This document shows, one piece after another, positions 1 through 39,994 of a stretch of DNA of 39,994 bases (positions within the stretch are counted from its first letter, which is position 1; the number at the start of each line of letters is the position of its first letter). The notes under the pieces are model-generated. The model searched no databases, was not told where the DNA came from, and saw nothing but the letters and a program-made list of their open reading frames with translations. Position numbers and translations under genes: made by a program. Origin of the DNA: a virus. Lineage: Duplodnaviria; Heunggongvirae; Uroviricota; Caudoviricetes. The stretch covers positions 1-39,994 of the IMG/VR virus record IMGVR_UViG_2703718828_000004; one strand, given 5' to 3'.

Positions 1-201
1 TTACCCATTGGCGCGGCTTAAGAGCTTATTTTTGAATTCACAATGGTCACGATATAACCATCTTGCTCGCCCGTGGATAACTTTGGCTTTTGGCAGGTCG
101 CCGGACTTAATCCGGTCATAGATGAAGGTTTTACCGAAGCCAGTATCGGCCATGATGAATTTCAAATCAACCAGTGAATCAGGTTGTAGTTCGTGTTGCA
201 T
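1..201 (-). CDS. torI: Excisionase / recombination directionality factor, TorI-like (66 aa)
   Basis: Complete 66-aa ORF MQHELQPDSLVDLKFIMADTGFGKTFIYDRIKSGDLPKAKVIHGRARWLYRDHCEFKNKLLSRANG, recalled as the KplE1/CPS-53 excisionase TorI; small winged-helix Xis size. Confidence 0.8.
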   Translation of the reverse strand: MQHELQPDSLVDLKFIMADTGFGKTFIYDRIKSGDLPKAKVIHGRARWLYRDHCEFKNKLLSRANG

Positions 202-220
202 GAGTGCTATCTCCGAATAG

Positions 221-236
221 GGAATCGAACCTGCAA
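221..236. other. 16-bp exact copy of the argW T-arm segment (GGAATCGAACCTGCAA); candidate att core or junction scar
   Basis: Identical to 38926-38941 inside the tRNA-Arg gene; flanks diverge immediately on both sides; lies 20 bp from the torI start. Confidence 0.45.
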
Positions 237-243
237 ATCAGGC

Positions 244-267
244 AATAAAAAAACCGCATTGATGCGG
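244..267 (-). terminator. Rho-independent terminator at the end of the leftward early operon
   Basis: On the - strand: stem CCGCAT/ATGCGG followed by a T-run (plus-strand A-run 247-252). Confidence 0.6.
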
Positions 268-326
268 CGATGGTAGGTCTGGATATCTTGAGAAATGAAC
301 AGGCCTCATCGAGTGTGAGGCTGTGG

Positions 327-671
327 TTAGTCCTTGCGTAGCTCGCTGATTCTTCTGTAAGTCTCTGGTGCTTTGTTCCCGTACGTCTTCATTTCAGACT
401 TCAACAGAGCAACGAGTGAATCCCATTCGTTGAGGATTCCTTTGAATGCCGGAACGCGCTTTGCAACCTTGTCGAATGAATCTCTGATTTCTGGAATCTG
501 CTCAACAAGTGCAACGCATCGTCTGAAATCGGCTGCGTCATGTGGAGCGCCGAAGTGATGACCATAGATATTCTTTTTCAGGCCACATGCGATTGAGGCA
601 AGAGTTGCGCTACTGATGCCGACATCGCCAGTCGATTGCCATTTCAAAACCTTCATAGCCAAATCTGACAT
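327..671 (-). CDS. Hypothetical early protein (114 aa)
   Basis: ORF track 327-698; start set at MSDLAMKVLKWQ (GGAG RBS 7 nt upstream), just after the terminator at 683-705; product unrecognised. Confidence 0.5.
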   Translation of the reverse strand: MSDLAMKVLKWQSTGDVGISSATLASIACGLKKNIYGHHFGAPHDAADFRRCVALVEQIPEIRDSFDKVAKRVPAFKGILNEWDSLVALLKSEMKTYGNKAPETYRRISELRKD

Positions 672-682
672 TTCTTGTCTCC

Positions 683-705
683 AATAAAAAACCGCCATCA
701 GGCGG
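683..705 (-). terminator. Rho-independent terminator inside the leftward operon
   Basis: On the - strand: stem CCGCC/GGCGG then TTTTTTATT; read-through expected under N antitermination. Confidence 0.5.
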
Positions 706-865
706 ATTGGTGTTCTTTCAGTTCTTCAATTCGAATATTGGTTACTTCTGCATGTGCTATCTGCGCCCATATCATCCAGTGGTTATAGCAGTCGTTGATG
801 TCCTCTGCTTCGATAACTCTGTTGAATGGTTCTCCATTCCATTCACCTGTGACTCGGAAGTACAT
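698..865 (-). CDS. Hypothetical small protein (55 aa)
   Basis: ORF MYFRVTGEWNGEPFNRVIEAEDINDCYNHWMIWAQIAHAEVTNIRIEELKEHQSA with RBS GGAGATGA; below the ORF-track size cut-off; an alternative frame exists at 772-957. Confidence 0.35.
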   Translation of the reverse strand: MYFRVTGEWNGEPFNRVIEAEDINDCYNHWMIWAQIAHAEVTNIRIEELKEHQSA

Positions 866-965
866 TTATCATCTCCATAAAACAAAACCCGCCGTAGCGA
901 GTTCAGATAAAAGAAATCCCCGCGAGTGCGAGGATTGTTATTCACCTTTGACGGCAAGTTGCAGG

Positions 966-1685
966 TTAGCCACGGTTAACCTCCTGCGGCGGTTCTGGTA
1001 GCGGCGTCCAGAACAAGGCGTTCCCTAACCACGATAAAGTGCCGTCGCTCAACTCCACGTATTCCCCTTGCACCTGTCCTGCCATATACTCGCCGTGCTT
1101 TGAATAAATTAAAATCCAATCATCTTGAGGGGGCATTCGCTCACTACAGCTTATCCAACCATCCGGAGTTACCGGAGAGTTGCCCGATAGCGCATTGCGC
1201 AATCGCTCCAGCTTCACATATTCCTGAACCCTGTTTCCGTCGCATGCCTGAAGCCATTGCGCAGCCTTTTGCACATCAGTATGAAAGGCACAAGTGCGTC
1301 CGTCATCAAATTGCATTTCGTAGAGATCCGCAACTTGTTCAAACTGCGTTTGTGGCAACTTGTAAGTTTGGCTTACAGGTTGGCTACCCTGAAGCATGGC
1401 GGCGCGGTGACACCAGATAATCCAGCCAAGCGCCATATCCCATGCCATGTATTCTCTATCTCCATTTTTTGCCCTACGGCGATCTACAGATTCCCCGAAA
1501 CGCTTCTCCATAAATAATTCATAGGCTGCTCGTTCATCCGATACTGCTGCCAGTGATGCCAGTGCAATTTTTAATGCGGTAAGCATGTTGTTTTGATCTT
1601 CATCGAGTCCGAACGGTATTTCATCCCGTGCTGACTCAATGCTGGTAATCGTGTTCTGTAACCATTCTTTGGTAAGAGTATTCAT
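966..1685 (-). CDS. DUF551-domain phage protein (239 aa)
   Basis: C-terminal region TPDGWISCSERMPPQDDWILIYSKHGEYMAG...TPLPEPP resembles the DUF551 domain common in lambdoid early-left operons. Confidence 0.6.
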   Translation of the reverse strand: MNTLTKEWLQNTITSIESARDEIPFGLDEDQNNMLTALKIALASLAAVSDERAAYELFMEKRFGESVDRRRAKNGDREYMAWDMALGWIIWCHRAAMLQGSQPVSQTYKLPQTQFEQVADLYEMQFDDGRTCAFHTDVQKAAQWLQACDGNRVQEYVKLERLRNALSGNSPVTPDGWISCSERMPPQDDWILIYSKHGEYMAGQVQGEYVELSDGTLSWLGNALFWTPLPEPPQEVNRG

Positions 1686-1687
1686 AA

Positions 1688-1879
1688 CTATTTCACTTTA
1701 ATCTCAATATTTCGCAGCTTTAGCTCTACTGGCAGGTCTGACTTTCCTGTTAATGCTAATGCGAGATTTTCAGGAGTAATGAGAGCAGTTATTGTTTTCC
1801 CCATTGCCAGACGAATAATCATTCGTATCTCGCGATCGTCACATGCTCCCGGTCGAACAATTGATATTTGTCCGTTCAT
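1688..1879 (-). CDS. Hypothetical protein (63 aa)
   Basis: ORF with strong RBS AAAGGAGAG upstream of MNGQISIV; tightly packed between neighbours. Confidence 0.45.
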   Translation of the reverse strand: MNGQISIVRPGACDDREIRMIIRLAMGKTITALITPENLALALTGKSDLPVELKLRNIEIKVK

Positions 1880-1880
1880 C

Positions 1881-2324
1881 TCACTCTCCTTTGATGCTAA
1901 TGCCAGTAGCGCGGATTGCATCGATGACTTCAGAAACTTTGTATGCCATTACCGTTTGGTAATCATCGTGAAAATCTGTTCGATGAAGCATGCTGCTACG
2001 TTCCGGGAGCAGTATTTCCCGCTCCTCCAGTTCTGCTATGCGCTTTTTTGCTGTTTCCAGCTCGTTCAGCAGTGTTAGCACGGTAGCCGGATTGGCGGCG
2101 GCGATGAATTCAGCATTGGCCTGCTGTTCTATTTGGAAATCTTCATCGAAACCGCTTTCTGGATGCGCTCCTTCAATTCTGCAAATGGGAATATATCCAG
2201 CAACTTCACGATGAATTAGCGCATCATCACCATCAAATCGGCCCTCTCCATATTCGAGCGACCACTCGCCACACGTTGCTTTTTCTGCCTTAGCACGCAG
2301 TTCCTGATAATCAATCTGGCTCAC
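1881..2324 (-). CDS. Ead/Ea22-like protein (147 aa, GTG start)
   Basis: Motif EFIAAANPATVLTLLNELETAKKRIAELEE typical of the Ead/Ea22 family; AGGAGG RBS before the GTG. Confidence 0.55.
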   Translation of the reverse strand: MSQIDYQELRAKAEKATCGEWSLEYGEGRFDGDDALIHREVAGYIPICRIEGAHPESGFDEDFQIEQQANAEFIAAANPATVLTLLNELETAKKRIAELEEREILLPERSSMLHRTDFHDDYQTVMAYKVSEVIDAIRATGISIKGE

Positions 2325-2565
2325 TGGTTGCCTCCTGCTTTTCTGCCTTCAACACCATGCGAGAACCATCATCCAGCTCCCACGCGATCTCACCACCTTC
2401 AGCCATGACCAGTCGCCACACCAATTGAGCAGCCTCATTGGTAACATCACGACCTGGATCATTGCCAACGCGCATACGTCCACCTTCAACATCGCGCATT
2501 TTTGCCAGCATGATAGTTTTTGATAGCGGTGAAAAACCAAGCTGTAGTCGTGCTGAATTACTCAC
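2311..2565 (-). CDS. Hypothetical protein (84 aa, GTG start)
   Basis: AGGAGG RBS 6 nt upstream of the GTG, which overlaps the upstream stop (GTGA); same 17-nt start context as the gene at 2324. Confidence 0.45.
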
Positions 2566-2747
2566 TGGTTGCCTCCTTTGCGCCACATCGCATTCAGATA
2601 TTTGTTGTCATTAACAGAACCGAAACTCTTTCTTTTAAGCAATTCCTCTCTCGATGGCATTGGCTTTACGCGTTGGCGAATAATCATTTCTGCCGGAAGA
2701 ATTCCGGGATTGTATGCAAGTCCTCTCATGGTAAATTCCTCAGTCAT
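2562..2747 (-). CDS. Hypothetical protein (about 61 aa; start uncertain, 2747 or 2762)
   Basis: ORF track 2562-2882; likely start MTEEF overlapping the upstream stop. Confidence 0.35.
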
Positions 2748-3036
2748 TACTGATAGCGCCATAGCGTGAGCGGTAATTACGCAGGCGCGGATCGATATAT
2801 TCAGGGAAGTGGGTATATGTGGCTTTGCGGAATGGTCGGATTGATGTCTGGTAAATTCGCTCGCGTTCTTCTTTCTCTGCAAGCCATATACAATGGCGAA
2901 ATTCCTTTTCCTCTTTCGTTTCCTGCGGTAGCGACATTATCAGGTCGTAGTTTTTTCTGAATTTATCCAGCACCTCCGATACGGAATTGCCGGAACAGCG
3001 GCGCGCGTCGTCCGCACCATACAGAGGCGCTGGCAT
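2740..3036 (-). CDS. Hypothetical protein (98 aa)
   Basis: ORF with RBS AGGAGAAAAT before the ATG; product unrecognised. Confidence 0.5.
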
Positions 3037-3049
3037 GATTTTCTCCTGA

Positions 3050-3565
3050 TTAAATTGCGTGAATAGCGTGACGAGGGAAGGGGAGAGTTACTGGCGCAAA
3101 TGGTATATCGTCGTCAAACTCCATAGGTGGTTCGCTGTGATTTCCCTGCTGCTGAGGTTGCTGTCTTTGTTGCTGACCGTTATTTCGCTGAGGTGAAGAC
3201 TGTTCATTGCCTCCTTGCTTGCCACCAAGCATTTGCATGGTTCCACCAACGCCTACGATAACTTCGGTAGTGAACCGATCCTGTCCGCTTTGATCCTGCC
3301 ATTTTCTTGTCCGCAATTTGCCTTCAAGATAAACCTCAGAGCCTTTTCGCAGATACTCGCTGGCAATTTCTGCTAGTTTCCCGCTCATTACCACACGGTG
3401 CCACTCCGTCTGCTCCTTTTGCTCTCCAGTTTGCTTATCACGCCATTGTTCTGACGTAGCAACTGTAAGGTTTGCAAATGCCGTTCCTGATGGTGAATAT
3501 CTGATTTCTGGATCATGCCCAAGGCGACCAATAATGATCACCTTATTTACGCCTCTGCTTGCCAT
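3050..3565 (-). CDS. ssb: Single-stranded DNA-binding protein with a 15-aa extension beyond DDDIPF
   Basis: OB-fold core [16 protein letters not shown]...; Gly/Gln-rich linker; acidic tip MEFDDDIPF, then in-frame [15 protein letters not shown] before the stop. Confidence 0.85.
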
Positions 3566-4273
3566 TTATGCCGCCTGTTTTAGTTCGTTAACTCTGATGT
3601 TCATTACCTGAACGCATTTAGCCTGCGCCTCCTCGTTGCCAGCCATTAATTGCCAGTCACGCTGATAACGCTCGATGAGTTTTTTCTTGTCAGTTTCTGT
3701 TGACGCATAATCGCTGAAGTCTTTCAGGATTTGTTCGCAGTCAACCGATGGAGATTTCTGGTTGGTATTTTCTGGTGATGGTTTGTTATCTGATGCTGGG
3801 ATTGCCCATCCCGGCAGCGATGGAGGGAGCCAGTAAAATCCTGTTCCATCCTTCAGTTTTGCCCTGTGCCACCCCTGCTTTTTATCGAGAGATGTTTGTG
3901 CGAAACCTTCCTCAAGGTTATACAGATACCGACCGATTCCCCACTGAACGGCAGCACGCTTCATTGCACCTGAACGACCACCTTTGACGGCTTCTACCTG
4001 CGTGTTTTCAGCAGCATCCCATTTGGTTACCCATTCGGAATCAATCTTTATTGATATGCCGCATTCAACTCCGCCGTTGTTGGGAATATCGCGGTATTCA
4101 TTGCGCCATCCTGCTTTGCCGCAAACATCGTCCAGGCGTTTCATGATTGCCCGGTTCGTGACATAAGCCAGCACCATAGCCCACACCTTGCCATCTCGTG
4201 TTTTACCGCTTTGCTGTATTCGCCATTCGATATCTTCAGGGCTGAATGGCTCATCGAATTTATTCAAATCCAT
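3566..4273 (-). CDS. Rad52/Sak-type single-strand annealing recombinase (235 aa)
   Basis: Motifs RAIMKRLDDVCGKAGW and GGRSGAMKRAAVQWGIGRYLYNL; occupies the lambda bet position. Confidence 0.65.
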   Translation of the reverse strand: MDLNKFDEPFSPEDIEWRIQQSGKTRDGKVWAMVLAYVTNRAIMKRLDDVCGKAGWRNEYRDIPNNGGVECGISIKIDSEWVTKWDAAENTQVEAVKGGRSGAMKRAAVQWGIGRYLYNLEEGFAQTSLDKKQGWHRAKLKDGTGFYWLPPSLPGWAIPASDNKPSPENTNQKSPSVDCEQILKDFSDYASTETDKKKLIERYQRDWQLMAGNEEAQAKCVQVMNIRVNELKQAA

Positions 4274-4281
4274 AATTCACC

Positions 4282-4452
4282 TCAGAATGGACATGGCCCA
4301 AGGAAATAACGCTGATTTAATACTTCAGTCTTTGCCGCATTTAAAAATACGCGAACACCTTCACGATCTCCCTTCTGGCGATACATTAACGCCTGCTGCG
4401 TGTACATGCGTCTCTGTAACTTGCTCTCCTTCACTGTGGTTGCAAGTGACAT
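4282..4452 (-). CDS. Hypothetical small protein (56 aa)
   Basis: ORF MSLATTVKESKLQRRMYTQQ... with strong RBS GAAGGAGATATTC; below the track cut-off; alternative frame 4361-4546. Confidence 0.35.
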   Translation of the reverse strand: MSLATTVKESKLQRRMYTQQALMYRQKGDREGVRVFLNAAKTEVLNQRYFLGPCPF

Positions 4453-4527
4453 GAATATCTCCTTCGTTTCCGATTAATTCTTTCATCTGACGAATGAATT
4501 CTTCGTCTGACCAGTTATCTGTAAAAC

Positions 4528-4680
4528 TCATTTCCTGCGATACCACGGAAGGTTGATAGCTGATTTCATCGCTTTATTTGCTTCAAGCCACATTTTTGAA
4601 TCACCAATAAATCTGGCTATTACTGCTTTGTTTTGTGCCGCACGAAGCATCTGGTGATTAATGGCTATTTCATTGCGCAT
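4528..4680 (-). CDS. kil: Kil-like host-killing protein (50 aa)
   Basis: ORF MRNEIAINHQMLRAAQNKAVIARFIGDSKMW...; resembles lambda Kil from memory; overlaps the cIII 3' end as in lambda; GGAGG RBS. Confidence 0.45.
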   Translation of the reverse strand: MRNEIAINHQMLRAAQNKAVIARFIGDSKMWLEANKAMKSAINLPWYRRK

Positions 4681-4799
4681 AACGCCTCCAGTTGTTTCTT
4701 TGCTGCTCTGATTAATTGTTTAACTCGGCGTGATAATTCAGATTCGTGCGGGTAGAAAGCGGACATGACGCCGCTACCCGCGAGCTGAAAGTGCATCAT
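4665..4799 (-). CDS. cIII: cIII-like protease inhibitor (44 aa)
   Basis: MMHFQLAGSGVMSAFYPHESELSRRVKQLIRAAKKQ weakly resembles lambda CIII; AAGGAG RBS; position between kil and N. Confidence 0.45.
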   Translation of the reverse strand: MMHFQLAGSGVMSAFYPHESELSRRVKQLIRAAKKQLEALCAMK

Positions 4800-4862
4800 G
4801 GGTAACTCCTTATATTTGATTGCATAACGAAAACGCCTCGAGTGAAGCGTTATTGGTATGCA

Positions 4863-4889
4863 TATAAAAAAGCCCTCACACTGGAGGGC
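4863..4889 (-). terminator. Rho-independent terminator between the N-proximal cargo gene and cIII
   Basis: On the - strand: stem GCCCTC/GAGGGC followed by TTTTTT. Confidence 0.55.
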
Positions 4890-5032
4890 AAAGAAGATTT
4901 CCAATAATCAGAACAAGTCGGCTCCTGTTTAGTTACGAGCGACATTGCTCCGTGTATTCACTCGTTGGAATGAATACACAGTGCAGTGTTTATTCTGTTG
5001 TTTATGCCAAAGATAAAGGCCGACTATGCGGC

Positions 5033-5503
5033 CTAGTAGAATACCCAATTTTCTGTTTCTTGGTTGTGTCCAAAGTTATATTCAATATCTGGTGTTGATG
5101 TATCAATATTCTTTATCCCATCAACAAGAGTTGATACAACAGCCAAATCTTGTTTGATTCTCATTAAATGGTATTTCTTCCGGCGCAATAAACTCTCAAT
5201 GGCAAGTTTCTTCGTTGGGAATGCAAAAGATCTTTCTGCATTTTTTGCTACTTTCTTAATTGCATATCTATTTCTCCTTTGTTTCCATTCCTGTAACCAC
5301 TGATTTGGTGCTGGTTTAAAATTAACAATCCAATGCGCAGGAACCAACCATGCATAATGCTCTGTCTGATGAAAAGCTATATATTGAAGTGCGAATATTT
5401 TTATCCCATCTTCTTCAACTGTCGCCTGGAATCTCCAGAAAACAGGCATTCCATCATGTTCAGTTTCTGATTCAGGAAAAGGTACGCTCCATGATTTTGT
5501 CAT
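5033..5503 (-). CDS. Hypothetical AT-rich early protein (156 aa) directly downstream of N
   Basis: RBS GAGGTGAGAT 9 nt after the N stop; clearly lower GC than neighbours; no recognisable motifs. Confidence 0.6.
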   Translation of the reverse strand: MTKSWSVPFPESETEHDGMPVFWRFQATVEEDGIKIFALQYIAFHQTEHYAWLVPAHWIVNFKPAPNQWLQEWKQRRNRYAIKKVAKNAERSFAFPTKKLAIESLLRRKKYHLMRIKQDLAVVSTLVDGIKNIDTSTPDIEYNFGHNQETENWVFY

Positions 5504-5511
5504 ATCTCACC

Positions 5512-5838
5512 TCAAATAAGTGGTTTGCTGCCTAATTTCATTTTCTGGCGACCAACACAAGTTACACCCATTTCACTGCGTGGCTTGCTGTACCATGTGC
5601 GCTGATTCTTGCGCTCAATACGTTGCAGGTTGCTTTCAATTTGTTCGTGGTATTCAGCCAGCACCGTAAGGTCTATCGGATTCAGTGCGCTTTCTACTCG
5701 TGATTTCGGTTTGCGATTCAGCGAGAGAATAGGGCGGTTAACTGGTTTTGCGCTTACCCCAACCAACAGGGGATTTGCTGCTTTCCATTGAGCCTGTTTC
5801 TCTGCGCGACGTTCGCGGCGGCGTGTTTGTGCATCCAT
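5512..5838 (-). CDS. N: Antitermination protein N (lambda-type, 108 aa)
   Basis: MDAQTRRRERRAEKQAQWKAANPLLVGVSAKPVNRPILSLNRKPKSRVESALNPIDLTVLAEY... is near-identical to lambda N from memory, including the Arg-rich motif. Confidence 0.9.
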   Translation of the reverse strand: MDAQTRRRERRAEKQAQWKAANPLLVGVSAKPVNRPILSLNRKPKSRVESALNPIDLTVLAEYHEQIESNLQRIERKNQRTWYSKPRSEMGVTCVGRQKMKLGSKPLI

Positions 5839-6106
5839 CTGGATTCTCCTGTCAGTTAGCTTTGGTGGTGTGGTGGCTGGTAGTCTAGCTCCAGCTTGTT
5901 GAGTCTCATTCGGAGGGGTATAACCGGCACCCCAGCGATTTTTCCATGCGACAACGTGCGCGTTATGGCGGCCTTATCGCCCGCGGCTCCCCATCTCGTC
6001 CACGCTATTGCTAGCGTTGGGAGCGCTTCACCGCTCAACAGTAGGTAAGCACTTGCCAGTGACTAGCTGGCTTCACCACACCCCAAAGCCTTCTGCTTTG
6101 AATGCT

Positions 6107-6138
6107 GCCCTTCTTCAGGGCTTAATTTTTAAGAGCGT
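6107..6138 (-). promoter_or_regulatory. nutL (boxA CGCTCTTA and boxB GCCCTGAAGAAGGGC)
   Basis: Reverse complement of 6107-6138 gives the lambda boxA and boxB sequences in the N leader. Confidence 0.85.
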
Positions 6139-6180
6139 CACCTTCATGGTGGTCAGTGCGTCCTGCTGATGGCTTAAAAT

Positions 6181-6264
6181 ATACCTACAGGTAAAACCCC
6201 TGTCTATACCTGTAGGTAAATAAAATTGATGTGAGAGTTTACCTGCTTGAATTTTCAGGTAATT
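6181..6264. promoter_or_regulatory. OL operator cluster and pL region
   Basis: Two 16-bp palindromes (TACCTACAGGTA, TACCTGTAGGTA) plus TTACCTG-N10-CAGGTAA, matching the OR sites. Confidence 0.7.
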
Positions 6265-6280
6265 AATTTTTTGGATTGAT

Positions 6281-6305
6281 ATAAAAAAGCCCGCTTTGCG
6301 GGCTG
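6281..6305 (-). terminator. Terminator of the cI operon
   Basis: On the - strand: stem AGCCCGC/GCGGGCT followed by TTTTTT. Confidence 0.65.
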
Positions 6306-6315
6306 AAAGGAGATG

Positions 6316-6612
6316 TCAGAAGCTATTTGGATTGCTTGGCCATTGCGGCAATTTTGATTCTACTGGGGTGTGTTTGGGTTTGAGTCCGTTTAAGTAGTCA
6401 AGGCGCTCAATGGCGCATTTATACATAGCAATCTGCTCTGATGACATGTCGTCGTATGACATGCCTTTGAACTTTTTAATTATCGATTCTGCCTCATGTA
6501 TAAGATTCTTCTTCCTCATGAGTTCAGCTGTATGCTTAGAGCTTACAGGAGATAACTTTGCCCATATGAAGCAGATGATTACAACAGCGACTACTATGCC
6601 GGGTATAAACAT
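6316..6612 (-). CDS. Small single-pass membrane protein downstream of cI (98 aa from ATG; track ORF extends to a TTG at 6630)
   Basis: N-terminal hydrophobic helix FIPGIVVAVVIICFIWA; AT-rich; 15 nt downstream of the cI stop; terminator follows. Confidence 0.55.
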   Translation of the reverse strand: MFIPGIVVAVVIICFIWAKLSPVSSKHTAELMRKKNLIHEAESIIKKFKGMSYDDMSSEQIAMYKCAIERLDYLNGLKPKHTPVESKLPQWPSNPNSF

Positions 6613-6626
6613 TTGCTGCTTTATCC

Positions 6627-7313
6627 TCAAACTTTTGGCAGATCGTCCTGGTCTACGTACCTGGTGTGTTTCACAATAGCTGAAACAAAATGCATTTTAT
6701 CAACTTCTTCAACAGGAAGAGTGATTGGGCGGTGATCACTGTTTATGCTACTAAACTGATAATCACCGTCTCTTGTTTTGTTCATGATCTTTATCATGTT
6801 GTGGCCGTCTTTGGTCCTTACAAAGACTTCATCACCTGGATGTACTGGCGTATTTGGTTCAATAACAACATATTCTCCTGACTGAATCCTTGGCCACATG
6901 CTGTCACCCTTAACCTTCAGACCGTAAGCATCTTTATCGCCGCTGTAGATGCTTAACCAACCGGATCTGAATTCAATCATATCCACTGAGCCATCAACTC
7001 CCAAAACGGCTTCACCAATTACCGGAACAAAACCCGCACGAACATTACCCGCAAACTCAAGATGGTCCGTAGCTCCAGCTTTACCATCTGCAAGCATGTC
7101 CATCCATCCGCGTGGGAGATTAAAAGATTTTTCAATTAGTTCCATCATATCGTCAGCAATGCGTTTTTTTCCGCTTTTTCCTTCCGGATACAGCATTCTG
7201 GAAACGTATGATGGTTCCCTTTCTATTCGACGAGCCAACTCTGAGGCCTTTCCATTACAGAATCGGTCTCTTATCTCTATCAGCCTTAGTCGTCTTTGTT
7301 CGTATTTATCCAT
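6627..7313 (-). CDS. cI: CI-type prophage repressor (HTH plus S24 LexA-like peptidase domain, 228 aa)
   Basis: N-terminal HTH; C-terminal S24 motif KVKGDSMWP (Ser nucleophile); divergent from cro across the operator region. Confidence 0.85.
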   Translation of the reverse strand: MDKYEQRRLRLIEIRDRFCNGKASELARRIEREPSYVSRMLYPEGKSGKKRIADDMMELIEKSFNLPRGWMDMLADGKAGATDHLEFAGNVRAGFVPVIGEAVLGVDGSVDMIEFRSGWLSIYSGDKDAYGLKVKGDSMWPRIQSGEYVVIEPNTPVHPGDEVFVRTKDGHNMIKIMNKTRDGDYQFSSINSDHRPITLPVEEVDKMHFVSAIVKHTRYVDQDDLPKV

Positions 7314-7332
7314 GATTTAATTCTATCTTTGA

Positions 7333-7387
7333 TTACCTGCCGGTAAATAACCTATGGGTATTGATTTGCTTTTTACCTACAGGTAAA
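7333..7387. promoter_or_regulatory. OR operators with pRM/pR
   Basis: Palindromes TTACCTGCCGGTAAA (7333-7347) and TTTACCTACAGGTAAA (7372-7387), with a weaker site between. Confidence 0.7.
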
Positions 7388-7421
7388 CTCATCTTATTCA
7401 ACAACGGGAAGGAGATAGCAA

Positions 7422-7652
7422 ATGGAAGAACTCCGCTTGTATCTGAACTCCCTTTCACTGGAAGAGCAGAGAGAATTTGCCACCAAGTGCGGAACTTCTA
7501 TCGGCTATTTGAGGAAAGCACTTAGCCGTAATCATGAATTGGGCGCAGCACTTTGTGTTCTGATTGAGAAGTTCAGCAATGGTGAAGTGACTCGCAAAGA
7601 CCTTCATCCGGTTGATTGGGAAAGCATCTGGCCTGAATTAATGGCCGCTTAA
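7422..7652 (+). CDS. cro: Cro-like small regulator (76 aa)
   Basis: First rightward gene after OR, RBS GGAAGGAGA; assigned by position and size. Confidence 0.55.
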   Translation: MEELRLYLNSLSLEEQREFATKCGTSIGYLRKALSRNHELGAALCVLIEKFSNGEVTRKDLHPVDWESIWPELMAA

Positions 7653-7660
7653 GTTATTAA

Positions 7661-7692
7661 CGCTCTTACACATCCCCGCCCTGAAAAAGGGC
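7661..7692 (+). promoter_or_regulatory. nutR (boxA CGCTCTTA and boxB GCCCTGAAAAAGGGC)
   Basis: Exact lambda-type boxA/boxB directly downstream of cro. Confidence 0.85.
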
Positions 7693-7768
7693 ATTACCAG
7701 AAACAAATCTCTATGGTTTTGCGTTTCTTTGCGAAGCCAACTCTATCTAATCATTAAGGAAATTATCT

Positions 7769-16599: not shown

Positions 16600-17044
16600 G
16601 CTGGTTATTTCTGCTTTCCTCCTGACTTTATTCGGTTCTCTCGTCTGGTCAGCTAATCATTACCACAATAAAGCCATTGAATACAAAAAACAGCGCGACG
16701 AAAACGCTATGGCATTAGATTCGGCTATGGCGACGATCTCTGATATGCAGAAGCGTCAACGTGACGTAGCAGAACTCGATGCCAGATATACAAAGGAGCT
16801 TGCTGATGCTAACGCGACTATCGAAAGTCTCCGTGCTGATGTTTCTGCTGGTCGTAAGCGCCTGCAAGTCGCCGCCACCTGTGCAAAGTCAACGACCGGA
16901 GCCAGCAGCATGGGCGATGGAGAAAGCCCAGGACTTACAGCAGATGCTGAACTCAATTATTACCGTCTCCGAAGTGGAATCGACAGGATAACCGCGCAGG
17001 TTAACTACCTGCAGGAGTACATCAGGACGCAATGCCTGAAATAA
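16583..17044 (+). CDS. Rz: Spanin inner-membrane subunit Rz (i-spanin)
   Basis: N-terminal TM helix plus coiled-coil region similar to lambda Rz (QRDVAELDARYTKELADA); overlaps the R 3' end. Confidence 0.75.
   Translation: MKLRYKLVISAFLLTLFGSLVWSANHYHNKAIEYKKQRDENAMALDSAMATISDMQKRQRDVAELDARYTKELADANATIESLRADVSAGRKRLQVAATCAKSTTGASSMGDGESPGLTADAELNYYRLRSGIDRITAQVNYLQEYIRTQCLK
16806..16991 (+). CDS. Rz1: Spanin outer-membrane lipoprotein Rz1 (o-spanin), embedded in Rz in another frame
   Basis: Lipobox LVVSAC then Pro-rich KSPPPVQSQRPEPAAW; embedded out-of-frame arrangement as in lambda. Confidence 0.65.
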   Translation: MLTRLSKVSVLMFLLVVSACKSPPPVQSQRPEPAAWAMEKAQDLQQMLNSIITVSEVESTG

Positions 17045-17076
17045 TTTTTTTGCAAATCACAAAGTCAATTTAATGA

Positions 17077-17099
17077 GCCTCGCGATGCGGGGCTTTTTT
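17077..17099 (+). terminator. Terminator after the lysis cassette
   Basis: Stem GCCTCGC/GCGGGGC followed by TTTTTT. Confidence 0.5.
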
Positions 17100-17242
17100 A
17101 TGTCCGCAGTAAACGCGCATCTCACGCGCATATTAACGAGAGCCTTTCAGTAAGCGAGCCTGAGAAATGCCGTTATAGGTGGCGACCTCTCTCGGGCGGC
17201 TTTTCTGTGAGACAGGCTCACTTTCTAAAAGGTAAAGACGCT

Positions 17243-17761
17243 ATGAATCATCAATTGGCTAATCTCGATTTCCGGGACATGGTGGTTGTTTCTGGTGATC
17301 GCGTGATCACAACCTCCCGCAAGGTAGCAGCTTACTTCGACAAGCAGCATCACCACATCATTCAGAAAATCGAAAAGCTAGACTGTTCGGATGAATTTCT
17401 AACCAGCAACTTTTCGCGGGTTACCTATGAACACAAGGGTAATCAGTATGTTGAATATGAAATTTCCAAAGACGGCGCGATGTACATCATCATGTCGTTT
17501 ACCGGCAAAAAAGCTGCCGCCATCAAAGAGGCGTTTATCAAAGCATTTAATTGGATGCGTGACAGGCTGATGGAGATGGCTCACTCATACCAAAGAGAGC
17601 ACAACGAGTTAATGCTGGAGTTCATGAAGGAAAAGGATGTTGCCAGTATGTCAGGACGCTTGCTGAACCGCTGGGGCAGGATCAAAAAACCGCAACTCAT
17701 AGCAAGAATCGAAAGGCTTGAGCAGCAGGCGCAAATATCGATCCCCGGACTGCCAAAGTGA
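17243..17761 (+). CDS. Rha-family phage regulatory protein (about 172 aa)
   Basis: N-terminal Rha-like region VITTSRKVAAYFDKQHHHIIQKIEKL; occupies the lambda bor position. Confidence 0.6.
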   Translation: MNHQLANLDFRDMVVVSGDRVITTSRKVAAYFDKQHHHIIQKIEKLDCSDEFLTSNFSRVTYEHKGNQYVEYEISKDGAMYIIMSFTGKKAAAIKEAFIKAFNWMRDRLMEMAHSYQREHNELMLEFMKEKDVASMSGRLLNRWGRIKKPQLIARIERLEQQAQISIPGLPK

Positions 17762-18114
17762 CCATTCCAAAGCCCATCTACGGGTGGGCTTGATAATGAA
17801 ACCGGAATTTATTCTGGGCAACCAGTTACGGCAGTACAGCGAAACAACCCAAGCCAGTAAGTGGGGAAATAACACTGGCAGCCACTGAAAGATGAACCTC
17901 CAGCCTTATGGCAAAAAAGATTCTTTGTGGTGGCGGACTGATGGAAAGACATCGGTTATTGCAGAGACCATTCAATGAGTGGTCTCGACAATGGCTTATA
18001 CCCTGCACGGGATAACTTAACTGATATCCCTTTTAACGGATAAACGGAGCCAACAATGGCAGAGAATGTCGGCATTATGGCAGTGAAATTTGGATAAATC
18101 GGAGATTAGTACAT

Positions 18115-18465
18115 ATGCCGCCACGAATCCCAAAAGCCTGCCGTGCTCGAGGTTGCCGTAATACCACGACAGACCCGTCAGGCTACTGCGAAAGCCACAA
18201 AAGCGAAGGCTGGAAGCAATACAAGCCAGGACAATCCCGTCATCAGCGCGGCTACGGTTCGAAGTGGGACGTTATCCGTGCGCGTGTGCTGAAACGAGAC
18301 AACGGCCTGTGTCAGTTATGTCTGCGTGCCGGTGTGGTGCGTGAAGCTAAAACCGTTGACCACATCATCCCTAAAGCGCATGGCGGCACCGATGCAGACA
18401 GTAATCTGCAGAGCCTGTGCTGGCCGTGCCATAAGGCGAAGACGGCCCGTGAACGGCTGAAGTAA
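18115..18465 (+). CDS. HNH endonuclease, terminase-associated (116 aa)
   Basis: Zn-finger cysteines and HNH motif VDHIIPKAHGGTDADSNLQSLCWPCH; sits directly upstream of terS, as in HK97-type cos phages. Confidence 0.8.
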   Translation: MPPRIPKACRARGCRNTTTDPSGYCESHKSEGWKQYKPGQSRHQRGYGSKWDVIRARVLKRDNGLCQLCLRAGVVREAKTVDHIIPKAHGGTDADSNLQSLCWPCHKAKTARERLK

Positions 18466-18590
18466 GAATCAGTTCCCACTGACAGAGGGGAGGGGCGGGT
18501 CAAATCCCTGTGACCTGACGTCTTCCGGACTGCCCGCCCCATCGTTTTTTTATACCCGCGAAAAATGAAATTTAACCAGGAGTGCCGCAT
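18466..18590. other. Putative cos / packaging-site region
   Basis: GC-rich inverted repeat GGGGCGGG...CCCGCCCC followed by a T-run, between the HNH gene and terS; by analogy to HK97 genome ends. Confidence 0.3.
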
Positions 18591-19085
18591 ATGGCTGGAA
18601 CGGCGGGGCGTTCCGGGCGTCGCCCCAAGCCAACGGCGCGCAAGGCGCTGGCCGGAAACCCCGGCAAGCGAGCCCTGAATAAAGATGAACCTGTTTTTAC
18701 GCCCATCAAAGGTGTTGAGCCACCGGAGTGGTTCGCAGAAGAAGATCTCCCTCTCGCCACGATCATGTGGCAACTGACAACCAAAGAACTCTGCGGTCAG
18801 GGCCTGCTGTGCGTGACTGACCTGGCGGTACTTGAGCGGTGGTGCGTGGCCTATGAGTTCTGGCGACGTGCCGTGAAAAATATTGCCAGACAGGGCAACA
18901 CCATCACCGGTGCAATGGGTGGCATGGTCAAAAATCCGGAGCTGACCGCCAAGAAAGAACAGGAGTCCGAGATGAGCAGCACGGGGGCAATGCTCGGACT
19001 CGACCCCAGCAGCCGCCAGCGTCTGATTGGCCTGGCGGGGCAGAAGAAAGCCACTAACCCGTTTCTGAAAATCATCGAATCATGA
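18591..19085 (+). CDS. Terminase small subunit (P27 family)
   Basis: N-terminal [30 protein letters not shown] typical of P27-family TerS; AGGAG RBS. Confidence 0.8.
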
Positions 19086-20815
19086 GCCGGAAATCTTACC
19101 CCAACGTAAATGCTGCCAATCAGTATGCCCGTGATGTTGTGCGCGGAAAGATTGTGGCCTGCCAGTTTGTGATTCAGGCCTGCCAGCGCCATCTTGATGA
19201 CCTGATGGCGGAAAAAAGTAAGTCGTTTCGTTACCGCTTCGATAAGGACCTGGCTGAACGGGCCGCCAAATTTATTCAGCTGTTGCCGCACACCAAGGGT
19301 GAGTGGGCATTCAAGAGGATGCCCATCACGCTGGAGCCGTGGCAGCTATTTGTGATCTGCTGTGCGTTTGGCTGGGTCAATAAAGGCACCCGGTTGCGCC
19401 GCTTCCGGGAGGTGTACACCGAAATCCCCCGTAAGAACGGCAAATCAGCAATCTCTGCCGGTGTTGCCCTGTATTGTTTTGCCTGTGATAACGAGTTTGG
19501 CGCGGAAGTGTATTCCGGTGCCACGACAGAGAAACAGGCGTGGGAAGTCTTTCGCCCGGCGCGACTGATGTGTAAACGCACACCCATGCTGACGGAAGCG
19601 TTCGGGATTGAGGTTAACGCCTCAAACATGAACCGTCCGGAGGATGGCGCGCGGTTTGAACCGCTGATCGGTAACCCCGGTGATGGTTCATCACCCCACT
19701 GTGCGGTGGTTGATGAATATCATGAGCACGCCACCGATGCGCTTTATACCACGATGCTTACCGGGATGGGCGCGCGACGTCAGCCACTGATGTGGGCCAT
19801 CACCACCGCCGGGTACAACATTGAGGGGCCGTGCTACGACAAGCGGCGGGAAGTTATCGAGATGCTCAACGGTTCGGTACCCAACGATGAACTGTTCGGG
19901 ATCATCTATACCGTTGACGAAGGTGACGACTGGACCGACCCGCAGGTGCTGGAAAAAGCCAATCCAAATATTGGCGTGTCGGTTTATCGCGAATTTTTGT
20001 TAAGTCAGCAGCAGCGTGCGAAAAATAACGCCCGTCTGGCAAACGTCTTTAAAACAAAACACCTCAATATCTGGGTGTCGGCGCGTTCGGCGTATTTCAA
20101 CCTGGTGAGCTGGCAGAGCTGCGAGGATAAATCACTGACCCTTGAGCAGTTCGAGGGGCAGCCGTGCATTCTGGCCTTTGACCTGGCGCGTAAGCTGGAT
20201 ATGAACAGCATGGCGCGACTTTATACCCGCGAGATTGACGGTAAAACGCATTACTACAGTGTGGCCCCGCGTTTCTGGGTACCGTATGACACGGTGTACA
20301 GCGTCGAGAAAAATGAAGATCGACGGACAGCCGAACGCTTTCAGAAATGGGTGGAAATGGGCGTTCTGACCGTTACCGATGGTGCGGAAGTGGATTATCG
20401 CTACATCCTCGAGGAGGCCAAAGCGGCGAACAAAATCAGCCCGGTCAGTGAGTCACCCATCGACCCCTTCGGGGCGACCGGGCTGTCACATGACCTTGCT
20501 GATGAAGACCTGAACCCCATCACTATCATTCAGAACTACACCAACATGTCCGATCCGATGAAAGAGCTGGAAGCGGCAATTGAATCGGGGCGCTTTCATC
20601 ATGATGGCAATCCCATTATGACCTGGTGTATCGGCAACGTGGTCGGCAAAACCATTCCGGGTAACGATGATGTGGTGAAGCCCGTCAAAGAGCAGGCGGA
20701 AAACAAAATCGATGGTGCAGTTGCGCTGATTATGGCGGTTGGCAGAGCCATGCTGTACGAGAAAGAAGACACGCTGTCTGATCACATTGAGTCCTACGGG
20801 ATCCGCTCGCTTTAA
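19082..20815 (+). CDS. Terminase large subunit (HK97-type, 577 aa)
   Basis: Size, position and an ATPase/nuclease-like acidic motif (CAVVDEYHE); start overlaps the terS stop. Confidence 0.85.
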
Positions 20816-20826
20816 CTGAGGTAATT

Positions 20827-21009
20827 ATGATCATGCTGATTCTCGCGCCTCTGGTGGGCGTGCTGGGTGCGCTTTTGCTGGCGTATGGTGCCTGGCTGAT
20901 TTATCCCCCGGCGGGGTTTGTTGTTGCCGGGGCGCTGTGCCTGTTCTGGTCGTGGCTGGTGGCGCGATATCTCGACCGTACACAGCCGTCTGTCGGCGGA
21001 GGTAAATAG
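20827..21009 (+). CDS. Hypothetical small membrane protein (60 aa)
   Basis: Two hydrophobic helices; lies between terL and portal with an RBS. Confidence 0.4.
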
Positions 21010-22250
21010 TGTTCTTTTCGGGATTATTTCAACGAAAAAGTGACGCACCGGTGACCACGCCAGCAGAGCTGGCGGATGCTATCGGGCTGTCATATGACAC
21101 CTATACCGGAAAGCAGATCAGCAGCCAGCGGGCCATGCGACTGACGGCGGTTTTTTCCTGCGTCAGGGTGCTGGCTGAGTCGGTCGGGATGTTGCCCTGC
21201 AACCTGTATCACCTGAACGGCAGCCTGAAGCAGAGAGCCACTGGCGAACGTCTGCATAAGCTGATCTCCACGCATCCCAATGGCTATATGACGCCGCAGG
21301 AGTTCTGGGAGCTGGTGGTCACCTGTCTGTGCCTGCGGGGAAACTTTTACGCCTACAAAGTGAAAGCATTTGGCGAAGTGGCTGAACTGCTGCCCGTCGA
21401 TCCCGGTTGTGTGGTACCGAAGCTTAACAGTAGCTGGGAACCGGTTTACCAGGTCACATTTCCGGACGGCTCCACGGATGTACTGAGCCAGGAGGATATC
21501 TGGCATGTGCGCACGCTGACGCTGGACGGACTGGTGGGGCTGAATCCCATCGCCTATGCCCGCGAGGCAATATCGCTGGCGGCAGCGACCGAAGAGCACG
21601 GGGCCAGACTGTTCAGCAATGGCGCGGTAACGTCGGGTGTGTTGCGTACAGAGCAGACGCTGTCAGATCAGGCTTATGAGCGCCTGAAGAAAGATTTTGA
21701 GGAGCGTCACACCGGGCTTGGCAATGCTCACCGCCCGATGATCCTTGAGATGGGGCTGGACTGGAAGTCGATGGCGCTGAACGCCGAGGACAGCCAGTTC
21801 CTGGAAACCCGCAAGTTTCAGCTTGAAGAAATCTGTCGTCTGTTCCGGGTGCCGTTGCACATGGTGCAGAACACCGATCGCGCCACCTTCAACAATATCG
21901 AAGAGCTGGGGCTTGGATTTATCAACTATTCACTGGTGCCGTATCTGACCCGCATCGAACAGCGGATCAACACCGGACTGGTACGAAAAAGTAAGCAGGG
22001 CGTTTATTACGCCAAATTTAACGCCGGGGCGTTACTGCGCGGGGATATGAAGTCCCGTTTTGAAGCCTACGCCACCGGGATCAACTGGGGAATTTACTCT
22101 CCCAATGACTGCCGCGACCTGGAAGATATGAATCCGCGTCCCGGTGGTGATGTCTATCTCACACCGATGAACATGACCACGAAACCCTCCGATGGCAGTA
22201 AGGCCGGTAAGCAGAAGGATAACGCCAATGCAGACGAAACAACGTCTTGA
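21009..22250 (+). CDS. Portal protein (HK97 family, GTG start)
   Basis: Size and position after terminase; GGAGG RBS before the GTG. Confidence 0.8.
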   Translation: MFFSGLFQRKSDAPVTTPAELADAIGLSYDTYTGKQISSQRAMRLTAVFSCVRVLAESVGMLPCNLYHLNGSLKQRATGERLHKLISTHPNGYMTPQEFWELVVTCLCLRGNFYAYKVKAFGEVAELLPVDPGCVVPKLNSSWEPVYQVTFPDGSTDVLSQEDIWHVRTLTLDGLVGLNPIAYAREAISLAAATEEHGARLFSNGAVTSGVLRTEQTLSDQAYERLKKDFEERHTGLGNAHRPMILEMGLDWKSMALNAEDSQFLETRKFQLEEICRLFRVPLHMVQNTDRATFNNIEELGLGFINYSLVPYLTRIEQRINTGLVRKSKQGVYYAKFNAGALLRGDMKSRFEAYATGINWGIYSPNDCRDLEDMNPRPGGDVYLTPMNMTTKPSDGSKAGKQKDNANADETTS

Positions 22251-22878
22251 TGTACCGCTGAGTCTGAAATCTGTCAGTGACTCCGGTGAGTTTGAAGGGT
22301 ATGGCTCCGTCTTTGGTGTAAAGGACAGCCACGATGATGTGGTGATGTCCGGGGCATTTGCTGCTTCCCTGCGGGCGTGGAGTGACAGAAAAGCGTTACC
22401 TGCGCTGCTCTGGCAGCACCGCATGGATGAACCCATCGGTGTTTACACTGAAATGAAGGAAGACGATGTCGGGCTTTACGTCAGGGGACGGTTGCTTATT
22501 GATGATGATCCCCTCGCAAAACGCGCACATGCACACATGAAGGCCGGTTCGTTAACCGGCCTTTCTATTGGGTACGTCCTGAAAGACTGGGAATACGACC
22601 GGAGCAAAGAAGCCTTTCTGCTGAAAGAAATCGACCTCTGGGAAGTCAGCCTGGTGACGTTCCCGTCTAACGACGAGGCGCGGATCAGCGACGTCAAGAA
22701 CGCACTGGCCCGCGGGGAAATCCCCGAACAGAAAAAAATCGAAAGAGTCCTGCGTGATGTCGGACTCTCCCGTACCCAGGCCAAAGCATTCATGGCCGGG
22801 GGCTATGGCGCACTGTCCCTGCGCGACGCTGAGGATGTGGGCTCTGCACTGAATGCACTGAAAAATCTGAACTTCTAA
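22228..22878 (+). CDS. Prohead maturation protease (HK97 family)
   Basis: Position between portal and capsid; N-terminal region typical of HK97-type prohead proteases. Confidence 0.75.
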   Translation: MQTKQRLDVPLSLKSVSDSGEFEGYGSVFGVKDSHDDVVMSGAFAASLRAWSDRKALPALLWQHRMDEPIGVYTEMKEDDVGLYVRGRLLIDDDPLAKRAHAHMKAGSLTGLSIGYVLKDWEYDRSKEAFLLKEIDLWEVSLVTFPSNDEARISDVKNALARGEIPEQKKIERVLRDVGLSRTQAKAFMAGGYGALSLRDAEDVGSALNALKNLNF

Positions 22879-22892
22879 TCAGGAGAAATACG

Positions 22893-24098
22893 ATGGCGGT
22901 TGATATTAAAGATGTCGAACAGGTCGCGCAGGAGCTGCAGCAGAAGTTTGACGACTTCAAAGCAAAGAACGACAAGCGCGTGGATGCGATTGAGCAGGAA
23001 AAAGGCAAGCTTGCCGGGCAGGTGGAAACCCTGAACGGGAAACTCAGCGAGCTGGAAAATCTCAAAAGCGATCTTGAAAAAGAGCTGCTTGAGCTGAAAC
23101 GTCCGGCAGGTGGCGCGCAAAATAAACTGGCCACCGAGCATAAAGAAGCGTTTGTGGGCTTTTTGCGTAAAGGCCGTGAAGACGGTCTGCGCGATCTGGA
23201 GCGTAAGGCATTGCAGGTGGGCACCGATGAAGACGGTGGCTATGCCGTGCCGGAAGCACTGGATCGCAACATTCTCACCCTGCTGAAAGATGAAGTGGTG
23301 ATGCGCCAGGAAGCCACGGTAATCACTGTTGGCGGTTCCGACTACAAAAAACTGGTGAATCTGGGCGGCACGGCTTCCGGATGGGTTGGCGAGACTGACG
23401 CGCGCTCCCAGACCGCCAACTCAAAACTGGGACTGATTGAACCTTTCATGGGGGAAATCTACGGTAACCCGCAGGCCACCCAGAAAATGCTGGATGATGC
23501 CTTCTTCAACGTAGAGGCCTGGATCAACAGCGAGCTGGCAACCGAATTTGCCGAACAGGAAGAAATTGCCTTTACCACTGGTGATGGCACCAAGAAGCCG
23601 AAAGGGTTCCTGGCGTATGAGTCCACGGATGAAACCGATAAGGTCCGGGCGTTCGGCAAACTTCAGCATATTGTATCCGGTGAAGCGACGGCAGTGACCG
23701 CTGATGCCATTATCAAACTGATTTACACGCTGCGTAAGGCACACCGCACCGGTGCGAAGTTCATGATGAACAACAACAGCCTGTTTGCCATTCGTCTGCT
23801 GAAAGACACCGAGGGTAACTATCTGTGGCGTCCGGGGCTGGAACTGGGGCAGCCGTCCTCTCTGGCGGGTTACGGTATCGCTGAAAACGAGCAGATGCCG
23901 GATATCGCCGCGGATGCGAAAGCCATTGCATTTGGTAACTTCAAACGGGGTTACACCATCGTTGACCGTATCGGTACCCGCATTTTGCGCGATCCGTACA
24001 CCAATAAACCGTTTGTCGGTTTTTATACCACCAAGCGCACCGGCGGCATGCTGGTCGATTCGCAGGCCATCAAACTGCTGAAGATTGCTGCTGCGTAA
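22893..24098 (+). CDS. Major capsid protein (HK97 fold, with N-terminal coiled-coil delta domain)
   Basis: 401 aa; N-terminal coiled coil (scaffold-like delta domain) then capsid domain; RBS CAGGAGAAA. Confidence 0.85.
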   Translation: MAVDIKDVEQVAQELQQKFDDFKAKNDKRVDAIEQEKGKLAGQVETLNGKLSELENLKSDLEKELLELKRPAGGAQNKLATEHKEAFVGFLRKGREDGLRDLERKALQVGTDEDGGYAVPEALDRNILTLLKDEVVMRQEATVITVGGSDYKKLVNLGGTASGWVGETDARSQTANSKLGLIEPFMGEIYGNPQATQKMLDDAFFNVEAWINSELATEFAEQEEIAFTTGDGTKKPKGFLAYESTDETDKVRAFGKLQHIVSGEATAVTADAIIKLIYTLRKAHRTGAKFMMNNNSLFAIRLLKDTEGNYLWRPGLELGQPSSLAGYGIAENEQMPDIAADAKAIAFGNFKRGYTIVDRIGTRILRDPYTNKPFVGFYTTKRTGGMLVDSQAIKLLKIAAA

Positions 24099-24147
24099 TC
24101 ACTCAGGGGCGCGGAACCGCGCCCCCTGTTCTGACGGGTGAAGAATC

Positions 24148-24348
24148 ATGATCATGAAACAAGATCTGAAATGGTCACCGGACGGTATGCGTGTTGAGGT
24201 CATTCAGGCCGGTGAGTATGACGACGGGGCGCTTCCTGCCCGGGCGCAGGAGATTGCACTTCAGGCCGGGTTAGCAGAGCGCGGAATCAGTGCAAAAAGC
24301 AGTAAAGCGGCAAAAGAGGAAAAAGCCACGACCAGTAAAGAGGGCTGA
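24148..24348 (+). CDS. Hypothetical head-module protein (66 aa)
   Basis: ORF with RBS directly after the capsid gene; Lys/Ala-rich C terminus. Confidence 0.4.
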   Translation: MIMKQDLKWSPDGMRVEVIQAGEYDDGALPARAQEIALQAGLAERGISAKSSKAAKEEKATTSKEG

Positions 24349-24350
24349 GT

Positions 24351-24674
24351 ATGCTTCTGACAATGGAAGAGATTAAAGCCCAACTCCGGCTGGATGAGGA
24401 TTTCGATACTGATGACCGCCATCTGCAACTGCTGGCATGTGCGGCACAAAAGCGGACGGAAACGTATCTGAACCGGAAGCTCTATGCACCGGATGAAACC
24501 ATTCCGGACAGCGATCCGGACGGGCTGCACCTGCCGGATGATATTCGTCTGGGGATGCTGATGCTTATCAGCCATTTTTACGAAAACCGCTCGTCGGTTA
24601 CGGAAGTGGATAAACTCGACATGCCGCAGAGTTTTGGCTGGCTTGTCGGCCCGTACAGGTACTTTCCGCAATGA
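24351..24674 (+). CDS. Head-tail connector (gp6-like)
   Basis: About 107 aa, position after the capsid gene. Confidence 0.6.
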   Translation: MLLTMEEIKAQLRLDEDFDTDDRHLQLLACAAQKRTETYLNRKLYAPDETIPDSDPDGLHLPDDIRLGMLMLISHFYENRSSVTEVDKLDMPQSFGWLVGPYRYFPQ

Positions 24675-25081
24675 AAATTCGTCAGGCGCAGACCAGCGCA
24701 ACCTACATTCTGCCGGACCCCGGCGAACTGAATAAACGCGTCCTGATCCGCCAGCGGGTGGATATGCCCGCGGATAACTTTGGCGTGGAGCCTCAATACC
24801 CGGTTGCGTTCCGGGCATGGGCGAAGGTTGTCCAGACCAGTGCCACCACCTGGCAGGAAACCGCGCAGACCGGGGACGCCATCACCCATTACATCACCAT
24901 TCGTTACCGCCGGGGGATCACCGCTGATTATGAGGTGGTCTGCGGTGACAGTGTGTACCGGGTGAAACGTCAGCGTGATCTGAACGGGGCGCGGCGCTTT
25001 CTGCTGCTGGAGTGTACGGAGCTGGGCGAATGTAGGCAGAGTCACGGAGGCAGCAATGGCGACTCCCTTTTTTCACGTTGA
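24671..25081 (+). CDS. Head-tail joining / head-closure protein
   Basis: About 136 aa, position and size typical of HK97-type head-tail joining proteins. Confidence 0.5.
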   Translation: MKIRQAQTSATYILPDPGELNKRVLIRQRVDMPADNFGVEPQYPVAFRAWAKVVQTSATTWQETAQTGDAITHYITIRYRRGITADYEVVCGDSVYRVKRQRDLNGARRFLLLECTELGECRQSHGGSNGDSLFSR

Positions 25082-25562
25082 TGTTCAGCAGCCCGCCGAG
25101 ATGCGCTTTAACCGCGCCCGTGTCCGGCGGGCGTTTGTCACGATTGGGCAGCGTCATATGCGTGATGCCCGTCGGCTGGTGATGCGCCGTGCGCGATCGG
25201 CACCGGGTGAAAACCCCGGTTATCAGACCGGACGCCTGGCTCGTTCGATTGGTTATATGGTGCCGAGAGCCAGTAAAAAGCGAGCCGGTTTTATGACACG
25301 CATTGCCCCTAACCAGCGCAACGGGAAGGGGAACCGGATGATCTCTGGTGACTTCTATCCGGCGTTTCTGTTTTTTGGTGTCCGGGGAGGAGCAAAACGT
25401 CGTCGTAGTCATCATCGTGGTGCATCCGGTGGCAGCGGCTGGCGACTGGCTCCACGTAATAACTTCATGGTGGAAACTCTTGAAAAGAACCGCAGCTGGA
25501 CACGCTATTTTCTGGCGCGGGAATTGCGTAAATCACTGAAGCCGGAGCGACGACACAGATGA
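25056..25562 (+). CDS. HK97 gp10-family tail-completion protein
   Basis: Position and size; basic region. Confidence 0.5.
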   Translation: MATPFFHVDVQQPAEMRFNRARVRRAFVTIGQRHMRDARRLVMRRARSAPGENPGYQTGRLARSIGYMVPRASKKRAGFMTRIAPNQRNGKGNRMISGDFYPAFLFFGVRGGAKRRRSHHRGASGGSGWRLAPRNNFMVETLEKNRSWTRYFLARELRKSLKPERRHR

Positions 25563-26119
25563 AACTGACGCCTGTTATTGCTGCGCTGCGTGCCCGCTGC
25601 CCGTATTTTGAAAACCGGGTGGCAGGCGCGGCACAGTTCAAAAATCTGCCGGAGGTCGGAAAGCTGAGACTCCCGGCGGCGTATGTGGTACCGGGTGATG
25701 ACTCTCCGGGAGAAAACAAAAGCCAGACCGACTACTGGCAGGAGCTGAAAGAGGGCTTCTCCGTGGTTGTCATACTGAGTAACGGGCGTGATGAGCGCGG
25801 TCAGTTTGCCTCGTATGATGTGGTGGACGATGTCCGGCAGATGCTCTTTAAGGCCCTGCTGGGCTGGAACCCGGAAGCGTGCGGTAACCCGATTACCTAT
25901 GACGGCGGCACGCTGCTGGATCTGAATCGTCATGAGCTGATTTATCAGTTCGATTTTTCGGTCATCAGCGAGCTGACTGAAGACGATACCCGCCAGCAGG
26001 ATGATCTGAACAGTCTGGATGAACTGCAAACGCTGGCGATTGATGTTGATTATCTCGATCCCGGTAACGGGCCTGACGGCGATATCGAACATCACACCGA
26101 AATAACCCTTCCTTCCTGA
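25559..26119 (+). CDS. Mu gp37-like virion protein (DUF1834-like)
   Basis: Position immediately upstream of the sheath gene. Confidence 0.4.
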   Translation: MKLTPVIAALRARCPYFENRVAGAAQFKNLPEVGKLRLPAAYVVPGDDSPGENKSQTDYWQELKEGFSVVVILSNGRDERGQFASYDVVDDVRQMLFKALLGWNPEACGNPITYDGGTLLDLNRHELIYQFDFSVISELTEDDTRQQDDLNSLDELQTLAIDVDYLDPGNGPDGDIEHHTEITLPS

Positions 26120-26127
26120 GGATCCTC

Positions 26128-26298
26128 ATGTTTGTCAAACCTGTTAAAGGGCGGTCAGTGCCTGACCCTGCCCGCGGCGACCTTTTGCCCGCCGAAGGGC
26201 GAAATGTTGACGAGAACAACTACTGGCTGCGCCGTGAAGCAGCGGGTGATATCCGGCGCGTGAATAAAAAGGTGAACACCGATGACGATAAGCTTTAA
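26128..26298 (+). CDS. Small conserved protein preceding the sheath (56 aa)
   Basis: ORF MFVKPVKGRSVPDPARGDLLPAEGRNVDENNYWLRREAAGDIRRVNKKVNTDDDKL; overlaps the sheath start; below the track cut-off. Confidence 0.4.
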   Translation: MFVKPVKGRSVPDPARGDLLPAEGRNVDENNYWLRREAAGDIRRVNKKVNTDDDKL

Positions 26299-27778
26299 CA
26301 CCATTCCGTCGAATACGCTGGTTCCGCTGTTTTATGCGGAAATGGATAACTCGGTGGCGAATACTGCACAGGACAGCGGAGCATCGCTGCTGATTGGGCA
26401 TGCCAATAACGGTGCAGAGATTGTTGCCAACAGTCTGGTACTGATGCCGTCGGCAGACTATGCACGCCAGATTTGTGGTGCGGGAAGTCAGCTGGCGCGT
26501 ATGGTCGAGGCTTATCGCCAGACCGACCCGTTTGGTGAGCTGTATGTGATTGCCGTTCCTGAATCCACGGGCGCGGCGGCAACAGTTACGCTGACGGTGA
26601 CCGGGGCGGCAACCGAAACCGGCACGGTGAATGTTTATGTGGGACGTACCCGCGTGCAGGCACCGGTGACCAACGGCGATAACGTCACGACGATTGCCAG
26701 CAGTATCCGGGATGCCATCAATGCCGTTCCGGCCCTGCCGTTTACGGCCTCATCTTCGGCAGGCGTGGTCACGCTGACCGCGCGTCATAAGGGGCTTTGC
26801 GGGAATGAAATTCCTGTCAGCCTCAATTACTACGGCTTTGGTGGGGGCGAAGTGCTGCCAGCGGGCGTACAGATTGCCGTGGCGACGGGTACCGCCGGAA
26901 CGGGTGCTCCGGTTCTCACCGGCGCGGTGGCTGCAATGGCGGATGAGCCGTTTGATTATATTGGCCTGCCGTTCAACGACACGGCCTCCGTTAACACGCT
27001 GGTGACCGAGATGAACGATACCAGCGGTCGCTGGAGCTATGTGCGTCAGCTGTATGGTCATGTGTATACGGCAAAGATCGGCACGCTGTCAGAACTGGTG
27101 ACCGCAGGTGACCAGTTTAACCAGCAGCACATTACCCTGGCGGGGTACGAAAAAAACACCCAGACGCCTGCCGACGAGCTGGCGGCAAGCCGTACCGCCC
27201 GCGCAGCGGTGTTTATCCGCAACGATCCGGCACGTCCCACGCAGACCGGTGAGCTGGTGGGTATGCTGCCTGCGCCGAAGGGGAAACGGTTCACAATGAC
27301 CGAACAACAGACCCTGCTGTCTCATGGCGTGGCAACGGCGTATGTCGAAAGCGGGGTACTGCGCATTCAGCGTGATGTCACCACGTACAGGAAAAACGCT
27401 TACGGGGTTGCGGATAACAGCTACCTCGACAGCGAGACGCTGCATACCAGTGCGTATGTACTGCGCAAACTGAAATCCGTCATTACCAGTAAGTACGGGC
27501 GTCACAAGCTTGCCAGCGACGGTACCCGCTTTGGTCCCGGTCAGGCGATTGTCACCCCGGCGGTGATCAAAGGGGAACTGCTGGCAACCTACCGTCAGCT
27601 TGAGCGTGAGGGGATCGTGGAAAACTACGAACTGTTTAAGCAGTACCTGGTTGTGGAGCGTGATGCCAGCGATCCGAACCGCCTGAACACGCTGTTCCCG
27701 CCTGACTATGTTAACCAGTTGCGTGTCTTTGCCGTGGTTAACCAGTTCCGTCTTCAGTATTCAGAGGAGTCCGCATAA
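26282..27778 (+). CDS. Contractile tail sheath protein (Mu gpL-like, 498 aa)
   Basis: Size and position, followed by the tube gene. Confidence 0.8.
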   Translation: MTISFNTIPSNTLVPLFYAEMDNSVANTAQDSGASLLIGHANNGAEIVANSLVLMPSADYARQICGAGSQLARMVEAYRQTDPFGELYVIAVPESTGAAATVTLTVTGAATETGTVNVYVGRTRVQAPVTNGDNVTTIASSIRDAINAVPALPFTASSSAGVVTLTARHKGLCGNEIPVSLNYYGFGGGEVLPAGVQIAVATGTAGTGAPVLTGAVAAMADEPFDYIGLPFNDTASVNTLVTEMNDTSGRWSYVRQLYGHVYTAKIGTLSELVTAGDQFNQQHITLAGYEKNTQTPADELAASRTARAAVFIRNDPARPTQTGELVGMLPAPKGKRFTMTEQQTLLSHGVATAYVESGVLRIQRDVTTYRKNAYGVADNSYLDSETLHTSAYVLRKLKSVITSKYGRHKLASDGTRFGPGQAIVTPAVIKGELLATYRQLEREGIVENYELFKQYLVVERDASDPNRLNTLFPPDYVNQLRVFAVVNQFRLQYSEESA

Positions 27779-28134
27779 TGGCCCGTATCGGGGGAACCTG
27801 TTATTTCAAAATTGACGGTCAGCAGCTATCGCTGACCGGCGGCATTGAGGTGCCCATGAACAGGACGGTCAATGATGACATCATCGGCCTGGACGGTTCA
27901 GTGGACCGCAAGGAAACTCACCGTGCGCCCTATGTTAAAGGGACCTTCAAGGTGCCGAAGAATTTTCCGGTGAGCAAAATCACCTCGTCTGATGAGATGA
28001 CCATCACTGCCGAGCTGGCGAACAGTCAGGTCTATGTACTGTCGTCTGCCTGGCTGCACGGCGAAGCGAACCATAATGCCGAAGAAGGCACGGTTGATCT
28101 TGAGTTCCACGGTGAAGAAGGGGATTACCAGTAA
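27778..28134 (+). CDS. Tail tube protein (Mu gpM-like, 118 aa)
   Basis: Immediately after the sheath; start overlaps the sheath stop. Confidence 0.75.
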   Translation: MARIGGTCYFKIDGQQLSLTGGIEVPMNRTVNDDIIGLDGSVDRKETHRAPYVKGTFKVPKNFPVSKITSSDEMTITAELANSQVYVLSSAWLHGEANHNAEEGTVDLEFHGEEGDYQ

Positions 28135-28403
28135 TGAAAGAGCTTGAGTTAAAGAAACCGATTATCGCTCATGGTGAGACACTCTCCGTACTGGAGTTTG
28201 ATGAACCCACCGGGAAGGATGTCCGCGAGCTGGGGTATCCCTACCAGATGAATCAGGATGAGTCCGTCAGACTTCTGGCGCATGTGGTGTCGAAATACAT
28301 TGTGCGGCTGGCGAAAGTGCCGCAAAGCTCTGTCGACCAGATGTCTCCGGCAGATCTGAATGCAGCGGCGTGGCTTGTGGCTGGTTTTTTCCTCCAGGCC
28401 TGA
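28134..28403 (+). CDS. Tail assembly chaperone, short form
   Basis: 89-aa ORF immediately upstream of the tape measure gene. Confidence 0.65.
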   Translation: MKELELKKPIIAHGETLSVLEFDEPTGKDVRELGYPYQMNQDESVRLLAHVVSKYIVRLAKVPQSSVDQMSPADLNAAAWLVAGFFLQA

Positions 28404-28552
28404 CGGCTGAATACCTCACTGATCGCTTCTTTGACTGCGCCAGCTACTGGCGCATTAATCCCTTCGAATTGCTGAATATGCCGATCAGTGAAATTCCCTT
28501 GCTGGTCAGTCAGGCAAACAGGATAGAGCAGGAGAAACGCACACATGGCTGA
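28134..28552 (+). CDS. Tail assembly chaperone, long form via programmed -1 frameshift at T_TTT_TTC (28385-28391)
   Basis: Slippery heptamer in the 0 frame near the short-form stop; the -1 frame (FFPPGLTAEY...) stays open to 28552, overlapping the tape measure start. Confidence 0.55.
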
Positions 28553-30335
28553 GTTTGAGCTTAAGGCGTTGATCACCGGTGTCGACAGGCTTTCTCCCGC
28601 GCTGTCGAAAATGCAAAAGAAAATCCGGGGATTTAAACGCCAGGCGGAAGAAGCGTCACAGGGTGGGCTGGCGCTTGGTGGCGGACTGGCTGCGGGTCTG
28701 ACGCTTTCCCTGAAATCTTATGCCGATCAGGAAAACGCCGCCACCGGGCTGAAAGTCGCCATGATGGATGCGAACGGCGAGGTCGGAAAGAGCTTTCAGG
28801 ACATCAATAAACTGGCTATTGGCCTGGGTAACCAGCTACCCGGTACAACGGCTGATTTCCAGAACATGATGCAGATGCTGGTGCGTCAGGGGATCCCGGC
28901 AGAAAACATTCTTGGCGGTGTGGGTAAAGCGACAGCTTATCTTGCGGTACAACTGAAAAAAACACCGGAAGCGGCTGCCGAGTTTGCCGCAAAGATGCAG
29001 GATGCTACCGGAACGGCGTCAGAAGACATGATGGGGCTGTTCGACACTATCCAGAAGGCGTTTTATCTGGGCGTTGACGATACCAACATGTTGTCCTTCT
29101 TCACTAAAACCAGCTCTGTTCTGAAGATGGTGAACAAGGACGGTCTTCAGGCTGCACAGAGCCTTGCCCCCATCAGCGTCATGATGGATCAGATGGGGAT
29201 GAACGGGGAGTCGGCAGGTAACGCCCTGCGAAAAGTTATCCAGTCCGGATTAAGCGTTAAGAAAATCAGGGACGTCAATAAAATCATGGCCCGCCAGAAA
29301 CTCGGGGTACAGCTCGATTTTACTGACGGCAAAGGGAGTTTTGGCGGTCTTGATAACATGTTCAGGCAACTGGCAAAGCTGCGAAAACTGACCGACGTTA
29401 AGCGAACAGGCGTACTTAAGGCAATATTTGGTGATGATGCCGAAACCCTTCAGGTGGTCAATGCACTAATCGATAAAGGAAAGGATGGCTACGATCAGAT
29501 CCAGCAGAAGATGAATAAACAGGCCAGCCTGAATAAACGTGTTCAGGCTCAGCTTGGTACGCTGTCCAACCTGTGGGAGGCAATGACGGGGACCGCAACT
29601 AACGGTCTTGCAGCTATTGGCGGCGCATTTTCTGGTGACGCCAAAAATATCACGCAGTGGCTGGGGGAGTTGGGGGAGAAATTCACGAAGTTTGCGGATG
29701 AAAATCCCCGGGTTATTCGCGGCGTCGTCGGGCTTGCTGCCGGTCTTGCGATTCTGAAACTGGGATTGATGGGCGTTGGCGGTGCCATCAGTATTGTCAG
29801 CAGGATCATGTCGATGACGCCGATTGGCATGATTGCGACGGCGATAGCCCTGGCTGCGGGATTAATTATCACTAACTGGGATGTTGTCGGACCTTATTTT
29901 AAGAAACTCTGGGAAACCATTGGTCCTTATTTTGAGGCTGGCTGGGAACTCCTTAAGAAAGTTTTTGCCTGGTCGCCGCTGGGGATGGTGATCAATAACT
30001 GGGGGCCGGTTGTTAAGTGGTTTCAGGATATGTGGGACAAGCTGAAGCCAATTATTGAGTGGTTTACCGACAGTTCCGGTGACACGGTCGATGCCATTAA
30101 CTCTGCGCAGTGGGGAGCCGGTGGTTACGGCGCGTATGGTACAGGAGTGGCTAGTTCAGGATATAACCCTTATCAGATCAAACAGGGAACGGCGACTCAA
30201 CCGAAAGGATCCATCACCGTTGAGTTCAAAGGTGCCCCACAAGGAATGAGTGTTACTGATAGCCGTTCCACAGGTATAGATGTTAACCATGATGTAGGTT
30301 ACACAAGGATAGGGAGGACTGGAATGGGAGGGTAA
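28545..30335 (+). CDS. Tail tape measure protein (596 aa)
   Basis: Long Ala/Gly-rich protein with hydrophobic segments and a Trp-rich C-terminal region; follows the frameshifted chaperone. Confidence 0.85.
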   Translation: MAEFELKALITGVDRLSPALSKMQKKIRGFKRQAEEASQGGLALGGGLAAGLTLSLKSYADQENAATGLKVAMMDANGEVGKSFQDINKLAIGLGNQLPGTTADFQNMMQMLVRQGIPAENILGGVGKATAYLAVQLKKTPEAAAEFAAKMQDATGTASEDMMGLFDTIQKAFYLGVDDTNMLSFFTKTSSVLKMVNKDGLQAAQSLAPISVMMDQMGMNGESAGNALRKVIQSGLSVKKIRDVNKIMARQKLGVQLDFTDGKGSFGGLDNMFRQLAKLRKLTDVKRTGVLKAIFGDDAETLQVVNALIDKGKDGYDQIQQKMNKQASLNKRVQAQLGTLSNLWEAMTGTATNGLAAIGGAFSGDAKNITQWLGELGEKFTKFADENPRVIRGVVGLAAGLAILKLGLMGVGGAISIVSRIMSMTPIGMIATAIALAAGLIITNWDVVGPYFKKLWETIGPYFEAGWELLKKVFAWSPLGMVINNWGPVVKWFQDMWDKLKPIIEWFTDSSGDTVDAINSAQWGAGGYGAYGTGVASSGYNPYQIKQGTATQPKGSITVEFKGAPQGMSVTDSRSTGIDVNHDVGYTRIGRTGMGG

Positions 30336-30351
30336 ACCTCCCATTGTTTTT
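30326..30351 (+). terminator. Terminator after the tape measure gene
   Basis: Stem GGGAGG/CCTCCC followed by ATTGTTTTT; abuts the stop of the convergent reverse-strand gene. Confidence 0.55.
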
Positions 30352-30787
30352 AATTGATGAACCTTGCGAAATTTCCCTCTGAGTCATATTCCGCCTTGGC
30401 GACATTTTTAACCATTCCCCCTAATTGGTTTTTGCCACGGAACTGCATGATCATGACGTAATCATCTTTACGACGTATAACGTTAGTTTCGATACATTCA
30501 AAACTATCGGGATCATTCATTGATTCTTTCACGCGATCTTTCATATCAAGTGGACAACCATCCAAAGAGCGTGTGAGCTTTGCCATAACAAGCTCCTCTT
30601 TAGTTTTTTCTTTTTCTGGGGGAGTCATAACAAACGCTGCGATTATCAGTGGTGCGAAGAATCCAAAAACAGCACCGAGAAGAGCAGCCATTATTTTTCT
30701 GGGCTTGGTCTTTTCTTTTTTATAAGCCCACCGTCCTATGAAAACGGCTAGCAACAAACCCAGTATTAACGGCAAAAACATTTCCAT
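30350..30787 (-). CDS. Reverse-strand cargo gene: two-TM membrane protein with about 90-aa C-terminal domain (145 aa)
   Basis: TM1 FLPLILGLLLAVFIG, basic loop, TM2 IMAALLGAVFGFFAPLIIAAFVM, soluble domain with two Cys; RBS AAGGAGAGG; AT-rich; opposite strand to the whole tail operon. Confidence 0.7.
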   Translation of the reverse strand: MEMFLPLILGLLLAVFIGRWAYKKEKTKPRKIMAALLGAVFGFFAPLIIAAFVMTPPEKEKTKEELVMAKLTRSLDGCPLDMKDRVKESMNDPDSFECIETNVIRRKDDYVMIMQFRGKNQLGGMVKNVAKAEYDSEGNFARFIN

Positions 30788-30851
30788 TTATACCTCTCCT
30801 TAAAGGTAAATGTTCTCTGGCGCTTCGAAAGAAGCGTCTGAAACAGAGTAG

Positions 30852-30880
30852 CTTATAACAAATCATATTGGTGCAGACAA
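30852..30880 (-). promoter_or_regulatory. Predicted sigma70 promoter for the reverse-strand cargo gene (TTGTCT, 17 nt, extended -10 TGTTATAAG)
   Basis: Reverse complement of 30852-30880 gives -35 TTGTCT and -10 TATAAG with an upstream TG; palindrome CGCTTCGAAAGAAGCG (30822-30837) lies between promoter and RBS. Confidence 0.5.
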
Positions 30881-32208
30881 TGGCGTGGAAAGACAGACTG
30901 GTTGAAGCGTCGTTTCGCGGCGTTCCGTTCAAGGTAGAAGATGAAGGGGCCCCGGTAGGACGTCGGGTTGAAACGCATGAATACCCAAACCGCGACAAAC
31001 CCTATACCGAAGACCTGGGGAAAATCACTTTCCGCCCGTCCATCACAGCTTATGTGGTGGGAGATGACTGCTTTGACCAGCGCGATCGCCTGATTGACGC
31101 GCTGAATAAACCCGGTCCAGGCACGCTTGTCCATCCGACTTACGGTGAGTTGAAAGTCTGTGTTGACGGAGAGGTTCGGGTCAGCACATCGAAAAGTGAA
31201 GGGCGTATTGTCCGCTTTGACCTGAAGTTTGTCGAAGCAGGAGAACTTTCTTACCCCACATCAGGTGCGGCGACGGCGCAGACGCTGATGTCATCCTGTT
31301 CTGCACTGGATGACTGCATCAGTGACAGCTTCAGCAGTTTCAGTATCGATGGCGTGGCGGATTTTGTGCAGAACGACGTCGTTGGTAATGCCAGCACAAT
31401 GCTTGGGTATGTTTCTGATGCGATGAAAGTGGTGGATTCTGCCGTATCGGATGCTGCCAGGCTGTTGCAGGGGGATATCTCGGTACTTCTGCCGCCACCA
31501 TCGTCAGGCAAAAATTTCGTTGAGCAGGTGCAGAAAATGTGGCGTACCGGGAAACGCCTTTACGGTAACGCCAGCGACCTGGTCACCATGATCAAAACGC
31601 TTTCTGGTGTCAGCCTTGGCAGCGATCTGCAACCGCGCGGCGTCTGGAAAACGGACAGTAAAACCACCGCCACGGCGACGCAGCAGCGTAACGTGGTTGC
31701 CAGCACCCTTCGTACGACTGCAATCAGCGAAGCGGCGTATGCCGTTACCCGATTGCCTGCGCCAACAACTTCCGCGGTGATGCAGAATGCCGCAGTGGGG
31801 CAGGCAACAACACCCGCGCAGAGCACTGGCTGGCCTTCCGTCACGCATCCGGCACTGAACAATGCACCGGCGGTGAAAAGCACGGTTGACCTGCCAACGT
31901 GGGAAGAACTGACTGACATTCGCGACACACTGAATACGGCAATTGATAAGGAGTTGTCCCGTACAACCAGTGATGCGCTGTTTCTGGCACTGCGCCGGGT
32001 GAAAGCAGATCTGAATGCGGATATCAACACGCGCCTTGAACAGTCTGCACGGATCATTCAGCGCACACCGGATGAGGTTTTACCCGCGCTGGTGCTGGCG
32101 GCGACCTGGTTTGATAACGCGGCGCGTGACGCGGACATTATCCGGCGTAATGCCATTACGCATCCCGGCTTTGTGCCGGTGATCCCTCTGAAGGTGCCAG
32201 TGCAATGA
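30880..32208 (+). CDS. DNA circulation protein (Mu gp43-like)
   Basis: Position after the tape measure gene and size about 443 aa. Confidence 0.65.
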   Translation: MAWKDRLVEASFRGVPFKVEDEGAPVGRRVETHEYPNRDKPYTEDLGKITFRPSITAYVVGDDCFDQRDRLIDALNKPGPGTLVHPTYGELKVCVDGEVRVSTSKSEGRIVRFDLKFVEAGELSYPTSGAATAQTLMSSCSALDDCISDSFSSFSIDGVADFVQNDVVGNASTMLGYVSDAMKVVDSAVSDAARLLQGDISVLLPPPSSGKNFVEQVQKMWRTGKRLYGNASDLVTMIKTLSGVSLGSDLQPRGVWKTDSKTTATATQQRNVVASTLRTTAISEAAYAVTRLPAPTTSAVMQNAAVGQATTPAQSTGWPSVTHPALNNAPAVKSTVDLPTWEELTDIRDTLNTAIDKELSRTTSDALFLALRRVKADLNADINTRLEQSARIIQRTPDEVLPALVLAATWFDNAARDADIIRRNAITHPGFVPVIPLKVPVQ

Positions 32209-33284
32209 ACGACAATGTCACGCTACGGGTAAATGGCCGGGAGTGGAATGGCTGGACATCGGTGCGCATCGGTGCCGGTATTGAACGGCTGGCGCGGGAT
32301 TTCAGTGTGGAGATCACCCGCCAGTGGCCGGGAGATGAGGGTATTACCACGCTTCAGCCGCGCATTAAAAACGGTTCAAAAGTGGAGGTGCTGATTGGTG
32401 ATGAGCTGGTGATCACCGGCTGGGTGGAGGCGACGCCCGTTCGTTACGATGCCCGTTCGGTCAGCACCGGTATTGCCGGACGTAGTCTGACGGCTGACCT
32501 GATTGACTGTGCAGCCGAACCGACACAGTTTAACGGACGCTCGCTGGTGCAGATTGCGCAGGCGCTTGCTGCGCCTTTCGGCATTGAGGTGGTGAACAGC
32601 GGTGCGCCGTCGGGTGTTATTCCTGATGTTCAGCCTGATCACGGTGAAACGGTGATTGAGGTGATCAACAAAATACTCGGTCAGCAGCAGGCACTGGCTT
32701 ACGACGACCCGCACGGCAGGCTGGTGATTGGCGGTATTGGCTCAACGCGGGCACATACTGCGCTGGTACTCGGGGAAAACATCCTTTCCTGTGATACGGA
32801 GAAGAGTATCCGGGAACGGTTTTCAGTTTACCAGGTGGCGGGGCAGCGTGCCGGAAACGACGATGATTTCGGTGAGGCCACCACCACCGCGCTGCGGGCC
32901 CGCACAGAGGACGCATTTATTGCCCGTTACCGTCCGATGTATATCAGGCAGACAGGGCAGGCTACGGGGGCAGGCTGTATTGCCCGTGCGGACTTTGAAG
33001 CCCGACAACGGGCGGCGCGGACGGATGAAACCACCTATGTGGTGCAGGGCTGGCGACAGGGTAACGGTACGCTGTGGCAGCCCAACCAGCGGGTGATTGT
33101 CTTTGATCCGGTCTGTGGTTTCGACAATACCGAACTGCTTGTTTCGGAAGTCACGTTTACTCAGGACCAGAACGGCACCCTGACGGAAATCCGTGTCGGC
33201 CCACCTGATGCTTATCTGCCTGAACCCGAAGCCCCCGGCGCGCGGAAAAAGAAAAAAGCCAGAGTACAGGAGGACCCGTTCTGA
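32205..33284 (+). CDS. Baseplate hub protein (Mu gpP / gp44-like)
   Basis: Position and size (359 aa) in the Mu-like baseplate series. Confidence 0.65.
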   Translation: MNDNVTLRVNGREWNGWTSVRIGAGIERLARDFSVEITRQWPGDEGITTLQPRIKNGSKVEVLIGDELVITGWVEATPVRYDARSVSTGIAGRSLTADLIDCAAEPTQFNGRSLVQIAQALAAPFGIEVVNSGAPSGVIPDVQPDHGETVIEVINKILGQQQALAYDDPHGRLVIGGIGSTRAHTALVLGENILSCDTEKSIRERFSVYQVAGQRAGNDDDFGEATTTALRARTEDAFIARYRPMYIRQTGQATGAGCIARADFEARQRAARTDETTYVVQGWRQGNGTLWQPNQRVIVFDPVCGFDNTELLVSEVTFTQDQNGTLTEIRVGPPDAYLPEPEAPGARKKKKARVQEDPF

Positions 33285-33832
33285 TGAAGGCGATTGAAAC
33301 CATACAGCGACAACTCCTCGGCCTGATTGGGCGGGCAGTGGTGAAAAGCATCAGTGCCGCCACGAAATGTCAGACCGTGGATGTGTCCCTGATTGCCGGT
33401 GAACCCAAAGCCGGGGTTGAACATCTTGAACCCTACGGTTTTACCGCAAGGGCAAACAGCGGTGCGGAAGCGGTGGTGTTGTTTCCGGATGGCGACCGTT
33501 CTCATGCGGTGGTTGTTACGGTGTCGGACCGGCGCTACCGCCTGAAAGGGCTGCAGACGGGTGAGGTGGCTGTCTATGACGATCAGGGGCAGTCCGTGAC
33601 GCTGGCCAGGGAGGGGATCGTGGTGGACGGTGCAGGTAAAACGATCACGTTTCGCAATGCGCCTAAGGCACGTTTTGAAATGGACCTGGAAGTGACCGGA
33701 CAGGTGAAAGACCTGTGCGACTCCACCGGCACCACCATGTCAGCGATGCGGCTTGCCTATAACGGGCATCGTCACAGAGAGAACGGTCAGGGCAGTAACA
33801 CCGACAAACCTGATAAAGCGATGGAGGCATGA
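33284..33832 (+). CDS. Baseplate spike / assembly protein V (Mu gp45-like)
   Basis: Position and size (182 aa); beta-rich N-terminal region. Confidence 0.6.
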   Translation: MKAIETIQRQLLGLIGRAVVKSISAATKCQTVDVSLIAGEPKAGVEHLEPYGFTARANSGAEAVVLFPDGDRSHAVVVTVSDRRYRLKGLQTGEVAVYDDQGQSVTLAREGIVVDGAGKTITFRNAPKARFEMDLEVTGQVKDLCDSTGTTMSAMRLAYNGHRHRENGQGSNTDKPDKAMEA

Positions 33833-34257
33833 TGGAACTGTGGCTGACGGTGAACGGTAAACGCACCTGCGCCAGCGCACAACTGGATCCGCTGACCCGC
33901 GCCGTGGTGATTTCCCTGTTTACCTGGCGGCGGGCGGAGCCTGATGACAACGCCGACGTCCCGATGGGATGGTGGGGGGATACCTGGCCTGCGGTACAGA
34001 ATGACCGTTACGGCTCCCGACTGTGGCTGCTTCAGCGCAGCAAACTGACCAATCAGCTGGTGCAGACGGTAAGGGGGTATATCCGCGAATGCCTGCAATG
34101 GATGATTGATGACGGCGTGGTGTCCCGTATTGATCTGGATATCCGCCGCACCGGGATTAATGAACTGGGTAACAGTATCACTCTCTGGCGTCGTGACGGA
34201 CCGGTAATGATTTCTTTTGATGATCTGTGGAGTGCGATAACGCATGGCGGACAGTGA
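33829..34257 (+). CDS. Baseplate protein (Mu gp46-like)
   Basis: Position and size (142 aa). Confidence 0.55.
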   Translation: MMELWLTVNGKRTCASAQLDPLTRAVVISLFTWRRAEPDDNADVPMGWWGDTWPAVQNDRYGSRLWLLQRSKLTNQLVQTVRGYIRECLQWMIDDGVVSRIDLDIRRTGINELGNSITLWRRDGPVMISFDDLWSAITHGGQ

Positions 34258-35302
34258 ATTTCAGCGCCCGACGCTGGCAGAAAATATCAGTATGCTCCGT
34301 AACGATTTATTCGCCAGGCTGGACGTCAGCGACACGCTCCGGCGCATGGATGAAGACGTGCGGGCAAAGGTGTATGCGGCGGCGCTGCATACGGTTTACG
34401 GTTACATCGATTATCTGGCAATGAACATGCTGCCTGACCTGTGCGATGAGTCCTGGCTGGCGCGACATGCTGCGATGAAACGGTGTCCGCGCAAGGGGGC
34501 CACGGCTGCCAGCGGGTATATGCGCTGGGAAGGTGTCAGCGATGGCCTGAAGGTGACCGCCGGGAGTGTTATTCAGCGCGATGACCTGGTTCAGTACACG
34601 GCAACTGCCGATGCAACCAGCTCCGGTGGTGTCCTGCGCGTGCCGATCGCCTGCTCAAGTGCAGGTGCGGTCGGTAACGCTGACGACGGTACGGCATTAA
34701 TCCTGGTCACGCCGGTGAATGGTCTGCCGTCTTCCGGTGTGGCTGACACCCTTACAGGCGGATTTGATACTGAAGAGCTGGAAACGTGGCGCGCCCGCGT
34801 CATTGAGCGGTATTACTGGACGCCGCAGGGCGGGGCTGACGGGGACTATGTCGTCTGGGCTAAAGAAGTGCCCGGCATTACCCGCGCATGGACATACCGT
34901 CACTGGATGGGAACGGGAACTGTCGGTGTGATGATTGCCAGCAGTGACCTGATTAATCCCATTCCGGAAGAATCAACGGAAACGGCGGCAAGACAACATA
35001 TCGGGCCACTGGCCCCGGTGGCAGGCTCTGATTTGTATGTATTCAGGCCGGTGGCGCATAAAGTGGATTTTCATATCCGCGTGACGCCGGACACACCGGA
35101 AATACGGGCTGCCATCACCGCAGAGTTGCGTTCGTTCCTGCTGCGTGATGGTTATCCTCAGGGAGAACTGAAGGTATCGCGTATCAGTGAGGCGATTTCC
35201 GGTGCGAACGGGGAATACAGCCATCAGTTGCTTGCCCCGGCGGACAATATCTCCATTGCAAAAAATGAACTGGCGGTTCTGGGGACGATTTCATGGACGT
35301 GA
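34244..35302 (+). CDS. Baseplate J-like protein (Mu gp47-like)
   Basis: Position and size (352 aa). Confidence 0.65.
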
Positions 35303-35877
35303 CAAACGATGATTACATCCGCCTGTTATCGGCACTGTTGCCGCCCGGTCCTGCATGGTCAGCCAGCGATCCGGCGATTGCCGGTGCGGCACCTTCATTA
35401 ACCCGCGTTCATCAGCGTGCGGATGCCCTGATGCGGGAGCTGGATCCGCGCACCACCACTGAACTGATAAACCGCTGGGAGCGTCTGTGCGGTCTGCCGG
35501 ATGAATGTATTCCCGCAGGGACACAGACCCTTCGCCAGCGTCAGCAACGGCTGGATGCGAAGGTTAATCTGGCGGGCGGCATCAATGAGGATTTTTACCT
35601 TGCACAGCTTGCTGCCCTGGGCAGACCAGACGCCACTATCACGCGATACGATAAAAGCACGTTCACCTGCTCATCGGCCTGTACTGACGCAGTGAATGCG
35701 CCGGAATGGCGGTATTACTGGCAGGTCAACATGCCAGCCGCCACCAACACCACCTGGATGACATGTGGCGATCCCTGTGATTCAGCACTGCGTATCTGGG
35801 GTGACACCGTTGTCGAGTGTGTGCTTAACAAACTCTGCCCGTCGCATACCTACGTAATTTTTAAATATCCGGAGTAA
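35293..35877 (+). CDS. Tail protein, Mu gp48 / YmfQ-like (DUF2313)
   Basis: Position immediately upstream of the tail fibre; 194 aa, Cys-rich C-terminal part. Confidence 0.55.
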
Positions 35878-35880
35878 TCC

Positions 35881-36636
35881 ATGCATCGTATAGACACGAA
35901 AACCGCGCAGAAGGATAAGTTCGGCGCGGGTAAGAACGGTTTTACCCGTGGTAACCCCCAGACTGGCACGCCTGCCACCGATCTGGATGATGACTACTTT
36001 GACATGTTGCAGGAAGAACTTTGTAGCGTTGTTGAGGCATCCGGTGCCAGTCTGGAGAAGGCGCGGCACGACCAGCTGCTTACCGCGCTTCGTGCGCTGC
36101 TGTTAAGCCGCAAGAATCCGTTTGGCGATATCAAATCTGATGGTACTGTGCAAACGGCTCTCGAAAACCTTGGTTTGGGAGAAGGCTCAGCGTTACCCGT
36201 TGGTGTACCTGTTCCGTGGCCTTCAGCCACTCCGCCAACAGGCTGGCTGAAATGCAATGGTGCGCCTTTTTCTGCCGAAGAGTATCCGGAACTGGCAAAA
36301 GTTTATCCGACAAATGAATTGCCAGATTTACGTGGTGAGTTTATTCGTGGCTGGGATGATGGGCGTGGAGTGGACAGTGGGCGAGCGTTATTGAGTGCTC
36401 AGAGCGATACGCTGCAAAATATTACAGGTAGCTTTTGGGATATGACCACGGGGCCAAATAATAATACTGTCGGCGCATTTACCTCTTCAATAGTGACACC
36501 AAATCTCGCATCAATTGCGACAGGTGGTAAATTTAAACAGGCGAATTTTTATTTTGATGCATCACGTGTTGCCAGAACATCAACGGAAACACGTGCGCGA
36601 AATATTGCATTTAACTTTATCGTGAGGGCTGCATAA
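35881..36636 (+). CDS. Tail fibre protein (251 aa, collar-like C-terminal region)
   Basis: Conserved fibre N terminus [26 protein letters not shown] and collar-like motif [34 protein letters not shown]. Confidence 0.7.
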
Positions 36637-37238
36637 TGGATAACGCTGTATTAAATAGCGAGCTTATTGCCACGAAGGCGGGGAATATTACCGTCTATAG
36701 CTATGATGGTGAAACTCGGGAATATATTTCCACTTCAAATGAATATCTTGCCGTTGGTGTCGGCATTCCGGCATGTTCCTGTTTAGATGCCCCTGGCACA
36801 TATAAGGCTGGTTATGCAATCTGCCGTTCTGCAGATTTTAACTCATGGGAATATGTGCCAGACCATCGCGGTGAAACGGTCTATAGCACCGAAACAGGAG
36901 AATCAAAAGAAATCACCTCTCCGGGTGATTACCCTGAAAATACAACCACTATCGCCCCATTAACGCCATATGATAAATGGGATGGTGAGAAATGGGTGAC
37001 AGATACTGAGGCACAGCATAGCGCCGCAGTAGACGCGGCAGAAGCACAGCGCCAGTCACTGATTGATACTGCAATGGCCTCCATCAGTCTGATTCAACTG
37101 AAATTACAGGCCGGACGGAAGCTGACGCAGGCAGAAACAACCAGACTTAACGCTGTGCTGGATTACATTGACGCGGTGACGGCAACAGATACCAGCACCG
37201 CGCCGGATGTCATCTGGCCTGAACTGCCGGAGGCGTAG
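36636..37238 (+). CDS. Tail fibre assembly protein (Tfa, 200 aa)
   Basis: Follows the fibre gene; Tfa-like C terminus TSTAPDVIWPELPEA. Confidence 0.7.
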   Translation: MDNAVLNSELIATKAGNITVYSYDGETREYISTSNEYLAVGVGIPACSCLDAPGTYKAGYAICRSADFNSWEYVPDHRGETVYSTETGESKEITSPGDYPENTTTIAPLTPYDKWDGEKWVTDTEAQHSAAVDAAEAQRQSLIDTAMASISLIQLKLQAGRKLTQAETTRLNAVLDYIDAVTATDTSTAPDVIWPELPEA

Positions 37239-37317
37239 GCCATTCAATATCTGGCGCACCGGAAGTATCGACCAGTTCCAGTGCGTCCAGATAATCCAGC
37301 CACGAATTATATTGCAT
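37210..37317 (-). pseudogene. 3' fragment of a second, inverted tail fibre assembly gene (tfa-prime remnant)
   Basis: Reverse strand encodes ...MQYNSWLDYLDALELVDTSGAPDIEWPTPPAVQAR, a Tfa C terminus, preceded by an in-frame stop; convergent with the intact tfa. Confidence 0.5.
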
Positions 37318-37319
37318 CA

Positions 37320-37403
37320 GGAGTTCTTCGCCAGAAGGTGGCGATCATCTATGATGTTGGCGTATCGACTCTGTATAAGAAGTTTCCGGTCGGAGATAAA
37401 TGA
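37320..37403 (+). pseudogene. 3' fragment of a Pin/Gin/Cin-type DNA invertase (C-terminal HTH only)
   Basis: Frame encodes ...SGVLRQKVAIIYDVGVSTLYKKFPVGDK, matching invertase C termini (Gin ...QVALIYDVALSTLYKKHPA); in-frame stop upstream at 37236-37238. Confidence 0.55.
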
Positions 37404-37592
37404 AACCGCAGCACGTCGTATGCAAGCACGAGCCACGGCTGGCTGTCTAACTTTCGATAGTGCGAGTATTGAATGATTTCCAGCCGCTACCGATTTTACT
37501 ATGTTTTCAGTAGAACACTTAGACAAAACTGAGGCGCACAAAGCTTTGCACTGGATTGCAAGACTTTGTGCTATTCGATAGTTTAAGGTCGC

Positions 37593-38750
37593 TCACTCTA
37601 CCTTTTCATCAAGCCAGTCCGCCCACCACTGCATCATCTCCCTGCGCTTATCGAGATACTGCGCATGGTTGTAAATACCGCGCACAGATCCGCCGTTGGC
37701 ATGTGCCAGTTGCACTTCAATAGCATCAGCAGGCCATTCGTGCTCGTTCATAATCGTGCTGAATTCATGCCTGAATCCGTGACCGCTTTCCAGACCCTCA
37801 TAGCCGATTCGTTTGATCACAAGTAATACCGCGTTCTCGCAGATTGGCTTCTTCTTATCGTTACGCCCGGCAAAAACAAACTCTGATACTGGTTTGGTGA
37901 TGGAGCTTAACGTAGTGAGAAGTTCAACCACCTGGTCCGACATCGGGACCACATGAATCTTGCGTCCCTTCATCACACTGGCGTCGATAGTGATAATCCT
38001 GTTTTCAAAATCGACGTTATTCCATAGCATAGAACGAAGCTCTTTCGTTCTTAGGGCTGTGTAGCGTAAAACTTTGGTCGCAATGAGCGATACGATACTA
38101 CCTGAAAATGTTGCCAGTGCTTTATTGAATGCCGGGATCTGGTCTGCAGGAAGAAACGGGAAGTTCTTCTTGCGGTATCCCTTCATGGCGTCAGCAAGGT
38201 CAGGTGCCGGGTTATATTTAGCCCTGCCGGTGACAATAGCGTAACGGAAAACCTCGCCGCATCTTCTGCGTGCTTTGTTGGCTCGCTCCATTGCACCGCG
38301 ATCTTCAAATCTGCGGATTACTTCCAGCAGTTGCATCGGCTCAATATCCTGAATCTCAAGACCGCCGATGATGGGTAAAATGTCGTCATCAAACATTTTT
38401 GCAAGTTCATTTGCATAGCCTACTGACCAGACTTGCTTCTTGTGCTCGTACCATTCCTTGTAAATCGCACTAAAGGAATTGTTGTTAGACGAAGCCTTTT
38501 TCGCCTTTACCGGATCGATGCCGACCGAGATGTCTTTCCTCGCAGTCCATGCTTTATCCCTTGCCTCCTGCAAAGTCATTAGCGGATATTTCCCGACAGT
38601 CAGGATTTTCTCCTTACCGTCAATCTTGTAGCGAAGCTGCCAGACCTTTTTTCCGGATACAGGGACATAAAGGTACAGGCCATTACCATCGAGAAGGCGG
38701 TATGGTTTTTCTTTCGGCTTTGCTGCTTCAATCTGCTTAACGGTGAGCAT
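37593..38750 (-). CDS. intS: Tyrosine integrase, P4-type (IntS-like)
   Basis: N-terminal MLTVKQIEAAKPKEKPYRLLDGNGLYLYV typical of P4-family integrases; C-terminal catalytic region with HxxR and Tyr; adjacent to the tRNA 3' end. Confidence 0.85.
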   Translation of the reverse strand: MLTVKQIEAAKPKEKPYRLLDGNGLYLYVPVSGKKVWQLRYKIDGKEKILTVGKYPLMTLQEARDKAWTARKDISVGIDPVKAKKASSNNNSFSAIYKEWYEHKKQVWSVGYANELAKMFDDDILPIIGGLEIQDIEPMQLLEVIRRFEDRGAMERANKARRRCGEVFRYAIVTGRAKYNPAPDLADAMKGYRKKNFPFLPADQIPAFNKALATFSGSIVSLIATKVLRYTALRTKELRSMLWNNVDFENRIITIDASVMKGRKIHVVPMSDQVVELLTTLSSITKPVSEFVFAGRNDKKKPICENAVLLVIKRIGYEGLESGHGFRHEFSTIMNEHEWPADAIEVQLAHANGGSVRGIYNHAQYLDKRREMMQWWADWLDEKVE

Positions 38751-38911
38751 GGGTAAAAATCCGGTGGGTAAAATTATTTTATCCACTTTTTACCCGTCAT
38801 GGAGTGCGGCTGTCAACGATCTGACGCGAACCATTACGAACTGTGAATCTACGGAAGGCTTGATATTCAGGGGATTTTGCGGACTGGTACGGATGGGAGC
38901 GAACTGATAAA

Positions 38912-38986
38912 TGGTGTCCCCTGCAGGAATCGAACCTGCAATTAGCCCTTAGGAGGGGCTCGTTATATCCATTTAACTAAGAGGAC
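38912..38986 (-). tRNA. argW: tRNA-Arg (anticodon CCU)
   Basis: Reverse complement gives a 75-nt tRNA: acceptor stem GTCCTCT/AGGGGAC, T-loop GGTTCGATTCC, anticodon loop CTCCTAA, 3' CCA encoded. Confidence 0.9.
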
Positions 38987-39061
38987 AATGCGGCATGAGT
39001 ATACCCGCTAATGGAGTGCGGGGTAAGTACGCTGCCGCTCGATTGCTTAAACCCTCGCCAT

Positions 39062-39994
39062 TTATGCCGGGTTTTTATAATTTTTCTTAATGTTTTCCGC
39101 ACGTTCTGCTTTTTGGCGTGCTTCTGCTTTACGCTTATTGCTCATGTCGTTACGAATCTGTGCATGACTCATTAACGCGAAGATAAAGGTGCCGCCGCAG
39201 ATGTTCCCCGCTAAAGTAGGTAGTGCGAAGGGCCAGATGAAATCGCTCCAGTGCAGCGTACCGTTAAACACCAGATAGAGGATTTCAACAGAACCGACCA
39301 CGATATGGGTGGTGTCACCCAGGGCAATAAGCCAGGTCATCAATATAATCACCACAATCTTTGCCGCACCCGCTGCAGGAAACATCCAAACCATAGTGGC
39401 GATCAGCCAGCCGGAAATGATCGCGTTGGCAAACATCTCGCTGGGGGTGTTCTTCATCACATCCATGCCGATTTTGACAAATGCATCGCGAGTTTCTTCA
39501 TTGAAGATAGGCATATATTCAAATGCCCACGCCGCAATACCTGTCCCGAGAATATTACCCAGCAGCACGACGCCCCATAACCGTATAAGTAAGCCGACGT
39601 TGCTCATTGTCGGTTTTTGCATGACGGGTAGTACCGCAGTCACGGTATTTTCGGTAAATAATTGCTGGCGGGCCATAATGACGATAATAAAACCAAAGGT
39701 ATAACCGAGATTCTCCAGCAAGAAGCTGCCCGGCACACCTTCCAGTTCGACATGAAATATCCCTTTTGCCAGTAACGAAGCGCCCATCGACAGACCCGCC
39801 GCAATGGCTGACCACAGTAGCGCCATTGCGTCGCGTTCCAGCTCTTTTTCACCATCCTGGCGGATATGCTCATGAATTGCCATCGCCCGGGAGGGGAGTC
39901 GGTCTTCATCTATTTCTATTTTTTTGCCGCGCTCTTTTTCTTCGCTCTCAACTTCAATTTCGTCGCTGTGTTGATCAATTTTGTCGTTGTCCAT
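39062..39994 (-). CDS. yfdC: Formate/nitrite transporter family inner-membrane protein (YfdC-like, 310 aa); host gene
   Basis: Polytopic membrane protein with an acidic N-terminal extension; recalled as YfdC, the neighbour of argW in E. coli. Confidence 0.7.
   Translation of the reverse strand: MDNDKIDQHSDEIEVESEEKERGKKIEIDEDRLPSRAMAIHEHIRQDGEKELERDAMALLWSAIAAGLSMGASLLAKGIFHVELEGVPGSFLLENLGYTFGFIIVIMARQQLFTENTVTAVLPVMQKPTMSNVGLLIRLWGVVLLGNILGTGIAAWAFEYMPIFNEETRDAFVKIGMDVMKNTPSEMFANAIISGWLIATMVWMFPAAGAAKIVVIILMTWLIALGDTTHIVVGSVEILYLVFNGTLHWSDFIWPFALPTLAGNICGGTFIFALMSHAQIRNDMSNKRKAEARQKAERAENIKKNYKNPA

Follow-up and report, generated by a model that had tools for sequence, protein, structure and literature searches.

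In phage lambda, an Hfq-dependent small RNA initially called LPR1 and later renamed PreS is encoded between ral and ea10, with its 3' end at the terminator tL2a (bioRxiv 10.1101/2024.10.31.621285; review PMC12197685). PreS is seen in the lytic cycle only, and northern blots revealed an ~88-nt band together with a stronger, processed band of ~68 nt. Its pairing site on dnaN lies 5' of the start codon; dnaN translation is increased about four-fold, and alaS is repressed. Deletion of its seed or of the full RNA lowers both phage DNA replication and spontaneous phage release (bioRxiv 10.1101/2024.10.31.621285). According to the literature cited in that preprint, tL2a and tL2b stop unmodified RNA polymerase and are read through with N. 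The preprint gives no account of PreS biogenesis and makes no mention of an upstream hairpin.

Here, we analysed a 39,994-nt stretch of Caudoviricetes DNA (IMG/VR record IMGVR_UViG_2703718828_000004; hereafter the window), the minus strand of which carries a lambdoid early-left (pL) operon. An initial annotation, made from the sequence alone, had singled out an AT-rich ORF following the antiterminator gene N, and the structured non-coding DNA between this ORF and cIII. The best explanation for the region, and a probable one, is a mosaic slot of the pL operon that harbours an early protein, orf156, and a block made up of PreS, tL2a and tL2b. As the ORF, PreS, the two terminators and the mosaic boundary sequence are all known entities, the finding as such is already known. 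A covarying hairpin located 5' of PreS and the reach of PreS-like RNAs into Salmonella phages may be new.

Organization of the locus

The region would correspond to one slot in the leftward early operon of a lambda/HK97-like phage, read in the order N, orf156, the unit formed by the long hairpin, the PreS sRNA and tL2a, then tL2b and cIII (Table 1). Two small recombination-associated ORFs, an Erf-type gene and ssb come after kil. Escherichia phage Dewey is the closest phage at this locus, and most of the stretch is common to HK97, H-19B, 933W and many Stx phages.

Table 1. Features of the pL operon around orf156 and PreS (window coordinates, except for the last row)
Feature	Position	Strand	Evidence or remark
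CI-like repressor gene	6627-7313
Promoter-like site where pL belongs	6206-6178		Promoter scan
nutL boxB sequence	6107-6121
N antiterminator gene, lambda type, directly upstream of orf156	5512-5838	(-)	Pfam N36, E 1.5e-26; phrog_271
N stop TGA (5512-5514), overlapping the Shine-Dalgarno sequence GAGGTGA of orf156	5504-5514	(-)	8 nt to the orf156 ATG at 5503
orf156 (156-aa ORF)	5033-5503	(-)	HK97 gp45 / 933W L0079 / phrog_1636
AGGCCG/CGGCCT hairpin, overlapping the orf156 stop codon	5017-5034	(-)	Terminator scan; weak T-rich tail
Long hairpin directly 5' of PreS, candidate processing or stability element	4942-4989	(-)	Core of 14 bp at 4952-4979, extended to ~20 bp
PreS (LPR1) sRNA, ~88-nt form	4866-4953	(-)	Body identical at 82/82 positions to lambda 33925-34012
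PreS processed form, ~68 nt (expected)	~4866-4933	(-)
PreS seed region, CGACUUGUUCUGAUUAUUGGAAAUCUUCUUUGC	4888-4920	(-)	Predicted to pair with the E. coli dnaN leader
Terminator tL2a, 3' end of PreS	4866-4889 (stem 4872-4889, U6 4866-4871)	(-)	Terminator scan; z -2.6
Terminator-like hairpin tL2b in the cIII leader	4821-4862 (core 4832-4851)	(-)	Terminator scan; z -5.0; matches lambda 33483-33522
cIII gene, HK022/HK97 type, downstream limit of the region	4665-4799	(-)	Pfam PF08134, E 2.2e-30; HK97 annotation
kil	4528-4680		Downstream of cIII
Erf-type gene	3566-4273		Match to a gene annotated as Erf-like in epsilon34
Diverged PreS-like RNAs (coordinates of the respective loci)	L012 (epsilon34) 1561-1721; L013 (S135) 1533-1693; L031 3380-3540

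The non-coding gap between orf156 and cIII spans positions 4803-5032 (4800-5032 with the cIII start of HK97), and its 230 bp agree with the first estimate. Positions 4861-5027 are 96.5% identical over 169 aligned columns to lambda 33920-34087, from the ral stop to the ea10 start, and positions 4823-4861 match lambda 33483-33522, between ea10 and cIII. Judged by these identities, the gap is the ral-ea10 plus ea10-cIII intergenic DNA of lambda, minus ea10.

The whole gap folds far better than shuffled sequences (z -5.6), with four hairpins on its transcribed (minus) strand. The three hairpins of the initial annotation all exist, but the fourth, tL2b, had been missed. The T-tailed terminator had been placed correctly and corresponds to tL2a. 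The palindrome GTGTATTCA/TGAATACAC is real (z -6.3) but lies at 4952-4979, not 4961-4988. Likewise, the AGGCCG/CGGCCT hairpin exists but is found at 5017-5034 instead of 5013-5030, and it is at chance level (z -1.7, with 14 of 200 shuffles as good), its stem being degraded in lambda and Sf6. It might at most represent a weak terminator or a 3' stabiliser. Both tL2a and tL2b are composed of a GC-rich stem-loop followed by a T-run and are homologous to annotated sites of the lambda family, with a weaker tail (TTTTCGTT) in the case of tL2b. The equivalents of 4863-4890 and 4831-4852 are labelled tL2A and tL2B, respectively, in HK620; Sf6 carries the labels tL2A and 'boundary sequence bsq4', and HK97 that of a putative terminator. 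Rfam searches over positions 4300-6500 with E values up to 10 returned chance-level matches only, and PreS is absent from Rfam.

The PreS block is present in 372 phage records. Upstream of it are found ral in lambda, gene 34 in Sf6, orf156 in HK97 and the window, and orf156 plus two ORFs in Dewey, and the interval between tL2a and tL2b is occupied by ea10 in lambda, by gene 17 in H-19B, or by nothing. PreS moves as a fixed unit, with its hairpin and tL2a, between interchangeable gene cassettes. Two insertion slots bound the block, at 4861/4866 and 4984/4994 of the window (loci L002, L003 and L004). The two extra ORFs of Dewey are located between orf156 and the PreS hairpin, and the insertion point of lambda ea10 and of H-19B gene 17 falls precisely between the U-tract of tL2a and tL2b.

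Other features of the operon were noted in passing. A 104-aa ORF with a hydrophobic N-terminal segment (6316-6630, minus strand) overlaps the end of the CI-like repressor gene by 4 nt and is followed by a strong terminator at 6288-6304. It matches phrog_10450, which has no annotated function. Its location is that of lambda rex, which makes it a candidate for a membrane protein expressed by the prophage. The N leader contains a GC-rich (about 0.58), structured insert of ~215 nt between the nutL boxB and the N start codon (5860-6090, minus strand; RNA fold z -4.35), closed by a stem of ~17 bp, GGCUUUGGGGUGUGGUG / CACCACACCACCAAAGCU. This insert is 99.7% identical in Sf6, HK446, HK633 and Sf101 and 99.1% identical in mEp043, and it has no Rfam match. 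Lastly, the 31 nt at 5501-5531, from the end of N through the Shine-Dalgarno sequence to the start codon of orf156, recur with 100% identity in Sf6 (L005 2425-2455). In that phage they are located between gene 36 and ral, and they resemble another short mosaic junction sequence.

PreS and its upstream hairpin

When 88 nt are counted back from the U-tract of tL2a, the PreS RNA occupies positions 4866-4953, and lambda has the identical sequence over 82 nt, as far as the terminator stem extends. Identity to lambda LPR1 is within the range (at least 92%) that the PreS paper defines as conservation, and the placement in the early left operon, with the 3' end at the GC-rich stem and poly-U of tL2a, is that of PreS. 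The window copy thus has all the features of PreS that can be assessed computationally and, on this basis, encodes PreS. The initial suggestion of a small RNA in the gap was sound, and the RNA had already been published in 2024. Expression, Hfq binding and dnaN regulation were shown for lambda PreS alone. The 3' end of the RNA would be formed by termination at tL2a. The promoter scan revealed no sigma-70-like site from which a primary PreS transcript could start.

Using RNAduplex on the PreS seed alone, we calculated a pairing energy of -32.3 kcal/mol with positions -48 to -11 of the E. coli dnaN leader. The duplex contains two perfect 11-nt blocks, and none of 1000 shuffles was as good. The site agrees with that published, upstream of the dnaN AUG. 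By pairing, lambda PreS exposes the dnaN ribosome-binding site and raises the level of beta-clamp, which helps lytic phage DNA replication; the window copy, which has the same seed, might act likewise.

Complementarity to dnaN is also present in diverged RNAs. In Salmonella P22-like phages (epsilon34, S135 and others), identity of the PreS body drops to ~73%; it carries a 13-nt insertion, and the tL2a stem differs. Nevertheless, the predicted pairing of these variants with the E. coli dnaN leader reaches -31.0 and -30.6 kcal/mol, values matched by at most 0.2% of shuffles. Given the cut-off of at least 92% identity in the published survey, such variants may have gone uncounted, and their complementarity extends the published conservation of PreS.

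A second hairpin is found inside PreS, AACAGG/CUUGUU, in which one pair switches between A-U and G-C. A three-way junction (GAAUAA with UUGUUC) was dropped, as RNAalifold and covariation favour this hairpin. Two other types of phage sRNAs were considered and ruled out by their location, the AgvB/AsxR anti-sRNAs being found 3' of pR' and the Pas sRNAs next to capsid, tail, Q, holin and lysozyme genes. The motif CGCUCGUAA inside PreS (4923-4931, minus strand) resembles a boxA, with one base differing from that of lambda nutL, CGCUCUUAA. Its invariance in all 122 collected copies of the block is by construction, since the collecting pattern included it. A second nut site was not retained, as no boxB-like hairpin follows the motif and its presence is explained as part of PreS; the likeness to boxA may be due to chance. 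In Dewey, a 31-aa 'hypothetical protein' is annotated across PreS and tL2a (CDS0041, L002 2651-2746), and the same ORF is present in the window at 4850-4945 (minus strand). It is probably a spurious gene call on a non-coding RNA.

The core palindrome extends to 22-nt arms, and the resulting long hairpin (-24.9 kcal/mol, z -6.3) was matched by none of 200 shuffles. The 5' end of the 88-nt PreS falls at its 3' foot. We collected 122 copies of the PreS block from viral contigs and phage records, and their upper stems are of four unrelated sequences, UGUGUAUUCA / UGAAUACAC, AAUGACCA / UGGUCAUU, AAUGCGGA / UCCGCAUU and UAUAGCAGA / UCUGCUAU, plus one G-U wobble variant of the first type. All of them pair. 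The flanks are conserved, with GAAUAAGCAC on the 5' side and GAGCAAU(G/A)UCGCUCGUAAC on the 3' side. In an alignment of 37 sequences, both partners vary in 8 of the 11 stem pairs, and the proportion of paired cells is 99.1%. The covariation score is 0.41, compared with 0.15 in shuffles (none of 500 reaching 0.41) and at most 0.13 when partners are slid, but the stem types resemble a few block replacements, so that the independent events behind this score are few. We infer from these alignments that the hairpin is selected as a structure. We found no description of pairing kept through four unrelated stems in this hairpin.

Its position and covariation suggest that the 5' end of PreS may be set by processing at the long hairpin. 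The obvious candidate enzyme is RNase III, which acts on ~20 bp of dsRNA, a length that the stem of 14 + 3 + 3 bp, interrupted by single mismatches, would provide. Alternatively, after removal of PreS, the hairpin may shield the 3' end left on the upstream mRNA. Most likely, it would serve one or the other of these roles in the processing of the pL transcript. We also considered that the conserved block might consist of a recombination 'boundary sequence' and terminators only, with no RNA function of its own for the long hairpin. Sf6 annotates the block as bsq4, different gene cassettes flank it in different phages, recombinants between hairpin type and PreS type occur, and the block is 96-100% identical in >300 phage records, all of which would be expected of such a linker. 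Nevertheless, lambda PreS has been shown to act as an RNA, variants that are only ~73% identical keep their complementarity to dnaN, and a pure homology linker has no need for perfect pairing through four unrelated stems, which makes this explanation quite improbable. The unit formed by PreS and the hairpin raises a testable idea on how the sRNA is made, and the current picture of lambdoid phages is unchanged.

The orf156 protein and its possible roles

The initial description of a 156-aa ORF with a good ribosome-binding site after N was correct; the gap between the N stop and the ATG is 8 nt. Its GC content is indeed much lower than that of its neighbours (36.3%, with a GC3 of 28.7%, vs 49.2% for N, 48.6% for cIII and 50.9% for the window). 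The protein matches the PHROG 1636 profile over its full length (positions 1-156 of 156, E 1.5e-111), and its amino-acid identity is 98.7% to HK97 Gp45 (tblastn) and 99.4% to 933W L0079. By these matches orf156 is the HK97 gp45 / 933W L0079 / phrog_1636 protein, hence no new gene.

This family is common. Using tblastn, we found orf156 in 88 phage records, including HK97, 933W and many other Shiga-toxin phages, and it was named hypothetical every time. It is also carried in prophages by about one in nine complete E. coli genomes (598/5426, 11%), with up to four copies per genome. Its 90%-identity clusters comprise >1400 member sequences, the names of which are solely 'hypothetical' or 'prophage protein'. 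Among homologues in Pectobacterium, Cronobacter, Brenneria and Rosenbergiella, identity falls to as little as 55%, yet 40 columns stay invariant, which marks orf156 as a genuine protein maintained by selection. When 1.8 billion cluster representatives were searched with a profile, 87 relatives of 130-165 aa were collected. The 55 members scanned are spread over four PHROGs, none with an annotated function, and a Pfam domain was found in none of them.

As stated at the outset, the protein has no recognised motif. Searches of Pfam, NCBIfam, PADLOC and PDB sequences identified no annotated family, the profile of the family alignment had no match in the PDB, and the PADLOC defence profiles yielded a chance-level match only (Cas1_II, E 0.018, 12 bits). 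PHROG 1636 itself has no assigned function. Literature searches for the HK97 gp45 / L0079 / phrog_1636 protein returned nothing, and neither did a search for the tL2a terminator.

AlphaFold gave a poor model of orf156 with 22 close homologues (pLDDT 61.6) and a confident one with the 55-sequence alignment (pLDDT 94.8, pTM 0.81). The latter is composed of three long beta-strands (residues 19-30, 33-46 and 50-55), a short strand (83-86), two short helices and one of 33 residues (98-130), and a well-ordered C-terminal tail. It has no fold neighbour in the PDB, its structural relatives being uncharacterized phage proteins only. The protein is predicted to be soluble (GRAVY -0.57) and basic (pI 9.1), with acidic ends and a net charge of +13 in residues 61-120. 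Residues kept across the wide family cluster in this basic centre (K84, K87, R91, A101, R107-K110, H112 and R115). In the model, this conserved basic surface suggests binding to nucleic acids or to an enzyme that acts on them, but basic charge is only suggestive as evidence for a role. Thus, orf156 is a very common early protein with a confident predicted fold that is unmatched among solved structures, and the availability of this model makes it a tractable target for screens of early phage genes in host takeover or counter-defence.

The relatives of orf156 are always found in early operons, near recombination, methylase, ParB/RusA or xis-int genes. Their neighbours include xis-int in a Pectobacterium prophage, an HNH nuclease with a DNA methylase, a cytosine methyltransferase, ParB-like and RusA genes, and RecE with a replication initiator. 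In the window, no sigma-70-like site was detected by the promoter scan between pL and orf156. As the 8-nt gap also leaves no room for a terminator, tL2a is the first convincing terminator downstream of pL. We infer that the first pL transcripts yield orf156 along with N, with no requirement for N antitermination. It would be translated from N's own transcript immediately on infection or induction and would be silent in the lysogen. Rho-dependent termination or RNA decay could limit its expression. Such timing fits an early lytic accessory function and counts against a SieB-like exclusion function expressed by the prophage.

We tentatively propose a dispensable, early accessory role for orf156 in host takeover or counter-defence, through binding to nucleic acid or to a nucleic-acid-handling host protein. 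The initial annotation had hinted at anti-restriction or exclusion from the position of the gene; neither role is supported, with no match to Ral or SieB, no hydrophobic stretch of membrane length and, in the promoter scan, no site for expression in a lysogen. Counter-defence is one possible mode of the early accessory function, but a specific anti-restriction or other counter-defence protein in the ral slot, made first and disarming a host nuclease or sensor, appears doubtful. Its replacement of ral and sieB in the same slot, its AT-rich composition that looks horizontally acquired, its co-transcription with N with no terminator between them, the DNA methyltransferases that often adjoin its relatives and the spread of the family in temperate and lytic phages are all consistent with that role. 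The slot is nevertheless weak evidence, as it also hosts unrelated genes. Pfam, NCBIfam and PHROG scans detected no similarity to Ral, which has 66 aa compared with 156 for orf156, nor does orf156 resemble Ocr/ArdA-type DNA mimics or any listed family; DNA mimics are acidic, whereas orf156 is basic.

The case for a sieB-like gene that the prophage would express for superinfection exclusion or prophage fitness is weaker still, and we consider it very improbable. Its position does match those of lambda sieB and of hkaP, the putative exclusion gene of HK620, and the 11% of E. coli genomes that have orf156 carry it within prophages. SieB is a membrane protein with a promoter of its own, but no hydrophobic segment visible in the orf156 sequence has the length needed to cross a membrane, and Pfam and PHROG scans gave no match to the SieB family. 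The sole promoter-like site upstream of orf156 is the repressed pL, and the orientation of the gene, like its coupling to N over 8 nt, links it with lytic early transcription. Finally, relatives are present in Erwinia phiEa2809 and Pantoea LIET2, which we presume to be virulent phages.

Going beyond the early accessory role, one might speculate, with still less confidence, that orf156 founds a class of immediate-early effectors with a new fold, which would bind nucleic acid or a host nucleic-acid enzyme and disarm defence or redirect the host machinery, and that the covarying hairpin acts as a processing signal (e.g. for RNase III), freeing PreS from the pL transcript and determining the stability of whichever cassette gene is upstream. 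The function of orf156, the biogenesis of PreS with its hairpin and the reach of PreS into Salmonella phages are modest and testable leads, not surprises.

Comparison with known systems

As proposed in the initial annotation, orf156 sits where lambda has sieB, orf28 and ral, in the slot between N and the PreS/tL2a block. It has no sequence similarity to the small Ral or to SieB and is soluble and basic. The sieB-type genes of lambda and HK620 are annotated on the opposite strand, whereas orf156 is on the pL strand. Its counterparts are HK97 Gp45 and 933W L0079, proteins of equal length whose genes likewise lie between N and the PreS block. HK97 differs by an N gene of a different type and by a gap of 58 nt between N and gp45, instead of the 8 nt of the window.

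By analogy only, the hairpin upstream of PreS resembles the elements of lambda sib/tI retroregulation and the RNase III site of the N leader. It is a long, imperfect hairpin of the pL transcript beside a terminator, at a place where a hypothetical cut would define an RNA end and influence how stable the upstream mRNA is. The window hairpin is wholly upstream of the terminator, whereas that of sib/tI includes it.

The terminators agree with the lambda tL2 cluster as labelled in HK620 (AF335538) and Sf6 (NC_005344), with homologous sequences, GC-rich stems and the same order and distance from cIII. A gene separates tL2a from tL2b in lambda (ea10) and H-19B (gene 17), in contrast with the window, HK97 and HK620, in which they are adjacent. 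The U6 tract of tL2a directly follows the stem in the window, whereas GA precedes it in lambda. Lastly, the neighbours of PreS are orf156 upstream and tL2b-cIII downstream in the window, in place of ral and ea10 in lambda. The RNA itself has the same place in the pL operon, ending at tL2a, an identical 82-nt body and seed, and the same predicted pairing upstream of the dnaN start.

Follow-up and report, generated by a model that had tools for sequence, protein, structure and literature searches.

Directly behind the cI-type repressor gene of the viral DNA analysed here (39,994 nt, hereafter the window) lies a small gene, which we call X, that encodes a predicted membrane-anchored protein. Comparison of its copies confirmed that X is a genuine protein gene under purifying selection. 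From the genomic contexts in which its family occurs, we propose that X is a prophage accessory gene that would be expressed in the lysogen, and that a block of the superinfection-exclusion type is its most likely function, a reading that we put forward tentatively. An earlier first-pass annotation of this DNA had called the gene a strong candidate for an exclusion or abortive-infection determinant. That wording was overstated, since position was its only basis; as related phages have anti-phage genes in this slot, X may plausibly be regarded as a reasonable candidate for a new phage-exclusion factor.

The window region is 98.4% identical to phage mEp043. X corresponds to gene 49 of that phage (mEp043_049), annotated as a 'hypothetical protein', and is 96% identical to gp49; the upstream gene of the operon, the window's cI, is 100% identical to mEp043 cI. 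The features of the region are, in window coordinates:

6316..6612, minus strand: gene X (98 aa; mEp043 gp49 family, phrog_10450), identified from its ORF, selection and homology
6623..6627, minus strand: Shine-Dalgarno GAGGA of X, read from the sequence; it overlaps the cI stop codon, 10 nt before ATG 6612
6280..6304, minus strand: intrinsic terminator of the cI-X transcript, a 7-bp G+C stem capped by an AAA loop and followed by a UUUUUUAU tail
6239..6262, no strand assigned: inverted repeat TTACCTG-N10-CAGGTAA, read from the sequence, between the terminator and OL
6178..6219, no strand assigned: OL, two operator repeats (6181-6194 and 6206-6219) from an operator scan, overlapped by a pL-like promoter
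6206-6178, minus strand: pL-like promoter TAGACA-17-TATATT, overlapping the OL repeats, from a consensus scan
7333..7386, no strand assigned: OR, three TTACCTGTAGGTAA-type operator repeats located between cI and cro, from an operator scan
7320..7347, minus strand: PRM-like promoter TTTACC-16-TAGAAT, from a consensus scan (9/12 matches) and its position relative to the OR repeats
6627..7313, minus strand: cI-type repressor of 228 aa with an S24 peptidase C-terminal domain (Pfam Peptidase_S24, 1.4e-17; phrog_4)
5512..5838, minus strand: N antiterminator, which opens the pL operon and bounds the slot on its far side (99% identical to the N annotated in mEp043)

The first-pass annotation had placed a small membrane-anchored gene directly behind cI and upstream of a terminator, and the ORF, its hydropathy and a hairpin at 6304-6288 all agreed with this. 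The hairpin, AGCCCGCAAAGCGGGCT followed by a T-run, lies 12 nt past the X stop codon (TGA 6318-6316, minus strand), with a folding energy of -12.6 kcal/mol (z = -2.6). The terminator and the region of the X stop are invariant, with zero variable sites at 6261-6315 among 25 haplotypes, and a divergent cI-X locus, L055, has an analogous hairpin in the same place. X is the sole ORF in the interval from the cI stop (6627) to the terminator (6304). It had been described as AT-rich, correctly so (GC 41.4% against 50.9% for the window), though cI is AT-rich too (43.2%).

The assignment of X to the rexAB position of the immunity region was likewise borne out by operators mapped on both sides. The OL repeats, TTACCTGTAGGTA at 6219-6181, recur upstream of cI at 7386-7333, and the 14-bp operator had 17 matches in the window against 2.8 expected. 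Together with the terminator, these operator positions put X inside the immunity region, between cI and OL/pL. The mEp043 c-1 record annotates a putative PL at the matching place. The inverted repeat at 6239-6262 is also kept in both divergent cI-X loci and, judged by its sequence, may be a third or atypical operator. The consensus scan for the PRM-like promoter was by itself no better than chance. Since the promoter ends 7 nt before the cI ATG, the cI-X mRNA would be leaderless, as in lambda. A candidate internal promoter for X within cI (7004-6976) was discarded, as such matches occurred at chance level (4 sites against 3.1 expected). For structured RNA, Rfam gave only a tRNA at the far end of the window and none in the X region.

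Two starts have been considered for the X frame on the minus strand: a TTG, giving 104 aa (6316..6630), and an ATG, giving 98 aa (6316..6612). As first noted, the TTG (6630-6628) overlaps the cI stop (TGA 6629-6627), and an ATG stands at 6612; its distance from the cI stop is 14 nt (6626-6613), not the 15 nt originally given. The uncertainty about the start that the first-pass annotation had left is settled in favour of ATG 6612 by the N-termini of the homologues, all of which start M/V-[YFW]-I-[PS] at this position, with ATG and GTG alternating at the start codon across the family. Moreover, 5 of the 10 X-family loci examined have no alternative in-frame start upstream, and nearly all family loci have a GGAG-type ribosome site ahead of it, the homologues having AGAGGA or GGAG as the equivalent of the X Shine-Dalgarno. 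On these three grounds we take ATG 6612 as the start of X. The TTG start, used in GenBank PV340537, was rejected on homology grounds. The overlap of GAGGA with the cI stop suggests that translation of X is coupled to that of cI.

We asked whether X is a protein gene at all. If it were an ORF of chance origin, or one in decay, within the spacer that separates cI from the terminator, its shortness and AT-richness would be expected, and its usual absence from RefSeq would be accounted for: PGAP carries no X annotation in strain MB19, which we inspected directly, or in 29 of 30 E. coli genomes among the matches listed. An alignment of 33 copies, forming 25 haplotypes (from the window, mEp043, one E. 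coli genome, 28 viral contigs and one Escherichia sp. contig), speaks against this. It contained 0 indels and 0 stops, and 12 of its 19 variable sites fell at third codon positions (P = 0.007). There were 10 synonymous changes on 60 sites against 9 non-synonymous changes on 234 sites (P = 0.002), and mean pN/pS was 0.20 for X, compared with 0.11 for cI. Homologues at 31-43% identity preserve the architecture, sharing length, anchor and motifs in unrelated DNA contexts, and the ribosome site is conserved among them. A chance ORF is thereby effectively refuted as an explanation, and we give it next to no probability.

Database searches defined a small family. X matched phrog_10450 (function unknown) at E = 3.7e-54 over residues 1-98 of the 98-position profile, as did ORF14 of N7 at 3.2e-52. 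It had no significant match in Pfam or NCBIfam, no match among the families of PADLOC-DB v2 at E up to 10, and none in a sequence profile search of the PDB at E up to 1. A HMMER scan of 1.84 billion representatives gave 11 matches, of which about eight were genuine clusters; three long repetitive or coiled-coil proteins (P0008, P0012 and P0015) were set aside as spurious. Among 5.8 billion proteins, a profile search recovered 24 clusters (90% identity), all of them named 'hypothetical protein' and originating from E. coli, E. fergusonii and Salmonella. In the literature searched on mEp043 and on repressor-linked exclusion genes, we found no functional study of the family. Databases already list X as a hypothetical protein. 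The new points are that it is real yet usually missed by annotation, and that it belongs to a small family with two contexts, one linked to a repressor and one at the sieA position. Because X is missing from most RefSeq annotations, automated surveys of defence genes overlook it.

The description of X as a single-pass protein of about 98 residues held up: it has 98 codons and, by prediction, one hydrophobic segment (residues 1-17, mean Kyte-Doolittle 2.84). Each of the seven family members compared has such a segment at its N-terminus, with a mean hydropathy of 2.2-2.9 and a helix starting at residues 1-3, and none of the seven has a second one, the next-best 17-residue window having a mean Kyte-Doolittle value of 0.46 or less. 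In all seven, 0 K/R residues precede the hydrophobic segment, and the 15 residues after it contain 2-4. Under the positive-inside rule, such a distribution predicts an N-out/C-in orientation with the remainder of the protein in the cytoplasm. Read from the homology-supported start, the seven members lack the K/R n-region of a Sec signal peptide before the core. The unsupported TTG 6630 start would add the only n-region charge (MRIKQQ).

An AlphaFold2 model of X, computed from an 11-sequence alignment, reached a pLDDT of 83.7, with helices at residues 5-47 and 58-76, a loop and an extended tail; the long first helix runs out of the membrane. Compared by Foldseek with BFVD and the PDB, the model had no match at E <= 0.001 (best E 0.8) and resembled generic helices only. 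Taken together, X is predicted to consist of a single-pass anchor (residues about 1-19), oriented N-out/C-in, and a cytoplasmic helical hairpin. The family has an invariant core of H27, LIxEA, M56, YxCAIERL and WP; in X, the invariant or near-invariant residues are H27, K34, I38, E40, A41, M56, C66, A67, R70, L71, L74, L88 and W91-P92. Such conservation suggests that the protein is more than a hydrophobic peptide and has a specific binding surface.

Across all databases searched, the family occurs in two genomic contexts only. Clade A lies directly behind the window's cI lineage (the window, mEp043, 28 viral contigs and 52 E. coli genomes). Of 5426 complete E. coli genomes, 52 have the cI-X block, in every case in full. 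In the divergent lineages L055 and L056, cI is 84-85% identical to the window's and X only 42%. Clade B is 31-38% identical to X and is found in P22-like phages, where it converges on the 3' end of the ejection-protein gene 16, exactly the position of sieA in P22. It was found in 57 of the 5426 E. coli genomes (about 1%), and clade A likewise in about 1% of complete genomes. In two loci (L050 and L065) the clade-B gene lies directly behind the Mnt repressor, mirroring the cI-X arrangement, and in another (L066) it has no adjacent repressor. At least six unrelated upstream sequences abut clade-B genes ~25 nt before the start codon, so the conserved unit is the gene with its ribosome site. Both contexts of the family are slots expressed in lysogens; in P22, the prophage expresses mnt as well as sieA (PMC10883804). 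One phage contig carries both clades (loci L010 and L050).

Between the same phages, dN was 0.48-0.61 for X and 0.09-0.10 for cI, so that X changes about 5-6 times faster, a comparison in which synonymous sites are saturated in both genes. Fast evolution of X could mean weak constraint rather than an arms race.

These distributions bear on a serious rival reading, in which X serves the lysogen in a way unrelated to defence: for example, by modulating a host inner-membrane protein (a protease such as FtsH, a transporter, or division or stress machinery), by tuning lysis-lysogeny or induction, or as a fitness factor. That X has remained with a single cI lineage, even where cI identity falls to 84%, would fit such a role, and a cytoplasmic-facing domain suits the binding of membrane-bound host enzymes. 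There are precedents as well: lambda RexA/RexB are reported to assist the lysogeny-to-lytic transition (cited in PMC12315714), and other small prophage proteins, such as DicB (PMC6832061), act on host inner-membrane proteins. Clade B, however, works away from cI, at immI/sieA and sometimes without an adjacent repressor, which makes a cI-specific regulatory role unlikely, and rapid divergence together with two paralogues in one phage would be unusual for a conserved host target. We judge a non-defence role to be on the unlikely side, though well worth keeping in view.

The same slot behind related repressors holds different genes. In the lambda record, rexAB follow cI and precede OL/pL on the maintenance transcript. 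In 933W, whose cI is 49% identical to the window's, the slot holds DUF3024, L0083 and the kinase gene stk; in H-19B (cI ~49% identical), it holds a HigB toxin that lacks annotation (Pfam 4.5e-30), together with an HTH partner. The cI-N interval has been described as a mosaic defence hotspot that also holds rexAB and the bstA gene of BTP1 (PMC8585504), and PMC6356687 cites Stk as blocking HK97. The idea, raised in the first-pass annotation, that the slot is a variable hotspot stands for the relatives, which have HigBA, stk or rexAB behind cI, but not within the mEp043 immunity type, where the slot is fixed: each of the 52 E. coli genomes and each of the 33 loci has X. A hotspot position is also compatible with non-defence cargo.

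Since rexAB, stk and bstA are all abortive systems, the slot they share with X raises the possibility that X acts by abortive infection. The cytoplasmic domain of X would then sense a phage product, the anchors would oligomerise and depolarise or permeabilise the inner membrane, and the cell would die before phage release, much as with Rex but with one component. One hydrophobic helix joined to a charged helical domain would suit such a mechanism, as would the fast evolution of X. Lambda Rex indeed resembles X in its identical slot (after cI, before OL/pL), in having an inner-membrane component and in its co-transcription with cI, which is probable for X. Rex differs in that it comprises two genes (279 and 144 aa), RexB being multi-pass, whereas X is one single-pass protein of 98 aa. 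A comparison of X with RexB gave an hhalign probability of 0.4%, and neither a RexA-like gene nor a two-gene sensor/channel arrangement was found at the X locus.

BstA of BTP1 and Stk of 933W are single-gene abortive systems in the same slot behind a lambdoid repressor, and for bstA high expression during lysogeny and a Rho-independent terminator of its own are reported (PMC8585504). Unlike X, both are large soluble proteins, BstA of a DNA-binding type and Stk a kinase, and X shares no PHROG, Pfam or PADLOC match with either. Profile comparison of X with 933W L0084 was negative, and comparison with lambda SieB gave an hhalign probability of 0.15%. With a single transmembrane helix, no similarity to RexB or SieB, no PADLOC match, a terminator directly after X in place of a partner sensor gene, and a clade-B position at sieA, beside ejection genes, that suits an entry block better, an abortive mechanism seems to us improbable.

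An entry block is favoured over abortive infection by the clade-B neighbourhood and by the lack of a partner gene, and the P22 protein SieA, a superinfection-exclusion factor that acts through the ejection proteins gp16 and gp20 to stop DNA injection, provides a positional parallel, as clade B sits where sieA does, convergent with gene 16 and downstream of mnt. The two appear to be mutually exclusive in the 28 loci examined: SieA was found in 0 of 28 clade-B loci, many of them near-identical, when searched for by type A SieA and one motif. That motif, FxRYPxEAxxFNK, is conserved in SieA (PMC10883804) and absent from X and from all 28 loci. SieA proteins have 162-164 aa and three predicted transmembrane helices (four in types B and C), compared with one in X, and hhalign gave a probability of 0.3% for X against SieA. 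The site of SieA lies between genes 16 and 9; clade B is found there, while the X of the window lies behind cI, in a prophage whose tail is contractile and which does not have ejection proteins of the P22-like kind.

HK97 gp15 offers a different parallel. It is a moron-encoded superinfection-exclusion protein that blocks DNA entry at the inner membrane. Like X, it is small and has one N-terminal hydrophobic helix; it is prophage-expressed, as X would be, and in the HK97 record its gene forms a compact cassette with its own terminator; unlike X, it has 62 aa and lies in the tail gene cluster. The hhalign probability was 2%, with the hydrophobic helices alone aligning. Thus the remote-homology check that the first-pass annotation had proposed yielded no informative match, being negative for RexA/B, SieA, SieB, HK97 gp15 and PADLOC. 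Because these homology tests fail, X should not be filed with Rex, SieA, SieB, HK97 gp15 or the PADLOC systems.

Lactococcal proteins of the Sie2009 type are small and membrane-associated, are encoded beside the prophage repressor, are expressed in the lysogen and block DNA injection. Streptococcal Ltp is described as a lipoprotein involved in superinfection exclusion (PMC3952083). Both differ from X in their Gram-positive hosts, their sizes and anchoring, and their domains outside the cell, and homology of X to Sie2009 or Ltp was detected in none of our searches.

Phage exclusion remains the best single hypothesis, given that the rexAB and sieA slots, where the family is found, are the two classical sites for exclusion genes expressed by lambda and P22 lysogens, and given the apparent exclusivity with sieA, the coexistence of paralogues in one phage and the rapid divergence. 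Under this hypothesis, X would be transcribed with cI from the maintenance promoter, the transcript ending at the hairpin at 6304-6288, and its translation from ATG 6612 would be coupled to the termination of cI translation. Co-transcription with cI would mean that X is made continuously in the lysogen. It would be anchored in the inner membrane, presenting a helical hairpin of ~75 residues and a short W-P tail at the cytoplasmic face, where this domain would bind either a DNA-delivery component of the incoming phage or a host inner-membrane partner. The lysogen would thereby be protected by a superinfection-exclusion type block at the inner membrane, and the two divergent paralogues would differ in specificity. 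A bolder version, which as a whole we regard as doubtful, holds that the family are new exclusion proteins, without kinship to those already known, that substitute for SieA: membrane-tethered cytoplasmic 'plugs', each paralogue recognising the end of a particular DNA-delivery conduit at the inner membrane or in the cytoplasm, that of clade B being the P22-like ejection proteins gp16/gp20, captured by cI and mnt operons for expression in the lysogen.

If X protects lysogens, a very compact single-pass family would join the short list of inner-membrane exclusion factors from enterobacterial prophages, and it would open a second, independent way to study the passage of phage DNA across the inner membrane, which even in P22 and lambda is poorly understood. 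Should X lack a phage phenotype, it would be one more uncharacterised accessory gene (moron). The family is readily tested, as X has only 98 codons, the sequenced laboratory phage mEp043 grows on K-12, and the paralogue at the sieA locus allows specificity swaps.

One further observation concerns topology: the predicted cytoplasmic domain of X argues against models that act on periplasmic steps.

The window holds an almost entire lambdoid prophage with a contractile tail, whose main virion and integration landmarks are:

26282-27778 (+), tail sheath gene, phrog_165, marking the contractile tail
37593-38786 (-), tyrosine integrase gene
38912-38986 (-), tRNA-Arg(CCT) gene, adjoining the integrase and likely the attachment site

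Given this tail type, the mEp043-type immunity module lies here in a virion background that differs from that of mEp043 itself.

Upstream of cI, the best PRM-like hexamers were located by consensus match only:

7320-7347 (-), PRM-like hexamers

These stop 7 nt short of the cI ATG at 7313, so on this match the cI mRNA would be leaderless, like that of lambda. On the other side, between the terminator of X (the gene directly behind cI, encoding a 98-aa predicted membrane-anchored protein) and the left operator repeats, we observed an inverted repeat, TTACCTG-N10-CAGGTAA, at 6239-6262. The repeat is kept at the same relative position in L055 and L056, two loci of the lineage carrying X behind cI, despite divergence of X to 42% identity, and could serve for looping or act as a third operator of atypical form. 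Directly after the antiterminator gene N, where the pL operon begins, lies a 156-aa ORF (5033-5503, -). Its sole match in the PHROG comparison was phrog_1636, of unknown function, and it had no match in Pfam. The genes at this position in mEp043 are different, and the ORF may be a further accessory gene.

In most E. coli RefSeq genomes with the cI-X module, the interval between N and cI is left blank by NCBI's PGAP. The X ORF is intact and 99.8% identical in the genomes where it is left out; among the matches listed, X is annotated in one of 30 genomes, as WP_000470488.1. One example of a blank interval is:

NZ_CP073981 (L062), 1235-1926, unannotated N-cI interval with an intact ORF

Both paralogues of the X family occur together on a single 38-kb P22-like phage contig, IMGVR_UViG_2563366933_000009:

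26757-35050 (L010), locus with the paralogue behind cI
1811-10020 (L050), locus with the paralogue directly behind an Mnt-like repressor gene, beside gene 16

Among the P22-like loci with an X paralogue at the sieA position, L036 has a divergent gene upstream of the paralogue:

L036, 3533-3898 (-), gene for a 121-aa product

The same gene is found upstream of the X paralogue in L033, L042, L043, and L048. Its product contains an HExxH-like motif (HECAHM) and had no Pfam match. In these loci, the X paralogue must have its own promoter within or near this gene. In phage N7 (L003, 3008-3848), two more genes of unknown function separate mnt from the X paralogue: one is phrog_4293, whose product has CxxC pairs, and the other phrog_24865 (170 aa, one hydrophobic helix). 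With these additions, the immI/sieA locus is a multi-gene cargo array.

We also noted, in the H-19B record (AF034975, L070), a HigB-family toxin gene (Pfam, 4.5e-30) absent from the annotation and an overlapping, likewise unannotated gene for an HTH protein, both within 2301-3004. The two lie immediately 3' of the H-19B cI, in the rexAB slot, and resemble a toxin-antitoxin pair.

Follow-up and report, generated by a model that had tools for sequence, protein, structure and literature searches.

The region downstream of the intact tail fibre genes of this prophage is, with a probability of roughly 0.93, the inactive scar of an invertible tail-fibre switch of the e14 P-segment type. The window, by which is meant the whole analysed stretch of 39,994 nucleotides, contained an intact fibre gene and an intact tail fibre assembly gene (tfa), behind which lay the 3' end of a second, inverted tfa (hereafter tfa') directly joined to the 3' end of a pin invertase gene (Table 1). 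The earlier note on this DNA had suggested the remnant of a Mu G or e14 P type switch. The e14 P type was retained, with matches to StfP, TfaP, TfaE, StfE and PinE, and the Mu G segment was set aside.

Table 1. Positions of the features of the window and of its DNA matches to the e14 prophage of E. coli K-12. For the DNA matches the strand is given relative to e14.
Feature	Position	Strand	Evidence or description
torI	1-201	-	100% identical to K-12 TorI; left end
DNA match, K-12 e14 (L010) ymfQ and N-terminal part of stfP	35000-36185	same strand	96% (DNA)
Tail fibre gene, intact, 251 aa	35881..36636	+	Pfam Collar, E 8.7e-15
Orphan left crossover site, CTCTCGAAAACC-TT-GGTTTGGGAGAA	36158..36183		in frame inside the fibre gene (coding ...LENLGLGEG...)
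DNA match, K-12 e14 (L010) start of stfE (5624-5421)	36165-36368	reverse	91.7% (DNA)
DNA match, K-12 e14 (L010) end of stfE, tfaE and tfaP 3' end (5170-4436)	36586-37320	reverse	93.5% (DNA)
Tail fibre assembly gene, intact, 200 aa, TfaE type	36636..37238	+	Caudo_TAP, E 3.6e-33
tfa' remnant (second, inverted tfa, TfaP type)	37210..37315	-	last 34 codons and stop
DNA match, K-12 e14 (L010) pinE 3' end	37306-37404	same strand	84% (DNA)
Deletion junction, 5-bp microhomology ATTGC	37311..37315		base-by-base comparison with L001
pin invertase remnant	37311..37403	+	codons 155-184 and stop, helix-turn-helix only
Spacer, pin stop to intS stop	37404..37592		normally follows intact pin
intS, CPS-53/KplE1-family tyrosine integrase, 385 aa from ATG at 38750	37593..38750	-	99.2% to K-12 IntS
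argW, tRNA-Arg(CCU), prophage attachment site	38912..38986	-	ARAGORN; Rfam tRNA 63.4 bits

Gene remnants and the intact fibre genes

The reverse strand of the window contained an open reading frame of 35 codons, MQYNSWLDYLDALELVDTSGAPDIEWPTPPAVQAR, at 37210-37317. When compared by blastp, residues 2-35 of this frame gave 91% identity to residues 104-137 of the 137 residues of K-12 e14 TfaP (E about 1e-21), and the same value of 91% to residues 114-147 of 147 of the tfa' products of two intact loci, L001 and L002. The fragment also matched the end of the Pfam family Caudo_TAP (positions 102-131 of 131, E 5.1e-9) with a score of 36.8 bits against a cut-off of 22.1 bits. A full-length Caudo_TAP protein has a variable N-terminal part and a conserved C-terminal motif, and by Pfam the reverse-strand fragment is not such a protein, while the forward gene at 36636-37238 is, covering positions 1-131 of the family. 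The tfa' remnant is convergent with this intact tfa and overlaps its 3' end by 29 bp, an arrangement that is the same in intact loci (4324-4352 in L001). The opening ATG of the 35-codon frame is a product of the fusion and is not ancestral, and within the fragment the conserved YNLWLDYL has become YNSWLDYL through a derived L-to-S change. These comparisons bear out the earlier description of the reverse strand as encoding the last 35 or so codons of a second, convergent Tfa.

On the forward strand, positions 37311-37403 encode IASGVLRQKVAIIYDVGVSTLYKKFPVGDK followed by a stop codon, corresponding to residues 155-184 of the 184-residue Pin. Over these residues the identity was 97% with Pin from strain PEC122, 93% with that from L001 and 83% with K-12 PinE. 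It passed the Pfam threshold for HTH_7 with 26.0 bits against a cut-off of 23.8, and HTH_7 was the only domain obtained from Pfam, the resolvase-type catalytic domain with its active-site serine being absent from the fragment. A tblastn search with PinE gave no second PinE-like sequence beyond this fragment in the whole window. Because HTH_7 is present and the catalytic domain is missing, the fragment appears to be a homologous remnant and not a functional member of the Din family of invertases (Pin/Gin/Cin/Hin), which agrees with the initial identification of a Pin/Gin-type C-terminal helix-turn-helix lacking its catalytic domain. A derived P-to-L change was also observed here, converting the conserved GVPRQK to GVLRQK. 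The assignment would have fallen had the two fragments shown no significant similarity to Tfa or invertase sequences, and both matched their families significantly.

The product of the intact fibre gene is divided into a constant part (residues 1-105), which is 97% identical to K-12 e14 StfP, and a variable, receptor-binding C-terminal part, which carries the Phage Tail Collar domain and has 54% identity to K-12 StfE. Over all 251 aa the fibre was 95.6% identical to that of strain CT02, which has the same length. The fibre had earlier been described as short; the length of 251 aa was correct, but it is the normal full length for the family and not part of the decay, the corresponding proteins having 251 aa in CT02, 249 aa in L001 and 209 aa in K-12 StfP. 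A truncated fibre gene was ruled out by orthologues of 249-251 aa. The product of the adjoining tfa was 93.5% identical to K-12 TfaE over 200 aa and is the chaperone for the expressed fibre tip. Alignment of these genes with the K-12 reference shows a P-type segment frozen in the opposite orientation, in which the StfP constant part is combined with a StfE-like tip and TfaE.

The deletion junction and the crossover sites

The window was collinear over 35001-37315 with L001 (NZ_CM135961), L002 (NZ_CP081698) and K-12 e14. Homology to the intact loci stopped inside tfa' at 37315 and restarted inside pin at 37306-37311. The alignment to intact loci that had been recommended at the outset mapped the endpoints of the deletion to the sequence ATTGC in tfa' and in pin, which occurs twice in L001, at 4425-4429 (in tfa') and at 5753-5757 (in pin), and once in the window, giving 1,328 bp missing relative to L001. 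The size of the deletion varies with the alternative tip that is used for comparison, and was estimated at about 1.15 kb against segments of the e14/PEC122 type, the exact ancestor being unavailable. Relative to the intact loci the window lacks about 110 tfa' codons, the complete alternative fibre tip together with the right crossover site, a short spacer upstream of pin, and pin codons 1-154 (the 5' 462 nt). No alternative fibre C-terminal segment was present on the opposite strand in the window, where the second tfa consists of its last 34 codons only. The comparison supports a single internal deletion, which would have joined the 3' ends of tfa' and pin to each other. From the ATTGC overlap and the lack of a crossover-site-like core at the junction we infer a microhomology-mediated deletion, with some reserve because a microhomology of 5 bp is short. 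Aberrant recombination mediated by Pin was ruled out as the cause, as the junction is without an AAACC-NN-GGTTT core.

The left crossover site was identified in the window as the 20-mer AAACCTTGGTTTGGGAGAAG at 36165-36184. This 20-mer is the longest inverted repeat in each intact locus, where it sits inside the fibre gene and has an inverted partner just upstream of pin, about 1.7-1.9 kb away (about 1.85-1.9 kb in L001, L002 and the PEC122 locus, L004). Two inverted copies of AAACC(T/A)(T/A)GGTTTGGGAGAAG are found in the intact loci, compared to one in the window. The repeats published for the e14 P segment are TTGGTTTGGGAGAAGG and CCTTCTCCCAAACCAA (PMC12529663), and the first of these was found as an exact match at 36170-36185. 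A second crossover site was not found when both strands of all 39,994 bases were searched with the 20-mer allowing up to 3 mismatches, and inverted-repeat detection over 35800-37600 gave no residual right crossover site. Of the residual inverted repeats that had been proposed as a check, the left site is therefore present and exact within the fibre gene, and its right partner was not found; the window does not have the two inverted sites flanking a segment that its intact relatives have. Since there is one site, no invertase and no alternative tip in the window, inversion is impossible within the module and the fibre is locked. The earlier proposal of a fibre held in one orientation was thus upheld by the orphan site and the lack of an invertase in the window.

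In the proposed course of events, the ancestral module would have begun with the constant part of the fibre gene, the left crossover site, tip A and tfaA, continued with tfaB and tip B on the opposite strand, and ended with the right crossover site and pin. Pin, as a serine invertase of the Din family, would have inverted the stretch of roughly 1.8 kb enclosed by the two crossover sites, which are inverted relative to each other. With every flip the constant N-terminus of the fibre would have been joined to a different receptor-binding tip, accompanied by the Tfa chaperone that matches this tip. The deletion probably occurred while the segment was oriented to express the StfE-like tip and TfaE. 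A single event of about 1.15-1.33 kb, between ATTGC in tfaB (TfaP type) and ATTGC at pin codon 155, would have removed about 110 tfaB codons and all of tip B, along with the right crossover site and the first 154 codons of pin, the catalytic domain among them. In the Gin, Hin and Cin systems a Fis-dependent recombinational enhancer acts in cis and lies in the 5' portion of the invertase gene, and by analogy the enhancer would also have been lost with the 5' 462 nt of pin. The parts left over would be the orphan site, the intact fibre with its TfaE-type chaperone, a tfaB tail of 34 codons and a pin helix-turn-helix tail of 30 codons. Nothing in such a module would invert any more, and the phage would make one fixed fibre. 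The scar is likely to have arisen once in an ancestor and then to have moved between unrelated phage backbones, presumably by homologous recombination within the conserved DNA of tfa and downstream of pin.

The e14 P segment is a substrate in trans for the invertases PinE, PinQ and PinR (PMC12529663), and there is a small chance that the orphan crossover site may remain a substrate for Pin-family invertases of other prophages in the same cell. If this were true, recombination with the crossover sites of another prophage could swap fibre tips between prophages or invert large chromosomal segments, and the module, although locked, would retain a latent capacity to act as a recombination partner. 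Selection on the conserved scar module itself is another, related possibility.

Related switches and the spread of the scar

The e14 P segment of K-12 (stfP-tfaP / tfaE-stfE, pinE) agrees with the pieces in the window in gene order and sequence, and its published left inverted repeat is identical to that of the window. The segment is complete in K-12 and still inverts (PMC4272514, PMC12529663). Compared with e14, the segment in the window is held the other way round and is shorter by about 1.15-1.3 kb, the losses including the right repeat and 154 of the 184 pin codons. When 5,426 complete E. coli genomes were searched by megablast, many loci covered the query in 3-4 pieces spanning 2.9-4.0 kb, and these loci were annotated as phage tail protein, tfaE, an opposite-strand tail fibre assembly protein, an opposite-strand fibre fragment, and pinE. 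An intact switch was also found in strain PEC122, directly beside intS-argW, providing the related prophage with a complete system that the earlier note had advised looking for. More distant systems, which follow the logic of the ancestral switch, are the G segment of Mu (Gin) and the C segment of P1 (Cin). There a serine invertase flips a segment with alternative fibre tips and Tfa chaperones, and of the two inverted crossover sites that bound this segment one lies inside the fibre gene. These are distant from the window in sequence, the pieces of the window being of the e14 type, and they are functional whereas the window holds a remnant.

Several other loci have decayed in different ways. 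The K-12 prophage CPS-53 (KplE1) has the same integration module at argW (TorI 100%, IntS 99.2%) and contains a relic of the same kind, the pseudogene tfaS. This truncated tfa converges on yfdK, an intact tfa on the other strand, and the DNA is 94% identical to that of the window over 37100-37315. This arrangement is the mirror image of the window, as in CPS-53 the TfaP-type yfdK is intact and the TfaE-type tfaS is the stub. The place of pin is taken by the gtrABS-like yfdGHI and yodE, with no pin fragment left. HK97 and HK106, which are viable lambdoid siphoviruses with a lambda-type att site, carry the same relic downstream of tfa, consisting of the last ~18 tfa' codons and then the last four pin codons, and have kept ~100 bp (HK97) and ~170 bp (HK106) of the pin-downstream DNA. 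Their deletion or replacement differs from that of the window and is larger, with about 65 bp of unrelated sequence between the pieces. In strain MLI023K1 a different pin truncation was observed, with an internal stop and a serine acetyltransferase gene preceding it, and in strain CUPS SST 5/1 the end of the prophage retains no more than a tfa' stub of 129 bp. Because MLI023K1, CUPS SST 5/1, K-12 CPS-53 and HK97/HK106 show these other decays, loss of the e14-type fibre switch is recurrent and commonplace.

The junction of the window was examined using a 104-bp query, which was fully covered in 3 of the 5,426 complete E. coli genomes. In NZ_CP191804 (E. coli EcE.CRE.COL) the scar lies beside intS-argW, as in the window; in NZ_CP031706 (E. 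coli R1) it lies beside pphA and in NZ_CP182387 (E. coli Br_190_kylling) beside ybhB/bioA, and in both of these the forward tfa is itself truncated. The junction was identical base for base in the three genomes, with 96-99% identity across the 104-mer. PGAP annotates the two fragments in all three as 'tail fiber assembly protein' and 'helix-turn-helix domain-containing protein', both 'incomplete; missing N-terminus'. The upstream backbone of these prophages differs from that of the window in baseplate, which is of the DUF2612 type, and in fibre, and two of the three have other integration sites. An exact-pattern scan also located the junction in 2 IMG/VR contigs, of which one has the intS context and the other ends in the manner of the pphA-type copy. 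The exact junction was not found among GTDB species representatives, which fits a rare allele. The scar is thus a known kind of feature, a product of ordinary prophage decay that has already been annotated automatically in other genomes.

Given that prophages at three different places in the chromosome and two viral contigs share the identical junction, the simplest reading is that the scar is an inherited, horizontally exchanged module, and that the deletion did not arise in the prophage of the window. The block from about 37175 to 37470-37570 would then have been exchanged among phages at the conserved tfa 3' end and in the pin-downstream DNA. It is very unlikely that the same deletion arose independently at a recurrent hotspot formed by the ATTGC or ATTA-ATTGC microhomology. 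Although such a hotspot would be consistent with the extended imperfect similarity at the junction (AATTATATTGC on one side and GATTAATTGC on the other) and with the variety of phage backbones and integration sites in which the scar occurs, five base pairs are too short to make several identical deletions likely. The flanks of the scar copies are near-identical (96-99% across the junction 104-mer and about 91-96% over the longer block that they share), while the intact tfa'/pin alleles are 6-16% different from the window, and the different endpoints of the other decayed loci (MLI023K1, CUPS SST 5/1 and HK97) argue against a single preferred breakpoint.

Within this inherited module the tfa' and pin fragments were judged to be neutral relics. 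No Shine-Dalgarno sequence or ribosome-binding site was read before either fragment frame, and promoter sites for the fragments were no commoner than in shuffled sequences (5 observed, 4.7 expected). Derived non-synonymous changes affecting positions that the intact genes conserve, present in both window fragments and, as a Q-to-L change in Pin, in the scar copy of CP182387, were counted as support for what would be neutral drift. It is extremely unlikely that the fragments have been kept for a function, whether as a helix-turn-helix peptide that would bind crossover sites and so damp Pin-family inversion at other places in the cell, as a Tfa C-terminal micro-protein or as antisense on tfa. 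The conservation of the module across several unrelated phage backbones and the creation by the fusion of an ATG for the 35-codon tfa' frame could be read in this way, but HK97/HK106 keep 18 tfa' codons and 4 pin codons and other loci keep other pieces, indicating that no particular peptide has been preserved, and PGAP labels both fragments as pseudogenes. The 4 synonymous and 2 non-synonymous differences in the pin fragment among four aligned scar copies could hint at constraint; however, the same synonymous variants are present in the intact pin of PEC122, and recombination with intact copies can explain them. Invertible, repeated tail-fibre regions are often mis-assembled from short reads, but a chimeric junction concealing an intact switch, an artefact against which the earlier note had warned, is virtually out of the question because three complete genomes, each assembled independently, and two metagenomic viral contigs have the very same junction, and a mis-assembly across an inversion would not fuse inside pin codon 155.

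For annotation, the fragments are best described as pseudogene remnants, one of tfaP and one of pinE, and the fibre as an e14-type fibre that is fixed and does not switch. The locus provides a clean, base-resolved example of the loss of a host-range switch, through a single microhomology deletion that kept one crossover site. Its distribution indicates that such a scar then travels by mosaic recombination among unrelated temperate phages, which include prophages with Mu-like tails, relatives of HK97 and other backbones of the myovirus type. The e14 P segment has recently been reported to give rise, on inversion, to the anti-phage protein StfE2 (PMC12529663); a locked copy cannot supply an inducible function of the StfE2 type, which may matter in comparisons between strains.

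The prophage and its integration end

The window is a piece of E. coli chromosome and contains a nearly complete prophage whose integration module is of the CPS-53/KplE1 type, with IntS adjoining argW and the excision factor TorI (a recombination directionality factor) at the other end. The Pfam domains of IntS were Phage_integrase, Phage_int_M and Arm-DNA-bind_3, and the DNA from yfdC to argW was 99.9% identical to that of K-12, with 99.7% identity for YfdC. The far attachment site is just outside the window. A 16-bp copy of the argW T-arm at 221-236 was ruled out as this site, as torI lies to its left and the K-12 copy is likewise upstream of torI. The early genes between the two ends encode a lambdoid Erf-like annealing protein, a CI-like repressor, an O-like initiator and a DnaB-like helicase, and further genes encode the terminase, a major head protein of the HK97 type, the tail sheath and the baseplate, which is Mu-like and has analogues of gp44-48 and YmfQ. 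The 251-aa tail fibre and the 200-aa Tfa are the last late genes of the prophage.

The spacer between the pin and intS stop codons was homologous to the pin-downstream DNA of L001 (to 37507), of L004 (throughout) and of HK97/HK106. Rfam over 35800-39100 gave argW and two sub-threshold chance matches, with no known RNA in the spacer, and the fold of 37400-37600 was no more stable than that of shuffled sequence (z -0.73), one local hairpin aside. An inverted-repeat search gave a hairpin with a 14-bp stem at 37534-37572, with a terminator-like match on the minus strand, and this hairpin is possibly the terminator of intS.

Variation between the tail-fibre module and intS

The prophages at argW were found to differ in the slot that separates the tail-fibre module from the 3' end of intS, when the window was compared with strains PEC122 and MLI023K1 and with the K-12 prophage CPS-53. 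From the sequence comparison, this slot looks like a hotspot of cargo exchange.

What four argW prophages carry between the fibre genes and intS
Prophage	Position	Slot content
PEC122 (L004)		intact pin switch
K-12 CPS-53 (L006)		gtrABS-like yfdGHI and the toxin gene yodE
MLI023K1 (L005)		serine acetyltransferase and a different pin stub
Window	37239-37592	scar (fused remnants of inverted tfa' and pin)

A strong hairpin (GCACAAAGCTTTGCA...TGCAAGACTTTGTGC) is located at 37534-37572, 20 bp beyond the intS stop, and is terminator-like on the minus strand. The homology to the different phage backbones represented by K-12 CPS-53, HK106 and the prophage of E. coli strain Br_190_kylling begins or stops at this hairpin, which may therefore be a mosaic boundary as well as the intS terminator. 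An 89-codon open reading frame in a third frame (37207-37476, plus strand) begins within the 3' end of tfa and spans the scar. This frame matched no protein family in its own right and is very probably spurious.

Switch relics and fibre variation

The classical phages HK97 (L011, 3611-3839) and HK106 (L012, 3599-3900) also retain a remnant of this switch, shorter than that in the window. It lies between tfa and sib/attP and is annotated in neither record. In both phages approximately 18 codons of inverted tfa' are followed by about 65 bp of unrelated DNA and then by the last four codons of pin, with the relic ending in pin-downstream sequence of ~100 bp in HK97 and ~170 bp in HK106.

At the centre of the variable region of the fibre gene, positions 36369-36585 are without a DNA match to stfE, the alternative fibre tip gene of K-12 e14, while both flanks match stfE at over 91%. 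The same fibre variant is carried by strain CT02, with 95.6% identity at the protein level. The segment has the appearance of a receptor-binding sub-domain swapped within the fibre tip.

The prophage and the argW T-arm copy

The T-arm of argW (38926-38941) is duplicated exactly over 16 bp (GGAATCGAACCTGCAA) within the prophage, at 221-236, directly upstream of torI, and K-12 CPS-53 carries the same copy at the equivalent position (L006, 12276). This copy was rejected as the far attachment site; the real far site lies beyond torI, outside the window. The copy could be a binding element for the integrase or for TorI, or the remnant of an old att site.

Positions 1-38750 comprise a near full-length relative (about 39 kb) of the 10-kb cryptic prophage CPS-53 of K-12, with an identical TorI and an IntS that is 99.2% identical. 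The prophage brings together lambdoid early genes, an HK97-type head, a Mu-like contractile tail and an e14-type fibre, and may be an inducible phage of the KplE1 family.
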